From assembly GCA_964387275.1 (NCBI GenBank), contig CAYLVW010000001.1:150619-214618 (forward strand): a DNA stretch of 64,000 bases, written 5' to 3'. The position numbers were made by a program, and so were the translations under genes. The notes beneath the pieces were generated by a model. That model made no database searches. It saw only the letters and a list, made by a program, of their open reading frames with translations, and was not told the DNA's origin. This stretch comes from an uncultured Candidatus Saccharibacteria bacterium. GTDB taxonomy: Bacteria > Patescibacteriota > WWE3 > UBA101185 > UBA10185. Position 1 is the first letter of the stretch; every line of letters starts with the position of its first letter. Below, piece after piece: positions 1 to 64,000 of the stretch.

Positions 1-1
1 T

Positions 2-586
2 GCCTATACTATAGAGGTTCCTTCGAATGCAGAACCTGGTGGACATTTTGGATCTGTGATATTTAGAACAACTGCTGTTAGCAATAACAACACTACTGGT
101 ACATCCGTTGCCCAGGAGGTTGGTTCCTTGCTACTTGTTAAAGTTTCTGGTGATGTTAGAGAGAAATTAAAATTTGATTCATTTGTTGCTAAACAGAGTT
201 TTTATGAATATGGACCAGTCGATTTGGAGCTAAAGTTTACAAATACTGGTAACGTTCATGTAAAACCTACAGGGAGTGTAATTATTACAGATATATTCGG
301 CAATAAAGTAACAACAATTGATGTTGAAACAAAAAATGTTCTTCCCGGAGCTTCGAGAAGGATGGAAGCCGTCTGGAAATCAAAGCTCTTACTTGGAAAA
401 TATACTGCGGTTGCCACCTTAAATTATGGTGCTGACAAAGAATTGTTGACTTCTTCCACTAGTTTTACAGTAGTACCCTATAAACTTGTGACTGGTGTTG
501 TTGTGGTAGGATCACTTGCTCTTTATATAATTTTTAAAATGCGAAAAAGATTAGGTAAAGCGCTAAAAGTTCTATTTGGTAAATGA
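2..586 (+). CDS. Cell-surface protein, 5'-truncated at the window edge. Predicted beta-rich ectodomain with a C-terminal TM anchor and a basic tail (KMRKRLGK).
   Basis: The frame is open from position 2 with no upstream stop. The C-terminus is hydrophobic (VTGVVVVGSLALYIIF) followed by a KR-rich tail. No enzymatic motifs seen. Confidence 0.5.
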   Translation, partial: AYTIEVPSNAEPGGHFGSVIFRTTAVSNNNTTGTSVAQEVGSLLLVKVSGDVREKLKFDSFVAKQSFYEYGPVDLELKFTNTGNVHVKPTGSVIITDIFGNKVTTIDVETKNVLPGASRRMEAVWKSKLLLGKYTAVATLNYGADKELLTSSTSFTVVPYKLVTGVVVVGSLALYIIFKMRKRLGKALKVLFGK

Positions 587-1473
587 TAAACAAATACCTG
601 TCCGTTTGTGTTCTACTACTTATCTCATTTATTTTTACTGGGGTTGTTGTAGGCCAGACAAACATCTCAGTTTCGATGCAAATTGGGGAGCCCTATGGTT
701 CTCTTATAGTTGAGGGCCAAGCACCACCTCTATCCACTGTAACTATATTAATAGATAGCAACATAGTTGGAACAGTAATGTCTGATATAGATGGGAATTT
801 TTCAAAGGAGGTCACTTCGTTGGAGCCTGACATCATAGATGTAAGTTTGTACTATCAGACTCCAAACGGTGAAATTTCCCCTACCATTCATCAGCAGTTA
901 GCCATTATATCCGGCACTCAGATCCGTTTGTATAATTTAGTTTTACCTCCAACAATTAATGCTAAGTATTTGAAGGATACCAAAACAATATATGTTTATG
1001 GCTATGCAGTTAGAGGATCTACTGTCGTCGTTTTTACAGACAAATTAGCAGACTCTTTTCAATCTATCGCAAGTGATACTGGAAAATGGAGTGTTAGTTT
1101 TGATGTTTCTTCAAAAAAACTTTCAAAGCTAAAGGTTTATGCCAGGTCAACCGATAGCTCTGGAAAACAGAGTAAGCAAAGTCAAACCATTACTGTAACA
1201 GTTAAAAATGACTATATCTCAGAAATAGTTGATAGCATTCCAAACAATCTTATTAGAGATGTGGTTGAAAGATTTTTCAATCCTTTATCTGTGCTATATT
1301 CCGAGTTTGATCTTAACAAAGATGGTGTTATTACTAAAGATGAGGCATTTAATGTGGTTAAGACTTGGACAGGTTCCTGGAGAGGGAGTGATGGGTCCTG
1401 TGATCTTAATAACGATACTAAATGTAATATAGTAGATTTTTCAATTATGCTTTTTTATATCGATAGGAGATAA
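583..1473 (+). CDS. Secreted protein with an N-terminal signal peptide, Ig-like/beta-sandwich repeats and a C-terminal dockerin-like domain with two Ca-binding loops.
   Basis: Signal peptide MINKYLSVCVLLLISFIFTGVVVGQT. C-terminal DLNKDGVITKDE ... DLNNDTKCNIVD fits the dockerin D-x-N-x-D-G..D/E pattern twice, about 30 residues apart. Overlaps the upstream gene in an ATGA junction. Confidence 0.6.
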   Translation: MINKYLSVCVLLLISFIFTGVVVGQTNISVSMQIGEPYGSLIVEGQAPPLSTVTILIDSNIVGTVMSDIDGNFSKEVTSLEPDIIDVSLYYQTPNGEISPTIHQQLAIISGTQIRLYNLVLPPTINAKYLKDTKTIYVYGYAVRGSTVVVFTDKLADSFQSIASDTGKWSVSFDVSSKKLSKLKVYARSTDSSGKQSKQSQTITVTVKNDYISEIVDSIPNNLIRDVVERFFNPLSVLYSEFDLNKDGVITKDEAFNVVKTWTGSWRGSDGSCDLNNDTKCNIVDFSIMLFYIDRR

Positions 1474-1523
1474 GTTTTAGCTGTGTGATGGATTTTACTC
1501 ACAAAGCGTAATATCATATTTGT

Positions 1524-2603
1524 ATGGGACTGCCGGGAATTTTTATAGTATTTAAATTATTATCGTTTGTTTTTGCATCATGGGTTTTAATTCATGTATT
1601 TGCACTATTTGGTATTTTTGCGGCAATTACTTACACTTTTTGGTGGTATGTTGCTCCTAAACAAACCGTATGTTTTTTCTGTAAAGTAAAAAAAGAAGGT
1701 GAGCATTGTCCTGTTTGCCACACTTCCATTAAGAAATCGGAAGGAGATCACCCAAAGTCTTTTTTTTCTGCTATTGCCAATTCAATACTGTTGCTAATCT
1801 TTTCAGTTATTTCTGTAGGGATAGTTTTTGGTGAAAGCAGATTACTTTATATGCTGGGTTTTCCCGCCACACAAAAAACCGTAACTTTTTCTATTCCCAG
1901 TAAGGGTCAGTTTGAGGTTGGGGAGATTTTTCCATTTAAAGTTGAGATTGCTGGAATTCAAACTCCTATAAATACTGTCCAGGCCGATATAGGATTTGAT
2001 CCTACCATGCTAGAGTTAATTGATATATCAACAAAAGAATCGTTTGCAACGATTTTTGTTCAAAAGGATATAGATAACAAAGTTGGGTATGTGCGTCTGA
2101 CAGGGGGGCTTCCAAATCCAGGTTATGCCGAAAAGACTGGGGCTTTTACTACACTTTATTTTAGAGGTAAGAAGCCGGGGACCGTGGAAATTAAATTTTT
2201 ACCCACTACTTTAGTGCTTGCAAATGATGGTAGAGGTACAAACGTAGTAAGAGATTTAGCATCAACCTCTTTTTTGATACTTCCAGAAAAGATAGAGACT
2301 CTTAATAAACCTGAGACAACTGTACACGAGGAAACTCTAGATCTAGCCCCTACTATATTACCTGAGGATGGCTCTGTGCCTGACACTGGTGTTCTTGGTG
2401 CTCAATCTGATGATACGAGATGGTATTTTTACGAGGAGAAAGCTGAGGTTCTTGGTGAGAGCTCCAGTTCCACTCAAAATCAAAGGAATGATCAGTTTTC
2501 ATTGAGTAATATAAACTTTGCAAATGCAATTGCTGGGTACATTTTTTGGGTAGATACTTTGATAATGAGATTTTGGAGTGCTTTAATTGGTTTTATAGCC
2601 TAA
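1524..2603 (+). CDS. Membrane protein with an N-terminal TM, a CxxC..CxxC zinc ribbon, a second TM, an extracytoplasmic cohesin-like beta-sandwich domain and a C-terminal hydrophobic segment.
   Basis: CFFCKVKKEGEHCPVCH ribbon. The region TVTFSIPSKGQFEVGEIFPFKVEIAG...FDPTMLELIDIS...VGYVRLTGG...GTVEIKF resembles the cohesin domain pattern (type-specific set, a-fD-p-vLev-v pattern). Confidence 0.5.
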   Translation: MGLPGIFIVFKLLSFVFASWVLIHVFALFGIFAAITYTFWWYVAPKQTVCFFCKVKKEGEHCPVCHTSIKKSEGDHPKSFFSAIANSILLLIFSVISVGIVFGESRLLYMLGFPATQKTVTFSIPSKGQFEVGEIFPFKVEIAGIQTPINTVQADIGFDPTMLELIDISTKESFATIFVQKDIDNKVGYVRLTGGLPNPGYAEKTGAFTTLYFRGKKPGTVEIKFLPTTLVLANDGRGTNVVRDLASTSFLILPEKIETLNKPETTVHEETLDLAPTILPEDGSVPDTGVLGAQSDDTRWYFYEEKAEVLGESSSSTQNQRNDQFSLSNINFANAIAGYIFWVDTLIMRFWSALIGFIA

Positions 2604-2703
2604 ATTACTATTTTAAAGGGCAGAAAGGGGCTCAAACTATAAGTTATAGGAGGTATTTAGAAGGATTAGTTTCTGTATTGACGTTTAGGGAATCTAAATA
2701 CCC

Positions 2704-2732
2704 TTGACAACACTATATAGGATTTGTTAAAT
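2704..2732 (+). promoter_or_regulatory. Candidate sigma70-type promoter upstream of rpoB: TTGACA, 17 bp spacer, TTAAAT.
   Basis: TTGACA at 2704-2709 and TTAAAT at 2727-2732 with an exact 17-bp spacer, inside the 342-bp intergenic region preceding rpoB. Confidence 0.35.
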
Positions 2733-2945
2733 TATTCCCTGTCACAAAAGTGGGGGTTTTTGTACCCAAAAACACAACCATTTTTTGAGCTTATAAAGAA
2801 ATTTCCAAGAATATTAATTTGTCTTTTTTCTTGATTCTATGCGAGAAAAAGGAAGGCGGGATTAGGTTAATTACCAGTCCAGGCAAATGAGATAACTCGT
2901 AAAGGTGACAGGCCCCCTTTGCAGAAATCTTAAGAAAAATAATTA

Positions 2946-5900
2946 ATGCGACATAGTTTTTCAAAAAGAAAAGTAGTATTGCCTTTACCAAATTTATCAA
3001 GTGTTCAATTAAATTCTTATGATTGGTTACTTAGTCAAGGTTTAAATGAAATTCTTGAGGAGCTCGGAAACATTGAGGACTATTCCGGAAGAGGGTGGCT
3101 CGTTAAACTATCAAGCCCTCAAATAGATAAACCAAACTTAACAATTTCTCAAGCATTACACACCGGAAGAACATATGATGCTCCGTGGTACTTAGATGCA
3201 GTTATAGAAGATCCCCTTAAAAAGAAGAATAAAAAGCAACAAATATACATGGGAGACATTCCTTTAATGACACCTCAAGGTACTTTTATAGTAAATGGTG
3301 TGGAAAGAGTTATTGTAAATCAGCTAAGAAGATCCGAGGGTGTTATTTTCTCAGGTGAAAGATCACCAATTACTGGAGAATTACTAGCAGGTGCTAAGGT
3401 ACTTCCAAAAAACGGTGTCTGGTTAGAAATAGAGACTGCAAGAAGTGGAGTTATTAGCGTTAAAATAGACAGAAAGAGAAAAATTACTGTAACTACTTTG
3501 CTTAGAGTATTTGGACTTTCAACAGATGACGATATAAGAGAGGCTTTTAAATCTGTCGAAACAAACCCTGAATTGAACTACATAGAGTCTACTTTAGCAA
3601 GGGATCCTGCGTCTAACTTTGATGAGGCATGTATTGAGATATATCGAAAAATGCGACCAGGTGAGCCTCTAGTTTTAGAGAACGCCAGAGCTTTAGTTGA
3701 ATCTATGTTTTTTAACAAGAGAAGGTATTCTCTTGGGGAAGTTGGTAGATTTAAATTAAATCAGACACTTGGCATAAAGATTGTAAACGATGCAAATCAT
3801 AGACTATTACAGCAAGAGGATTTAGTAAAAATTATCTCCAGAGTTATTGATATTAATAATGGCACAGGTAAGGTAAGTGAGGTAGATCATCTAGGAAACA
3901 GAAGAGTTATAGGAGTAGGAGAGCTTCTTCAAAACCAGGTAAGAGTGGGGTTTTTGAGAATGGAAAAAAATATTAAAGAGAAGATGAGCTTGATGCCTAG
4001 AGAAGACTTGCCAGAACCATCACTTTTGATTTCTCCAAGGGCTGTTGCTGCAAATATCCATAGTTTTTTCGCAACAGGTCAATTATCCCAGTTCCAAGAT
4101 CAGCAGAACCCACTAACTTCCTTAACCCACTTAAGAAGATTGTCTGTAATGGGTCCTGGAGGTCTTACCAAGGAAAGAGCTAGCATGGCAGTTAGAGACG
4201 TACACTATTCTTCTTTTGGTAGAATTTGTCCGGTAAGAACACCGGAGGGCCCAAGTATCGGTCTTATAAACTACTTAGCTATGTACGCTCAGGTAAACAA
4301 GTATGGGTTTTTAGAAACCCCCTACCTTAAGCTTGAGAAAATAGATGGTAAGGTACGAGTAACCGATGAGGTAGTTTATCTTGCTGCATACGACGAAGAG
4401 GATCATTTTATTACAGACGCTTCAGTAAAAACAGATGAAAAGGGATTTATACTTGATCAACAAGTACCTCTTAGAAAGGGTGACATTTTTATTTTGGGCG
4501 ATGTTAATCAAGCTTCCTACATGGAGGTTGTTCCAAGACAGATTATAGGTATTGATGCAGGTCTTATTCCGTTCCTTGCAAATGATGAAGTTTCTAGAGC
4601 ATTGATGGGTACTCAGCAGATGTCACAGTCTGTACCTTTAGTAAAGCCTGAAGCTCCTTTGGTTGGAACTGGTATTGAAGCTGCTATTGCAGAAAATTCT
4701 CATGCTGTCACTCTTGCTGAGGCAGATGGTGAGGTAGTTTTTGCTGATGCTGCTAAAGTTATAGTTAAATATAACGGAGAAAAGATTAACAGGGAATATT
4801 ACCCAACAAAATTCCAGAAATCTAATTTGTACACTTGTTACAATCAGGTAGTTAAAGTTATAACAGGCCAAAAAGTAAAAAAGGGTGTTCCATTATTTGA
4901 GGGACCTGCAGTACAAAATGGTGAGTTAGCAATTGGTACAAATGTAAAAGTTGCCTACATGATTATGGAAGGTTATGAATTTGAAGACGGTATTATTCTG
5001 TCAGATAGACTAGTAAAGGAAGATATTCTTACTTCAATACACGTAACAGACCACACAATATCTGTACTTGAAACAAAGCTTGGGCCTGAGGAAATTACAA
5101 GAGATATTCCTAATGTTTCCGAGGAAGCTTTAAGAAATCTTGACGAGGATGGTATTGTTGCTATCGGTTCCAAAGTAAAGTCTGGTGATATTTTAGTAGG
5201 AAAGGTAGCTCCTAAAGGCGAGGTAGATTTGTCTGCAGAAGAAAGGCTTTTAAGAGCCATATTTGGTGAGAAGGCTAAAGATGTTAGGGACAATTCCCTT
5301 GTTATGCCTCATGGTGAGCACGGTGTTGTTATAAATGTTAAAAGAGTTACTAAGAAAGACAACGAGCAATTACCTGCAGGAACTTTGGAAGAAATTACTG
5401 TTTATGTTGCTCAACAGAAGAAGATTGAAATTGGTGATAAGTTAGCAGGTAGGCATGGTAATAAGGGTGTTATTTCTGCAATTGTACCTACAGTGGATAT
5501 GCCACATACTGAGCAGGGCGAGACAATAGACATTGTTTTCTCCTCAGAAGCAGTCTTAAAAAGAATGAATGTTGGTCAAATTTTAGAAGCTCCCCTAGGA
5601 ACAGCAGGTAGAATTCTTGGTAAAACTTACGAAATTCCCTCTCTGGAGCAATTCCCCTATTCTGATATAGATAATGAGCTTATGGAAGCTGGCATACCTG
5701 TGAGCGGTAAGGTAAAGCTTATAGACGGTAGAACCGGTGCTTATTTCCATGAAGAAGTTGTTGTAGGTGATACATATATACTAAAGCTTATTCACATGTC
5801 AGAGGATAAGATGCACGCAAGATCCACAGGCCCTTATTCTTTAATTACTCAACAACCATTGGGTGGTAAAGCTCAGATGGGTGGTCAAAGATTCGGAGAA

Positions 5901-6215
5901 ATGGAAGTTTGGGCATTAGAAGCTTACGGAGCATCACATGTACTTAGAGAGATGTTAACAATTAAGTCAGACGATCTAATAGGTAGAACCCAGTCTTATA
6001 GTTCAATGATTAAGGGTACTCCTATCCCAGAATCTACAGTTCCAGAAACCTTTAAACTGTTGGTTAGAAAACTCAATGGTTTAGGTTTAGGTATTGAGCC
6101 AATAATGTCTGAAGAACCAGTTGATGAATCTGCAAACACAGACGGAGAAAATCCATCCGAGGAAACCCCTAAAGTGGAAGAAAAATTAGTTTATGAAGGG
6201 GAGGAAACCTTATGA
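2946..6215 (+). CDS. rpoB: DNA-directed RNA polymerase beta subunit (1089 aa).
   Basis: N-terminus aligns to the RpoB motif SVQLNSYDWLL (E. coli LSIQLDSFQKF). Conserved GDKLAGRHGNKGVIS and MGGQRFGEMEVWALEAYGA segments. 4-nt overlap with rpoC. Confidence 0.97.
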   Translation: MRHSFSKRKVVLPLPNLSSVQLNSYDWLLSQGLNEILEELGNIEDYSGRGWLVKLSSPQIDKPNLTISQALHTGRTYDAPWYLDAVIEDPLKKKNKKQQIYMGDIPLMTPQGTFIVNGVERVIVNQLRRSEGVIFSGERSPITGELLAGAKVLPKNGVWLEIETARSGVISVKIDRKRKITVTTLLRVFGLSTDDDIREAFKSVETNPELNYIESTLARDPASNFDEACIEIYRKMRPGEPLVLENARALVESMFFNKRRYSLGEVGRFKLNQTLGIKIVNDANHRLLQQEDLVKIISRVIDINNGTGKVSEVDHLGNRRVIGVGELLQNQVRVGFLRMEKNIKEKMSLMPREDLPEPSLLISPRAVAANIHSFFATGQLSQFQDQQNPLTSLTHLRRLSVMGPGGLTKERASMAVRDVHYSSFGRICPVRTPEGPSIGLINYLAMYAQVNKYGFLETPYLKLEKIDGKVRVTDEVVYLAAYDEEDHFITDASVKTDEKGFILDQQVPLRKGDIFILGDVNQASYMEVVPRQIIGIDAGLIPFLANDEVSRALMGTQQMSQSVPLVKPEAPLVGTGIEAAIAENSHAVTLAEADGEVVFADAAKVIVKYNGEKINREYYPTKFQKSNLYTCYNQVVKVITGQKVKKGVPLFEGPAVQNGELAIGTNVKVAYMIMEGYEFEDGIILSDRLVKEDILTSIHVTDHTISVLETKLGPEEITRDIPNVSEEALRNLDEDGIVAIGSKVKSGDILVGKVAPKGEVDLSAEERLLRAIFGEKAKDVRDNSLVMPHGEHGVVINVKRVTKKDNEQLPAGTLEEITVYVAQQKKIEIGDKLAGRHGNKGVISAIVPTVDMPHTEQGETIDIVFSSEAVLKRMNVGQILEAPLGTAGRILGKTYEIPSLEQFPYSDIDNELMEAGIPVSGKVKLIDGRTGAYFHEEVVVGDTYILKLIHMSEDKMHARSTGPYSLITQQPLGGKAQMGGQRFGEMEVWALEAYGASHVLREMLTIKSDDLIGRTQSYSSMIKGTPIPESTVPETFKLLVRKLNGLGLGIEPIMSEEPVDESANTDGENPSEETPKVEEKLVYEGEETL

Positions 6216-9200
6216 AAGACTTAAACATATTCAGAAACTTTGACGCAATAAAGATATATCTATCTTCAAATGAAGAGATACTAACTTGGTCTCATGGTGA
6301 GGTCACCAAACCAGAAACAATAAACTACAGAACTTTTAGACCTGAAAGAGAAGGGCTATTCGATGAGAGGATTTTTGGACCCGCAAAAAACTACGAGTGT
6401 CACTGTGGTAAGTACAAGGGTATTAGATACAAAGGTGTTATTTGTGATAAGTGTGGTGTTGAGGTTACACATTCTAAAGTAAGAAGAGAAAGAATGGGTC
6501 ATATAACATTAGCAACACCTGTTGCACATGTTTGGTTTTTTAGAGGTATGCCTTCTAAGATGGCTTTGCTTCTTGATATGTCCCCAAGAAATGTAGAATC
6601 TGTAATCTACTTCTCATCATTTATTGTTACTGAGATTGATGGTACCAAGAAGGTAAACGCAATCGCCAAGATCGAAAAGGACTTAGAGAAGGAAAAGTCT
6701 CGAATAAATAGAGACTATGATATAGCTCAAAAAAATCTTGAAAAAGAGTTAGGCCACAAAGTATCTGAGAAAGACGATTTAGATTCCAGTGAATCTTCCC
6801 GAAAGTTCAGGGAAAAAGTTCAAACACTTAAAGTCTCATTTGATAAGAAATTTGAAGAAGCCGAAAGAAACTTCAAGATAATGCAAAAGAAAATTGAAGG
6901 GGTTGAGATGCACAGTATCTTAAGTGATACAGAGCAATTAGCACTTTCTGATTATCTAGATGAATTTTGTAAGGTAGAGATAGGTGCCGAGGCGCTTCAG
7001 GGTATTCTTGGGGCTTTAGATCTTAATGCTTTGGCTTCTGATCTAAGAGATGAGCTTAATGAGTCAAGAGGGCAGAAAGCTGCAAAAATTGCAAAAAGAC
7101 TTAGAGTCATAGAGCAGTTTAGAAGATCTGGCATATCTCCTGATAGGATGATATTTGGTGTAATACCTGTTATACCTCCTGATTTAAGGCCCTTAGTTCA
7201 ATTAGAGGGTGGTAGATTCGCTTCCTCAGATCTTAATGAACTCTATAGGAGACTAATAAATAGGAATAATAGATTGAATAGATTGCTGGATTTAGGTGCT
7301 CCTGAAATTATTATTAGGAACGAAAAAAGAATGCTTCAGGAAGCAGTTGATGCTCTGTTTGATTCTTCAAAACAAAGACAGAAGTTACGAAATACTAAGG
7401 GTAAGAAAGAACTAAGATCCCTCGCAGACATGCTAAAGGGGAAGCAGGGTATATTTAGGCTTAATTTACTTGGTAAAAGAGTAGACTACTCTGGTAGAGG
7501 CGTTATCATTAACGGACCTGAGCTTAAAATTAACGAATGTGGTTTACCAAAAGAGATGGCTTTAGAGCTATTTAAACCTTTCGTGTTAAGGGAAGTTTTA
7601 TCCAGAGGCTTTGCACCAAATATTAAAAGTGCAAAGACAGTACTTGATGCCAGAGGTGCTGAAATTTGGGATATTTTAGAAGAAGTGGTGAAAGATCACC
7701 CAGTACTTCTTAACAGAGCTCCAACTCTTTGGAGGCTTGGTATACAGGCATTTTATCCAAAACTTATTGAGGGTAACGCAATTAGACTACACCTTTGCGT
7801 GTGTTCTGGGTTTAACGCTGACTTTGATGGTGACCAGATGGCAGTTCACGTACCACTTTCTGAGAAAGCTATAGATGAGGCTCGAAATATCATAATTTCA
7901 ACAAACAACCTATTAAACCCATCTGATGGTTCTCCAATGTCAGTACCCAACAAGATTATGTTGTTTGGTATCTTCTACATTACTTCTATTGATGAGAAGT
8001 TTGAAGCTTACCCACGACCTATTTCCAGTAAGGAAGAACTAACTCACTTATTGGAGGTCAGTAAGAGACTAAAGTTAAGACAAAGAATAAAGTATAACTT
8101 GGATGGAGAGTTAGTAGATACCACAGCCGGTAGAGTTGTATTTAATGAGATTATCCCTACGTCATTTGGATTTGTTAATGATGAGATGACAAAAAAGAAG
8201 ATCAACGCTTTGATTGCACGCGCATTTGAAAGGGAAGACCATTCAGTAATTGTGAAGCTTATTGATGACTTAAAAGATATTGGGTTAAAGTATGGAACTA
8301 TTTCTGGTCAGTCAGTATCTTTACATGATGTAAAGATCCCAGAATCCAGAGTTGGATTAATAGAAGAAGGTAGAAAAGCAGTACTAGAGATCGATAAGAA
8401 CTTTAGACGAGGTTTAATCACAAAAAATGAATCTCAAAGACTTACAGAGGATGCATGGAACACTATAACTTCTAAGATTGATGATGAAGTATGGAATAAT
8501 CTAGAAGCCGACAACCCAGTTAAAGTACTAGTTAGGTCAGGTGCTACAAGAGCTTCAAGAGATCAAGTTAAACAAATAGCAGGTATTAAGGGTTTGATTA
8601 CAGATCCTACAGGTAAGACCGTACCTTTACCTATTTTAGGTAACTTTAAGCTTGGTTTATCCGGTCTTGAATACTTCGTCGGTGCTAGAGGTGCTAGAAA
8701 AGGTTTGGTAGATAAAGGTTTGAAGACCGCAGATGCAGGTTATTTAACAAGAAGACTTGTTGATGTTGCTCAAGATGTAATTGTAAGAGAAGAGGATTGT
8801 GAGACTGAACATGGCAGATTATTTACCGTCGGAGAATCTACAGTACTACATTCTTTTGCAGATAGAGTTGTAGGAAGATACTTAGCGACTGATATAAAAG
8901 ATGGTAACAAGATCATCTTAAGGAAAGGTACTCTTCTTGACAGAGATAATGTAAAACAACTTGAAGACGCCGGTGTTAAATCTTTCTATGTACGATCTCC
9001 TTTGGCTTGTGAGACAAGACGAGGTGTTTGTATGAAGTGTTATGGAATGGACTTAGTAACTAAAAAAGATGTAAGGATTGGTTCTGCTGTTGGTGTTGCT
9101 GCAGCTCAGTCTATTGGTGAGCCGGGTACACAGCTTACAATGAGAACCTTCCACACCGGAGGTATTGTTGGTAAAGATATTACTCAAGGTCTTCCAAGGG

Positions 9201-9886
9201 TTGAAGAGTTAGTAGAAGCCAGAGCACCTAAGTTTTTGTCTATTATGAGTGAAACAACAGGTAAGGTTAAGATCTACAAGAACGGTGATGAAAGAAGAGT
9301 TATTGTAACTGCAGTAGACAAATCTGAGGAAAATCAGATTATGGAATACATGGTAGACCCTGTGTCCGAAATAATTGTTGAGGAGGGTCAGTTAGTTGCT
9401 AAAGGTGAGAAGTTAACATCAGGTAACTTGGATCTTACTGATTTACTAAGAACAGTAGGTCCTGAAGAAACCAAGAAGTATATTATCTCTGAAATACAGA
9501 AAGTATATACATCTCAGGGTGTGTCTTTAAACGACAAGCACATTGAGATAATTGTAAGACAGATGTTTAACAACGTAAAAATTGAAGAACCTGGTGATAC
9601 CAATCTAATGATAGGTGAGGTTGTAACTAAGGCTTCATTTGTTGAAGAAAACGAGAAAGTATTAGCTTCGGGTGGTACTCCTGCTACTGCAAAAATGACT
9701 TTGCTTGGTATAACCAAGGCATCATTGAACACCGACTCTTTCTTGTCTGCAGCATCGTTTATTCAGACAAGTAGTGTATTGACCGATGCAGCAGCCTCTG
9801 GTAAAGTTGACAAGCTGTTGGGGCTTAAGGAAAACGTGATTATTGGAAGACTTATTCCAACAGGAGATGACGCAAGGTTAGGGTAA
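6212..9886 (+). CDS. rpoC: DNA-directed RNA polymerase beta' subunit (1224 aa).
   Basis: Zn-binding CHCGKYKG..CDKCGVEV, catalytic NADFDGDQMAVHVPLS, and trigger-loop/bridge-helix regions. Confidence 0.97.
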   Translation: MKDLNIFRNFDAIKIYLSSNEEILTWSHGEVTKPETINYRTFRPEREGLFDERIFGPAKNYECHCGKYKGIRYKGVICDKCGVEVTHSKVRRERMGHITLATPVAHVWFFRGMPSKMALLLDMSPRNVESVIYFSSFIVTEIDGTKKVNAIAKIEKDLEKEKSRINRDYDIAQKNLEKELGHKVSEKDDLDSSESSRKFREKVQTLKVSFDKKFEEAERNFKIMQKKIEGVEMHSILSDTEQLALSDYLDEFCKVEIGAEALQGILGALDLNALASDLRDELNESRGQKAAKIAKRLRVIEQFRRSGISPDRMIFGVIPVIPPDLRPLVQLEGGRFASSDLNELYRRLINRNNRLNRLLDLGAPEIIIRNEKRMLQEAVDALFDSSKQRQKLRNTKGKKELRSLADMLKGKQGIFRLNLLGKRVDYSGRGVIINGPELKINECGLPKEMALELFKPFVLREVLSRGFAPNIKSAKTVLDARGAEIWDILEEVVKDHPVLLNRAPTLWRLGIQAFYPKLIEGNAIRLHLCVCSGFNADFDGDQMAVHVPLSEKAIDEARNIIISTNNLLNPSDGSPMSVPNKIMLFGIFYITSIDEKFEAYPRPISSKEELTHLLEVSKRLKLRQRIKYNLDGELVDTTAGRVVFNEIIPTSFGFVNDEMTKKKINALIARAFEREDHSVIVKLIDDLKDIGLKYGTISGQSVSLHDVKIPESRVGLIEEGRKAVLEIDKNFRRGLITKNESQRLTEDAWNTITSKIDDEVWNNLEADNPVKVLVRSGATRASRDQVKQIAGIKGLITDPTGKTVPLPILGNFKLGLSGLEYFVGARGARKGLVDKGLKTADAGYLTRRLVDVAQDVIVREEDCETEHGRLFTVGESTVLHSFADRVVGRYLATDIKDGNKIILRKGTLLDRDNVKQLEDAGVKSFYVRSPLACETRRGVCMKCYGMDLVTKKDVRIGSAVGVAAAQSIGEPGTQLTMRTFHTGGIVGKDITQGLPRVEELVEARAPKFLSIMSETTGKVKIYKNGDERRVIVTAVDKSEENQIMEYMVDPVSEIIVEEGQLVAKGEKLTSGNLDLTDLLRTVGPEETKKYIISEIQKVYTSQGVSLNDKHIEIIVRQMFNNVKIEEPGDTNLMIGEVVTKASFVEENEKVLASGGTPATAKMTLLGITKASLNTDSFLSAASFIQTSSVLTDAAASGKVDKLLGLKENVIIGRLIPTGDDARLG

Positions 9887-9904
9887 TTTTGCGAAACAAT
9901 TTTT

Positions 9905-10324
9905 ATGCCAACTATTAATCAATTATTAAGAGCCGGAAGGCACGACAAGAAAGCAAAAGTTAAGACTAAAGCACTTACTGATATATGGAACTCCAAAAAA
10001 AGAGTTAACAAAGTAAGTCCGGGGCCTTTTAGAAAGGGAGTTTGCTTGCAGGTAAAAACTCAAACACCTAAAAAACCAAACTCTGCTTTAAGAAAGGTTG
10101 CCAGAGTTAGGCTTTCTAATAAAAGAGAGGTAACTGCTTACATACCTGGAGAAGGTCATACCTTGCAGGAACACTCTGTTGTTTTAGTAAGAGGTGGTAG
10201 AGTTAAAGACTTACCAGGTATCAAGTACACTATAGTAAGAGGTAAATTTGATTTGCAGGGTATTGAGAAGCGAAGAACTTCTAGATCCATTTATGGAACT
10301 AAACGACCTGCTAAGAAGAAATAA
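9905..10324 (+). CDS. rpsL: 30S ribosomal protein S12.
   Basis: [16 protein letters not shown]...[11 protein letters not shown] are hallmark S12 motifs. Confidence 0.97.
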
Positions 10325-10337
10325 TTAGGAGAAATTT

Positions 10338-10805
10338 ATGCGAGGTAAGTCACAAATCAAAAGACCAATACTAACTGACCCAATCTACAAGTCTAAAGTT
10401 GTATCAAGACTAATAAATGCCGTGATGTTGCATGGTAAGAAGTCTACCTCTGAGTCTATTGTATATGGGGCTTTGGAGAAGATTTCAGCCGACAAGAAAG
10501 ATGCGTTGACTTTTTTTGAGGCAGCAATTAAGAATGTTATGCCCACTCAAGAGGTTAGATCTAAGAGAGTTGGGGGAGCTACTTATCAGGTACCTATGCC
10601 TTTAAAGCATGAAAGATCTGAAGCCCTTGCTGTAAGATGGATTGTTGATTCTTGCAGAGGTAAGAGCGGTAAACCTATGGTTGATAGACTTTTTGAAGAG
10701 TTAAAGAATGCCCATGAGGGTCAGGGTTCTTCTATTAAGAAGAGAGACGACACTCATAGGATGGCTGAAGCTAACAGAGCTTTCGCTCATTTTGGTAGGT
10801 TTTAA
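10338..10805 (+). CDS. rpsG: 30S ribosomal protein S7.
   Basis: S7 family sequence (MPTQEVRSKRVGGATYQVP...RMAEANRAFAH) in the conserved position after rpsL. Confidence 0.95.
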   Translation: MRGKSQIKRPILTDPIYKSKVVSRLINAVMLHGKKSTSESIVYGALEKISADKKDALTFFEAAIKNVMPTQEVRSKRVGGATYQVPMPLKHERSEALAVRWIVDSCRGKSGKPMVDRLFEELKNAHEGQGSSIKKRDDTHRMAEANRAFAHFGRF

Positions 10806-10822
10806 TTAGGTTTTGTGTTTTT

Positions 10823-10845
10823 GGGGCGGGCCTTTGGCCCGCCCC
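10823..10845. promoter_or_regulatory. GC-rich perfect hairpin (GGGGCGGGCC-ttt-GGCCCGCCCC) between rpsG and fusA.
   Basis: 10-bp G/C-only stem in a roughly 35% GC genome. Flanked by a T-rich 5' side and an A-rich 3' side, so it is not a canonical hairpin-plus-U-tract terminator on either strand. Confidence 0.5.
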
Positions 10846-10946
10846 AAAACAAACCTAGCCCACCCAACAAAAGGACAGAAAAATAAAGTAAAAATTTAGT
10901 GCAGAATCTCTGCGAGTCTCACAAAGAGACACCAAAGAAAGAAAAT

Positions 10947-13025
10947 ATGGCAGAATCAATAAACAAACATTATCCATTAGAAAAAATCCGAAACATTGGG
11001 ATTATTGCTCATATTGATGCAGGTAAAACTACAACTACTGAAAGAGTTTTATACTATACAGGTGTTACTCATAAGATTGGTGAGGTTCACGAAGGTGCTG
11101 CTACTATGGACTGGATGGCCCAAGAAAGAGAACGAGGTATTACAATTACTTCGGCAGCTACTACTTGTTTTTGGGGAGATTGTAGGGTAAACATAATAGA
11201 TACTCCGGGACACGTTGATTTTACGGCTGAGGTAGAAAGATCTCTGAGAGTATTAGATGGCGGTGTAATCCTGTTGGATTCTTCTCAGGGTGTCGAGCCT
11301 CAAACTGAAACTGTTTGGAGACAGGCTCAAAAATATCACGTACCCCTAATCGTATTTGCAAATAAATTAGATAAGCTAGGCGGGGATTTCTACATGTCCA
11401 TGGATTCAATTCATGAGAGGATTTCCAAAGATGCCTATGCTGTACAACTACCAATTGGCTTTGAAGGAGATTTTAACGGAGTTGTTGATCTTATAACAAG
11501 AAAAGCCTATACCTTCGAAGGAAAGATGGGAAATGATATCAAGGAAGTTGAAATTCCTTCTGATATGGTCTCTAAGGTTGAGGAATATCGAACTAAACTA
11601 GTAGAAAAGGTTTGTGAATCTGATGAAGCGCTTATTGAGAAATATTTATCTGGAGAAGAGATTTCTATTGATGAGATTAAATCTGCCTTACGACAGTTGG
11701 TTATTACAACAAAAATCTACCCAGTATTTGCTGGAGCATCTCTTGCTAATGTTGGAGTCCAAAAAATGTTAGATGGTGTCATCGACTACCTACCAAGCCC
11801 TAAAGATGTTGGTGCTGTTAAGGGTTATAGGTCTGGTGTGGAAGAACCAATAATGATGGAAGCGGATGATAAGGCACCTTTTACTGCTCTGGCATTTAAA
11901 GTTCAGACGGATCCTTTTGTAGGTAGGCTTACTTACTTTAGAGTTTATTCTGGAAAGATTACAGCAGGTTCTTATGTATATAACTCCACAAAAGACAAGA
12001 AAGAGCGAATAGGTAGAATTCTTTTAATGCATGCAAATCACAGAGAGGAAGTTAAAGAAATTTCTGCTGGTGAGATTGGAGCTGCTGTAGGTCTTGATGC
12101 TACAACAGGTGATACGATTTGTTCTGAGTCAGACCCAATAGTACTTGAATCAATCAATTTTGCAGAACCGGTTATAGGTCTTGTTATTGAACCAAAAACA
12201 AAAGCAGATAGAGATAAACTGGGTGAATCTTTAAAGAAATTTACAGAAGAAGACCCCACATTTAAAGTAGGTTCTAATGCAGAGACTGGCGAAACCTTAG
12301 TTTACGGTATGGGTGAATTACATTTAGAAATTATCGTTGATAGATTAAGAAGAGAGTTTAATGTCGAAGTAAATACAGGTAAACCTCAGGTTGCCTATAG
12401 AGAAAGTATTAAGAATAAAGTAGATCAAGAAGGTAAATATATCAGGCAGTCGGGAGGTAGGGGGCAGTATGGTCATGTATTTATTACGCTAGAGCCTTTG
12501 GAACGCGGTAAAGGTTTTGAATTTGCAAATAAGATTGTAGGTGGATCTATACCCCGTGAGTATATACCGGCAGTTGAAAAAGGTGTTAGAGAAGCTATTC
12601 AGGCTGGTGTCGTAGCTGGATATCCTGTTGTTGATGTAAGGGTGTCCTTATTTGATGGATCTTTCCACGAAGTAGATTCTTCCGAAATGGCCTTTAAGTT
12701 TGCAGGTCTGGAAGCTTTCAAAGATGCTCAGAGAAAAGCACAGCCTTATTTGCTGGAGCCTATAATGAAGGTCGAGGTTACAACCCCTGAAGAGTTTATG
12801 GGGGATGTTATCGGTAACTTATCTAGTAAGAGAGGTAGGATCGAGGGAACTGAAACACGAGGTAATGCTAGAGTTATTACTGCAACCGTACCACTTGCAG
12901 AGATGTTTGGGTATGCTACTGAGCTTAGAGGTATGACACAGGGTAGAGCTGCATTTGTTATGGAACCAAGTCATTATGAAGAGGTTCCAGCAAGTATAGT
13001 AGAGAAGTTAGCAACTAAGAAGTAA
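10947..13025 (+). CDS. fusA: Elongation factor G.
   Basis: [20 protein letters not shown]-domain, and domains II to V conserved. The start is chosen at [13 protein letters not shown] (10947). An in-frame upstream start at 10899 is also possible. Confidence 0.95.
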
Positions 13026-13390
13026 ATTTCTGCGAACTAAATCGCGATTTACCTCTGGTCACATATTGCAGTGTACTTTTAGTAGGGCTAAAAGACTCGG
13101 TCTAAAAGCATAGTTTTAAGTAAACAGAGGAATTTTTAGGTAAATTACTTGCTTAGTGCCAAATTTGTTTTAAAATAAGCAAGAAACTACATAAAAGTCT
13201 TGCAATTGATTACAATTTTTGGTTAACTATACAACTAGCTCTGTTAACTACTAGTGCTTTAGCGTGGCAAGTTCTGACCCGCTTAGCGAAAAAGACAGTT
13301 GCACTATTGCTTTGTAAATAATTAATTATTTAAGACTTAAACTGAAGGTTTACGCGCTAGGAATAAGTCTTTAGTTTAGAAAGGTCAAAC

Positions 13391-14563
13391 ATGGCTGATT
13401 TCGTAAGAAATAAACTACACGTCAATGTTGGTACTATTGGTCACGTCGATCATGGTAAGACAACCTTGACAGCTGCTATCACAAAAGTATTAGCAGAAAA
13501 AGGACAGGCTCAATTTAGAGCATATGATTCCATTGATAAAGCTCCTGAAGAGAGAGCCAGAGGAATTACAATTAATATTACTCACGTAGAGTATGAAACT
13601 GCAAAAAGACATTACGCACATATTGATGCTCCAGGGCACGCAGATTACATTAAGAATATGATTACAGGTGCTGCACAAATGGATGGTGCTATTTTGGTAG
13701 TATCAGCTCCAGATGGACCTATGCCTCAGACCAGAGAGCATATTTTACTTGCTAAGCAGGTGAATGTTCCAGCTCTTGTGGTATTCATGAATAAGTGTGA
13801 CATGGTTCAAGACGCAGAAATTCTAGAATTAGTTGAAATGGAAGTTAAAGAATTACTTGCTAAGTATGGTTACAATGATGTTCCTGTTATCAAGGGTTCT
13901 GCTGTAAAAGCTTTAGAAGGTGATGCAGCTGCTGTAAAAGCCATTGAAGACTTAATGGACGCAGTAGATAATCACATTCCAGATCCAGTTAGAGAATTAG
14001 ACAAGCCATTCTTGATGCCCGTAGAAGATGTTTTCTCAATTATGGGAAGAGGTACAGTTGCTACCGGTAGAGCTGAAAGAGGAGTACTTAAGATCAACGA
14101 AGAAGTAGAAATTGTTGGTATTAAAGACACAAAAAAGGTAGTAGTAACCGGTATTGAAATGTTTAAGAAGTCAATGCAGGAATGTCAAGCTGGTGATAAC
14201 GTAGGCATATTGCTAAGAGGGGTTGAAAGAACTGACATCGAAAGAGGTCAAGTTTTAGCAAAACCAGGTTCAATTAAGCCACATACAGAGTTTGAAGCTC
14301 AGGTTTACGTACTTTCCAAAGACGAAGGTGGTAGACACAAGTCTTTCTTCTCTGGTTATAGACCACAGTTCTATTTAAGAACCACAGACGTTACTGGTGA
14401 GATTACACTCCCAGCAGGTGTCGAAATGGTAATGCCTGGAGATGATGTCAAACTTACTGTTAAGCTCATTACTCCAGTTGCTTTAGAAGATGGTTTAAGA
14501 TTTGCTATTAGAGAAGGTGGTCACACAGTTGGTGCTGGTGTTATCACTAAGGTAATAGCCTAA
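13391..14563 (+). CDS. tuf: Elongation factor Tu.
   Basis: [45 protein letters not shown]. 390 aa. Confidence 0.97.
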
Positions 14564-14574
14564 GAAAGAAATTT

Positions 14575-14895
14575 ATGGCAAAGGTAGCTAAAGAATACAA
14601 AATCAGAATAAAACTAAATGCTTATGATAGCAGGATTATGGATCTTAGCTGTTCCAAGATTGTAGACACTGCAATTAGAACCGGGGCTAAAGTGGTTGGC
14701 CCCGTACCTTTGCCCACTAGAACCGAGAGATTTACCGTTATTAGAGGACCTCACATTGATAAGAGGTCAAGAGAGCAATTTGAATTAAAGACTCATAAGA
14801 GAGTCATAGATATACTTAATCCCACAGGGTCTACAATTGACAGCCTGTCGCACTTAAGTCTTCCTGCGGGAGTAGGTATATCTATAAAGATGTGA
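14575..14895 (+). CDS. rpsJ: 30S ribosomal protein S10.
   Basis: [14 protein letters not shown]...[29 protein letters not shown] is canonical S10. Confidence 0.95.
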
Positions 14896-15022
14896 TAGAG
14901 CCACTTGGGTTGTCCGTACTATTAGTAATTTAGGGTTTCTGGCCCAGAAAAGCCTTTTTTGCTTGCAAATACTGGATAAAAACACATAAAAGTGATATAC
15001 TGAATGCCGTTTACAGTCGATT

Positions 15023-15042
15023 GGCGCAGTAGCGCCTTTTTT
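15023..15042 (+). terminator. Intrinsic-terminator-like hairpin (GGCGC-AGTA-GCGCC + TTTTTT) located between rpsJ and rplC.
   Basis: Perfect 5-bp GC stem followed by a 6-T tract ending 20 nt before the rplC ATG. The unusual placement inside the S10 operon suggests an attenuator. Confidence 0.45.
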
Positions 15043-15061
15043 GATGGAAATTAGGAAGAAT

Positions 15062-15487
15062 ATGGAACAAATACTAAAAGGAATAAAAGTAAATATGACT
15101 CAAATTTTCCAGGATGATGGAACACTCCTTCCTGTAACAATAGTAAAATCGGATTCTGATCTTAATAAAGATATGGAGAATAAGGATGTGGTGATTATTG
15201 GTACTTCCAAAGGTAAGGGTTTTGCTGGAGGCATGAAAAAATGGAATTTTAAAGGTCAGGAAATGACTAGAGGTATGTCGGATGGGCCAAGAAAACCTGG
15301 TTCTCCCGGAGCTCAGACCCCAGGTAGGGTTTTAAGAGGTAAAAAAATGGCAGGACGTCTTGGTGGGGAAAGAGTAACAGTAAAGGGTATTAGAATAGTA
15401 AAAATTGACGAGTCACAGAAGTTTGTTTATGTTTTAGGGCCAGTACCAGGTGCTAGGAACTCAAAAGTTGAGTTAAAGGTTTTATAA
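15062..15487 (+). CDS. rplC: 50S ribosomal protein L3.
   Basis: MEQILKGIKVNMTQIF matches the L3 N-terminus (GxKxGMTQIF). AGGAAG RBS 4 nt upstream. The start was moved from the ORF-track TTG at 15041. Confidence 0.93.
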   Translation: MEQILKGIKVNMTQIFQDDGTLLPVTIVKSDSDLNKDMENKDVVIIGTSKGKGFAGGMKKWNFKGQEMTRGMSDGPRKPGSPGAQTPGRVLRGKKMAGRLGGERVTVKGIRIVKIDESQKFVYVLGPVPGARNSKVELKVL

Positions 15488-15488
15488 T

Positions 15489-16115
15489 ATGAAATTAGAT
15501 GTACTAGATTTACAAGGAAATAAAGTAGAAACAATTGAGTTATCTAAAGAAGTATTTGGCGCCAAACCAAACTTAGATTTAATTGCTCAATATGTCAGAG
15601 TGTATTTAGCCAACCAAAGACAGGGCACTTCTTCAACTAAGACTAGGGCGGAAGTATCCGGTAGTGGTAAGAAACCTTGGAAACAAAAAGGTACTGGTAG
15701 AGCTCGTGTTAGTGCCTCTAGAATTCCTCTTTGGAGACATGGTGGTATTTCACATGGTCCTAAACCTAAGGATTGGTCACTAAACATGCCAAAAAAGATG
15801 AAACAACTTGCTTTAATTCACTCTATCTCAAAATACATAAATGCTGATGCTGTAAGGATTTTATCTGAAGTGAAGTTAGACACACCGAAGACTAAAACTA
15901 TGTCAGATTTGAGGAAGGCTTTAGGTATAAAAGGGAAGACTCTTTTAGTTACTAAAAGTACAAATACCAGCGTATTAAAAAGTACAAGAAATATCAAAGG
16001 TTTTGAGGTATCAGATGTAAAAACATTAAATGCATACTCAGTACTAAGTTCTAAGAATGTATTGTTTGTAAAAGATGCTGTAGAAGCATTAAAGGCTAGA
16101 TATGAGACTAAATAA
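15489..16115 (+). CDS. rplD: 50S ribosomal protein L4.
   Basis: L4 family (GSGKKPWKQKGTGRAR) in conserved order. Confidence 0.93.
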   Translation: MKLDVLDLQGNKVETIELSKEVFGAKPNLDLIAQYVRVYLANQRQGTSSTKTRAEVSGSGKKPWKQKGTGRARVSASRIPLWRHGGISHGPKPKDWSLNMPKKMKQLALIHSISKYINADAVRILSEVKLDTPKTKTMSDLRKALGIKGKTLLVTKSTNTSVLKSTRNIKGFEVSDVKTLNAYSVLSSKNVLFVKDAVEALKARYETK

Positions 16116-16392
16116 AGTATTAATTAAACCATTAGTAACTGAAAAAAGTGTTGCATTAAACGCTTTAAATAGATATATTTTTGAGGTTTCAATGCAGGCA
16201 ACAAAGGGATCTATTGTGGATGAAATCAAAAGTGTTTTTGGTGTTGACGTAACAGAGATAAGAACAATTATTATGCCTGGAAAGAAAAGAAGAATCGCAA
16301 AGACTAATAGATTTGGAAAAACAGCCAAGAGGAAGAAGGCTATAGTTACTCTAAAGGAAGGTCAAAAGATAGACTTTGTTAGTGAGAAGTAA
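16102..16392 (+). CDS. rplW: 50S ribosomal protein L23.
   Basis: 96 aa, L23-like (LIKPLVTEKS...FEV) in conserved order. Confidence 0.9.
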   Translation: MRLNKVLIKPLVTEKSVALNALNRYIFEVSMQATKGSIVDEIKSVFGVDVTEIRTIIMPGKKRRIAKTNRFGKTAKRKKAIVTLKEGQKIDFVSEK

Positions 16393-16413
16393 CAAGAATC
16401 TTCTAATAAGCAT

Positions 16414-17229
16414 ATGATAAAAACTTATAAACCAACTAGCGCAGGAATAAGATTTAGAAAAACACTCGTAAGAGAGGTTTCAAAAAGTAGACCTGAGAAA
16501 AGTCTTATTCAAGCTTTAAAAGGTAATGCAGGTAGAAATTCAGGTAAAATATCCAGTGGTGATAGGATTAGAGGTACCAAGAAATTTTATAGAATAATCG
16601 ATTTTAAAAGAAACAAGAAAGATATCGAAGGAATCGTTTCTCGTATTGAATATGATCCTAATAGAGGTCCAAATATTGCATTAATCAACTATAGAGACGG
16701 TGAAAAAAGATATATTTTGGCTCCGGAAGGTTTAAAAGAAGGAATGAAGGTCTTAGCTTCTGAAAAAGCTGAGATACTGCCAGGTAATGCTCTACCTTTG
16801 GGCAATATACCTTTAGGTACTACTGTTCATAACGTTGAAATAAACCCAGGTAGGGGCGGTCAGTTGGTAAGAGCTGCTGGTAACGGAGCTATGATTCTAG
16901 CTAAGGATGGGGCTTTCGTAAATTTACAATTACCAAGTGGATCTGTTATGAAGATTTTGACATCTTGTATAGCAACTGTTGGTACTCTTAGTAACTCCGA
17001 TTTACGAAATACAGTACTTGGTAAAGCAGGAAAGATGAAATATAAAGGCAGAAGACCTCACGTAAGAGGTGTTGCTATGGCAAACCCATCTGATCACCCT
17101 CATGCAGGTTCTTATAGAGATAACGGTGTTGGTATGACTCCTAAGACTCCTTGGGGTAAAAAAGCAAGAGGGGTTCCTACAAGACGAAGAAGAAATACAG
17201 ATAAGTTGATTGTTAAAAGAAGGAAATAA
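16414..17229 (+). CDS. rplB: 50S ribosomal protein L2.
   Basis: [12 protein letters not shown]...[12 protein letters not shown]...GRRP are conserved L2 motifs. Confidence 0.96.
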
Positions 17230-17231
17230 AA

Positions 17232-17510
17232 ATGTCACGATCTTTAACTAAAGGTCCCTTTACGGACGAAAAATTAATGGAAAAAGTCAAAAAGATGCTT
17301 ACTTCGGAAAAGAAGTCAGCAATAAGAACTTGGTCCAGGAGGTCTACGATTACACCAGAAATGGTAGGGCTTAGTTTTGAGGTCCACAATGGTAAAGATT
17401 TTTTGAATGTATTTGTTACTGAGGCTATGGTAGGTCATAAACTTGGAGAATTTTCACATACAAGGAAGTTTAGAGGACACTCATCTAAAAAGGGAGTAGA
17501 AGGAAAGTAG
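17232..17510 (+). CDS. rpsS: 30S ribosomal protein S19.
   Basis: SRSLTKGPF...[14 protein letters not shown]...VHNGK is S19. Confidence 0.95.
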
Positions 17511-17517
17511 TAAGTAT

Positions 17518-17865
17518 ATGAATAAAGCATTAGTTTACGCAAAATATAAGAGTGCTCGAATATCACCAAAGAAAGTGGCACCAATCTTGGATCTTGTAAG
17601 AGGTAAAGGTGTACATGATGCCCGATTGATATTATCTTTTGATCCTACAAAAGCCGCAAAACTTGCTCTTAAAGTTATAAATTCAGCGTTAGCCAACGCA
17701 AAAAACAACCTGTCTTTGGCTGAGAGTAACCTGTACGTTTCAGAATTACACGTTAGCGGTGGTGCAACTTTTAAAAGAGGTAGAGCTGGTTCAAGGCTAA
17801 GATATAGACCAATACTTAAAAGAACAAGTCATTTAATAGTAGGTTTGTCGGAAAGGACTAAATAA
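17518..17865 (+). CDS. rplV: 50S ribosomal protein L22.
   Basis: L22 family, position and size. Confidence 0.92.
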   Translation: MNKALVYAKYKSARISPKKVAPILDLVRGKGVHDARLILSFDPTKAAKLALKVINSALANAKNNLSLAESNLYVSELHVSGGATFKRGRAGSRLRYRPILKRTSHLIVGLSERTK

Positions 17866-17866
17866 A

Positions 17867-18499
17867 ATGGGTCAGAAGATAAATCCTTTAGGTTTTAGAA
17901 TAGGTATTACAAGAGACTGGACCTCCAGATGGTTTGCTGACAAAGTGAACTATTCAAAATACTTACTTGAGGATCAAAATATCAGAGGTTTCTTGAAGAA
18001 GAGATTTGAAGCAGCTGGTTTGAAAGAAATTGCTATAGAGAGAAATCTCAACGAATTAGGTATAACAGTAAGAGTTGCAAAGCCTGGTATGGTTATTGGT
18101 AAAGGAGGCGCTGGAGTAGAAGAAGTAGAAAAAGAGCTTAAGAAAATGACTAAGTCTAAAATTAAGCTGACAGCTGAAGAGGTTAAGACTCCTGAGATTG
18201 AGGCACAGTTGGTAGGGGATTACATAGCACGGCAGTTAAAAAGAAGAATGCCTTATAGAAGAGTGGGTATTTCAGCAATAACTTCTGCAATGGATAAGGG
18301 TGCAAAAGGTATAAAAATTAAATTTTCAGGACTACTTAGTGGAGGTAACTCTATCGCAAGAACAGAAGTTATGAAGAAGGGTTCTATCCCAGCACAGACC
18401 CTAAGAGCCGATGTAGATTATGCACAAATACATTGCCAGATGATTTACGGGACAATAGGCATAAAGGTATGGATTTATAGAGGAGAATTTAAAAAGTAA
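17867..18499 (+). CDS. rpsC: 30S ribosomal protein S3.
   Basis: MGQKINPLGFRIGITRDWTSRWFA is the S3 N-terminus. KH domain present. Confidence 0.96.
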   Translation: MGQKINPLGFRIGITRDWTSRWFADKVNYSKYLLEDQNIRGFLKKRFEAAGLKEIAIERNLNELGITVRVAKPGMVIGKGGAGVEEVEKELKKMTKSKIKLTAEEVKTPEIEAQLVGDYIARQLKRRMPYRRVGISAITSAMDKGAKGIKIKFSGLLSGGNSIARTEVMKKGSIPAQTLRADVDYAQIHCQMIYGTIGIKVWIYRGEFKK

Positions 18500-18517
18500 T
18501 TTTTATTAAGGACGTTT

Positions 18518-18931
18518 ATGTTACTACCTAAGAAAGTAAAATACAGAAAGCAGCAAAGAGGTACAAACAAAGGCTTAGCCGTCAGAGGTTTTTACATAGC
18601 TTTTGGTGAGTATGCTTTAAAATCTGAAGACAGGGGCATGCTTACATCTAGACAGATTGAAGCTGCCAGAAAAGCTATTGCTCATGAAACAAAAAGAGGT
18701 GGTAAGCTTTGGATAAGGGTATTCCCGGACAAGCCAATCTCAAAAAAACCTGCAGAAACAAGAATGGGTTCCGGTAAGGCTCCTGTTGATCATTATTCTG
18801 CCGTTGTTAAACCGGGAAAGATCATATTTGAGCTGCTTGGTGTTACAGAGGAGGTTGCTAAGGCTGCTTTTTCTAAGGCTTCAGCAAAGCTTCCCTTAAA
18901 AACCAGAGTAGTATATAAAGATAGGATTTAA
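18518..18931 (+). CDS. rplP: 50S ribosomal protein L16.
   Basis: [15 protein letters not shown] is the L16 N-terminus. Confidence 0.95.
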
Positions 18932-18936
18932 AATAT

Positions 18937-19137
18937 ATGAAAACAGCAGAATTAAGAAAAAAAACTGAACAAGAACTGACTGAGACTTTAAAGAAGCTTA
19001 TTAAAGAATCTGATGAGAATAGATTAAACATCTTGAAAGGTAAGGAAAAAAATGTTAAGAAGGGTAGTCTTTTAAAAAAGCAAATTGCACAAGTTAAGAC
19101 AGTTTTAACTGAGAAAAGGATTTTACAAAATGCCTAA
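18937..19137 (+). CDS. rpmC: 50S ribosomal protein L29.
   Basis: 66 aa helical protein (ELRKKTEQEL) at the conserved position. Confidence 0.88.
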   Translation: MKTAELRKKTEQELTETLKKLIKESDENRLNILKGKEKNVKKGSLLKKQIAQVKTVLTEKRILQNA

Positions 19138-19372
19138 GAAAATATTTAACGGAACTATAACTTCCGACAAAATGAATAAGACCGTTGTAGTTACTGTATA
19201 CATGACTAAAAGACATCCTATCTACTCCAAAGTAGTTAAGGTTACAAAGAAGTTAAAAGCTAGAAATGAAATTGGTGCAAAGCTAGGCGATGTAGTAGCT
19301 ATAGAAGAAGTAAAGCCATTTAGTAAGGATGTTACTTGGATTGTAAAAGAAAAGGTTTCTGAGAAAGCATAA
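19130..19372 (+). CDS. rpsQ: 30S ribosomal protein S17.
   Basis: GTITSDKMNKTVVVTV...HPIYSKVVK is an S17 OB fold. Confidence 0.93.
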   Translation: MPKKIFNGTITSDKMNKTVVVTVYMTKRHPIYSKVVKVTKKLKARNEIGAKLGDVVAIEEVKPFSKDVTWIVKEKVSEKA

Positions 19373-19377
19373 AGTAT

Positions 19378-19746
19378 ATGTTACAAAGAGGATCAATAAT
19401 TAAATTAGCAGATAATTCAGGTGCCAAAGCGTTAAAGCTTATTGGTATTCCTGGGGCTTCTAAAAAAATCTATGCTTACGTAGGAGATGTGGTTGTTTGT
19501 GCTGTTAATGGTGCCTCTTCAGTAGGTGTTGTTAAAGATCACTCCGTTGTTAAGGCTTTGATTGTCAGAGCCAGAAAAGAGTACAGAAGGAAAGACGGTA
19601 GTTACATTAGATTCGATGATAACGCCGCTGTCATTGTTGATAAAGATGGCAATATGGTTGGTTCCAGAGTTTTTGGACCCGTTGCTAGAGAGCTAAGGGA
19701 CCGAGGATTTTTGAAGGTTGTATCATTAGCTAAGGAGGTATGGTAA
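19378..19746 (+). CDS. rplN: 50S ribosomal protein L14.
   Basis: MLQRGSIIKLADNSGAK is the L14 N-terminus. Confidence 0.95.
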   Translation: MLQRGSIIKLADNSGAKALKLIGIPGASKKIYAYVGDVVVCAVNGASSVGVVKDHSVVKALIVRARKEYRRKDGSYIRFDDNAAVIVDKDGNMVGSRVFGPVARELRDRGFLKVVSLAKEVW

Positions 19747-19750
19747 TCAT

Positions 19751-20062
19751 ATGAAATTAAGAAAAGGCGATAAAGTACAAGTAATAGCAGGTAGAGACAA
19801 GGGTAAGACCGGTACAATCCTTAAGGTTTTTTTAGATAAGAATACAGCTGTTGTTGAAGGTGTAAACAAGATTAAAAAGCATGTAAAGCCGGGAGTTTTG
19901 TCAAAAGAAGGAGGTCTTATTTCAGTAGAAAGACCTATTAATGTCTCAAACCTCATGTTTGTAGACTCCAAATCAGGTAAACCTGTAAAAATAGGTTTCA
20001 AAATAGTGGAAGGTAAAAAGTACAGAATAGTAAAAAAGACAGGGGAAGTTATTGAGAAGTAA
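19751..20062 (+). CDS. rplX: 50S ribosomal protein L24.
   Basis: KLRKGDKVQVIAGRDKGKTG is a KOW motif. Confidence 0.94.
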   Translation: MKLRKGDKVQVIAGRDKGKTGTILKVFLDKNTAVVEGVNKIKKHVKPGVLSKEGGLISVERPINVSNLMFVDSKSGKPVKIGFKIVEGKKYRIVKKTGEVIEK

Positions 20063-20064
20063 AT

Positions 20065-20613
20065 ATGAATAGACTTAAAGAAAAATATACAAAAGAAATA
20101 ATAAAAGACATTCAAAAAGAATTTAAACTTGGTAATGTCATGGAAGTGCCTAGAATTATGAAGATAAGTATTAACTCTGGTGTAGGTTCTTTCAGAGATA
20201 ATAAAGAGGCTTTTGAATCTTTTACTCAAGAACTATCTGAAATTTCCGGCCAGAAAGTTTTTCAAAGGCAGGCTAGGATGTCCGAAGCTGGATTTAAGAT
20301 GAAGAAGGGTGATATAGTTGGTCTTACCGTAACATTAAGGGGCGAAAAGATGTGGGCATTTATGGATAAGCTTATTGGTATTGTTTTACCAAGAGTTAGA
20401 GATTTTAAAGGAATTAGTGTAGAATCTTTTGACCAAGACGGAAATTACTCTATGGGTATTAGAGAGCATACTATTTTCCCTGAAGTAAATGCAAATGTGA
20501 CCAAGGGTATTAGAGGGTTACAAGTTACTATTGTTATGTCCTCTTCCGATACAGATATGAACCGTGAAGTTTTGAAGAGACTTGGTTTTCCTTTCAGAAA
20601 GGATACTAAATAA
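20065..20613 (+). CDS. rplE: 50S ribosomal protein L5.
   Basis: L5 family ([14 protein letters not shown]...GLTVTLRG). Confidence 0.95.
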
Positions 20614-20614
20614 T

Positions 20615-20800
20615 ATGGCTAAAAAATCTATGATAGAAAAACATAAGAGAGGGGCAAAGTTTGAGGTTAGAGAAAGAAATCGATGTAACATTTGTGGTAA
20701 TCCTAGAGGTTACATGGGAAAATTTGGCATTTGTAGAAAATGTTTTAGAGAGCTTGCACACAAAGGTGAGCTTCCTGGTGTAAAGAAAGCGAGCTGGTAA
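20615..20800 (+). CDS. rpsZ: 30S ribosomal protein S14 type Z (zinc-binding, 61 aa).
   Basis: MAKKSMIEK...CNICGNPRG...CRKCFRE has four Cys. The start was moved to the ATG at 20615, immediately after the rplE stop. Confidence 0.92.
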
Positions 20801-20804
20801 TAAT

Positions 20805-21203
20805 ATGTCATTAGATAAAGTAACATACATGTTGAATAAATTAAAAAATAGTTCGATGGCTGGTAAGTCAACTGTGGAGGTTTTTTATACCAAGCAATGC
20901 GAAGCAATAGCTGAATCTTTAAAGAAAGCAGGATTTTTAACCGAAGTTAGGACTTTTAAAGAGTCAGGAAAGCCTTATAAAAGTTTGAGTCTTGAGATTG
21001 CTAAGGACTCTTTTGGTATGAAGCTTACTGATGTAAAAAGAGTATCAAGACCTGGTAGAAGAATATATAGAGGAGTTTCTGAAATACAGACTTTTTCTAA
21101 AGATGCCATTATGTCGGTTGTTTCTACTTCAAGAGGGATTATGTCCGGTTCTGAAGCAAAGAAAAAGAAGTTAGGTGGGGAGGTTATCTGCATAGTTAGA
21201 TAA
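20805..21203 (+). CDS. rpsH: 30S ribosomal protein S8.
   Basis: Aligns to the S8 N-terminus (MLNKLKNSSMAGK vs MLTRIRNANMV). 132 aa. Confidence 0.92.
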   Translation: MSLDKVTYMLNKLKNSSMAGKSTVEVFYTKQCEAIAESLKKAGFLTEVRTFKESGKPYKSLSLEIAKDSFGMKLTDVKRVSRPGRRIYRGVSEIQTFSKDAIMSVVSTSRGIMSGSEAKKKKLGGEVICIVR

Positions 21204-21217
21204 TACGGGGTAACAAT

Positions 21218-21757
21218 ATGTCAAGAATTGGAAAAAAACTAATTAATATACCACAGGGAGTTACAGTTACTGTAAACGGCAATTTGGTTAATGTGAAAGG
21301 TCCTAAGGGGGAGTTAAGTTCCACAGTGCGACCGGAGATAAGAGTTGTAGTAGCTGATAATACTATAACTTTTGAAGTAGTGAGAGAAGTTAAGGGTTAC
21401 AATGCTTTTTGGGGTCTAGTTAGGGCTACAGTTAATAATATGATTAAGGGTGTAACTGAGGGTTTTGAAAAGAGATTAGAAATGGTTGGAGTAGGTTACA
21501 GAGCTAAGCAAGAAGGAACTGGTGTTTTATTAACCGTAGGTTATTCACATCCAGTTATTTATCCAGCTCCGGCAGGAATTCAACTAGTAGTAGAAGACCA
21601 ACAAAATATCGTAGTTAGGGGAACTGATAAGCAATTAGTGGGGTTGGTAGCATCTAAAATAAGAGAGATTAGAAAGCCTGAGCCTTATAAAGGTAAGGGT
21701 ATAAAATATAAATCTGAATATATTAGAAGAAAGGCTGGTAAGTCCGGAAAGGCCTAA
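21218..21757 (+). CDS. rplF: 50S ribosomal protein L6.
   Basis: MSRIGKKLINIPQGVTV is the L6 N-terminus. Confidence 0.94.
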   Translation: MSRIGKKLINIPQGVTVTVNGNLVNVKGPKGELSSTVRPEIRVVVADNTITFEVVREVKGYNAFWGLVRATVNNMIKGVTEGFEKRLEMVGVGYRAKQEGTGVLLTVGYSHPVIYPAPAGIQLVVEDQQNIVVRGTDKQLVGLVASKIREIRKPEPYKGKGIKYKSEYIRRKAGKSGKA

Positions 21758-21762
21758 CGTAT

Positions 21763-22122
21763 ATGTATAAATTAATTCATAAAAAAAGTAATAGGGAAAA
21801 AAGAAAGCTTAAGATAAGAAGTAAAATTTTTGGTACAGCTGAAAGACCTAGACTATCTGTATTTAGGTCATCCAGATACACATATGCTCAGATTATCAAT
21901 GATGAATTAGGTACTACATTAGTTGACGTTATGGCTGAGGCCATGAAGCCAACAAAAGGCTCTAATAAATCAGATTTTGCTTTTGAGTTAGGTAAGAAAA
22001 TCGCTGAAAAAGCAAAATCAAAGGGTATTGAATCGGTAGTTTTTGATAGAAACGGTTATGTATATAAAGGTAGAGTTCAGAAATTAGTAGATGGTGCCAG
22101 AGAAGGAGGTTTACATGTTTAA
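21763..22122 (+). CDS. rplR: 50S ribosomal protein L18.
   Basis: RPRLSVFRSSRYTYAQIIND is L18. Confidence 0.93.
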   Translation: MYKLIHKKSNREKRKLKIRSKIFGTAERPRLSVFRSSRYTYAQIINDELGTTLVDVMAEAMKPTKGSNKSDFAFELGKKIAEKAKSKGIESVVFDRNGYVYKGRVQKLVDGAREGGLHV

Positions 22123-22600
22123 GAAAAACTTTGAAAGAAAAGATAGAAGGCCTGTAGCAGCAAATCCAAATGAGGAGAAGTTTGAGGAAAGGGTGCTTCA
22201 AATTAAGAGAACCACTAAAAAAACATCAGGAGGGAGTAAGATAGGTTTTAATGCCTTGATACTGCTGGGTAATAAAAAAGGTATGATTGGTACTGGGCTT
22301 GGTAAGGCTTCCGACGTTCAGACAGCTGTGCAAAAAGCTGTATCAGCTGCAAGAAGAAGTATGATTAAAGTGAACATTTCTGGAGACACTATCTCTTACC
22401 CCGTCGAGGAAAAGTACGGTTCCGCAAAGATTATTTTAAAGCCTGCTCCTGAAGGTACTGGAATAATTGCTGGTGGTTCTGTTAGAACCGTGGTTGAGTT
22501 AGTCGGGATTAAAAATATCTCCGGTAAAATGCTTGGGTCTAACAACAAGATTTGTAATGTTAAGTGCACCATAAACGCGCTTAAGAAGTTAAGGAGCTAG
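22115..22600 (+). CDS. rpsE: 30S ribosomal protein S5.
   Basis: S5 dsRBD and C-terminal domain (VLQIKRTTKKTSGGSKIGFNALILLGN). Start at ATG 22115 with a GGAGG RBS. Overlaps the rplR stop. Confidence 0.93.
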   Translation: MFKKNFERKDRRPVAANPNEEKFEERVLQIKRTTKKTSGGSKIGFNALILLGNKKGMIGTGLGKASDVQTAVQKAVSAARRSMIKVNISGDTISYPVEEKYGSAKIILKPAPEGTGIIAGGSVRTVVELVGIKNISGKMLGSNNKICNVKCTINALKKLRS

Positions 22601-22602
22601 TT

Positions 22603-23052
22603 ATGTATATTTCTAACATTAATGGATTAAAAAACAGAGTTAAAACCGCTAAAAGAGTTGGCAGGGGTATAGGGTCTGGTAAAGGTGGTCATACAACAGG
22701 TAGAGGTCAAAAAGGGCAAAAGTCCCGAGGTGGGAATAGCGTTCCTTTTGGTTTTGAGGGTGGTCAGGTACCTCTATACAAGAGAATACCTCAAATCGGT
22801 GGTTTTAAAAATGGAAGAGCTTTAAGAGTTGTTGATCTAGATATCTCTAAATTGAATGTTTTTGATGATGGTATGACCATCACAGTAAAAGAATTGATAG
22901 AAAAGGGATTTTTAGGAAGATCTTCCAAGTCTAAGGTAAAGTTGCTTGGTACCGGTGATCTAAATAAGAAACTAATTTTAAAAGGCTTTTTGTTTTCTGA
23001 ATCTGCTAAGAAGAAAGCGGAAAAAGCACAAGCCCAAATTATAAATGCTTAA
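22603..23052 (+). CDS. rplO: 50S ribosomal protein L15.
   Basis: GRGIGSGKGGHTTGRGQKGQKSR is L15. It directly follows rpsE with no rpmD in between. Confidence 0.94.
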   Translation: MYISNINGLKNRVKTAKRVGRGIGSGKGGHTTGRGQKGQKSRGGNSVPFGFEGGQVPLYKRIPQIGGFKNGRALRVVDLDISKLNVFDDGMTITVKELIEKGFLGRSSKSKVKLLGTGDLNKKLILKGFLFSESAKKKAEKAQAQIINA

Positions 23053-24301
23053 CGCATTAAAGCAACCTGAAATTAGAAATAAAATACTTTTTAGTTTATT
23101 AGTTATTTTTTTGTTTAGATTTTTAGCACATGTTCCTGTACCTTTTGTTGATCTCATAGCTTTAAGATCTCTCTTTAATGCAAATCCCCTACTTGGTTTA
23201 TTTGATGTTTTTTCAGGTGGAGGTTTCCAGAATTTTTCTGTTGTTTCTCTGGGCCTTAATCCTTACGTCACAGGTAGTATTATTATTCAGATGCTTACTT
23301 TTATGTTTCCATCGCTTGAGGCAATGCAGAAAGAAGGCGAACAAGGTAGAGAGAAGCTAAATATGTATTCGAGGCTTCTGGCTTTACCTATTTCCTTATT
23401 TCAGGCTTACGGTTTATATTTTTTATTAAATAGGCAGGGTGTGATTCCTCAGCTTGATGTATGGTCTTTGTCTATTCTCATTGCTACATTAACAGCAGGG
23501 ACAATGCTTTTGATGTGGATTGGTGAATTGGTTACAGAGTATGGGGTTGGTCAGGGGATTTCTCTTTTGATATTTGCGGGAATAATATCGAGTCTTCCTA
23601 CAACTTTTACACAAATTGTGACTACACTAAATTCTGATAATATATTTTCTTTTTTGATTCTAGGGTTTTCTACTTTCCTTCTTGTCATGGGAGTAGTATA
23701 CGCTAATGAAGGGACAAGAAATATTAAGATGGAATATGGTAGAAAAGGTATTAGATCCGAAAGCGTAGTAAATTATTTACCTATTAAGATCAATAATGCT
23801 GGTGTTATTCCTATCATTTTTGCAGTTTCTTTAGTTATCCTGCCTTCTATGCTGGCCCCCGGATTACAATCTATTCCTAATCAGACTGTACAGGAGATAG
23901 GGTTATTTTTGGCAAGAAACTTCACAAGTACATCATTACTTTACAATGTTCTATACTTCTTACTCATAATAGCTTTCACCTATTTTTATACTTCCATCCA
24001 ATTTAATCCAGAGAAGATATCCGATGATCTTAAAAAAAGAGGTGGTTACATAGCAGGTATTAGACCTGGTAAGGCTACTACAATGTATTTAGCAGGTATA
24101 ATAAACAGAATTACTTTAGTTGGGGCTGTATTTTTAGGTTTAATAGCCGTTATGCCTTACATACTGAGTAATTTTATTAATACTTCTAATTATGTTGTTG
24201 GAGGTACTAGCCTTTTGATCGTTGTCTCTGTGATAATAGAGACACTAAGGCAAATTCAGTCTCTTACAGTAAGCAGAAATTATAATTCATTTTTGGACTA
24301 A
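23045..24301 (+). CDS. secY: Preprotein translocase subunit SecY.
   Basis: 10-TM protein at the conserved post-L15 position, SecY-like (LGLNPYVTGSIIIQML). Confidence 0.94.
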   Translation: MLNALKQPEIRNKILFSLLVIFLFRFLAHVPVPFVDLIALRSLFNANPLLGLFDVFSGGGFQNFSVVSLGLNPYVTGSIIIQMLTFMFPSLEAMQKEGEQGREKLNMYSRLLALPISLFQAYGLYFLLNRQGVIPQLDVWSLSILIATLTAGTMLLMWIGELVTEYGVGQGISLLIFAGIISSLPTTFTQIVTTLNSDNIFSFLILGFSTFLLVMGVVYANEGTRNIKMEYGRKGIRSESVVNYLPIKINNAGVIPIIFAVSLVILPSMLAPGLQSIPNQTVQEIGLFLARNFTSTSLLYNVLYFLLIIAFTYFYTSIQFNPEKISDDLKKRGGYIAGIRPGKATTMYLAGIINRITLVGAVFLGLIAVMPYILSNFINTSNYVVGGTSLLIVVSVIIETLRQIQSLTVSRNYNSFLD

Positions 24302-24307
24302 AAATAT

Positions 24308-24577
24308 ATGTTAGATGAAGCAAAAAAACTACTAAAACTTAAAAAAATGCAGGACGATATAAAAAAGCAAACGGAAAACGTGGTTATAAGAAAAGAGAAG
24401 GATGGTATGGTCATAGTGTTACGTGGTGATAGGAAGGTTTTGAATCTTTCTTTTGACGGTGTCGAAGACAAGGAGTTAAAAGACTTCCTAAATGATGCAA
24501 TGAAAGAGTTAGACAAGAAGCTTGAAAAAGAATTCAGAAGTCAGAGCAGTGATATACTAGCATCATTAAAATCTTAA
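24308..24577 (+). CDS. Small YbaB/EbfC-like (nucleoid-associated) protein, tentative, inserted between secY and adk.
   Basis: 89 aa. KKMQDDIKKQ...GMVIVLRGDRKVLNLSFD...ELKDFLNDAMKE loosely follows the YbaB pattern (KMQe..k.qee..GsaGGGlVkV..nG...v.idp....ed.e.LEDLv.aAvNdA). Confidence 0.35.
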   Translation: MLDEAKKLLKLKKMQDDIKKQTENVVIRKEKDGMVIVLRGDRKVLNLSFDGVEDKELKDFLNDAMKELDKKLEKEFRSQSSDILASLKS

Positions 24578-24580
24578 AAC

Positions 24581-25213
24581 ATGAAAATCTTAATGCTTGG
24601 TCCACAAGGCTGTGGTAAAGGTACAATTGGTGAGAAATTAAGTAGTTTGTTTGAGCTGCCTCTAATTTCTGTCGGTCAGATACTTCGTGATTTGCCCTCT
24701 AGTTCTCCGTACTATAAGGATATTCATATTTCAATGTTAAAAGGAAACTTAGCTCCTAATGTGGAGGTTGCTTATGTACTAAAAGCAGAGCTTGAAAGCG
24801 GAAGATACTCGAGAGGTTTTGTTATGGATGGGTGGGCAAGACAAGTCGATGATCTTAATAAATATGATCCTGGATTTGATGTGGTTGTTTTGTTGAATAT
24901 AAGTGAAGAAACAACTCTTAAAAGGCTTTCCAGTAGAAGGACTTGTAGTTCATGTGGCAAAGTTTACAACGTACTTTTTAACAAACCAAAAACAGATAAT
25001 ATATGCGATGTTTGTGGAAATAAGCTAATTCAGCGTGAAGATGATAAAGAAGAAGCAATAAAGAACAGGCTTCATATATACCTTACTGAGACGGTACCTG
25101 TTATTGAAAAATATAGGAATGAGGGTAAAATCGTTGAGATTAATGCAGAACCTTCTATTGAAGAGGTTTTTAGGAGTACAGTTTTTGCACTCGCTAATTT
25201 AAATATTGTATGA
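24581..25213 (+). CDS. adk: Adenylate kinase with a zinc-binding LID.
   Basis: P-loop GPQGCGKGT and LID CSSCGKVYN...CDVCGNKL. Confidence 0.95.
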   Translation: MKILMLGPQGCGKGTIGEKLSSLFELPLISVGQILRDLPSSSPYYKDIHISMLKGNLAPNVEVAYVLKAELESGRYSRGFVMDGWARQVDDLNKYDPGFDVVVLLNISEETTLKRLSSRRTCSSCGKVYNVLFNKPKTDNICDVCGNKLIQREDDKEEAIKNRLHIYLTETVPVIEKYRNEGKIVEINAEPSIEEVFRSTVFALANLNIV

Positions 25214-25956
25214 AGTTAAAGACAAATTCTGAGATTAATATAATGAAAGAGTGTGGTTCCATAAGTACTTATGCTTTAAACGAAGTTTTGAAGCATGTTC
25301 ACCCAGGTATTACCCTTCTTGAGTTAGACAGGATTGCGGAAAAGGCCATTATTTCTAAAGGAGGTTCTCCTTCTTTTAAAACGGTTGACGACTACGCTTT
25401 TACTACCTGTATTAACGTAAATGATGGCATTGTTCACGGGTTACCAAATAACTACAAAATAAAAACCGGTGATCTTGTAAGTATAGATCTTGGTGCTTTA
25501 TATAAAGGTTTACACACAGACCTATCATATACAGTTGAAGTAGGTACTTTAAAGGAAGAGAAGTTTTTAAATGTAGGTATAGAGGCTCTACGTTCTGCAA
25601 TAGCAAATTGCAAGCCAGGTAACCCTATGGGGTTTGTCTCAAATACAATACAGAAAATGGTTGAGAAATGGGGATACACAGTTTCTAGGGAATTAGTAGG
25701 CCATGGAGTAGGACATGAACTTCACGAAGATCCGCTTGTGCCGGGTTATGGGAAACTCACTACAGGACCTAAACTTCAAGAGGGTATGACCCTTGCAATT
25801 GAGGTTATTTATCAAAAAGGTAGCCCGAAACTGAAAATTGATTCAGATGGATGGACAATTAAAACAGCAGATGGGAGCCTTTCTGCCCTATTTGAAGCAA
25901 CCGTAGCAATTACCAAAGACGGGCCCTTGATACTAACCCACTTTCCAATGTTATAA
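25210..25956 (+). CDS. map: Type I methionine aminopeptidase.
   Basis: Metal-ligand context (D...D, HGVGHELHEDP, E...E) and pita-bread fold motifs. Confidence 0.93.
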   Translation: MKLKTNSEINIMKECGSISTYALNEVLKHVHPGITLLELDRIAEKAIISKGGSPSFKTVDDYAFTTCINVNDGIVHGLPNNYKIKTGDLVSIDLGALYKGLHTDLSYTVEVGTLKEEKFLNVGIEALRSAIANCKPGNPMGFVSNTIQKMVEKWGYTVSRELVGHGVGHELHEDPLVPGYGKLTTGPKLQEGMTLAIEVIYQKGSPKLKIDSDGWTIKTADGSLSALFEATVAITKDGPLILTHFPML

Positions 25957-25964
25957 TTTCCCTA

Positions 25965-26978
25965 ATGCCAAAAGCCGCTAAAGTAGTAGCTACATCATGG
26001 AGAAGAAATCCTAAAGCTATAAAAAAATATACATTTCTACACCATTTCCTTCCAAATCAGTTTGGTGGTAACAGAGCTGTTTTGTTAGGAGCTAAGTACT
26101 TAGTAGTATATGCGTTACTGGCAATTTTTTCCTTAGGGTTTTTGAAAACTTTGCCCACCGTTGCGCCTGGTGTGTTGGGCTACGCCTCTGATATTAAGGT
26201 TGATGAACTATTAAATCTAACTAATAAAAAAAGAATAGAATCTGGTTTAGGAGTGCTTACCTTAAACAGTGCCTTATCAGAAGCGGCCTCAGGTAAGGCC
26301 AAGCATATGTTTACTAATGACTACTGGGCACATGTATCTCCAGACGGTACTACACCTTGGGATTTTATACTAGCAGAAAAGTATGATTATATTTATGCTG
26401 GGGAGAATTTAGCAAAGAATTTTAATACCTCCAAGCAAGTAGTAGAAGCATGGTATGACTCTCCGTCTCACAAAGAAAATCTACTTAACAAAAACTACAC
26501 CGAAGTTGGATTTGCTGTTGTTAATGGTGAGTTAGATGGATACGAGACAACTTTAGTTGTACAGATGTTTGGCAAGGCTCGCAATCCTTCTGCTGTAGCT
26601 ACTGTTGACACTGATGGTAGCGACGCTCTTACTTCTCAGGGCTCTGAGGAGCTACGGGAGATTAGTGAATCCTCTGATTTAATTACAGATACAAACTTGG
26701 CTCCAAAAGTTCTAAATCCTGAAAAGATTAAAGAGCTTGCGAATGTTGATTTAAGTTTTAGTCCTTCTGATAACAAATTTTTTGATGTTAGCAAAACTTC
26801 TTTAGCAGTAAATCTTGTAATAATAGGTTTTGTGCTTAGTTTATTGATGCTTGATGTGTGGTACTCTAGTAGACAGGGTATTATAAAACTAACTGGAAAT
26901 ACCATGATACATATAGTGTATTTTGTTTTAGCTGCTGCTGGTGTTTGGTTAGTAATGGCTCCTGGGAGGGTATTGTAA
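25965..26978 (+). CDS. CAP/SCP (PR-1-like, YkwD-type) domain protein flanked by N- and C-terminal TM segments.
   Basis: HMFTNDYWAHVSPDGTTPWDF...GENLAKNF...AWYDSPSHKENLLNKNYTEVGFAV are CAP-domain signature segments. Confidence 0.75.
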   Translation: MPKAAKVVATSWRRNPKAIKKYTFLHHFLPNQFGGNRAVLLGAKYLVVYALLAIFSLGFLKTLPTVAPGVLGYASDIKVDELLNLTNKKRIESGLGVLTLNSALSEAASGKAKHMFTNDYWAHVSPDGTTPWDFILAEKYDYIYAGENLAKNFNTSKQVVEAWYDSPSHKENLLNKNYTEVGFAVVNGELDGYETTLVVQMFGKARNPSAVATVDTDGSDALTSQGSEELREISESSDLITDTNLAPKVLNPEKIKELANVDLSFSPSDNKFFDVSKTSLAVNLVIIGFVLSLLMLDVWYSSRQGIIKLTGNTMIHIVYFVLAAAGVWLVMAPGRVL

Positions 26979-27244
26979 TGGGAAGTTTTTTTCATAAAAA
27001 GAACAACTTATTACACTATATGGGTTTAATAGTGGGTTTTTGCGTATTACTTAGTTTGTTTTATTTTTTTAGGTACTCGTATTTGGCAAAGGTCATAATC
27101 TCGTTATTAGTTTCTATTTATTATTTAGCTTGGGGCATAGCTCATCACAAAATTCACGAAAGACTTACTAAGGATATAGTATTTGAATATGTATCGTTTG
27201 GACTATTGGTTTTTGTGTTATTATTAGCTGCGTTAAATGTCTGA
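26978..27244 (+). CDS. Small two-TM membrane protein, hypothetical.
   Basis: Hydrophobic 88-aa ORF. GGGAGGG RBS 6 nt upstream. TAATG overlap with the preceding gene. The alternative start at 26945 is less likely. Confidence 0.5.
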   Translation: MGSFFHKKNNLLHYMGLIVGFCVLLSLFYFFRYSYLAKVIISLLVSIYYLAWGIAHHKIHERLTKDIVFEYVSFGLLVFVLLLAALNV

Positions 27245-27247
27245 GCT

Positions 27248-28366
27248 ATGAAAATAACACTAGTAATACCAACCTATAACGAAGTTGAAAATATTCGTCT
27301 CCTTTTACCAGCTCTCTTTGAGGAGTTTAACAAATACCCAGAACATGAGTGGTCAGTTTTGATAGTAGATGGAAATTCTCCTGATGGTACCGCCAGTGAA
27401 GTGAGGACTGTTATGTCTAATAATTCCAATGTACACATTATAGTTGAAAAAGAAAAACGTGGTTTGGGTAGCGCCTATATAACTGGGTTTAAAGAAGCAA
27501 TGAATGGTTTGAATGCTGATGCTGTTGTAGAAATGGATGCTGATTTCCAACACGATCCAAAAGATGTGATTAGGTTAGTAAGGGAGTTGGAAAATGGTTA
27601 CGATTATATAATAGGCTCGAGATTTGTGGCAGGGGGTTCTATTCCAAAAGAATGGGCGTTTTATAGGAAATTTTTGAGTGTTGGGGGGAGCATTTTTTCA
27701 AAGATAGTACTTGGTATTTATAATGTTAATGATTTTACCTCAGGATTTAAGTGCACAAGGGTTAGGGGTTTTCTAGAAAAGGTTGATTTTTCACAAGTTC
27801 TTTCCAAAGGATTTGCATACAAGATGGATCTTTTATACAAAATGTTTCTGCTTGGCGCTAAATTTAGGGAAGTTCCTATAGAATTCGGGTTAAGGGATCG
27901 GGGAGACTCTAAGATGGAGAATAACAACTTCATGGACTCCTTAAAAGTTATTTTATTGCTTAGATTTTATAAAAGTAAGAGTTTTTTCAAATTTGCTATA
28001 GTCGGTTTTGCTGGACTTTTTGTAGATATACTAATCTTTAATTTTGCTAGGTACTTAAGTGGACAATCCGGGTTATCTGCACTTATATCAGGCGCTATAG
28101 CAATGTTTACTACTTTTATGCTTAATAATTATTGGTCGTTTGGTGAAAGAAAGATTGAGAGGTTTTCCAAACAACTAGTTGGCATTATAATATATATTGC
28201 ATCTTCTGCTATACCAGTTTTGGTTAGGAGCAAGTTGGTGCATTATTCTACAGATACCTTTGGCGATACATTTATTGTTTCTAATGTAGCGTTTTTCATT
28301 GGGATAGTATTTGGTCTTATTTGGAACTATACAGTGTATAGCAGGGTAATCTGGAAAAAGAAATGA
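27248..28366 (+). CDS. GT2 polyprenyl-phosphate sugar synthase (Dpm1/Ppm1-like) fused to a C-terminal GtrA-like 4-TM domain.
   Basis: ITLVIPTYNE...VLIVDGNSPDGTA...DADFQHDP is a DPM1-type GT-A motif set. The C-terminal FAIVGFAGLFVDILIFN...NNYWSFGER is GtrA-like. Confidence 0.85.
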   Translation: MKITLVIPTYNEVENIRLLLPALFEEFNKYPEHEWSVLIVDGNSPDGTASEVRTVMSNNSNVHIIVEKEKRGLGSAYITGFKEAMNGLNADAVVEMDADFQHDPKDVIRLVRELENGYDYIIGSRFVAGGSIPKEWAFYRKFLSVGGSIFSKIVLGIYNVNDFTSGFKCTRVRGFLEKVDFSQVLSKGFAYKMDLLYKMFLLGAKFREVPIEFGLRDRGDSKMENNNFMDSLKVILLLRFYKSKSFFKFAIVGFAGLFVDILIFNFARYLSGQSGLSALISGAIAMFTTFMLNNYWSFGERKIERFSKQLVGIIIYIASSAIPVLVRSKLVHYSTDTFGDTFIVSNVAFFIGIVFGLIWNYTVYSRVIWKKK

Positions 28367-29112
28367 AGTTCTCTATTGTTATACCAGCATATAATGAGTC
28401 AGATAAAATTATAAATACTCTTTCTAATGTTGTTTCTTTTATGGATTATTTTAATCCTGATTACGAAGTTCTTGTATGTAATGACGGAAGTGTGGACAGT
28501 ACTGCATCGTTAGTTAGGGATTTTTCCAAAGAGCACCCTAAAATTAAACTTGTCGATAATTCTCATAGAGGAAAGGGTCCTACAATTTGGTCGGGTGTTA
28601 TGACTGCTGAGGGGGATTTTATTTATGTGGCGGATGCTGATTTGTCTGCCCCAATGTCTGAGTTAAAGAAAATGTATGTGTGGATTAGTGAACAAAACTA
28701 TGATTTAGTAATAGCTTCAAGAGAAGGCATTGGTGCTAATAGAGTGGGTGAGCCTTTTTATAGACATTTAATGGGCAGGATTTTTAACCTTCTCGTGCAA
28801 TCAGTTTTATTACCAGGGATAAAGGATTCTCAATGTGGATTTAAATTATTTAAAAAAGATGCAGCTAAACAACTTTTCGCAAAGCTTAAAGTATATGGCC
28901 CGGAGGCTTTGGAAATAAAAGATGCTTACTTAGGTGCTTTTGATGTTGAGGTGTTATATATTGCTAAAAAACTTGGATTTAGGGTAAAGGAAGTTCCTGT
29001 AACTTGGCAGTACGTCAAGACCACCAGACTTAACCCTATTGCTGATTCACTAAAAATGGCCAGAGATGTTTTATTAGTAAAAATTAATTACTCGAAAGGG
29101 GTCTATAAATAA
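28363..29112 (+). CDS. GT2 glycosyltransferase, Dpm1/dolichyl-phosphate glucosyltransferase-like (soluble/peripheral).
   Basis: FSIVIPAYNES...VLVCNDGSVDST...ADADLSAP are GT-A DxD motifs. Confidence 0.8.
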   Translation: MKFSIVIPAYNESDKIINTLSNVVSFMDYFNPDYEVLVCNDGSVDSTASLVRDFSKEHPKIKLVDNSHRGKGPTIWSGVMTAEGDFIYVADADLSAPMSELKKMYVWISEQNYDLVIASREGIGANRVGEPFYRHLMGRIFNLLVQSVLLPGIKDSQCGFKLFKKDAAKQLFAKLKVYGPEALEIKDAYLGAFDVEVLYIAKKLGFRVKEVPVTWQYVKTTRLNPIADSLKMARDVLLVKINYSKGVYK

Positions 29113-29114
29113 CT

Positions 29115-30446
29115 ATGAAGTTATGTATTATAGGTACAGGTTATATAGGTTTGGTTGGTGCTACAGTTTTCTCTGATTGGGGAAACGAAGTTATCGGAGT
29201 TGATGTAGACAAAAAGAAAATAGAGAGGATCCAAGCTGGGGATATGCCTATATACGAGCCTGGACTTTCAGAACTAGTGTTAAAGAATGTGGAGAATAAG
29301 CATCTTCGCTTTACTACAGATCTTGAAGATGGTGTCAGAAATTCAGAGATCATCTTTATATGTGTTGGTACCCCTCAGGATCATGACGGCTCTGCAAATT
29401 TATCCTACGTTTATGCCGCTGCTAAGGAGATTGCTACTCATATAAATGATTACAAGGTTATTGTGGTTAAGAGTACAGTTCCGGTTGGTACAAATGAACA
29501 AGTAAAAAGAATTATCAGCGAAAATATTAAAAAAGGAATAGAGTTTGATGTAGTCTCTAACCCAGAATTTTTAAGAGAAGGATCTTCCGTAGAAGATATG
29601 ATGAATACAGACAGAACTGTTTTAGGTTCTGACAGTAAGAGAGCTTTGGAAAAGATGAAAGCTTTGTATCAGCACCTAAATTCACCTATAGTTGAGTGTG
29701 ATTTAAGATCAGCTGAGCTTATTAAATATGCTTCTAACTCATTTTTGGCTACAAAGATTACTTTTATTAATGAAATAAGTCAGCTGTGCGAGAAGACTGG
29801 TGCTGATGTATCTATGGTTGCTAAGGGTATGGGCTTGGATAAAAGAATCGGACCTAGATTTTTAAATGCTGGGCTTGGTTATGGGGGCAGCTGTTTTCCT
29901 AAGGATGTATCCGCTTTATACAAAACTTCTATGGATTATGGTTACCATTTTAAAATTCTGGACTCAGTAATAAGTGCCAACGAAGCTCAGAAAAATGCAT
30001 ACATTTATAAAATAGTTCATATGTATGGCGAGAACCTAACAGGTAAGACTTTTGCTTGTCTTGGCCTTTCCTTTAAAGATAATACTGATGATGTTAGAGA
30101 ATCTGTAGCAATAAAGGTTATTAGAGCTTTGAGGGGTATGGGTGCAAAGATAAATGCATATGACCCTAAAGCTTTAGAGACTGGTAAAAAGGAGCTTGGT
30201 GATTCAAGCATTGAGTATTTCACAAGTCCTTATAAAGCAGTTATGGGAGTGGATGCTATTTGTATTCTTACTGAGTGGCAGGAGTTTGGTAGTTTAGATT
30301 TAGATATGGTGAGAAAATCTGTTAGATGGCCTGTGATATTTGACGGAAGAAATAAGGTAGACTCATTTGAGGCTTTAAAGAATGGTTTTGCTTACTATGG
30401 AATAGGTAGGAAGAGTACTTCTGATACGACACCTGGAGTCCAATAA
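29115..30446 (+). CDS. UDP-glucose 6-dehydrogenase family nucleotide-sugar dehydrogenase.
   Basis: N-terminal Rossmann GTGYIGLVGA and catalytic GGSCFPKD. Confidence 0.88.
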   Translation: MKLCIIGTGYIGLVGATVFSDWGNEVIGVDVDKKKIERIQAGDMPIYEPGLSELVLKNVENKHLRFTTDLEDGVRNSEIIFICVGTPQDHDGSANLSYVYAAAKEIATHINDYKVIVVKSTVPVGTNEQVKRIISENIKKGIEFDVVSNPEFLREGSSVEDMMNTDRTVLGSDSKRALEKMKALYQHLNSPIVECDLRSAELIKYASNSFLATKITFINEISQLCEKTGADVSMVAKGMGLDKRIGPRFLNAGLGYGGSCFPKDVSALYKTSMDYGYHFKILDSVISANEAQKNAYIYKIVHMYGENLTGKTFACLGLSFKDNTDDVRESVAIKVIRALRGMGAKINAYDPKALETGKKELGDSSIEYFTSPYKAVMGVDAICILTEWQEFGSLDLDMVRKSVRWPVIFDGRNKVDSFEALKNGFAYYGIGRKSTSDTTPGVQ

Positions 30447-30448
30447 AG

Positions 30449-31648
30449 ATGAAAAAGATACTATATTTTATACCAGAATTTCCGAAGCTCACCGAAACTT
30501 TTATTGAACGTGAAGTAAGTAAGTTGGTGGATTTGGGTGTTTTAGATGTAAGAGTTCTCAGTGTGAAGAAAGCCAGCGGTTTTTTGTCGCCTAATTTGAC
30601 CGAAAGGGTTACCTTTAGAGATATTAGTATTTTGGATTTTTTTCGGGGGATTAAGTATTTAATTTCATCTTTTGGAAGACTTCACGATATTTTGGTTATT
30701 ATATTTAGTGTAAATAGCCCGAAGCTGGCTGTATCAAATATGATTTACTTTTTGAAATCAGTTGGCTATGCATACGTTATAGATAGTTTTAAGCCCGATC
30801 ATATTCACTCACATTTTCTGTCTTATCCATCTACAATAGTCATGTTTGTATCAATTTTACTAGCCAAGCCTTTTAGCATATCTGGACACGCTAGAGATGT
30901 TTTTGTTGATGGCGAGTTAATACCTCAAAAAGTAGCAAGGGCAAAGTTTATTTCTATTTGTAATACATATGCTTGGAGCAAGTGTATAGAGCTTAGTAAG
31001 GGAGAGAATGCTTCCAATGTTCATAAGATATATCATGGGATGAATTTAACTTCTTTACTTGCTAAAGAGCCTAAGATGGTAAAGCCATCAAGACCACTTA
31101 TTTTTGCAGGTTCACGCTTAGTTGAAAAGAAAGGTTTAAAGTATCTTATAGAAGCTTCCAAAACATTAAAGGAGCGTGGGGTAAATCATGAGGTGCATAT
31201 AGTAGGGCCGGGGCCTTTATATCAACAGCTAGTAGATATGGTTAATTTTTTGGGTTTATCAGATACTGTTTTTATACCTGGTGCTGGAAAAGGAGTATCT
31301 AACGCAGATATTATGGAATATTTTAAGATAGCAGATATATTTGCTCATCCAAGTATTGAGACAGGGACTGGGGACGTGGATGGAGTTCCTACATTTGTTA
31401 TAGAATCCTCTATGGCTAAAGTTCCAGTTGTAACAACAAGAGCAGGTAGTATTACCGATCTTATAGATGACGAGACAGGAGTATTAGTTAAACAAAAAGA
31501 TCCATATTCTTTAGCTGATGGCCTGGAGAAGCTTATTGTAAGTCCTGAGCTTAGAAAATCTCTTGGTCAAAAAGCTTACGATAGGGCTAAGGTAATGTTT
31601 GATCTAGATGTTAATGTGACTTCGTTGCAGACTCTTTTTCTGGAGTAG
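30449..31648 (+). CDS. GT4 (GT-B, retaining) glycosyltransferase.
   Basis: C-terminal Glycos_transf_1 region (FAHPSIETGTGDVDGVPTFVIESSMAKVPVVTT; E-x7-E-like). Confidence 0.8.
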   Translation: MKKILYFIPEFPKLTETFIEREVSKLVDLGVLDVRVLSVKKASGFLSPNLTERVTFRDISILDFFRGIKYLISSFGRLHDILVIIFSVNSPKLAVSNMIYFLKSVGYAYVIDSFKPDHIHSHFLSYPSTIVMFVSILLAKPFSISGHARDVFVDGELIPQKVARAKFISICNTYAWSKCIELSKGENASNVHKIYHGMNLTSLLAKEPKMVKPSRPLIFAGSRLVEKKGLKYLIEASKTLKERGVNHEVHIVGPGPLYQQLVDMVNFLGLSDTVFIPGAGKGVSNADIMEYFKIADIFAHPSIETGTGDVDGVPTFVIESSMAKVPVVTTRAGSITDLIDDETGVLVKQKDPYSLADGLEKLIVSPELRKSLGQKAYDRAKVMFDLDVNVTSLQTLFLE

Positions 31649-31700
31649 TGTTTATTTTTATAGCTTTGTGGGTCAGTGTTTTTTTGATTTATATTAGGTA

Positions 31701-31738
31701 GGGCCGGGTTATTGGAGCGAAGCTCAATAACCCGGCCC
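31701..31738. terminator. 14-bp GC-rich inverted repeat (GGGCCGGGTTATTG / CAATAACCCGGCCC, 10-nt loop) between convergent genes.
   Basis: Perfect inverted repeat read directly from the sequence. It sits between the + strand GT4 gene (ends 31648) and the - strand gene (ends 31770). There is a T-rich stretch upstream and an A-rich stretch downstream. Confidence 0.5.
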
Positions 31739-31769
31739 CTAAGCCGTCCTACAAAACCAAAACAAAAGC

Positions 31770-32012
31770 CTAGCAAGGATAATACCTCTTACCAGTTTCA
31801 GGATCCAGAATGTAATATCCTCTAGGATACTGGAAAGAAACTATAACTTCACTAGATTCAGCCAGTTCTTTAGGAATATAGAACCTGGTCATAGCGCTAT
31901 AATCAGTATCATTAACTCTAAACATAAGCTTAGCTGTATTTTCCTCCATTGCCACAGTTATGTCTGAAACTTTAATAGTTGGCCAGTCTCTTGCTGGTAC
32001 AATAGAAAGCAT
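31770..32012 (-). CDS. Hypothetical 80-aa protein, the only minus-strand gene in the island.
   Basis: Strong RBS (AGAGGAGAG) 6 nt upstream of the ATG at 32012. The sequence MLSIVPARDWPTIKV...YPRGYYILDPETGKRYYPC has no recognisable family. The longer ORF-track version (to 32144) would overlap the divergent GT4 start. Confidence 0.45.
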   Translation of the reverse strand: MLSIVPARDWPTIKVSDITVAMEENTAKLMFRVNDTDYSAMTRFYIPKELAESSEVIVSFQYPRGYYILDPETGKRYYPC

Positions 32013-32078
32013 GATTCTCTCCTCTTTCACCAAAAGTCCTCTCTTAATTAAGACAATAATATCATGTACAATAACCTT

Positions 32079-33260
32079 ATGAAAATTGCTGTTTTTATAA
32101 AATCCACCACGTTTCACAAAACATACGGTGGTATGGAAACACAAAACAAATTATTGTGTGAAGAATTAGCTAGAAGAGGTTACCAAGTCACAGTATTCTC
32201 CCCCCAACTTGAACTTACAATTTCTGACAAGAATGAATTTGGGGTAAGGTATGAATTTATCAATTGTGACTACACAAATTCACTATTGTCATTTATAAAC
32301 CCTAATAGCTGGTTTAAGAAATCTTATGACCATTTTATAAAGCAGGACACTGAAAGAAATTTTGATATCATTATTTCTCAAAGCTCTGCCGCTCTTGGTG
32401 TTATAAAAAGAAGACGCTTTGTAAAAGCATCAATAATTTCAATCTCACATGGAACGACAATTAGCGAATACAAAAGCTACTTATCTTCTGCTAAATCTCT
32501 TAAATCTTACCTACGTTTTGTGCCTAATACTCTATATACTCTAAGAAATTTTTTTGGTAGGCAAAGAGAGTTTATACATGGTTCGGATGTCAATGTGGCA
32601 GTTTCAAATTTTGTTAAAACTAACTTGATCAATGAGACATTTGTTGAAGAGAATAAAGTTATTGTTATCAATAACGGTATAGACCCTAACCCATTTGAGA
32701 AGTTTCAGAGAACTTTCAAAACAGCCAGGAATCTTAAAGTGATGTATTCTGGAAGAGTTGACAGATCTAAGGGGGTATTTCAGTTACTAAGGTTGGCTAA
32801 AAAATTTCCCGAACTTCAGATAAACTTTTATGGAACAGGTGACGCTTATGAAGATCTATCCAAGCAAGTTATGAAAGACAGCATTAACAATGTTGTTATG
32901 CATGGCAAGGTACTGTACAAAGACATGGTGGCTAAATATTTTGAAAATGACGTTTTGGTATTGCCAACTATTCGAGTAGAGGGGTTACCGATGGTTATTA
33001 TTGAGGCGCAGTTTTCCAAATTACCAATTATTGCAAGTGACATGGGAGGTATAACTGACGCAATAAAAAACGGCAAAACAGGCTTGCTTATAAATGCTGG
33101 AGATTTTGAAGACTTAGCTGATAAAATAAAGATACTTATGTCGTCAATGGAAACCAGGAAAAAAGTTTCTGAGGGAGCCTACAATTTTGCAACAGAGAAT
33201 TTTACGATTACTAAGATGACAGATAGATACGAACAAATTATTAGAAAGCTTAGAAAATGA
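32079..33260 (+). CDS. GT4 glycosyltransferase.
   Basis: MKIAVFIKS...GGME N-terminus. C-terminal VLPTIRVEGLPMVIIEAQFSKLPIIASDMGG is the GT4 motif. Start chosen at 32079. Confidence 0.8.
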   Translation: MKIAVFIKSTTFHKTYGGMETQNKLLCEELARRGYQVTVFSPQLELTISDKNEFGVRYEFINCDYTNSLLSFINPNSWFKKSYDHFIKQDTERNFDIIISQSSAALGVIKRRRFVKASIISISHGTTISEYKSYLSSAKSLKSYLRFVPNTLYTLRNFFGRQREFIHGSDVNVAVSNFVKTNLINETFVEENKVIVINNGIDPNPFEKFQRTFKTARNLKVMYSGRVDRSKGVFQLLRLAKKFPELQINFYGTGDAYEDLSKQVMKDSINNVVMHGKVLYKDMVAKYFENDVLVLPTIRVEGLPMVIIEAQFSKLPIIASDMGGITDAIKNGKTGLLINAGDFEDLADKIKILMSSMETRKKVSEGAYNFATENFTITKMTDRYEQIIRKLRK

Positions 33261-34450
33261 AAATTCTTAGAATTGTATACGATTGGCCTCCACCCTGGGA
33301 CGGTTTAGGCCCACATCCTTATGAGGTGACTGTTTCTCAGGCCTTACTTGGTCATGATATTACAGTTTTTTGTGCGAGGTGGCCAAATGCTGGGAAAATT
33401 GAAGAACCTAAAGGTACCTCTGTGGTTGGTTTTATTAGAGAGCCCATTGAAGGTACCTGGTTTTTTACCACTTCTTTACTGATGTTTGGATATTATCTTT
33501 CTTGGAGGTCCCATAACACTCCAGATATTATTCATATACATGGCCATTTTGGTGCATGGATTTATCTTTATCGTAGATTTCTCGCAATATTTAATAAAAA
33601 CCACCCAGAATTATCTATACCTATTGTTTCTCACTTTCACAATACTGTAGCTGGTAGAAGAGCTAAATTTTTATCTATGAACAAACCAATAAAGACTATT
33701 TCTAAGTACTTGTCTTGGCCCATTGCTGAGTGGTCTGATAGGCAAGCTATAAAGCAGTCTAAGGCACATCTTTTTGTTAGCCAAGACACCAGAGACGAGG
33801 CAGTAAAGTTTTACTCCGCTTCTTTAGAAAAATGTTACTTAGTAGAAACTGGTGTTAATACACATTTATTTAGGCCGATAGGTACCGAGGAGTTTGAAAA
33901 AACTCGCAAAGATTTAGGTTTGGATTCCAGAGATATTGTTATTTTGAATTACGGGAAGATGGTTGAGAGAAAAAATATTCATCTACTGGTGGAAGCTTTA
34001 CCAAACTTACCCATAACTTACAAACTTCTGCTTGTTGGTTCTGGGGATAGTTCTTATATCGGGAGAATGAAAGAGCGAATTACAGAGCTTGGTTTAACAG
34101 ATCGGGTTATTTTTGTAGGTTATACTCCGTACCCAGAACTTCCTATAGCAATTCAGGCGTCAAATTTATTTGTTCTTCCTTCAAGCTGGGAGGGTTTACC
34201 AAAGGTTGTTATGGAAAGTTTGGCGTGTAAAGTTAAAGTATTAGCTTCAGGATTTAGAGTATCCGAGGACATTAGGGGTCTATTTTACTTAGAATCTTTG
34301 GAACCTATGGATATTGCAGCCAAAATACAGGAAGTGGTTCAAACTGAGGTTGACGTAGATAGGGATAGGATTATAGACAAATTTTCTTGGGATAAGCGTG
34401 TGCAAATTATTGAAAAGGTATATGAAAAAATCACTTCAGCAGATAATTAA
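33257..34450 (+). CDS. GT4 glycosyltransferase.
   Basis: LPSSWEGLPKVVMESLACKVKVLAS. ATGA overlap with the upstream gene. Confidence 0.8.
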   Translation: MKILRIVYDWPPPWDGLGPHPYEVTVSQALLGHDITVFCARWPNAGKIEEPKGTSVVGFIREPIEGTWFFTTSLLMFGYYLSWRSHNTPDIIHIHGHFGAWIYLYRRFLAIFNKNHPELSIPIVSHFHNTVAGRRAKFLSMNKPIKTISKYLSWPIAEWSDRQAIKQSKAHLFVSQDTRDEAVKFYSASLEKCYLVETGVNTHLFRPIGTEEFEKTRKDLGLDSRDIVILNYGKMVERKNIHLLVEALPNLPITYKLLLVGSGDSSYIGRMKERITELGLTDRVIFVGYTPYPELPIAIQASNLFVLPSSWEGLPKVVMESLACKVKVLASGFRVSEDIRGLFYLESLEPMDIAAKIQEVVQTEVDVDRDRIIDKFSWDKRVQIIEKVYEKITSADN

Positions 34451-36005
34451 TATAGATAAATTCTTCCATGAAAAAAGTACTATAAATTTTGTATTTGTAC
34501 TATTTATTACACTACACTTATTTTTACTAAACATTAACTTTGCAGAGTGGGGAGATTCGTACAGAATACTAAGGGCCTCTGAGTACCTACGCTCCTTTGA
34601 TTATCCTAGTGATGAGAAAAGGCCACCTCTGTATTCTCTGTTGCTTTCCATTAGGCCCTCTGTTGTAGATCCTATTATATGGGGCAAGATATTAATGTTA
34701 CTAATTAGCACGCTAACATTCATACTGTTCACTAAAATAGCCAGTGAGTTTTTTTCAAATAATTATTACAAAACAAATTTAGCTTCATTATTTTTGGCAC
34801 TTAACCCGGTGTTTTTATATTGGTCACTTAGAATTTATGCTGATGTTTTTTTTGCATTAATAGTACTTTTGGCGACTTTAGTTTATATAAAAAGGTATAA
34901 GAGAGTTAATTCGTATCTTAATATTTTCATATTAGGGTTTATTACATCCTTGGGAATAGTAACTAGATTTGAAGGTTTTATTCTTTTTGGGGCACTCGGG
35001 ATTGGAATTACTTTTTCAGAAGGCTTTGTTAACTTGACCTACCAAATAAGAGAAAACTTAGGTAAAGTCTTATCTTATGCCTTAACTGTTGTTTTAATGA
35101 TTTTTCCATACTTTATTTGGAGAAATCCTTTTACAAGCTCTTATTTATCTGAGCCATCAGGCAGAGTATTTGGGGTAAACGAAATAGTAATATTTTTTGC
35201 ATCCGTTGCTTTTTGTGGTGGTTCCATTTTGTATTTTATATTTATAAGCCAATCAATTAATACCATAAAAAAGTTTCTTGTTGAGAATACGTTTATTGGA
35301 AGCTACCTTCTTTTTATTTTAATACTTTCTTTGCTATGGCCCGCTGCTATTCCCAGATTACTGGTTTCTGCTATTCCCTTTGGGATATTATTGTTTGTTG
35401 TTCAGTACACATCTGTTCTTGAGTTTACAAAGAAACAGGTAATAATTGTTAGTTCTCTCCTTATTGGTTTTTATATATTAGTGCAGTATAAATACAAATT
35501 GCAGTTTTTGTTACCGAGTAAACAACTTATGGTTATTGTGATTCTTATGGGTCTTTTGTCACTACTTGCTTATTTGCTTAGGAACAAAAACCTTTTATTG
35601 CTATCTTTCATACTTTCTATGTTTGTCTGGTCATTAACTGTAGTATATTTGCATAAAGATATATTCAAGGTTGTAACATTAGGTGCCAAATTCGCAGGTA
35701 GGGGTTTGGATGGGGTTGTTGCTTACAACGATATCTCCGCTGTATCTGACTGGTATCTTAATAATGATCCTTTGAGAAATCCTAAAGTTAGTGGAAAATT
35801 TCTACCTTACTACAAAAAATCCGATGCTAGCTTATCTAATCTGAGGGCAATAGGGTCAGATTATCTTCTTATTACTAACGAGCATAATTTGAGTATGACA
35901 TTTGATGATAGCGACAAGCCTTATTTAGAAAAAGTAGCTGAATATACTGAAACAGTAAATGGAGGTAGTTTTTTTACCAAAGTATACAAGGTAAAGTATA
36001 ATTAA
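34422..36005 (+). CDS. GT-C fold membrane glycosyltransferase, ArnT/PMT-like (GT39/GT83-type).
   Basis: More than 10 predicted TM segments. The first extracytoplasmic loop reads YPSDEKRPPLYSLLLS, matching the ArnT-family DE...KPPL..W motif. C-terminal soluble domain. Start at 34422 (GAAAAGG RBS). Confidence 0.7.
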   Translation: MKKSLQQIINIDKFFHEKSTINFVFVLFITLHLFLLNINFAEWGDSYRILRASEYLRSFDYPSDEKRPPLYSLLLSIRPSVVDPIIWGKILMLLISTLTFILFTKIASEFFSNNYYKTNLASLFLALNPVFLYWSLRIYADVFFALIVLLATLVYIKRYKRVNSYLNIFILGFITSLGIVTRFEGFILFGALGIGITFSEGFVNLTYQIRENLGKVLSYALTVVLMIFPYFIWRNPFTSSYLSEPSGRVFGVNEIVIFFASVAFCGGSILYFIFISQSINTIKKFLVENTFIGSYLLFILILSLLWPAAIPRLLVSAIPFGILLFVVQYTSVLEFTKKQVIIVSSLLIGFYILVQYKYKLQFLLPSKQLMVIVILMGLLSLLAYLLRNKNLLLLSFILSMFVWSLTVVYLHKDIFKVVTLGAKFAGRGLDGVVAYNDISAVSDWYLNNDPLRNPKVSGKFLPYYKKSDASLSNLRAIGSDYLLITNEHNLSMTFDDSDKPYLEKVAEYTETVNGGSFFTKVYKVKYN

Positions 36006-36009
36006 ACTT

Positions 36010-36699
36010 ATGAAATTATCAGTCGTTATTCCAGTTTATAATGAAAAAAAAACTATTGAACAGATAATAGCATCTGTAAGATCTGTTACGGGGATTGAGA
36101 AGGAGATAGTAGTTGTAGACGATTTTTCTACCGACGGCACTCGGGAAATCCTTTCCGGAATATCAACAAAATATCCAGAGGTAAAAATATATTTTAAAGA
36201 ATTTAATTCAGGTAAGGGAGCTACTTTAAGGGAAGCATTTAGCCATACCACCGGAGATTTAGTAATAGTACAAGATGCTGATTTAGAGTATGACCCCAAA
36301 GATTACTCAGTGTTGGTTGAAGCTTACAATAAATTAGGTGGCAAGGCTGTAGTATATGGTTCAAGGTTTTCAGGAAATTACCAAGACATGACCAGTCTGC
36401 ATTATCATGGAAATCGGCTACTTACTATGATAACTAATTTTCTTTTTGGTACTTCACTTACTGATATGGAGACATGCTACAAACTCTTACCTGGGAATTT
36501 TGCTCGTGAAGTTAAAATTATTTCTAATAGATTTAACTTTGAGCCGGAGATCACAGCAAAAATTCTTAAATCTGGTTTTAAGATTGTAGAAGTCCCTATT
36601 ACTTATAAAGGCAGAAGTTTTTCAGAAGGAAAAAAAATTACATGGCGAGATGGTATATCTGCTTTGTACACATTAATTAGATTTAGAATTGCCAGTTAG
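36010..36699 (+). CDS. GT2 polyprenyl-phosphate sugar synthase-like glycosyltransferase.
   Basis: LSVVIPVYNEKKTIEQII...VVVDDFSTDGT...VQDADLEYDP. Confidence 0.82.
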   Translation: MKLSVVIPVYNEKKTIEQIIASVRSVTGIEKEIVVVDDFSTDGTREILSGISTKYPEVKIYFKEFNSGKGATLREAFSHTTGDLVIVQDADLEYDPKDYSVLVEAYNKLGGKAVVYGSRFSGNYQDMTSLHYHGNRLLTMITNFLFGTSLTDMETCYKLLPGNFAREVKIISNRFNFEPEITAKILKSGFKIVEVPITYKGRSFSEGKKITWRDGISALYTLIRFRIAS

Positions 36700-36702
36700 C
36701 TT

Positions 36703-38850
36703 ATGAAAAAACTAGTTAACTTTTTGACTAATAATAAATTGTTGGTGGTACTTTTTGTTTACAGTCTGTTTATTTTCGCTGTAAATATTAGGATAAACTA
36801 TTTTAGATACGATAATTTTGATTTTGGTAAGTTTGACTTGGGTAACATGTCTCAAATGTTATGGAATACCATGAATGGTAGGTTTATGTATCTTACTGAT
36901 TACTTTGGGACGAATCTACCTAGGTGGGCAATGAGCCATGTTGATCCTATCCTTCTTCTTTTCTTGCCGGTTTTTGCGATATTTCCGAATTCTATGACTC
37001 TGGTAGTAGGGCAGTTAATACTTGTTATTTTTGGGTCACTTATAGTCTACTATATTGCAAAGCAGCAACTTGGGTCTAGTTTATCTGGTTTTATTGCAGG
37101 ATTAATATACTTGTCTTACCCTGCTCTTGGGTTTTTGACTGCTTGGACTGGTTTTCATGGAGTTAGTGCTGCTATACCTTTTTTTCTTCTAGCTTTTTAT
37201 TTATTAGAACGAATGCATAAGTCTAATAATTTTAACCGTTTCGGTATTGGATTATTTTGGCTTTTGCTCATAATCTTGATGTCTGGAAAAGAGCAGATAT
37301 CTCTATATATTGTTATGTGGGGAATTTTTATTTTGTTTTTTAGAAGCAGCCTTGATTATTCTTCCATTAAAAACTTCAGTGTGACCAGATATATTGCTGA
37401 TGTTAGAACTAAGTTAGGTTTATCTATGGTACTAATTGGAGCATTGTGGTTCATATTTTGTTTTTTTGTAATAATTCCTGCCAATGCTCACTATAGGATT
37501 AATGGTTTTGATCGGTTTGCAAAGAGTTTGGATTTAAATCCAGAAGGTTTAAATGATGTATCAAAGGACAACTATTTTCTTAAGAGGTACGAATCTTTTG
37601 GGGATGGATATTTGGGTGTAGCTCTTGGAATACTAGGTAATCCTTCTGATACCATAAGGGTATTATTTGGTGGAGACAAGCTTGATAATTTTCGAGAGAC
37701 TTTGGAGCCACTCGGCTACCTACCTTTTTTGTACCCACAGGTGTTTTTGCTGGCACTACCTGATTTTGCAATTAATTATCTTACTACCCTAGATGGAGTT
37801 GGTACCTCTGAGATTTATAATCATAGAGTCTCTATGATAATACCAGTAGTTGTGGTTTCTGCAATTTATGCTGTTGGGTTTTTGTCCAGTTTACTTTCTG
37901 AGATAGGGATAAAAAACAAAAAACTTGATAAAAAATTAGTATCTACTGTTCTACTATTATTTGTTTTATTTCAAACCCTACTTAGTACATATAGATATAA
38001 TAATCCGGTTTATTTATGGTTTACACAAGCCATTCAAAAAAAACTTATTGGATCTGTTGCACTTGCAAAAACTGATACATCTTTAATTAACAAAGCGTTA
38101 GGGAAGGGTGATGTTGTGAGGATAACTACCTTGGAGAATAAAGACAGAGAGTGCGCTAAGCAGATTGTAGAAATGATACCAGAAGGTGTTAGTGTGAGCG
38201 GACCTGACTATTTAGGTGCTCATCTAGGACTTCGTGAAACTTATGCAATATTTCCGGCTTTATACAATGAGGCTGACTACGTTATCATAGATGTATTTTC
38301 CAAAAAGATACTAACAATATTGGATGCTGATGTGTCTTTAGTTAAGGATGTTTTGAAGGATGTATACACCAGCAAGGACTACGATATGGTGACTGGGTGT
38401 GGTAACTTGTTCGTTTTTAGAAAAATTCAGACATCCGAAACAGTATCAAAGCTGCCGTTACAAGAAAGATTTACATACGATGAGAAAGTTAGTATGGAAA
38501 TTTTTCAAACACTCACTGTGGTTGATTACATATATCCAGAGAGTATGAATCGCGGTAGTTCCTATCCATTTGAGATTGTCTACTCCAAAAAAGGTGATGG
38601 CAACTTATCTGATTATGTTTTATATACTACATTAATAAATAACAAAACAGGGCAAGTTTACCAATTTGCCAATCTACCTTCCTTTGCTATATCACCTGTA
38701 AAAGATTGGGTTGAGGATAGATACTATATCGAATCCTTTGGGGTTACTATTCCTGGATATATAGATGGAGGTAACTACAGATTGTTTGTTGGTATGACTA
38801 ATAACATTAGAAATAGAAGTATGTATTTAGGAGATATACAGGTCAATTAA
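36703..38850 (+). CDS. Large polytopic membrane protein (715 aa) with a C-terminal extracytoplasmic domain, putative GT-C glycosyltransferase.
   Basis: About 12 TM segments in the N-terminal 440 aa, then a soluble roughly 270-aa domain. No assignable named family from sequence alone. Confidence 0.5.
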   Translation: MKKLVNFLTNNKLLVVLFVYSLFIFAVNIRINYFRYDNFDFGKFDLGNMSQMLWNTMNGRFMYLTDYFGTNLPRWAMSHVDPILLLFLPVFAIFPNSMTLVVGQLILVIFGSLIVYYIAKQQLGSSLSGFIAGLIYLSYPALGFLTAWTGFHGVSAAIPFFLLAFYLLERMHKSNNFNRFGIGLFWLLLIILMSGKEQISLYIVMWGIFILFFRSSLDYSSIKNFSVTRYIADVRTKLGLSMVLIGALWFIFCFFVIIPANAHYRINGFDRFAKSLDLNPEGLNDVSKDNYFLKRYESFGDGYLGVALGILGNPSDTIRVLFGGDKLDNFRETLEPLGYLPFLYPQVFLLALPDFAINYLTTLDGVGTSEIYNHRVSMIIPVVVVSAIYAVGFLSSLLSEIGIKNKKLDKKLVSTVLLLFVLFQTLLSTYRYNNPVYLWFTQAIQKKLIGSVALAKTDTSLINKALGKGDVVRITTLENKDRECAKQIVEMIPEGVSVSGPDYLGAHLGLRETYAIFPALYNEADYVIIDVFSKKILTILDADVSLVKDVLKDVYTSKDYDMVTGCGNLFVFRKIQTSETVSKLPLQERFTYDEKVSMEIFQTLTVVDYIYPESMNRGSSYPFEIVYSKKGDGNLSDYVLYTTLINNKTGQVYQFANLPSFAISPVKDWVEDRYYIESFGVTIPGYIDGGNYRLFVGMTNNIRNRSMYLGDIQVN

Positions 38851-38894
38851 CTGGTGTTTGACGATCCCACCTAAATACCTGCACAATAAAGTAT

Positions 38895-40370
38895 ATGAAT
38901 TTTGAATCACTATCTAAATGGCAACTAGTTAGCTTACTATCAAGAGGCTTTGCGATGTCAATTGGTATTTTGCAAAGTTTTTTTATTGTAAGGATGCTTA
39001 CAGTTGGGGAGTGGGGTCTTATTCAGATTGCTATTTCTATAGGAGGCGCTCTTGGTATATATCAGCATTTAGGGCTTGCTTCTGGCTCAACTCGTGAAAT
39101 TTCTCAAGCTAAAAATGATGATGCTGTATTTAAGGTGTTTCTTACAAGTCTATTTGTGAGATACATGATGACTGTTCCTCTTGCCTTAGGGCTTTTTTTC
39201 TTTTCTGAGTATTTATCTATTGATAAATATTCCCACTCAGAATTGATTATTCCACTTAAGCTATATGCGATAGTTATGGTTTTTCAGGGAGCTCAGAGTA
39301 TACTAAATTCGGTTATTTCAGGCACAAAAAGGTTCAAACACCTATTTTTGTACCAAGCTTTAATTACTTTTGTAAGTTTAGTTTTGTTTATACCTTTTGT
39401 ATTTTTCTATAAAATTAACGGTTATTTTATTGCCATGTTGTTGTTTAACACAATATCTACCATTGTATTAGCTATTCTTGCGTTAAAACCACTAAAGACT
39501 ACTTTCCCTCTTCCTACTAAATCAGAATTTAAAACATTACTTAAAGACCTAATGACAATAAGTTTAGCCATCTATCTAGTAAAAGTAATTTATACACTTT
39601 GGGAGAAAATTGGGCCGCTTATTTTGGGACTTGAACTTACACCGGAGATTGTAGGTATTTTTGCTTTTGCTATGTTGTATGCAAAAAAGATTGTAAATGT
39701 CTCTGATGCAATTACTGATGTAAATCTGCCTGTTTTGTCAGAGAAATTTGTGAAAAATCTTGATGATTTTAAGATTACATTTAGTCAAAATTTTGATAAA
39801 GTTTTTGCTCTTATTTTATTTTTAGGTTTTACAGCTGTTTATTGGGCACCCCAAGTTGTTGTTGTTCTTGTAGGCAGCGATAAATACACACAGTCTCTGC
39901 AAATGATTATTCCTTTAACATACGCATTTATTATGTACTCTTTTATTAACATTGCTAAATCCAGTGTAATTATTCCGGCCAAACTAACAAAAGAACTAAT
40001 TGTTTCTTTTATAATTTTGATTTTACTCACTTTGGGATTTTATTATGGTACTTTTCAAATTTTAGGCAACCTAACAGCCATGTGCTACGGTATGTTGATA
40101 GGATCACTTGGAGGATTTGCATCTATGGTTATTTTTTCAATAACTAAGCTAAAGTATTCGTTTTGGACATTAGATCATACGTTGTTGCTGGTTCAAAGTT
40201 TTGCGATTAGTATGGTAACTGCAAATCCTATTTTGGTTCTGAAAGTAGTTTTATACATAATATTTTTCGCCCTATATTTGTGGGCAGTTAGGGAGAGTGG
40301 ATTTGTCAAGGACACCGATTTTAGGAGGTATACAGGCAAATTTTTAAATCTAAGGTTACTAAAAAAATGA
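38895..40370 (+). CDS. MOP-superfamily polysaccharide/oligosaccharide flippase (Wzx-like).
   Basis: About 14 TM segments. The N-terminus LLSRGFAMSIGILQSFFIVRMLTVGEWGLIQIAISIGGALG resembles the Polysacc_synt consensus. Confidence 0.7.
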   Translation: MNFESLSKWQLVSLLSRGFAMSIGILQSFFIVRMLTVGEWGLIQIAISIGGALGIYQHLGLASGSTREISQAKNDDAVFKVFLTSLFVRYMMTVPLALGLFFFSEYLSIDKYSHSELIIPLKLYAIVMVFQGAQSILNSVISGTKRFKHLFLYQALITFVSLVLFIPFVFFYKINGYFIAMLLFNTISTIVLAILALKPLKTTFPLPTKSEFKTLLKDLMTISLAIYLVKVIYTLWEKIGPLILGLELTPEIVGIFAFAMLYAKKIVNVSDAITDVNLPVLSEKFVKNLDDFKITFSQNFDKVFALILFLGFTAVYWAPQVVVVLVGSDKYTQSLQMIIPLTYAFIMYSFINIAKSSVIIPAKLTKELIVSFIILILLTLGFYYGTFQILGNLTAMCYGMLIGSLGGFASMVIFSITKLKYSFWTLDHTLLLVQSFAISMVTANPILVLKVVLYIIFFALYLWAVRESGFVKDTDFRRYTGKFLNLRLLKK

Positions 40371-41302
40371 AGAAGTATCTAAAAACCATTTTAAAAATTA
40401 CTATAAGTGTATTGTTGTTTTCGGTTTTAATCTATACCGTTGATTTTGACTCCGTTCTTACATCTGCTGAAAACTTTGATTATAGGTATGGGATTTACGC
40501 TATTATGTTTACTTGTTTAAACTACTTTATTTCTTCAGTACGGTGGAAAAATCTGTTAAGTATTTATGAGAACACAAAGCACATAACAGTTAAGCATCTA
40601 ACCTCGCTTTATTTTGTTGGTTCCTTCTTCAATAACTTTATGCCTACAAGTATTGGTGGCGATGCTTACAAAATATTTCGATTAGGTAAGCAAATTAATA
40701 GTGTTGAGAACGCATTTTCTGCCACTTTTATGGAGAGATTTACAGGTATGATTGCTCTTGTTTTTATATCTGTGTTTGGGTTGCTCGGATTATATACCGT
40801 TGAGCAGTCTCAACTTAAGGGTTTTGATAGTACTTGGGTGATGGTTGCTATACTAGCTGGATTATTATTTGTACTGATTTTTGGGTTTGTTGCAGGATTG
40901 AAAGTATTAGATTTTGCAAGAAAAAAGATTTCAAAGTTCGAGAAGATTTATGTATCTCTTGTTGCTTATCGCGGTAAGAATAGAGTGTTGGCCATAGCAT
41001 TTCTTACATCCTTTGCAGTTCAATTTCTATCGATATTTACTCAGTACTTTGTATTTAAGGGTTTGGGAATGGAGTTAGATATTTTAAAAACTCTATTTAT
41101 TTTTCCCATAATCACACTGGCTGGTTTTTTTATACCTTCCTTAAATGGAATTGGAGTTCAAGATGTTTTGTACAGAATGTCTTACACGTTTTTGTTGGTA
41201 ACCCCAGAGCTTGCTCTAACAGCCTCCATTATTTACCATTTCGTACGTTTATCCGTTAGTCTTATAGGAGGTTTATTGTACGTGGTAGATAAGAACCAAT
41301 AG
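40367..41302 (+). CDS. LPG-synthase-TM / UPF0104 flippase-like membrane protein.
   Basis: 8 TM segments. FFNNFMPTSIGGDAYKIFRL matches the conserved UPF0104 motif (P...GGD..R). Confidence 0.65.
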   Translation: MKKYLKTILKITISVLLFSVLIYTVDFDSVLTSAENFDYRYGIYAIMFTCLNYFISSVRWKNLLSIYENTKHITVKHLTSLYFVGSFFNNFMPTSIGGDAYKIFRLGKQINSVENAFSATFMERFTGMIALVFISVFGLLGLYTVEQSQLKGFDSTWVMVAILAGLLFVLIFGFVAGLKVLDFARKKISKFEKIYVSLVAYRGKNRVLAIAFLTSFAVQFLSIFTQYFVFKGLGMELDILKTLFIFPIITLAGFFIPSLNGIGVQDVLYRMSYTFLLVTPELALTASIIYHFVRLSVSLIGGLLYVVDKNQ

Positions 41303-41304
41303 CT

Positions 41305-42849
41305 ATGAACAAAAAACTTTTTGGTAGGGATTTAGACTATAGAAAAGTTTATGTACTTTTATTTATAGTCATATTTTTTATAACTAGATTTTTATTTGTT
41401 GGGTATGAAGAAATCAATCCTGATACAGTCAATTGGTATTATAGGTCTGAACAATTTATTGTCGGATTAAAAAGTTTACAGTTAGAAAAGACCTACCAAC
41501 ACTACCATCCTGGTACTACTTTAATGTGGATCATGGGTATATCCACGGAGATTATTAAGAAAATTGACGCAGTTGGCGAAGTCATAAACAATGAAAACTT
41601 TTTAGTTTTTCATATTGTGACTAAAGTAGTTTTTGGTTTGGTTCAATTAGTATTATCTTTAGCTATTTTATATTTACTTTCCAAAATACTCGGGTTTGTA
41701 AAGGCTCTTTTAGTAGTTTCTATTTTTTCATTTGAACCGTTTTTTATAGGGAATTCAAGGTTTTTACACTTGGATGTTTTGTTATCTCTTTTTATAATAA
41801 CCACACTGGCCCTATCATTCTATAATTATTATGTTAGGGAGAAGCCTTCTTCTTATATATCAATTATTATAGGCATCTTAGCACTACTTACTTTTTTAAC
41901 CAAAAGCATAGGTATTAGTGTTTTACCCATGATTGTATTGACTATAATGCTTGGTAATCCCAAATATAGACTTCAAAGTATTATTATTGTATTAAGTAGT
42001 TTGATATTAATGGCCCCGATATTCTTGCCTGCTCTTATTAAAGACTATTCAGGAACTATAGCACTTATTTTTAAAGAGGCACTAAGAATCGGGAATAAAA
42101 ATGGCCACGAGCAGATTTTCTTGGGAGAGGAAACTATAAATGCTGGGTTTTGGTTTTATTTTGTATCTCTACTGATAAAAGTTTCTCCCTTACTTATGGT
42201 GAGCACGGTAACTGGGGTTATAGTTTTTACTAGCAACATTAAAAAGAATATTACTAAGATAGATAAGTTTTATTTACTTAGTGCTCTTTACTATGTAGGT
42301 TATTTTGTAGTGATGAGTCTGCTATCTAAAAAGCTTGATAGGTATATGATTCCAATGTTTCCATTTTTTTCTTTGTTTGCTGTTTATGCATTTAGCAAGT
42401 TCTATGACACTAAAAGCAACTTTTCAAAAGTAATGTCTGTGGTTTTTACTCTTTGTTTGTTTTTAAATGTTTATTCCTTGATAAATTTATTTCCCTATTA
42501 TTTTGTTTATGCTAGTCAGCTATCTGGTGGGCCCGTATTAGCTAATTCACTAATTGCCCAGAAACCATTCGGTCAGGGAGTTGTTTGGCTAAAGGATTAC
42601 TTGCTTGATAAGTACGGGGAACCTAAAAACGTAGGAATTTATGATCGAAAACCCCTTAGCATGATTTATCCTAATTCTAAATTATTCGATGTTAGGGAAT
42701 ATGACCCAACCAAGTATGATATTTTAGTACTAGCAGTAAATGAGGAGATTCCCGAGAAAGTTGAGAACGGAGACGCTGCCTTTAACTTAATGAATATTTT
42801 ATATATCAATAACCTGCCTTATTGGAGAATCTATGAGAAAGTTAAGTAA
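41305..42849 (+). CDS. Polytopic membrane protein, putative GT-C glycosyltransferase (paralog of 44301..45881).
   Basis: Shares the YHPGTTLMW motif (YHPGVPLMW in the paralog). Multi-TM N-terminal region followed by a soluble C-terminal domain. Confidence 0.5.
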   Translation: MNKKLFGRDLDYRKVYVLLFIVIFFITRFLFVGYEEINPDTVNWYYRSEQFIVGLKSLQLEKTYQHYHPGTTLMWIMGISTEIIKKIDAVGEVINNENFLVFHIVTKVVFGLVQLVLSLAILYLLSKILGFVKALLVVSIFSFEPFFIGNSRFLHLDVLLSLFIITTLALSFYNYYVREKPSSYISIIIGILALLTFLTKSIGISVLPMIVLTIMLGNPKYRLQSIIIVLSSLILMAPIFLPALIKDYSGTIALIFKEALRIGNKNGHEQIFLGEETINAGFWFYFVSLLIKVSPLLMVSTVTGVIVFTSNIKKNITKIDKFYLLSALYYVGYFVVMSLLSKKLDRYMIPMFPFFSLFAVYAFSKFYDTKSNFSKVMSVVFTLCLFLNVYSLINLFPYYFVYASQLSGGPVLANSLIAQKPFGQGVVWLKDYLLDKYGEPKNVGIYDRKPLSMIYPNSKLFDVREYDPTKYDILVLAVNEEIPEKVENGDAAFNLMNILYINNLPYWRIYEKVK

Positions 42850-44296
42850 CTTATGGTTATATTTAATAGTTACAATAGCAATTGTACTACGAGTGTTGTT
42901 TTTTTGGCATGGTCACCCGTTTGTGTTTCATCCAGATGAGCCTACTGTTGTGAGGTCTGCTCTCGAAGTCAGATTTTACCCAAATCCTGGACATTTTGAT
43001 TGGCCCCATCTATATATTTACATAAACTACATCGTATATATGATTTTTGCTTTTGTACGAAATATACTTAGTACTTCTGGTCTTGTTACTGAGGGACCTC
43101 TATTTGATGAAACAACTATATTTTATTATTTAACTAGAGTTTTATCTGGAGTGCTTGGGGGACTTACGGTAATCCCTGTTTATCTTACTGCTAAAACTTT
43201 TTTTAATTCCTCTAGGGTAGGTCTATTGGCTGGTTTGGTTATTGCTTTAATGCCTCTTCATGTGTGGAATTCTCACTTAGCTCTAATTGATGTACCAATG
43301 ATATTTTTTGTTTCGTGGGTTTTATACTTTGGTGCTCAAATCTATACAACAAGAAATTTAAGGTATTACATATTGGCTGGTATTTTTGTTGGTTTGGCAG
43401 CGTCTACAAAATACCATGGGGCATTTTCTGGAATATTTATTGCAGTAGTACATTTTATAGACTACAAATCTTTTTGGAAAAACCTAAGAGAACTTTATAA
43501 AGCTATTATAGCTGGAATTGTTAGTTTATTAGGTTTCCTTGTTGGCACACCTTACGCTCTAATTGATTTCACTACTTTTATTCGGACAGATGGCCCAAAA
43601 GGTGCCTTATGGCAGTTTACTAATGTAGGTCATGTTCCTTTTACTACACAAGTTGGCAAGTTTATATATAATTTATTTATTAGAATCCCTGATGACATTG
43701 GATACACATTTGCAGTTGTGTTGGTACTGGGGTTAATCTACTTTTTGTTTTCTAAAACATTTTCAAAAGGTCTTTTTCTTTTTTATACTATGTACTTGTT
43801 CCTAGTTTTTTATATATCAGGATTTGAGAAATCAAGGTCCCACTACTTGATGATTTCCTACCCGTTTATAGCAGTAGTTGTTGGGTATATGTTAGAGGTT
43901 GTTTCAGTTAAGTTTTCAAAAGTTATTAAGTACCTAGTATTATTTCTTGTGTTTATAGTTCCGTTAGGTATATCGATTTGGCAAAACTATATTTTATCCA
44001 AGGAGGATACTAGGGTTCAGTTATACCATTGGGTGTTAAGGCAGGGAGTAGTTAACAACTCTTATAACTATAGTTCAAATAACTTGAATATAATTTGGGA
44101 TAAAATTTCTACTAATAATGTAAACCGTGTTTTAGAGTCTTCCTACTTACCCTCTAGCAGTTCTTACTACATAATATCTGAAGAAGATTCCGTAACAGCT
44201 TTAGATAAGTTTAATGATTTACCAGGCACTGTTAAGACTCTTGAGACTTTTTCTCCGATAAACAGAAGAGGTCCTGTGATTTTGATAGCACAATAA
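42833..44296 (+). CDS. GT-C membrane glycosyltransferase, PMT_2/GT39-like.
   Basis: FHPDEPTVV in the first loop (the DE motif of PMT/ArnT-type enzymes). About 11 TM segments. Confidence 0.6.
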   Translation: MRKLSNLWLYLIVTIAIVLRVLFFWHGHPFVFHPDEPTVVRSALEVRFYPNPGHFDWPHLYIYINYIVYMIFAFVRNILSTSGLVTEGPLFDETTIFYYLTRVLSGVLGGLTVIPVYLTAKTFFNSSRVGLLAGLVIALMPLHVWNSHLALIDVPMIFFVSWVLYFGAQIYTTRNLRYYILAGIFVGLAASTKYHGAFSGIFIAVVHFIDYKSFWKNLRELYKAIIAGIVSLLGFLVGTPYALIDFTTFIRTDGPKGALWQFTNVGHVPFTTQVGKFIYNLFIRIPDDIGYTFAVVLVLGLIYFLFSKTFSKGLFLFYTMYLFLVFYISGFEKSRSHYLMISYPFIAVVVGYMLEVVSVKFSKVIKYLVLFLVFIVPLGISIWQNYILSKEDTRVQLYHWVLRQGVVNNSYNYSSNNLNIIWDKISTNNVNRVLESSYLPSSSSYYIISEEDSVTALDKFNDLPGTVKTLETFSPINRRGPVILIAQ

Positions 44297-44300
44297 GCTT

Positions 44301-45881
44301 ATGAAAAAATATTTGGAGCTAATTAAATATGAGTTTGGCATTTCTGTACTTTTTATTTTGTCGCATCTACCTTCTTTAGGTATAGATAATTTCAATACAG
44401 ATGTGTGGAAATGGAAAAAAAGAATATTTGATTTTTCCAGTGGTGTTTTTGGTTTGAGACCTGAGGAGACAGTTCAAACATACCATCCCGGTGTTCCTTT
44501 AATGTGGTTAGGTACTATAGCAATTAAATTTTACAATCTATCTAAAGATATTTTTAATAATGGCCAGGATTATCCAGATGTTCGGGAGATTTTTTATCTT
44601 GATTTTGCGCAGAAGTTTTTAGTTGTTTTGGGCATAGCTGTTGGAGTATTTTTTATGCTATGTGCGCTACGGAAAATACTCGGAACAAAAGGTGTAGTTG
44701 TAGCTGGGTTGCTGCTTATGTTTGAGCCTTTCTATTTGGCCCTTACCAGGGTTATACATCTTGAGGGTTTAACTTCGACATATTTGGTAGCATCCTTGCT
44801 GTGGTTATATGTTTGGGGTCAGGCCAGAAAGAAACTGTATCTAAGTATTTCAGCTATACTTGGGGTTATAGCAGTGCTTACTAAGACTTCAGCCTTAATT
44901 ATTGTTCCATTTTCTTTTGTATATATTCTGTTATTGACTAAACATCCAAAAGATATACTAAAATGGTTTGCTGTTTTTGTAGTTACTGCACTTGTAATGT
45001 GGCCTGCCTTACTTTTCAAACCTATGTATGTTATTAACTACTTATATACAGGCGTAACTGAGGTAGGGATAGAGGAGGGGCATGATCAGTTCTACTTTGG
45101 TAATTATGTAACAGACCCGGGTTGGACTTTTTATTTTGTAAGTATCGCTTATAGAACATCTCCGGCTGTATTTGTTTTATTTATTGTTTCATTGCTCGGT
45201 TTGTTGCGATACAAATCAGAGAGTAGAAAGTTTATCTTTTATATATTGGCTTTTATTTTACTTTATTTGGTCGAAATTACGCTTCCGACTAAAAAATTAG
45301 ACAGGTACATGCTGCCAATACTAATTGCTATGGTTGTATGTAGTTCAGTATTTCTTAACTACGTGATGGAAGCATTCAAACACAGGTATGTTTGGGTCAT
45401 TTCACTATTGGCAATAGTGTCCAGTTTATTTTACTCGGTTACATCACACCCAATATACCTTAATTACTACAGCCCATTATTTGGCGGGTTAGGGGCGGGT
45501 ATTCATGTGATCGAACCTAAATGGTTAATTGGTACAAATGAGATTATTAGCTATTTTAGAGATGTAAAAAGTAAAGAAGGGCTCAGTGATTTTAAGCAAG
45601 GAGAGAATATTGAGAATCTATTATATAGTCCCTTGCTAGCTAGTAAATTAACTGTAGCATTTCCTGAAAAATACTATACTCAAATACACCCATTTTTTAG
45701 GTTGATAAATAGTTGGGCAGTAATAGAAGACTTATCTGGTCAGGCAGTAAAGACTAAGTTTTTTGTATATCCTGTTTGGGATGATTATTCAAACCGTGAG
45801 ACAAGGTTTAAACTTGAGTACTATGGTGACATAAGTATTGGGGAAGTGCCTGTATACAAAGTATATAAAAGGGTAATTTGA
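44301..45881 (+). CDS. Polytopic membrane protein, putative GT-C glycosyltransferase (paralog of 41305..42849).
   Basis: YHPGVPLMW motif and similar architecture to the 41305 gene. Confidence 0.5.
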   Translation: MKKYLELIKYEFGISVLFILSHLPSLGIDNFNTDVWKWKKRIFDFSSGVFGLRPEETVQTYHPGVPLMWLGTIAIKFYNLSKDIFNNGQDYPDVREIFYLDFAQKFLVVLGIAVGVFFMLCALRKILGTKGVVVAGLLLMFEPFYLALTRVIHLEGLTSTYLVASLLWLYVWGQARKKLYLSISAILGVIAVLTKTSALIIVPFSFVYILLLTKHPKDILKWFAVFVVTALVMWPALLFKPMYVINYLYTGVTEVGIEEGHDQFYFGNYVTDPGWTFYFVSIAYRTSPAVFVLFIVSLLGLLRYKSESRKFIFYILAFILLYLVEITLPTKKLDRYMLPILIAMVVCSSVFLNYVMEAFKHRYVWVISLLAIVSSLFYSVTSHPIYLNYYSPLFGGLGAGIHVIEPKWLIGTNEIISYFRDVKSKEGLSDFKQGENIENLLYSPLLASKLTVAFPEKYYTQIHPFFRLINSWAVIEDLSGQAVKTKFFVYPVWDDYSNRETRFKLEYYGDISIGEVPVYKVYKRVI

Positions 45882-45885
45882 TTTT

Positions 45886-47175
45886 ATGGTAAGAAAGCTG
45901 CTTAATTTTATTAAGACGACTCCTATATTTGATACTGCAATGGTTTCTGGAAGTATATTTATTGCAAGTTTTCTTGCCTATTTATTGCAGTTTTACCTTG
46001 GAAGATCCCTAAGTGTTAGCGACTACGGAGATTTTGGCGCGTTACTATCTTTGTCCTATCTAATTGGTGTACCAGCTACAGTGTTTGGCTTATCTCTGAC
46101 AAAACAGGTTTCAGAAGTATATGCTACTCATAAAGATCTAATACCCGCATATTTTACTAAGATATTTATATTAAGTGTTATTCCTGGTGTATTGTTGTTT
46201 ATTTTACTTAGTGGCTTATCTTCGTTTTTTGCTACATATTTTAATCTAAACAACTATCCGGTACTTATTGCCTTCTCAATATCTGCTGGTTTCTCCTTTT
46301 TTTCTTTGGTGGCGCCATCATTTTTGCAAGGACTTCAGAGATTTAAGTCCTACTCAGTTTTTGTGATTGTATACAATATTTTTAGAACTGTAATACCTGT
46401 GGTTTTTGTATTTCTTGGTTATAGACTAATTGGTGTATTTTTTGGACTCGCGTTGGCGGCTTTTTTTGGTTTCTTATATTCTTACGTTCATTTAAAAGAT
46501 ATTTTCTTTAAAAAAATTCAAACAAGTTTTGAGGATAATACCATATTAAAGAAGTATATATATAATTTGTTTTCTTTCTCAGTTCCTGTGTTGTTGGTTA
46601 ATCTTTCTATGATGGCTTTAAACAATATTGATGTGCTAATGGTGAAGAGGTATTTTTCTCCAGAAGAAGCTGGGCACTATGTGGCTCTAGTTACCGTCGG
46701 TAAAGTGTTGTTATTTGGGGCAGGAACTGTAGCAACTGTGATGTACCCAATGCTTACTGCTGAATTTGCAAAACGAACACTAACATTAAGTAAGTTTTTT
46801 TTGTACTTTACACTGCAAGTTGTCGTTGTTGTTGTTTCTATTTTAATTTTCAGCTTATTTCCTAACTTGATTGTTGGAGTTATGTTTGGGTCAAAGTTTT
46901 TGCCGATTGTGAGTTATTTGCCTCTATTTTCAGTTTTTATGGGCTTATATGTTTTGGTAAACTTTATGGTTTTGTTTTTTCTAAGTATCAGTAGAAGTAA
47001 GGTTTTTCTAATTCAAATTCCGTTTGTGTTAGGGCAGTTTTATTTACTTAATTCTAATATTTCCTCTATAACTTCGTACATAACTATAAATATAGCTATT
47101 TCCTTTGCCCTACTAGCTGTTCTTTTACTGTACGGCTATATACAATATTCAACATGGAGAAGTCTAAAAAAGTAG
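45886..47175 (+). CDS. MOP-superfamily flippase (Polysacc_synt_3/Wzx-like), the second in the island.
   Basis: 12 to 14 TM segments. The N-terminus IFIASFLAYLLQFYLGRSLSVSDYGDFGALLSLSYL resembles the family consensus. Confidence 0.65.
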   Translation: MVRKLLNFIKTTPIFDTAMVSGSIFIASFLAYLLQFYLGRSLSVSDYGDFGALLSLSYLIGVPATVFGLSLTKQVSEVYATHKDLIPAYFTKIFILSVIPGVLLFILLSGLSSFFATYFNLNNYPVLIAFSISAGFSFFSLVAPSFLQGLQRFKSYSVFVIVYNIFRTVIPVVFVFLGYRLIGVFFGLALAAFFGFLYSYVHLKDIFFKKIQTSFEDNTILKKYIYNLFSFSVPVLLVNLSMMALNNIDVLMVKRYFSPEEAGHYVALVTVGKVLLFGAGTVATVMYPMLTAEFAKRTLTLSKFFLYFTLQVVVVVVSILIFSLFPNLIVGVMFGSKFLPIVSYLPLFSVFMGLYVLVNFMVLFFLSISRSKVFLIQIPFVLGQFYLLNSNISSITSYITINIAISFALLAVLLLYGYIQYSTWRSLKK

Positions 47176-47978
47176 TATCAGTAATAGTACCTGTATACAA
47201 AAAAGAAGCCACCATAATAAGTGATATAGATAGTATCTATAAGGCATTAGACTCCAGTAGATGGTCGTTTGAAATTATTCCTGTTATAGATGGTTTTGTA
47301 GACCGTTCTTATGAGAATGCGCTTAAGATAAAATATCCAGAAGTTAAAGTAGTAGGTTATAAAACTAATAGAGGCAAAGGTTACGCTGTGAGGTATGGTA
47401 TGGCTCAGGCAACGGGAGATTACATAGCCTTTATTGATGCCGGTATGGATATAAATCCTAATGGAATATCTTTAATTCTTGAGCATATGGAATGGTACAG
47501 AGCGGATATTATAGTTGGCAGTAAGAGGCATCCTGCATCTAAAGTTAAGTATTCTGCATTAAGAAGAATATATAGTTTCTGTTATCAGATGTTGGTATTT
47601 TTGCTTTTCCGACTGAAAATTCGAGACACTCAGGTTGGTCTTAAGGTTTATAGGAGAGAGGTATTGGAGCGTGTACTCCCAAGGCTAGTAGTAAAAACTT
47701 TTGCTTTCGATATTGAACTTCTTGCTGTTTCAAATAGATTAGGTTTTACTAGATTATACGAAGCTCCGGTTGAAGTAGCACTGGATTTTTCGAGTTCAAG
47801 CTTTAACTTAAGAAAGCCCATGTTCCTAGATCCTCAGATTAGAAATATTTTATACGACACTATTGCTGTTTTTTATAGGATGCATTTTTTAAAATACTAT
47901 GATGATGAGAACAGAATTAAGTGGGTATATGATAAAGAGCTTCAAATGCGTGTAAATACCGGGGAGATCTTGGAATGA
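47154..47978 (+). CDS. GT2 glycosyltransferase.
   Basis: VSVIVPVYKKEATI...IIPVIDGFVD...FIDAGMD has a GT-A DxD. Confidence 0.78.
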   Translation: MEKSKKVVSVIVPVYKKEATIISDIDSIYKALDSSRWSFEIIPVIDGFVDRSYENALKIKYPEVKVVGYKTNRGKGYAVRYGMAQATGDYIAFIDAGMDINPNGISLILEHMEWYRADIIVGSKRHPASKVKYSALRRIYSFCYQMLVFLLFRLKIRDTQVGLKVYRREVLERVLPRLVVKTFAFDIELLAVSNRLGFTRLYEAPVEVALDFSSSSFNLRKPMFLDPQIRNILYDTIAVFYRMHFLKYYDDENRIKWVYDKELQMRVNTGEILE

Positions 47979-48802
47979 TTACCAATGGACCTTTAGTGTC
48001 TGTATTAATACCCGTTTACAATACTGAGAAATATATAAAAGATAGTGTAGATAGCATTATTTCACAGACATATTCCAACCTTGAGATAATTGTCGTAGAT
48101 GATGCCTCTACAGATTCTACATACAGTATATTAAGTTCCTATAATGATCCTAGACTTCGTCTATATAGAAATGAAACAAACCTTTATATAGCTGAGAATA
48201 GAAACAAGGCGATTAGCTATGCCACTGGCAAATACATCGTGTGGCAAGATGCTGACGATATTTCACTACCTACTAGAGTAGAAATTCTTGTTTCGTTTAT
48301 GGAAAGTCACTCCGATGTGGGGATCTGTGGTTCATATCTTCAATCCTTTGACGAAACAGGGGATAAGGATATAAGGGAATATGCTACAAATGACAGTATG
48401 CTTAGAAAGAACATTTTTAAGTATTCTCCTGTAGCTCAGCCAACCGCAATAATTCGTAGAGATATCTTAGACTTGGTAGGTAAATACAATCCAAAATTTC
48501 CGCCTGCTGAAGATTTGGATATGTCATTTAGAATAGGCTCAGTTAGTAAGTTTGCAAATGTACCACAGGTATTATTAAAGTATAGAGAGCATAGTGCATC
48601 AAATACATCAACTAGAATGCTAAGGCAAATCGATTCCACGCTAGATATACGTAAGTCTAATATGAATAATAGCAATTATAGCTTTGATATTTCAGATTAC
48701 GTAGCGTATTATTTAACAAGTATTACAAAATTATTGCCCCCATTTTTTGTAATTAAATTATTTAAAATTTCTAGATTAATTAGTAGGAAAATATTTAAAT
48801 GA
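47975..48802 (+). CDS. GT2 glycosyltransferase.
   Basis: [26 protein letters not shown]...[12 protein letters not shown]...QDADD. Confidence 0.85.
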
Positions 48803-50814
48803 AAAAAGCAATTATAACTGGTATTACAGGGCAAGATGGATCTTACCTTGCAGAGTTACTCCTCACCAAAGGTTATCAAGTTCACGGTATAGTAAGAAGG
48901 GCGTCAGAGTTTAATACATCTAGAATTGATCACTTATATAAAGACCCGCATATTCCTAACAATTCCTTTTTTTTACACTATGGGGATCTAACTGATAGTG
49001 GGGGTCTAGAAAGGCTTATTCGTGAGATAAATCCGGATGAAATATACAATATAGGGGCTCAAAGCCATGTAAAAGTCAGTTTTGAGATTCCTGAGTACAC
49101 AGCAAATACAGATGCTCTAGGTACAATGAGGATTTTAGAAATTATTAGAAATAACAATCCAAAAATAAAGTTCTATCAGGCTTCTAGTAGCGAGATGTTC
49201 GGTAAAGTTTTAGAAGTTCCTCAAAAAGAAACTACACCATTTTATCCAAGAAGTCCTTATGGTGTTTCTAAAGTTTTCGGACATCACATAGCAGTGAACT
49301 ACAGAGAAAGTTATGGAATTTTTGCCTGCTCAGGAATACTTTTTAACCACGAATCACCCAGACGCGGTAAGACTTTTGTTTCTCGCAAGATAGTCAGGGC
49401 TTTGGCAGATATAAAAACCGGCAAACAAGATATTTTATACTTAGGTAATTTGGATGCTAAAAGAGATTGGGGTTATGCAAAAGAGTATGTAAATGCTATG
49501 TGGTTAATGTTACAGCAGAAAGAACCTGATGACTTTGTTATTGCGACTGGTGAGACCCACACGGTTAGGGAGTTTGTGGAAGAAGCTGGAAAATACTTTG
49601 GTTACGATATAGTCTGGAAAGGTACTGGTTTTGATGAGATTGGGTATGACAAGAAAACTGATAAGATAATTGTAAAAATCGACAAAAACTACTATAGGCC
49701 TGCTGAAGTCGATTTACTCATTGGCGATTCCTCAAAAGCAAAAAAAGTATTGGGATGGGAACCTAAAGTAAAGTTTAAAGATCTCGTTACCATAATGTGC
49801 GACGCCGAAGTCATAGGCGAAAAAACTGAAGATTTCTCTCATTTACTCAAAATAAGCGTTGGGAAATTCGGAGACGATAAAGGCGCAAAAATTTATGTAG
49901 CAGGCCACAAGGGTTTGGTAGGATCTGCTATTGTTAGAAAACTTAATAAAGAAGGTTACACAAATCTTTTACTTAGAACTAAAGAAGAATTGGATCTTAC
50001 AAATGGAGATCAGGTCGCCAAATTTTTTTCTGATGAGAAACCTGAGTATGTATTTTTAGCTGCTGCTAAGGTCGGTGGGATACTTGCAAACCGTGACTTT
50101 GCAGCTGATTTTATTAGTGATAATTTAAGAATTCAAAACAATATAATACATAATTCTTATTTAAACGGTGTGAAGAAACTAGTATTTTTGGGTTCTACAT
50201 GCATATACCCTAAGCTTGCTCCACAACCATTAAAAGAAGAGTATTTACTGACAGGCCCTCTTGAGCCTACTAATGAAGCGTATGCGGTTGCAAAGATAGC
50301 TGGGATAAAAATGTGCGAGTACTACAACAAGCAGTATGGGACCAATTACATTTCTGTTATGCCTACAAATTTGTACGGGCAAAACGACAAATTTGATTTG
50401 CATACTTCTCATGTTCTTCCTGCTATGATTAGAAAGTTTTATGAAGCTAAAATAAACGGCAACACTGATGTGACATTATGGGGAACAGGTAATCCTAAGA
50501 GAGAGTTTTTGCATGTAGATGATTTAGCTGACGCTGTAGTATTTTTAATGCAAAATTATGATAGCAGCGAAATCATTAATATAGGTTACGGGGAGGATTT
50601 TAAAATCTCGGAGGTAGCCCAGATGATATCTGACATTGTTGGTTTTCAGGGTAAAGTTGTTTATGATTTGAGTAAGCCTGATGGCACACCAAGAAAACTT
50701 GTAGATACCACTAAGTTATTTAATTTAGGTTGGAGACCCAAATTTCATATAAAAGAGGGATTAAAACTTGCCATAGATTGGTATATTGAAAATGTCGCAA
50801 AAGGATCCAAATAA
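48799..50814 (+). CDS. gmd/fcl: Bifunctional fusion: GDP-mannose 4,6-dehydratase (N-terminal ~350 aa) plus GDP-L-fucose synthase / GDP-4-keto-6-deoxymannose 3,5-epimerase-4-reductase (C-terminal ~315 aa).
   Basis: The N-terminal half aligns along its length with E. coli Gmd ([22 protein letters not shown]...FNHESPRRG...YYRPAEVD). The C-terminal half aligns with E. coli Fcl ([19 protein letters not shown]...LAAAKVGGI...GSTCIYPK...KPDGTPRKL). It is a single uninterrupted ORF with a short linker ([13 protein letters not shown]). Confidence 0.88.
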
Positions 50815-51448
50815 TATTAAGGATTATTTTGAGAAGCAGTTTAAAGTTGATTTATTTAGTAAACTGGATTTCCCGTTTGAGGAAGGGAAATCCTTACTTG
50901 ATGCTGGGTGTGGAGATGCTGTAAATAGTGATATATTTCAATCTTTTTATAAGCTTAAGCTGAAGTCTTTTGACTTATACGAGCACCAAAATATTAAAAA
51001 GTTTCAAATTGATTTTAGAATTGGGTCAGTTCTTGATATACCTTTTGCAGATAACACATTTGACTATGTTTACTTACAGGATGTTTTACATCACATCGAT
51101 GAAGAAAATCAGGACAGGGATAAACATATAAAAGCACTCTATGAACTTAAAAGAGTAGTAAAACCAGGGGGTTATGTAATTATTGTAGAAGCAAAAAGAT
51201 ATAACCCTATGTTTTATCCATTTATGGTTAAATACCTAGGCCACGACCATTTTACTCATGGATATTATAAGAAGCTTGTTTCTGAGGCTTTTTCAGACTG
51301 TCCAGAGCAATTGCATAAGAGTTTTGAAGCACATTTTTACTTTTCAAGAGTATTAAGCTTTTGGAAATTGTACGAAAGATTTATGGAGAAATATAGTCCA
51401 GTAGACTTCTTAGCTTATAATGCATCTATTATTAAAAAACCTTTATGA
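50786..51448 (+). CDS. Class I SAM-dependent methyltransferase.
   Basis: [12 protein letters not shown] (motif I) and [10 protein letters not shown] (post-II). Confidence 0.75.
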
Positions 51449-52572
51449 AAAGTTTTTTGATTGTAACTCATAAGTTTCTTACATTACCTGATGACGAGCT
51501 TGTTTCTTATCTAATTGACAAAAACATTTCAGTATTGCACATTAATCATTCATTTAATGATGCTCCAGATAGAGTGAGTAAGTGCGAATACTATGTGGGT
51601 GGTAAAAGAGTTTCCACTTGTAAGTCTTGGGATTTTAAGTTTCTACCAGAACCTTTAATTTACTTGAAGGAGTTGTTGTTTACATTTTATTACGTAGCTA
51701 GGTATTTTAAGAAATACGATTACTACATTGGTCTGGATGGTTTATGTGTTTTTTTTGGGTTATTATTGAGGTTTTTTGGAGTAGTTGGTAAGGTAGTATA
51801 TTGGGCTATTGATTTTGTGCCAAAGGATAGGTTTAGTTCTAAGCTTAAAAATTTTATATATACAAGTATTAATATTCTAGGTTATAGAAATTGTGATGAG
51901 ATGTGGGATTTATCTCCGAGGATGCAGGAAGCAAGATCTGAATTTTTGGGAGTATCTACTAAAGACTATAAATCTCTAAAGGTAGTTCCGTATGGGTTTT
52001 GGACTACCCGTATTAAAACTTACAAATATGAAGAATCTGACAAGAAAAAATTAGTTTTCATGGGTCACTTGATTGAAAAGCAGGGAGTTCAATTGTTGTT
52101 GCAAGCCTTAGTGTTATTGCCAGATGAAATTACATTAAAAATTATTGGCATAGGAAACTATAAAGAAAGTCTCGTAGGTTTGTCAAAATCTTTGGGTATT
52201 TATCACAGATGTGAATTTGTTGGTAAAATCGAAGACATCAGAATTTTAGAAGATGAGATAGCTAAATGTGCAATAGCTGTTGCTCCCTACATAAAATCTT
52301 TAGATACTTGGACTTATTATGCAGATCCAGGCAAAGTTAAAACATATATTGCCTGTGGTGTACCGATTTTACTTACAGATCTTCCTTGGAATAGTTCTGA
52401 CATAGTAGAGAGTAAATGTGGGTTTATAATCCAGGAAGATCCAAAAGATATTGCTGATAAGGTACTAGTATTATTAGATATTAAGCTAAATAATTTATAT
52501 CGTGAGAATTGTATTAACTATTCCAAATCTTATGATTATGAAAAAATATTTAGTGGGGCTGTAAGTTTATGA
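51445..52572 (+). CDS. GT-B glycosyltransferase (GT4-like C-terminal domain).
   Basis: [22 protein letters not shown]...FVGKIED...[21 protein letters not shown] resembles a Glycos_transf_1 core. Confidence 0.6.
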
Positions 52573-53051
52573 CACAGGATATAATTTACGAAAAAACGAT
52601 ACCTAGAAAGAATCTATTAATAACTGGATTACTTTTTTTAAAGTTCCCTCTATATATACCTTTTGTTAATATGTTGGTGAGGAAATGGCTAAAGCACAGT
52701 TCTGATATAGAAATCATCCCTGGTTTTATGAGTTTTTACGCAAATATCTATGCTAAAAACGCATTTTTATGTGACACATATTTTGCAGATTATGCGCCGG
52801 TGCACATTGGTGAGGGTACACATTTTTCATTTCAATGTATGGTTTTAACATCAAAACATGATAAATCAGATTTCCAGAAAATTATTTGTTCTCCGGTTAA
52901 TATAGGAAAAAATGTATATATAGGAGCTAGGGTTTTGATACTTCCCGGTGTGAGTATTGGAGATAATGCTGTAATTGGTTCTGGGTGCGTCGTTTCTAAA
53001 GATGTCCCTAGTGGGGCTTTTGTGGTGGGAAACCCTATGGTGATAAAGTGA
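52569..53051 (+). CDS. Left-handed beta-helix (hexapeptide repeat) O-acetyltransferase, maltose/galactoside acetyltransferase-like.
   Basis: [45 protein letters not shown] contains tandem hexapeptide repeats. Confidence 0.8.
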
Positions 53052-54100
53052 AAGTTTTATACCATGTGCCACATTTAAATACCGTATATGCTGGAAGAAC
53101 TATATATAAGGGTTACGAAAATGCTTGGAAGTACCTAGGGCACTCATTTAGATTTCTCACGTCTGAGGATAAAGCCAAAGAGGTATTTTACTCCTATGAG
53201 CCGGATATTTTTGTAACAAGTTTAAATATTTATAACCTCAAGTTTTTAGATCTTAGCTTGCTTAAACAAGTAAAAAAGGACCTAAGGACAAAAGTTTTTG
53301 TTAATACACCTTTTTGGAACTCTCCATTTACAGTACTTAGGCCTAACGAGGCGGGCAGTTTAGCTAAAAATAGAAGCTACATTGAGCTTATTAAGTCAGG
53401 TAACTATGGTGATGTTTACTATAATGTGTGTGAGAAGGACGATGAGAGAATGGCGGGTTTTGATAAAGAATTTGGATTTGGTCACGAAACTATATTACTT
53501 GCCGCAGACGATATTATTAATTACCCCGAGACTTCTGAGCTATTCACATCAGATATTTCATTTTTAGGGACAAATTTACCAGATAAGAGAAAATTTTTTG
53601 AAGAAAGACTTTTTCCGTTAGGTGAGAAATATAAACTTCGCCTATATGGTCAGGATTGGTCTTACTTAGATAAACTAACTGGGATGGTAAAAAAATTTGG
53701 CCAATTGTTTGATGTTCCTTATTTAAAAAATCTACAGAAACCAACACTAGCGCTTGAAGATGAGAGGAAGATTTATTTTAATTCCATAATTAGTTTGAAC
53801 ATACACGAAGAATACCAGAGGATATATGGAGGAGATTGTAATGAGAGGACATTTAAAATCCCTCTGTGTGGAGGATTTGAGGTTGTAGACGATATTTCCT
53901 GTATTAGAAAATATTTTATAGACGGAAAAGACATAATAATTGCAAAAGACAAGAATGACTGGTTTGAGAAAATCGATTATTATATTAGAAATCCGGAGAA
54001 AAGAGCTCCGATAATTGAAGCAGGTCGAGAAAAAGTAGCAAATAAACACACATATAAAAACAGAGTTAATCAAATTATAGGGATTTATAATAAACTATGA
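53048..54100 (+). CDS. CgeB-like glycosyltransferase (Glyco_trans_1_2 family).
   Basis: C-terminal [18 protein letters not shown]...[31 protein letters not shown] matches the CgeB-family consensus (N.RtFEipacGg...YYL.nPeeR..IA..G...v...HTY..R). Confidence 0.65.
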
Positions 54101-54687
54101 GCAATAAAGTTATATTAAATTTAGGTTGTGGGAAGACACGTATTCCTAATTCTGTAGGAGTGGACTATTCGCAAATCCCTGGTTTTACTGATGTAGTACA
54201 TGATTTGGACACTATCCCATACCCCTTTGACTCGAATAGTGTTGATGAGATACATATGTACCATGTACTTGAACATCTCTCAAGTCCGATAAAAAAGCTA
54301 GAAGAGTTGCATAGAATTCTCAAGAAAGGTGGAATGCTTTACATGAGAATGCCTCATTTTTCTTCTATGGGAGCTTTTACAGATATCACTCATGTAAGAC
54401 CTTTTGGATTCTATTCATTTGATTGCTTTGAGCCCAACCATTATCAGCATTTCTATACTAAAGCAGAGTTTGAAATTGTTGAGAGAAGAATCAAATATTT
54501 CGGTTTGTGTGGTAATAAAGGTGACTATGCTAAATATATACATGGTAATTCATGCCCTATTCTTATAGTTCCTTTTGTAACTGTACTAGACTTTTTTATA
54601 AATATAAATCCGATGTTTTTTGAGAGATTTTGGGGATATTTAGTGGGAGGCGCTACAGAGGTAGTTGTTACTTTAAAAAAGCTATGA
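54097..54687 (+). CDS. Class I SAM-dependent methyltransferase.
   Basis: VILNLGCGKTRIP (motif I), DEIHMYHVLEHL and KKGGMLYMRMPH. Confidence 0.75.
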   Translation: MSNKVILNLGCGKTRIPNSVGVDYSQIPGFTDVVHDLDTIPYPFDSNSVDEIHMYHVLEHLSSPIKKLEELHRILKKGGMLYMRMPHFSSMGAFTDITHVRPFGFYSFDCFEPNHYQHFYTKAEFEIVERRIKYFGLCGNKGDYAKYIHGNSCPILIVPFVTVLDFFININPMFFERFWGYLVGGATEVVVTLKKL

Positions 54688-56135
54688 GTAATATCGAGAA
54701 AGATCAAGAAAAGTTTTTTAATGAAAATTCAGTTAAAAACTTTAAGATAAAAAAGGACTTATTTTATGATTGGGCTAATAAGGAGCAATTTGAAGGTTTT
54801 GATTGGTTATCTGACTCACAGACAATATTGGAGTATGGTTGTGGGACAGGTGGTTCTCTTGATGTACTATTTGATAGACATGACAGAGCAAAATTCAATA
54901 TTATAGGTGTTGACATAGCTGAGATGGCTCTTGAGAAAGCTAAGGAAGCATACCCAGAGTTTAAATTTATTAAGATTACTGATAATTCTATACCTGATGT
55001 TTTAGAAAAGTCAGTAGATGCGTCTTTTATGTTTCATGTACTTCATCATTCAACTGGACATCAGAAAATGTTTGATGAGATATTCTCAAAACTAAAGCCT
55101 GGTGGGAAATTTCTAATTAATGATTTAACTTCTAGAAACCCAATAGTGTTATTGGGTAGGGAGGTTTTTTCGAGATTTAGTTTTTTCTTTGCTCCGAAAT
55201 TTGAAGAAGACTTAGTTGTAGATGGTAAAATACCGGAAAAGTATCGTGTAGATGTAAGTGAGAAGGTACAACAGCTCCAACAGGCTGGTTTTATAATAAG
55301 TGAGGTGTCTTATGGTCATTTATTCTTTTTTCTTTTCCACTGGATTGACAAATTTACTAATTTATCCCAGTTTAGTTTTGTAAAATATATATACAGTCTG
55401 ATTATTAATATAGAGAGTATCTTTACAAAGATTCCGTTTTTTCACAATTTTTGTGAAGTGGTTAGTATTAAAGCTATCAAGCCCCATGACTCTCAGAAGC
55501 TAAATTCTGTGTTAGGGTCAGGGGACTATTCCGATTCTTTTAATATGGAAGTATACAATCAGGTAAGTGTTAATTCCCATTGTCTTGATGTTGGGTGTTG
55601 GAGTGGGAATTTGGGTAAGAAATTGGTAGTTTCAAAAGGTTGTACTGTTGAGGGAGTTGAGATAAATGAGACCGCTATTATTAAAGCTTTGGGTAACGGG
55701 TATGCTAAGGTTTATAGAGTAAACTTGAACTCTGAGAAACTAGATTTTTCTGATATAACTACAAAGTATGACTATATTGTTCTTGCAGATGTTTTAGAGC
55801 ATCTAGTAAACCCTGAAGCTGTACTTACAATTTTAAAAGACTTTTTAAAAGAAGATGGGAAGTTGGTTGTGTCTGTTCCAAATGTAGCTTTTATTTTGAA
55901 CAGATTGAACCTACTTATTGGTAATTGGAACTATCGGGATTTTGGTACATTAGACAAAACACATCTAAAGTTTTATACGTTTTCTACGATACAAAAACTA
56001 CTAAAAGACTGTGGTTTTAATATCGTCAAAATAAAAGGTTATAACCAGTTTGCAAGTCTAAAAACTCTTGGGTTGTTTAAAGTATTTTTTCCGAAGATAT
56101 TTTCATACCAGATACTTATAACTGCTAGAATATAG
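54684..56135 (+). CDS. Tandem two-domain SAM-dependent methyltransferase.
   Basis: Domain 1 has ILEYGCGTGGSLDVL...FMFHVLHH...LKPGGKFLIND. Domain 2 has CLDVGCWSGNLGKKL...VLADVLEHL...LKEDGKLVVSVPN. Start moved to MSNIEK (54684), a 4-nt overlap with the upstream stop. Confidence 0.75.
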   Translation: MSNIEKDQEKFFNENSVKNFKIKKDLFYDWANKEQFEGFDWLSDSQTILEYGCGTGGSLDVLFDRHDRAKFNIIGVDIAEMALEKAKEAYPEFKFIKITDNSIPDVLEKSVDASFMFHVLHHSTGHQKMFDEIFSKLKPGGKFLINDLTSRNPIVLLGREVFSRFSFFFAPKFEEDLVVDGKIPEKYRVDVSEKVQQLQQAGFIISEVSYGHLFFFLFHWIDKFTNLSQFSFVKYIYSLIINIESIFTKIPFFHNFCEVVSIKAIKPHDSQKLNSVLGSGDYSDSFNMEVYNQVSVNSHCLDVGCWSGNLGKKLVVSKGCTVEGVEINETAIIKALGNGYAKVYRVNLNSEKLDFSDITTKYDYIVLADVLEHLVNPEAVLTILKDFLKEDGKLVVSVPNVAFILNRLNLLIGNWNYRDFGTLDKTHLKFYTFSTIQKLLKDCGFNIVKIKGYNQFASLKTLGLFKVFFPKIFSYQILITARI

Positions 56136-56137
56136 GT

Positions 56138-57187
56138 ATGGATAAACCACTTCTTACTATTTGTATACCAGCATATAACAGACCTGATACCTTATCTGAA
56201 GTATTAGAATCCATAAAAAAACAAAACTCCGCAGAAATTAGAGTAATTGTGTCAGATGATGCATCACCAGATGCTAATGCTATGAGAATTGCAGTAGATC
56301 CGTATCTACAGAGTATGGAGAACCTTTCTTATCACAGAAAGGAGAGTAACGTTGGGTATAGTGCAAATGTTATTTCCCTATACGAGATGGCTGATACAAG
56401 GTACATTTGGTTTTTTTGTGATGATGACATTCCATTGGAGGGTTCTATACAAACAGTCTTAGGGCAAATTAAATCAAAGGAACCTGTTGTCGCTGTTTTT
56501 AATCATATGCAATTTGATCCTTATGAGCGATATATTGAAGCTGGTGTGAAGCATGATGTTGTATATACAGATATCTCCCAGATAAGAGACTATCAAGAGC
56601 TTCAAAGAATAACTTTTTTGTCAGTCCTTGTTGTTGAGAAGAGAGATATTAGTCTGGAGCAGTTAAAGCAGACAGATTACACTAATAATGTGTTTGTCCA
56701 ACTCACTTTATCTTTGATGCTTTTAAGTGACAAGTTTAGATACTGCCAGTTAGCAAAACCTATACTCCATAGAAATGTGGGATATAACTACGGAGATTTT
56801 TTCAAATTCTATATAGTGGATCATTTGCGAGCCGTAAACATTGTTAAAACCAAATTTGATCCGAATAAGTTTTTATTTTGGTCATTTAGGCACCTTCCTA
56901 TAGCATTCAATCTTTACCTATCTCAGAAACTTGGTTTATACGCGTACAGAAAAAGGCCAACTCTTAAAACTATTAAAGATATTTTTAGGTATTGGGGAGC
57001 GCTGGGAATACTTCCGATCGTAATTCCAGTAGTATCATTTTTTATACCCTCAATACTTCTTAAAGGTATATTTATGCTTATGTTAATCAAAGATCATGGC
57101 TATGAGAGAGCAAAATACTTATATGCAAAAAACATCAACCGTGCTTATAATGATACAAGAAAAACAGGATTTATAAATTATAGATAG
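56138..57187 (+). CDS. GT2 glycosyltransferase.
   Basis: LLTICIPAYNRPDTLSEVLESIKKQ...VIVSDDASPD...FCDDD. Confidence 0.8.
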   Translation: MDKPLLTICIPAYNRPDTLSEVLESIKKQNSAEIRVIVSDDASPDANAMRIAVDPYLQSMENLSYHRKESNVGYSANVISLYEMADTRYIWFFCDDDIPLEGSIQTVLGQIKSKEPVVAVFNHMQFDPYERYIEAGVKHDVVYTDISQIRDYQELQRITFLSVLVVEKRDISLEQLKQTDYTNNVFVQLTLSLMLLSDKFRYCQLAKPILHRNVGYNYGDFFKFYIVDHLRAVNIVKTKFDPNKFLFWSFRHLPIAFNLYLSQKLGLYAYRKRPTLKTIKDIFRYWGALGILPIVIPVVSFFIPSILLKGIFMLMLIKDHGYERAKYLYAKNINRAYNDTRKTGFINYR

Positions 57188-57191
57188 GCAT

Positions 57192-57902
57192 ATGAAATAC
57201 TTTACAAAATTTTTTACATATTTCAACTTTTTGAAGACATACCTTATCCCTGGTAGTAAGAATTCAGTAATAGATGCTTTTCACACGTTATACTACGACT
57301 CTTACTTGGTGGGAGGTACTTGGTCTAGAAACACATTTTTAGGAACTCCTATACAGAAATGTCCGATGGATCTTCAAACCTATCAAGAAATACTATATGA
57401 AACTAAGCCAGATCTCATAATCGAATGTGGCACTGCCTTTGGTGGGGGTGCCTTATACCTGGCTAGTTTGTGTGATTTGATAGGCGTTGGCGAAGTTGTG
57501 ACTATTGATGTAGTAAATAGACCTGAATTCCCAAAACACCCAAAAATTACTTATCTAACTGGTTCCTCTACTGATCCAGAGATAGTAGCTAAAGTAAGAG
57601 ATCTAGCTAAAGGAAAAAGTAGGGTTATGGTCATATTAGACTCAGATCATAGAATGTCTCACGTTCTTACAGAACTTGAACTCTATCATTCATTTGTAAC
57701 TGCTGGGTGTTATCTAATAGTAGAAGATACTAATGTAAACGGTCATCCTGTAAGGCCTGAGCATGGTGAAGGCCCTTATGAGGCACTTACAAGGTTTTTG
57801 GAAATCAACAAAAGCTTTGAGATAGATAAGCTAAGGGAAAGCGGTTATATAACTTTTAACCCTAGTGGCTATCTTAAGAAAATAAAAACTCAGAATTTGT
57901 AG
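57192..57902 (+). CDS. CmcI/cephalosporin-hydroxylase-family (PF04989-type) sugar O-methyltransferase.
   Basis: YLVGGTWSRNTFLGTPIQKCPMDLQTYQEILYETKPDLIIECGTAFGGGALYLA matches the CmcI-family core used by rhamnosyl/fucosyl O-methyltransferases. Confidence 0.7.
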   Translation: MKYFTKFFTYFNFLKTYLIPGSKNSVIDAFHTLYYDSYLVGGTWSRNTFLGTPIQKCPMDLQTYQEILYETKPDLIIECGTAFGGGALYLASLCDLIGVGEVVTIDVVNRPEFPKHPKITYLTGSSTDPEIVAKVRDLAKGKSRVMVILDSDHRMSHVLTELELYHSFVTAGCYLIVEDTNVNGHPVRPEHGEGPYEALTRFLEINKSFEIDKLRESGYITFNPSGYLKKIKTQNL

Positions 57903-57928
57903 AAGTTTTCTATTACTGCCCTCATAAA

Positions 57929-59908
57929 ATGAAAAAAACTTTAGCGTTACTGATATTTGTAACTATATTAATATTTATTTCCATTTTCTCTAAAATACCT
58001 AATGACAGTTTTTTGTTTATACATGATGAGTATTTAGTCTTTACTAAAGATGAAGCATTGAACTCTTTTTTTGTACGAAGCAGCAATGATCTAGGTTATT
58101 CAACATTTTCTATAATTCTTGTTACTTTTTGGGACAGGGTTCTTTACTTGGTTTTATATTATCTAGGGTTATCTCTTCCTTACGTTTCAAAAGTAAGTTA
58201 TCTTATTAAGTTTCTATTGATCACAGTATTACCTTTTTTTGGTTTCAAAAAGATTATTGAGCATATGGGTAGGGTAGATTGGTTAAGTTTATTTTTTCTT
58301 AGTTTATTTTATGCATTTGGTTCATTCCCATTAGTATATTGGCATGGTAATGGATTTTCCTTAAGTTTACTAATATTTTATTCCTTAGCTCCTCTGGCTT
58401 TTTGGTATGTAATAGAAATATGTCGGAGAGAGCTTGCTTTAATTGAATTGATAAGTTTCGTTATTCTGCTTTTTTTTATGAGTTTTGGTTTTTACATTTA
58501 CTTAGTATTTATATTTGTATCTTTCTTGTATGTCTTGTTCTTAGGTAGAAATAAGTTTTTTGTGACTAATTTGGTTAAGTTGTTTTTGTTATTTTTACCA
58601 TTTATTAGTTTACTTTGGCTTATTGTTTATGATATGTTTTTTACTTCGGTTCAAAATGTGAACTTTTCCGGTGGAGAAACATACAATCAGATCAGAGGAG
58701 GTTTTCTTTACCCACTATTTCAATGGTTTTCTTGGGGCATTTATACTATTTGGACTCCCAGATCAATCTTTACTTTTTACGAATATTTACAAGGCCCTTT
58801 CTACATTTTACCTCTTGTGGGTATGTACATATACATAGGTTATTTAAGTTACAAGTATAAGTTTTGTCGTTTTTTCTACATACTGCTTGGAATAATGCTT
58901 TTTGTTTTGTTATTAGTGAAAGGCTCTCAGCCGCCATTTAACGACTTATATTTATATTTAGTTGAAAACGTAGCAATATTTAGGGTATTTAGATCTCCAG
59001 ATAATAAGTTTGGCTTTGGGGTATTCTTTGTGCTTACACTTATTATTTCGTATGTAGTGTCAAAGTACTACTCGTTTAGGGTAAGGCATAAAGTGTTGTT
59101 TGTTGGTTTTCTATCTATTTTTGTTTTGTCTCAAGTTTGGGTTTTTATTTCTTCAAGAGGTTTAATCGGTGAGGATTCATCAGTATCTTCTGACAGGGTT
59201 GTTAGTATACCTGAAAATTACACTAGCTTGGCTAATTTTATAAATAGGTTACCTTATGGCTATATTATTACCTCACCGGAATCAGATTTTAGCTATTTTT
59301 CAATAGGTGAAGATAGGCATTTCGGGCAGGACATTCTACCAAAAATTATCTTTAAGCCTTTTATTTACACCAATGAGCACTCTTCAATTTCAAAAGATGC
59401 CAGCTTAATAATAAAAGACGCTATACAAAGTGCTGATTATACAAAAACCCCAATAAAATACTACTTGCTTAGAAAAGACAATATTTTAAAACTAAAACCT
59501 GAGATTATCCCGGGTGACTGGCCTTTACTATATTCAGATTCCACATTTTCTCTTTATTCTGTAATAGAAAGTATGGAAGTAATCTCCTCCACCTCCCCTA
59601 TTAGATTTGAGTATAAATCTCCTATATTATTTAAAATTGTGACTACAACTGGAAATTCCCAAAATATTACTTTAAATGAGAATTATTCATTAGGCTGGGG
59701 GTTATTGGGTGGGAATTCAGTATTAAAAGCAAGTAGAGTTGGGGCTTCAGATTATGGTAATTATTGGGAGCTTGAAGCAAGTGAGGTTTCAAGAGAAATG
59801 ATGTTATACTATGAGCCTCAGAACTATTTATACTTAGGAATTATTATATCTTTAGTATATTTATTGCTACTGGTTATTGCCCGACTGGTTTTCTGGTTAA
59901 GATCATGA
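57929..59908 (+). CDS. Large polytopic membrane protein (659 aa), putative GT-C glycosyltransferase. Paralog of 59905..61998.
   Basis: About 13 TM segments plus a C-terminal soluble domain and a final TM. Shares colinear motifs with the next gene (IHDEYLVF/IGDQFLRF, GSQPPFNDLYLY/AAQPPFGEIFMF, FRVFRSPDNKFGFGV/FGVFRSADARFGLAV). Confidence 0.5.
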   Translation: MKKTLALLIFVTILIFISIFSKIPNDSFLFIHDEYLVFTKDEALNSFFVRSSNDLGYSTFSIILVTFWDRVLYLVLYYLGLSLPYVSKVSYLIKFLLITVLPFFGFKKIIEHMGRVDWLSLFFLSLFYAFGSFPLVYWHGNGFSLSLLIFYSLAPLAFWYVIEICRRELALIELISFVILLFFMSFGFYIYLVFIFVSFLYVLFLGRNKFFVTNLVKLFLLFLPFISLLWLIVYDMFFTSVQNVNFSGGETYNQIRGGFLYPLFQWFSWGIYTIWTPRSIFTFYEYLQGPFYILPLVGMYIYIGYLSYKYKFCRFFYILLGIMLFVLLLVKGSQPPFNDLYLYLVENVAIFRVFRSPDNKFGFGVFFVLTLIISYVVSKYYSFRVRHKVLFVGFLSIFVLSQVWVFISSRGLIGEDSSVSSDRVVSIPENYTSLANFINRLPYGYIITSPESDFSYFSIGEDRHFGQDILPKIIFKPFIYTNEHSSISKDASLIIKDAIQSADYTKTPIKYYLLRKDNILKLKPEIIPGDWPLLYSDSTFSLYSVIESMEVISSTSPIRFEYKSPILFKIVTTTGNSQNITLNENYSLGWGLLGGNSVLKASRVGASDYGNYWELEASEVSREMMLYYEPQNYLYLGIIISLVYLLLLVIARLVFWLRS

Positions 59909-61998
59909 GACGTTTTATTATTGAACATAGGCATAAGATAATTGTTTTAACTGCATCAATTATTATTTCATTGTTATTTGTTAGAGTCGTTTTTGCTCCA
60001 GTTTCAAAAAGCGAGTTTTTACTAATAGGGGATCAATTTCTTAGGTTCAGTTTTGCGGAAACGTACAACAATTCTTTTTTTATTTTGAAATCAGAGAATT
60101 TTGGAATACACAACGCGTGGGTATTTGTTGTCCAGTTTTGGGACACAATTTATTTTTATGTTTCCTATCTTTTGGGTTTAAAGTTACTTGAAGCAGAGAA
60201 GTTGCAGTTTTTTACAACAGTGCTAGTAAGTTTAATTTTCTCATATGTAGGTTTCTATAAACTATCTGAAAAATACGACCGGAAAATTAAATATATACCG
60301 TTAGGATTAATATCTTTATGGTATGTTTTTAATCCATACACTCTTACACTGTGGCATGGTGGTGTTTATAATATAGGGCTTGCCCTCACTTACTCACTTG
60401 CTCCACTTGTGTTTTATTATTTAAATAAGATACTTTTTGATACATATAGACGCTTGGATATCTTATTATTGGTTATTCTGATTTTTCTGAGCTCTTTTGT
60501 TTTTTGGGCATTTGCTTCTGTAATATTCTTGTTAATAGTTTACACAATTACAAGGTATTGTTTTGAGCCTAGGTATTTAAAGAGGCTATTATCAAGGGAT
60601 GTAATATTGTTAGTTTTACTTACAATTTCTTCATTAAGTTATATCTTATTTTCACAAGTTTTTGAATTTAGTAGACTAACTGGGTTTGGCAATCCCTTTA
60701 CTTCTCCATCATTTGGAAATCAGCAGGGTGGTTTGTGGTATCAGATTCTGATGTACTTTTCTTGGGGAATATACACCGAATGGGTCCCCCGTACTCTATA
60801 TCCTTTTAATAAGTTCTTTTTTACAAACGAATATATTGTAGCCACTTTGTCTATATACCTACTTATGCTGGCTTCAATAATCAAGAGTTTGCCCAGAAAT
60901 AAGAGACTAATTGTATTCTTGCTAATAACACTTCTTGTAAGTTTATTCTTTGCGAAAGCAGCTCAGCCTCCATTTGGGGAAATATTTATGTTTCTATACA
61001 CAAAGGTACCTTTTTTCGGAGTTTTTAGGAGTGCTGATGCGAGATTTGGCTTAGCCGTAGTGTTGGTTATTGCTTTGCTTCTTAACACTACAAAAGAAAA
61101 AGTAAGTTGGAAATTGTATCTACCAATTATGTTATTCATCATTTTAATTCAGAATAAGCCCGTTATTCAGGGGTACGGTATATATGGTTTAAATGTAGAC
61201 AATAGATTTTATGATCGTATCATAAGTATTCCCGAACAGTATGTTCGTATCTCTGATATTATAAACTCTGATAAAGACCACTTCTATGTGTTATCAGATC
61301 CTCCTATAGTTCAAGGCCACATACTTTTAAACCAAGATAGTCATCATATAGGACAAGATATGCTTTCTAAACTTATTGAAAAACCTATGGTATATATTTC
61401 CACTAATGACACTAGATTACATAGTGATGCCGAGTCCTTACTAAGTAGCATCAAACGCAGTAAAAGGTACGATAAATTCTGGTCTTTACCTATTAAGTAT
61501 TTCTTAGTTCGTAAGGATTTTGTCTGCCAGGATTGTAAATATTTGGATGACATTGAAATGAGTAAGTATTTTGAAAAGTTGTATGTTGGGGATAGCGTAA
61601 TACTTTACAAGAACCCTTACTACACAAGCATCTTTGGGGATACAGTTGATGGTGAGTATATTAATCCAACTAGGTTTTACATAAGTAATGGAGGTTTTGA
61701 TAATCAAGAATTTAATTTTATGCTTACTTATTCAGATGATTGGGTCTTATATAAACTAAATTCTAAGAGAGAGGCTTATTATCCAGATTTGTACTATATG
61801 TTTAAAGATGAGTACAGCTCGCAAACTCATGAAAAGTATTCTGAATATGCTAACAGGTGGCAAATAGATAAGGGAAGTTTTTTAGTATATTACAAGCCTC
61901 AAATCATGTACAAGTTTTTCTTGTATCTAAGTATTACGACAATAGCATGTGTTGCGTTGTTGATTATTTATACCTATATTAATTATAGGAGAAAATAA
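59905..61998 (+). CDS. Large polytopic membrane protein (697 aa), putative GT-C glycosyltransferase. Paralog of 57929..59908.
   Basis: See the previous entry. ATGA overlap with the upstream gene. Confidence 0.5.
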   Translation: MRRFIIEHRHKIIVLTASIIISLLFVRVVFAPVSKSEFLLIGDQFLRFSFAETYNNSFFILKSENFGIHNAWVFVVQFWDTIYFYVSYLLGLKLLEAEKLQFFTTVLVSLIFSYVGFYKLSEKYDRKIKYIPLGLISLWYVFNPYTLTLWHGGVYNIGLALTYSLAPLVFYYLNKILFDTYRRLDILLLVILIFLSSFVFWAFASVIFLLIVYTITRYCFEPRYLKRLLSRDVILLVLLTISSLSYILFSQVFEFSRLTGFGNPFTSPSFGNQQGGLWYQILMYFSWGIYTEWVPRTLYPFNKFFFTNEYIVATLSIYLLMLASIIKSLPRNKRLIVFLLITLLVSLFFAKAAQPPFGEIFMFLYTKVPFFGVFRSADARFGLAVVLVIALLLNTTKEKVSWKLYLPIMLFIILIQNKPVIQGYGIYGLNVDNRFYDRIISIPEQYVRISDIINSDKDHFYVLSDPPIVQGHILLNQDSHHIGQDMLSKLIEKPMVYISTNDTRLHSDAESLLSSIKRSKRYDKFWSLPIKYFLVRKDFVCQDCKYLDDIEMSKYFEKLYVGDSVILYKNPYYTSIFGDTVDGEYINPTRFYISNGGFDNQEFNFMLTYSDDWVLYKLNSKREAYYPDLYYMFKDEYSSQTHEKYSEYANRWQIDKGSFLVYYKPQIMYKFFLYLSITTIACVALLIIYTYINYRRK

Positions 61999-63629
61999 TG
62001 AACATCATTAACTCAATACTTTATATTTACAACGATATGGCTGTTTTATTCGTCGATGCTATAAGACTAAAGTATGGTTATAATCTTTTTCCTTTATTTG
62101 ATCCTACAATAAAGATTTCTGGTATAGATTTTTTAAACTCAGTGTCATTAGTAGTATTGTTTAGAGTTTTTGACCCTGTTGTCGGAGCTAATATTCTTTC
62201 TATTTTTTATTTGTCTATGCTTCTATTTTTTTCGTATAAGCTGTTCTCGTATTTTGATGTTAACAAGTTGCTAGTTATAGTATTTTCTGTTACTAACACT
62301 TTTAGTATCTACATGCTTTATAGGATTATATCTTTCACTCCAAATATCTATCAGGTTTTTTTCTTTCCCCTTGTCTTATTGTTACTACTTAAAAATAAAT
62401 TAAGTCCGCTTAAACTAGGATTAGTAGTTTTTTTGTTTTTTGCTTCCAGTCTTTATAATGGGTACTACTCCTTCTGGTTAATAATTTTTTGGTGGTTATC
62501 AGAGTTAATTTATTCTCTTTTGTTAAAGAAAGGGGAGTGCCTACCTGCTGTTAAATCTTTTATAGCAAAAGTTCTATTATTTTCTTTCCCCTTACTATTG
62601 ATGGGGGGCATAGCTTTTGGATCTTTGGCCATCAAAACCCTACCTTTCTTGGCCAAATTTGATAAGAGCCCTCAAAATAAAGTCATTACTAATACCCCAG
62701 GTGCCTATAGGCCTATTGAAAATTTCTATAACCTTACATTTAGGCCATGGTATTTTGTTATACCTCCAAAGAACTCATTATTTTTTGGCGATTTTTCTAA
62801 AAATACATATAAAGCCATTGAAGGTACAGGGTACTATCTTGCAAATGACTATACTGAGGAGGAAGCGGCCGGGAGTTTCATTGGGTGGCATATGTTACTT
62901 GGGGTATTTTTAGCCTTTGGGATACTATTGTTTGGCAATAAATACAGTCTATTTTTTCCAACACTTTTTAATTATAAGCAGGTGGTTTTTAAGGCATTAT
63001 TGTCTATTTTCCTCATATTCCTTATCTCAGGACCTCCTTCTTTTACGGTAAATGGCTTTACATTTTACACCCCTTCTTACTTACTATATTTTGTTTTGCC
63101 AATATTCCGTACTTTAGTAAGATTCTCATCTATAATTTTTATGTTAGTTTTGGTAATCAATATTTTTTTGTATAACGATTTATTATTTCACATTAGAAGT
63201 AAGGTTCTAAAGTTTTTAGTTTTTTTTCTTCTGATTACAATGAACTTTATTTTCTTTGCAATAAAACTTCCGGTTATAGATATAAATAAACCGCCTAAAG
63301 AATTCGCAACTATAAAGCTCCTACCTGAGAATTCAATGGTTGCTGTTTATCCAAAAGCCGATTATAAATCCATGTTTTGGACATCCTACACCAGGGTCAA
63401 ACTAGCAAATCCTAATGGTTTTATTAATCTAAATAGTGGATTTAGTTCTGATTCTTTTACAAAAAGACTAACTACACAAGGCGGCATTGATGAAGGTAAG
63501 TTATTAGGTATAACACATATACTTTATTACAGGGACAATGGCTTACCTGAAACAGAGGCTTTATTCAAGAAAAATGCATCAGAAATTATTGATATCGATA
63601 CAAGCTATGTTATCTACAAGATTAACTAA
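61998..63629 (+). CDS. Large polytopic membrane protein (543 aa) with a C-terminal soluble domain, possibly a third member of the same GT-C-like group.
   Basis: At least 10 TM segments in the N-terminal 420 aa. Its start overlaps the upstream stop by 1 nt (TAATG). Confidence 0.45.
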   Translation: MNIINSILYIYNDMAVLFVDAIRLKYGYNLFPLFDPTIKISGIDFLNSVSLVVLFRVFDPVVGANILSIFYLSMLLFFSYKLFSYFDVNKLLVIVFSVTNTFSIYMLYRIISFTPNIYQVFFFPLVLLLLLKNKLSPLKLGLVVFLFFASSLYNGYYSFWLIIFWWLSELIYSLLLKKGECLPAVKSFIAKVLLFSFPLLLMGGIAFGSLAIKTLPFLAKFDKSPQNKVITNTPGAYRPIENFYNLTFRPWYFVIPPKNSLFFGDFSKNTYKAIEGTGYYLANDYTEEEAAGSFIGWHMLLGVFLAFGILLFGNKYSLFFPTLFNYKQVVFKALLSIFLIFLISGPPSFTVNGFTFYTPSYLLYFVLPIFRTLVRFSSIIFMLVLVINIFLYNDLLFHIRSKVLKFLVFFLLITMNFIFFAIKLPVIDINKPPKEFATIKLLPENSMVAVYPKADYKSMFWTSYTRVKLANPNGFINLNSGFSSDSFTKRLTTQGGIDEGKLLGITHILYYRDNGLPETEALFKKNASEIIDIDTSYVIYKIN

Positions 63630-63644
63630 TGGTACACTAAAATA

Positions 63645-64000
63645 GTGATAGAAATCCTAAGAACTAATAATGTAATAATCCCAATTGTAACCATTATTAT
63701 TGTTGTGATTCTTTCAATAGTAAATACTTCGATTTTTAATAAAATTAGGGTATTTACTATGGTGCTTGCTGGCTCTGCACTACTATACGGATTACAAACA
63801 ATCTCTGTGTTTTTGATGATGCTTTTTGTAGTGTCCGTGTTGCACTACATTTCAACTTACAATATTCGAAGTAAGACTTTACTCTTACTGGCACTTTTTT
63901 CTCTATTATTATCTGTGATACTGTATTTTACTTCATATTATGAAGCTTCTTTGTTTGTTATTGAATTATTTGTAGTAACCTTAATTTTATTAGTATATAA
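63645..64000 (+). CDS. 3'-truncated ORF encoding the N-terminus of another polytopic membrane protein (polymerase or ligase/Wzy-like, or another GT-C, is possible).
   Basis: The frame is open from the GTG at 63645 (or ATG 63759) to the window end. The translation is strongly hydrophobic. It is not in the ORF track because no stop falls within the window. Confidence 0.35.
   Translation, partial: MIEILRTNNVIIPIVTIIIVVILSIVNTSIFNKIRVFTMVLAGSALLYGLQTISVFLMMLFVVSVLHYISTYNIRSKTLLLLALFSLLLSVILYFTSYYEASLFVIELFVVTLILLVY

Follow-up and report, generated by a model that had tools for sequence, protein, structure and literature searches.

A probable methylation and acetylation tailoring interval within a cell-surface glycan operon of a CPR bacterium

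Glycosylation processes in CPR bacteria have been termed unexplored (PMC11623550), and a 64,000-nucleotide stretch of DNA from one such host, an uncultivated and ultra-small member of the Patescibacteria, hereafter the window, raises the question of what a series of methyltransferases (MTs) set among glycosyltransferases (GTs) modifies and whether their genes form a unit. In the interval 50786–57902, the tailoring genes and GTs (nine genes by our count) are co-directional and follow each other in the order MT1, GT4, LbH O-acetyltransferase, CgeB-like GT, MT2, tandem MT (MT3), GT2 and CmcI/RMNT MT, with a Gmd-Fcl fusion directly upstream and two AftD-like GT-C membrane glycosyltransferases downstream. 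Most genes overlap by 4 nt, and the junctions show either such an overlap or a gap of at most 26 nt, which is consistent with a single operon. The four MT genes encode five domains (class I MT1, MT2, MT3N and MT3C plus CmcI), whose SAM motifs are intact and whose pairwise identity of at most 29% is restricted to the SAM core. Families were called with Pfam profiles at their curated cut-offs, and NCBIfam equivalog models were scored too. The five tailoring genes and the interleaved GT4, Glyco_trans_1_2 (CgeB-like) and GT2 genes all exceed the Pfam cut-offs, so that the four MT genes and the acetyltransferase gene reported by an earlier sequence-only reading are all present, and its assignments of these domains, including the tandem MT, hold. 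All NCBIfam equivalog cut-offs are missed by the tailoring enzymes, and no characterised close homologue was found for any enzyme of the interval. For these genes the closest named relative is a MAG of candidate division WWE3, and the recurrence of the locus in several independent metagenome assemblies indicates that its gene fusions are not assembly artefacts. We consider it probable that the interval serves the cytoplasmic tailoring steps within a large operon for a cell-surface glycan, one that extends over at least 37 kb (~27.2 kb to beyond 64 kb), on the + strand throughout. The operon most likely decorates a fucose-containing cell-surface glycan, and the evidence supports tailoring of a deoxyhexose-containing surface glycan by O-methylation and O-acetylation.

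The first genes form a block linked to fucose. The 671-aa Gmd-Fcl fusion (48799..50814), predicted to join GDP-mannose 4,6-dehydratase and GDP-L-fucose synthase, scores 570.7 bits with TIGR01472 gmd over residues 2–337 (cut-off 415) and 490.3 bits with NF047922 Fcl over residues 362–666, slightly under the cut-off of 500; Pfam GDP_Man_Dehyd aligns to two stretches. Assemblies from NCBI, JGI, Logan and ENA contain an identical 671-aa protein, and two of the related loci that we compared (L009 and L014) carry gmd and fcl unfused. The fusion lies outside the interval delimited by the sequence-only reading, yet is part of the system. MT1 (50792..51448, 218 aa), a single-domain class I SAM methyltransferase with the motif I DAGCGDA (Methyltransf_11, 55 bits with the cut-off at 21.2, E 1.3e-14), shares its first 23 nt with the end of gmd-fcl and its last 4 nt with GT4, and independent gene calls start it at ATG 50792, not at TTG 50786. 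It has about 17 homologues at 45–54% identity, and both of the two that were checked lie in CPR glycan clusters, one adjoining a Gmd-like gene and a GT4, the other within an MT-rich cluster; MT1 was not found in the other loci that carry the core cassette described below. The GT4-family (GT-B, group 1) glycosyltransferase (51445..52572, 375 aa; Glyco_trans_1_4, E 7e-17; Glycos_transf_1, E 3e-15) has orthologues (51–54% identity) at the equivalent position in L004 and L009. The LbH (left-handed beta-helix, hexapeptide) sugar O-acetyltransferase (52569..53051, 160 aa; Hexapep, 48.8 bits against 27, E 4e-13) finds its best PDB matches among maltose O-acetyltransferases (E 5e-16), and its His97 aligns with the catalytic His of the MAT 'TATH' motif. 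These alignments bear out its earlier naming as an O-acetyltransferase, apparently of the maltose/galactoside type, although it misses all NCBIfam equivalog cut-offs (e.g. MAT, 73.6 against 314; WcaF family, 58.9 against 192), and no orthologue was found in the other cassette loci. Most plausibly MT1, GT4 and LbH serve a fucose branch, for which MT1 is a candidate O-MT.

The five following genes and domains form the core. Its first gene encodes the CgeB-like GT (53048..54100, 350 aa; Glyco_trans_1_2, PF13524, E 2.8e-24), with 49–61% identity in L004, L006, L008, L009, L010, L012, L013 and L014. MT2 (54097..54687, 196 aa) matches Methyltransf_11 at 37 bits against 21.2 in an alignment limited to the profile's C-terminal half, but its motif I (LNLGCG) is present at residues 8–13, so that this class I SAM methyltransferase is compact yet complete. 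Of the core proteins it is the best conserved (62–67% identity in L004, L006, L008, L009, L012 and L013), and a search of 1.84 billion representatives gave 2422 matches at E<=1e-10 but only 11 at <=1e-30. The tandem enzyme MT3 (54684..56135, 483 aa) has two Pfam-matched stretches, with Methyltransf_23 at 117.9 bits, corresponding to an N domain (residues ~1–270, 54684–55493) and a C domain (~282–483, 55527–56135) joined by a linker (270–281); the mechanical ORF begins at TTG 54630, whereas the called and conserved start is ATG 54684. Its AF2 model (pLDDT 84.7) consists of two independent Rossmann domains with a disordered linker between them, ten fused full-length homologues (46–66% identity) keep motif I in both halves, and in L009 and L013 each half has a gene of its own, the two lying side by side. 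The split genes and the two-Rossmann model fit the earlier proposal that the tandem enzyme would carry out two separate methylations. The closest solved structure to MT3C is PDB 3cc8 (phmmer E 8e-26, 29% identity, TMt 0.78), relatives of the MT3C family occur as fusions with glycosyltransferase domains of the GT2 or WbsX type (P0117, P0106), and L090 carries an 819-aa GT2-GT2-MT fusion. Structural comparison, by which the sequence-only reading proposed to refute a sugar substrate, does not discriminate: Foldseek matched MT3 with similar scores to generic class I MTases whatever their substrate, including phosphoethanolamine N-MTs, the sugar O-MTs RebM/AtmM, TleD, JHAMT and tRNA MTases, and so gives no substrate call. 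The last core gene encodes a GT2-family glycosyltransferase, GT2c (56138..57187, 349 aa; Glycos_transf_2, E 2e-18), with 39–50% identity in L004, L006, L008, L009, L010, L011 and L013 and a C-terminal hydrophobic stretch (residues ~280–319) that exceeds the hydropathy threshold in all but one of eight orthologues examined.

Behind the core lies the gene of the CmcI/RMNT-family SAM methyltransferase (57192..57902, 236 aa). The protein matches PF04989 over its full length (206.7 bits, E 4e-61), has the SAM motif ECGTAFGGG, and conserves the acidic residues aligned with D159, E186 and D187 of the CmcI metal site, and its direct match to CmcI itself (PDB 2bm8) is marginal (E 9e-4). It had been tied to rhamnose or fucose methylation, but it scores 159.6 bits with the rhamnosyl O-MT equivalog NF045824, under the cut-off of 400, and nothing shows a fucose substrate; nor is fucose supported as the sugar methylated by MT2, MT3N or MT3C. 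GDP-fucose, one of the substrates put forward for an assay of this enzyme, is unlikely to be the right one, since the analogues that have been characterised modify the sugar once it has been transferred (PMC3594219). The CmcI-like protein is present in L004/5, L006 and L011 and absent from L008 and L009, and in L013 a Methyltransf_23 protein takes its place. The MT position after GT2 appears, from these loci, to be a variable slot filled here by the CmcI-like protein.

Comparison of the loci shows that what had been read as a single modification module is a composite of a conserved five-gene core, a lineage-specific fucose block and this variable MT slot. The core (CgeB-like GT, MT2, MT3N, MT3C and GT2), at 43–67% identity in other loci, recurs in the same order in the CPR loci L004/5 (WWE3), L006, L008 and L009; in two betaproteobacterial MAGs it also occurs, complete in L013 and partial in L012, without MT3C or a close GT2c. 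The fucose block (Gmd-Fcl, MT1, GT4, LbH) differs among lineages, and the variable region next to the core holds gmd and fcl in the window and L009, an Fcl-like gene and a GT11 gene in L008, and a GT11 gene in L006, while rmlBADC is situated a few kb away from the cassette in L013. The earlier link to deoxyhexose is thus sustained: the Gmd-Fcl fusion directly adjoins and overlaps MT1, and in most loci examined the cassette lies at or close to gmd/fcl, rmlABCD or a gene of the GT11 fucosyltransferase family. However, the WWE3 locus L004/L005 has no 6-deoxyhexose gene in the 10 kb of flanking sequence retrieved on either side, so that the methylated sugar need not be fucose. The most persistent sub-block is MT3N, GT2c and the AftD-like GT-C, found in this arrangement in L010 (Roizmanbacteria) and L011 (Levybacteria), and in L012 and L015 MT3N lies directly 5' of a GT-C gene even without the CgeB-like GT, MT2 or MT3C.

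The first downstream gene of this sub-block, syntenic with the core cassette, encodes a 659-aa membrane protein (57929..59908) with ~10 TM segments, no Pfam match at E<=1 (a family without a Pfam model) and about 40 homologues, every one annotated 'hypothetical'. Its AF2 model (pLDDT 89.6, pTM 0.91) has a GT-C fold, with mycobacterial AftD as the best Foldseek match (E 2e-8 to 4e-8, TMq 0.51–0.53), followed by AglB, ArnT, ALG9, DPY19, Pmt4 and AftB, and Asp33 in the first loop is invariant. A 697-aa paralogue (59905..61998) is alignable with it over the full length (27–28% identity), and orthologues of this second protein (33–36% identity) follow the first GT-C gene in L004, L006, L008 and L009. 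After the pair comes a conserved polytopic membrane protein of 543 aa (61998..63629; ~14 TM segments by hydropathy profile), with no Pfam match and 39–42% identity in L004 and L009. The scanned cluster ORFs include two Wzx-like flippases and several PMT_2-like proteins, and no ABC transporter domain was found among them.

A pathway of five steps would account for these genes. The Gmd-Fcl fusion would make GDP-L-fucose, and GT2a/b, GT4, the CgeB-like GT and GT2c, peripheral or membrane-anchored, would assemble an oligosaccharide on polyprenyl-phosphate at the inner membrane face, a lipid-linked oligosaccharide route that we assume, as the window yielded no initiating phosphoglycosyltransferase. 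As sugars are added, the five mutually unrelated SAM-dependent domains of MT1, MT2, MT3N, MT3C and the CmcI-like protein would methylate specific hydroxyls, and the LbH enzyme would O-acetylate one hydroxyl from acetyl-CoA. One of the two Wzx-like flippases would then flip the decorated unit, and at the outer face the GT-C enzymes (the AftD-like pair and the PMT_2-like proteins) would receive or elaborate it. The Wzx-type flippases, the lack of an ABC transporter domain among the scanned ORFs and the downstream GT-C fold argue for these last steps, and the adjacency of MTs to GTs, together with the fusions of MT3C relatives to GT domains, argues for a glycan role. The logic of one enzyme for one position would mirror that of the O-MTs that act on the fucosyl and rhamnosyl residues of PGL-tb in M. 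tuberculosis, and the low identity among the five MT domains points to distinct specificities, a divergence comparable to that (~15%) among the three regiospecific fucosyl O-MTs Rv2954c, Rv2955c and Rv2956 (PMC3594219). We infer O-methylation, rather than N-, C- or carboxyl-methylation, and its timing after glycosyl transfer, and likewise the sugar and position assigned to each enzyme and the final glycan acceptor.

The persistence of the MT3N, GT2c and GT-C sub-block would also fit a lipid-linked monosaccharide route, in which GT2c makes a polyprenyl-phosphate monosaccharide, MT3N (possibly with MT2 and MT3C) O-methylates it at the cytoplasmic face, and the AftD-like GT-C enzymes move the pre-methylated sugar onto a glycan outside the membrane, by analogy with ArnC/ArnD/ArnT or the decaprenyl-P-sugar donors of mycobacterial GT-C enzymes. 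The retained hydrophobic anchor of GT2c, the GT-C fold and its invariant Asp in the first loop, as is usual for enzymes that draw on polyprenyl-phosphate sugar donors, and the polyprenyl-P-sugar-synthase-like GT2s elsewhere in the window (a GT2-GtrA fusion at 27248 and a 229-aa GT2 at 36010), along with the PMT_2-like proteins, agree with such a route. Yet the match of GT2c to PF00535 covers only the N-terminal 122 of 168 positions, the best matches of the protein in NCBIfam and the PDB are oligosaccharide-building GT2s (PglI, TuaG, EpsE, chondroitin synthase) and not GtrB, ArnC or DPMS, we know of no precedent for O-methylation of a polyprenyl-P-monosaccharide, and synteny by itself fits assembly on a lipid-linked oligosaccharide equally; we regard the monosaccharide route as unlikely.

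Some MTs might instead perform another glycan-linked methylation, such as methyl-esterification of uronic acids, N-methylation of amino groups, or successive N-methylations by the tandem MT that turn a phosphoethanolamine substituent into phosphocholine. The cluster contains Ugd (UDP-glucose dehydrogenase, 29115–30446), which makes uronic acids likely components, and the best Foldseek matches of MT3 come from the tandem phosphoethanolamine N-methyltransferases of plants and nematodes (E 1.8e-19 to 1e-13; phmmer against AtPMT2, E 2e-7). These matches have TM-scores of 0.25–0.32 and rmsd of 12–20 A, however, and the sequence match is restricted to the SAM-binding core (residues 42–148), which argues for a common two-Rossmann architecture and not a common substrate site. 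The occurrence of the MT3 halves as separate genes in other genomes also speaks against this reading, as do the scanned ORFs, among which there is no aminotransferase domain and no Lic-type choline/ethanolamine kinase, cytidylyltransferase or phosphotransferase domain, and we hold it to be improbable. That the MTs are small-molecule, RNA or protein MTases merely located in the operon is very improbable: the generic Pfam and NCBIfam matches (UbiE, UbiG, MenG, BioC, MetW, tRNA MTases, all under equivalog cut-offs) and the even Foldseek scores across substrate classes would allow it, but the 4-nt start/stop overlaps with GT genes, an MT-GT order kept across two phyla at 43–67% identity, the GT-fused MT relatives and the strong CmcI/RMNT family assignment oppose it, and CPR genomes, to our knowledge, generally lack quinone biosynthesis, so that UbiE/UbiG-type names are family labels only.

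Tailoring of a surface oligosaccharide thus remains the preferred reading, and known systems resemble it in parts. The phosphoethanolamine N-methyltransferases (5wp5, 5wp4, 4krg) share two class I MT domains per polypeptide and give the best Foldseek E-values, but differ in the low TM-score (0.29–0.32), rmsd above 12 A and the split halves of MT3 relatives. BCE_1332 of Bacillus cereus ATCC 10987 (3cc8), a putative methyltransferase that is structurally closest to MT3C, is a single-domain structural-genomics target without assigned function, and no paper on it was found in the literature. CmcI, the cephalosporin 7-alpha-hydroxylase/methyltransferase component, shares the RMNT_CmcI family and the acidic residues, but acts in beta-lactam synthesis rather than in a glycan context, and direct similarity is low. 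The best structural match of the 659- and 697-aa proteins, the mycobacterial arabinofuranosyltransferase AftD (GT-C, PDB 6w98), likewise combines a polytopic GT-C core at the N-terminus with a beta-rich domain behind it that is extracytoplasmic; the two proteins are, however, about half its size, show 10–11% identity to it and no Pfam or PDB match at sequence level, and acyl-carrier-protein-binding or multiple carbohydrate-binding modules are not evident in them. In the enterobacterial colanic acid cluster, which contains gmd, fcl, the LbH acetyltransferases WcaF/WcaB and the GT4 WcaI, Gmd and Fcl also adjoin a GT4 and a small LbH O-acetyltransferase in a Wzx-dependent setting, and our LbH protein matches the WcaF-family model, though far under its cut-off; here Gmd and Fcl are fused, and colanic acid is not known to carry methyl groups. 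The PGL-tb/p-HBAD genes of M. tuberculosis also interleave several divergent class I SAM MTases with GTs, and include the methyltransferase Rv2959c, the GTs Rv2957, Rv2958c and Rv2962c, and Rv1511/Rv1512 for L-fucose. Rv2959c we take, from Pfam/NCBIfam family names, to be a CmcI/RMNT-family MT. In that actinobacterium, however, the sugars are attached to a phenolic lipid as acceptor, whereas the genes here belong to a Wzx/GT-C surface-glycan operon of a CPR bacterium, and no similarity both significant and specific to the enzymes of the mycobacterium appeared, the CmcI-like score again falling short. In that system Gmd and Fcl supply GDP-fucose, and Rv2954c, Rv2955c and Rv2956 are the fucosyl 3-, 4- and 2-O-methyltransferases, each MTase acting regiospecifically on one hydroxyl of an already transferred 6-deoxyhexose (PMC3594219). 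The operon is an uncharacterised example of a pathway whose kind is itself well known.

The genes that the sequence-only reading had placed between 50786 and 57902 are all present, each above the curated Pfam thresholds, and form an operon on the + strand. They are, in order, MT1, a class I SAM methyltransferase (50792-51448); GT4, a group 1 glycosyltransferase (51445-52572); LbH, a hexapeptide acetyltransferase (52569-53051); a CgeB-like glycosyltransferase matching Glyco_trans_1_2 (53048-54100); MT2, a compact class I SAM methyltransferase (54097-54687); MT3, a tandem methyltransferase of 483 aa (54684-56135); GT2c, a GT2-family glycosyltransferase (56138-57187); and a CmcI-like protein (57192-57902; PF04989, E 4e-61). 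Two details of that gene list were corrected, namely the start codon of MT1 and the methyltransferase count, which is four genes with five domains. Six of the module junctions are 4-nt overlaps and the rest range from -23 to +26 nt. Directly upstream of MT1, and overlapping it, lies the gene for Gmd-Fcl (48799-50814, + strand), a 671-aa bifunctional GDP-L-fucose synthesis protein that joins a GDP-mannose 4,6-dehydratase to a GDP-L-fucose synthase (570.7 bits to TIGR01472, 490 bits to NF047922). One may argue that the two fusions, Gmd-Fcl and MT3, are assembly or frameshift artefacts, but independent assemblies yield identical products and MT3 has 10 fused homologues; indeed, the identical locus is present in several independent assemblies, and the Gmd-Fcl fusion is identical in those of NCBI, JGI, Logan and ENA. 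Within the CgeB-like gene, a 108-aa antisense ORF rich in Phe/Ile/Asn (53747-54073, - strand) is probably spurious, since the gene calls of independent assemblies give it no support.

This operon is part of a much longer glycan-biosynthesis region. The window has a GC content of 35%, is coded almost wholly on the + strand, and carries from ~2.9 to 26 kb rpoB- and rpoC-sized ORFs, a ribosomal-protein gene block, adenylate kinase (adk) and methionine aminopeptidase (map), the rpoB/rpoC and ribosomal-protein labels being drawn from ORF size and order with no family search. The glycan region starts ~1.3 kb after this block and runs unbroken in + strand genes from 27.2 kb through the window end, at least 37 kb, and extends past 64000; in locus L001 it continues to at least 20.7 kb beyond the gene for GT2a, another GT2-family glycosyltransferase. 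The gene for a 337-aa protein of the CAP/cysteine-rich secretory protein family (25965-26978; PF00188) lies after map and ahead of the glycan cluster. The region holds GT2 and GT4 enzymes, a GT2-GtrA fusion, Ugd, a DUF2079 protein, an LPG_synthase_TM protein, PMT_2-like proteins and several polytopic proteins lacking Pfam assignments. Scanning of the ORFs from 24.5 to 64 kb revealed two Wzx-like flippases of the Polysacc_synt family and neither an initiating phosphoglycosyltransferase nor an ABC transporter domain. Four of the polytopic membrane proteins (34398-36005, 41305-42849, 44301-45881 and 61998-63629) have 8-14 predicted TM segments; Pfam returned no match for the first, second and fourth and a sub-threshold PMT_2 match for the third (E 0.008). 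Three of the four (41305-42849, 44301-45881 and 61998-63629) have 33-42% identical orthologues in L014, L004 or L009, and none was found for 34398-36005 in the compared loci. All four may be further enzymes of a GT-C or polymerase-like type.

The sequence-only reading had also treated the genes as one modification module. The genes stand, but comparison of gene content across related loci divides them into three layers: a fucose branch (48799-53051), a portable core (53048-57187) made up of the CgeB-like glycosyltransferase, MT2, the two halves of MT3 (MT3N and MT3C) and GT2c, and a variable methyltransferase slot (57192-57902). In the window, GT2a, GT2b, the fused Gmd-Fcl, MT1, GT4 and LbH precede a core with fused MT3, which is followed by the CmcI-like gene and two genes for GT-C membrane proteins. 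The WWE3 loci L004 and L005 have two GT2 genes and a GT4 gene before a core with fused MT3, then the CmcI-like gene and two GT-C genes, and no gmd or fcl was found in their fetched flanks. The cassette is frequently associated with deoxyhexose genes. Among loci of the candidate phyla radiation (CPR), L006 has a gene of the GT11 fucosyltransferase family and another methyltransferase with the core and CmcI; L008 has an Fcl-like gene and GT11 with the core, without CmcI; and L009 has separate Gmd and Fcl genes, GT4 and a core in which MT3N and MT3C are two genes, without MT1, LbH or CmcI. Gmd and Fcl are likewise two unfused genes in L014. In L013, from a betaproteobacterial MAG (CAWGHS010000021, 4115-13283), rmlD, C, A and B lie a few kb upstream, followed by GT2, Wzx, GT2, SDR and a split-MT3 core, and a Methyltransf_23 protein fills the position of CmcI in the window; a partial core is found in a Gallionellaceae locus, L012. 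None of the other cassette loci examined has MT1 or LbH.

The synteny of the core crosses phyla. Identity of the core proteins to their counterparts in the window is 43-67%, MT2 being the highest at 62-67%. A full-length tandem methyltransferase homologue is encoded in the candidate division WWE3 MAG GCA_016182565.1, and the loci of the other full-length homologues share its AT-richness and gene order. Stand-alone MT3N-type homologues occur in Levybacteria, Roizmanbacteria and 'Patescibacteria group'. By its nearest homologues, the window belongs to a CPR bacterium, probably a WWE3-like one. In L013 the cassette has a GC content of 42-45%, below that of the flanking rml genes (53-57%), and the CPR loci have 30-39%, values that fit lateral transfer of the cassette between CPR and Betaproteobacteria. 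The most persistent sub-block is MT3N with GT2c and/or a GT-C gene: MT3N homologues almost always lie directly upstream of a GT2c-like and/or AftD-like GT-C gene, also in loci that lack MT2, MT3C and the CgeB-like glycosyltransferase; the cases are L010 (Roizmanbacteria, 9935-13962), L011 (Levybacteria, 9971-15140), L012 (6445-9529) and L015 (5793-9277).

All five methyltransferase domains retain intact SAM motifs, with a glycine-rich motif I (E/DxGxGxG-like) and an acidic residue ~17-20 residues on, at the end of beta-2. MT1, MT2, MT3N and MT3C match Methyltransf_11, _23 and _31 at 37-118 bits against cut-offs of 21-27; their motif I sequences are DAGCGDA, NLGCGKT, EYGCGTG and DVGCWSG, and the acidic residue, read directly, lies in SFDLYE, GVDYS, GVDIAE and VEGVE, respectively. 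Motif I is invariant in both MT3 halves across 11 tandem homologues, and HVLHHS in MT3N and FGTLDKTH in MT3C are further invariant motifs. Restricted to the SAM core, the five domains are pairwise at most 29% identical and, judged by sequence, are not recent duplicates. MT2 aligns to the second half of the Pfam profile only, but with motif I (LNLGCG) already at residues 8-13 it is a very compact enzyme; its family is large (2422 representative clusters at E<=1e-10) and its cassette orthogroup narrow (11 clusters at <=1e-30). Close homologues of MT1 number ~17, one of which adjoins a Gmd-like gene and GT4 in L089. Another lies in L090 (ENA ERZ27247363 k141_547859, 3822-11283), a CPR glycan locus still denser in methyltransferases than the window, with an 819-aa GT2-GT2-MT fusion and four single-domain methyltransferase genes, including the MT1 homologue, around GT4. 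Sequence searches with MT1 and MT2 against the PDB gave weak generic matches only.

The AF2 model of MT3 (pLDDT 84.7) shows two separate alpha/beta Rossmann domains with a disordered linker at residues 270-281; the alternating beta/alpha fold of class I enzymes, with its seven-stranded sheet, is thus seen in the domain pair modelled, and this arrangement agrees with two neighbouring genes having joined into one. Structure does not discriminate among substrates, as Foldseek against the PDB returned 1398 methyltransferase matches at E<=0.001 from every substrate class, and a structure-based substrate call was rejected on this ground. MT3N matches the sugar O-methyltransferases RebM and AtmM no better than TleD, JHAMT, CmoM or METTL6, and for MT3 the RebM and AtmM scores are similar to those of lipid, terpenoid, hormone and tRNA methyltransferases. 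MT3C resembles BCE_1332 of B. cereus (PDB 3cc8; E 8e-26, TMt 0.78), a protein of function unknown. Hence the test proposed earlier, that modelling as small-molecule, rRNA or protein methyltransferases would speak against sugar substrates, is uninformative either way, since the neighbours of MT3 span all classes. Relatives of MT3C occur joined to GT2 or WbsX domains, an architecture that points directly to a carbohydrate role. These fusions and the GT2-GT2-MT fusion of L090, together with conserved synteny, support the view that the methyltransferases may be sugar O-methyltransferases acting on glycan hydroxyls. A WbdD-type O-antigen chain terminator was rejected, as no methyltransferase has a kinase domain and the ORFs scanned from 24.5 to 64 kb encode two Wzx-like proteins and no ABC-transporter domain.

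The remaining tailoring enzymes are also assigned at the family level. The CmcI-like protein scores 206.7 bits against PF04989 (RMNT_CmcI; gathering threshold 23.2), with residues 44-231 on positions 4-206 of the 206-position profile, and its LDSDH and IVEDT align with IDNAH and IIEDM of CmcI, which contain D159, E186 and D187, residues we take to be divalent-metal ligands. At 159.6 bits to NF045824 (cut-off 400), it falls short of the mycobacterial rhamnosyl O-methyltransferase equivalog and shares with it the broad family only. LbH (Hexapep, E 4e-13; maltose O-acetyltransferase (MAT) structures, E 5e-16) is a hexapeptide-repeat left-handed beta-helix protein of the maltose/galactoside O-acetyltransferase type, its His97 aligning with the catalytic His of the 'TATH' motif of E. 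coli MAT. Pfam detected no N-terminal Mac domain in LbH, and each named equivalog was rejected: MAT (73.6 against 314), the WcaF family (58.9 against 192), GAT (55.7 against 347), WbbJ (54.9 against 243) and HpsU (44.1 against 305). GT2c has a conserved C-terminal hydrophobic anchor, and neither it nor the CgeB-like glycosyltransferase has an informative relative among PDB sequences. Membership of a characterised enzyme equivalog is not demonstrated by any of these profile comparisons.

Downstream of the CmcI-like gene, on the + strand, are two tandem paralogues of ~660-700 aa with 8-10 TM segments (57929-59908 and its paralogue, to 61998), followed by a 543-aa polytopic protein (61998-63629). 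None of the three has a Pfam match (for the paralogues, none at E<=1), a profile of the paralogue family found nothing relevant among PDB sequences, and its ~40 database homologues are all 'hypothetical'. The 659-aa member was modelled with AF2 from 34 homologues (pLDDT 89.6, pTM 0.91), and in structure it comes closest to mycobacterial AftD (E 2e-8 to 4e-8, TMq 0.51-0.53), after which come only other GT-C enzymes (AglB, ArnT, ALG9, DPY19, Pmt4 and AftB). Moreover, Asp33 in the first loop is invariant across the 34 sequences. The AftD-like fold, the GT-C neighbours and the invariant Asp identify the pair as GT-C glycosyltransferases that lack a sequence-level family annotation, a Pfam-less branch added to the GT-C superfamily. 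The family also occurs in L004 (13296-17649), in L009 (12514-16825) and in the two betaproteobacterial MAGs, at L013 (from ~20247) and L012 (7274-9529).

Taken together, the best-supported reading, which we regard as likely, is that the locus is a methylated and acetylated glycan operon. Gmd-Fcl would make GDP-fucose, and the GT2, GT4 and CgeB-like enzymes would build a polyprenyl-linked oligosaccharide at the cytoplasmic face. Each methyltransferase domain would then methylate one defined position after glycosyl transfer, LbH would acetylate one position, Wzx would flip the unit, and the GT-C enzymes would complete the glycan or attach it on the outer face. Gene content, intact motifs, operon structure, synteny across phyla, the fused and split states, the frequent deoxyhexose association and the GT-C fold are observed, and O-methylation as the chemistry, its timing, the substrates and the acceptor are inferred.

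The timing could instead be reversed, with a polyprenyl-P-monosaccharide O-methylated at the cytoplasmic face and then used outside the membrane as a pre-methylated donor by the new AftD-like GT-C enzyme. The MT3N/GT2c/GT-C trio, which persists in MAGs of WWE3-like bacteria, Roizmanbacteria and Levybacteria and in part in Gallionellaceae, suggests this route, but GT2c is unlike known polyprenyl-P-sugar synthases, and we consider the route unlikely. If true, methyls would be put on the donor rather than the finished glycan, the trio would be an undescribed route, and the cassette, common to CPR and Betaproteobacteria, would serve as a portable set of genes for putting a multiply methylated sugar on the cell surface. 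Methylation of groups other than hydroxyls, such as uronate esters or phosphoethanolamine on the way to phosphocholine, is improbable: MT3 does have top matches to the tandem phosphoethanolamine N-methyltransferases of plants and nematodes, but these reflect two-domain architecture only (TM ~0.3), and that identity was rejected on a TMq of 0.25-0.32 with rmsd 12-20 A, a sequence match confined to residues 42-148 (E 2e-7), and halves that are two genes in relatives. That the methyltransferases have nothing to do with the glycan is highly improbable beside the GT2 and WbsX fusions.

CPR/Patescibacteria surface glycans are chemically unexplored (PMC11623550), and our literature searches on WWE3 glycan genes, Patescibacteria methyl-fucose, CgeB/methyltransferase/rhamnose, BCE_1332 and CmcI found nothing relevant. 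Episymbiosis, phage recognition and predation are likely to act through such glycans. O-methylated sugars are bound by innate-immune lectins and are resistant to glycosidases, so a portable methyl-sugar cassette may be of interest to glycoengineers. What is worth noting here is a cross-phylum five-gene cassette with three methyltransferase domains, two fusions and a Pfam-less GT-C family in a CPR setting, within an unbroken stretch of glycan genes, at least 37 kb long, that has five methyltransferase domains. The finding is solid and useful for the glycobiology of uncultivated bacteria, but specialists would hardly be surprised by it, and by itself it does not open a long-standing question.

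Compared with known systems, the window extends a familiar logic, glycosyltransferases with tailoring methyltransferases and acetyltransferases, to a new lineage and does not overturn current understanding. It would work similarly to the mycobacterial PGL/GPL tailoring sets, to the block in colanic acid clusters that combines gmd-fcl, GT4 and LbH, and to methyltransferase-containing S-layer or O-antigen clusters. In particular, the fucosyl O-methyltransferases of PGL-tb, Rv2954c, Rv2955c and Rv2956, follow a one-enzyme-one-hydroxyl logic with low mutual similarity (PMC3594219), which is mirrored by the low similarity of the window's methyltransferases and by the one-enzyme-one-hydroxyl logic proposed for them.
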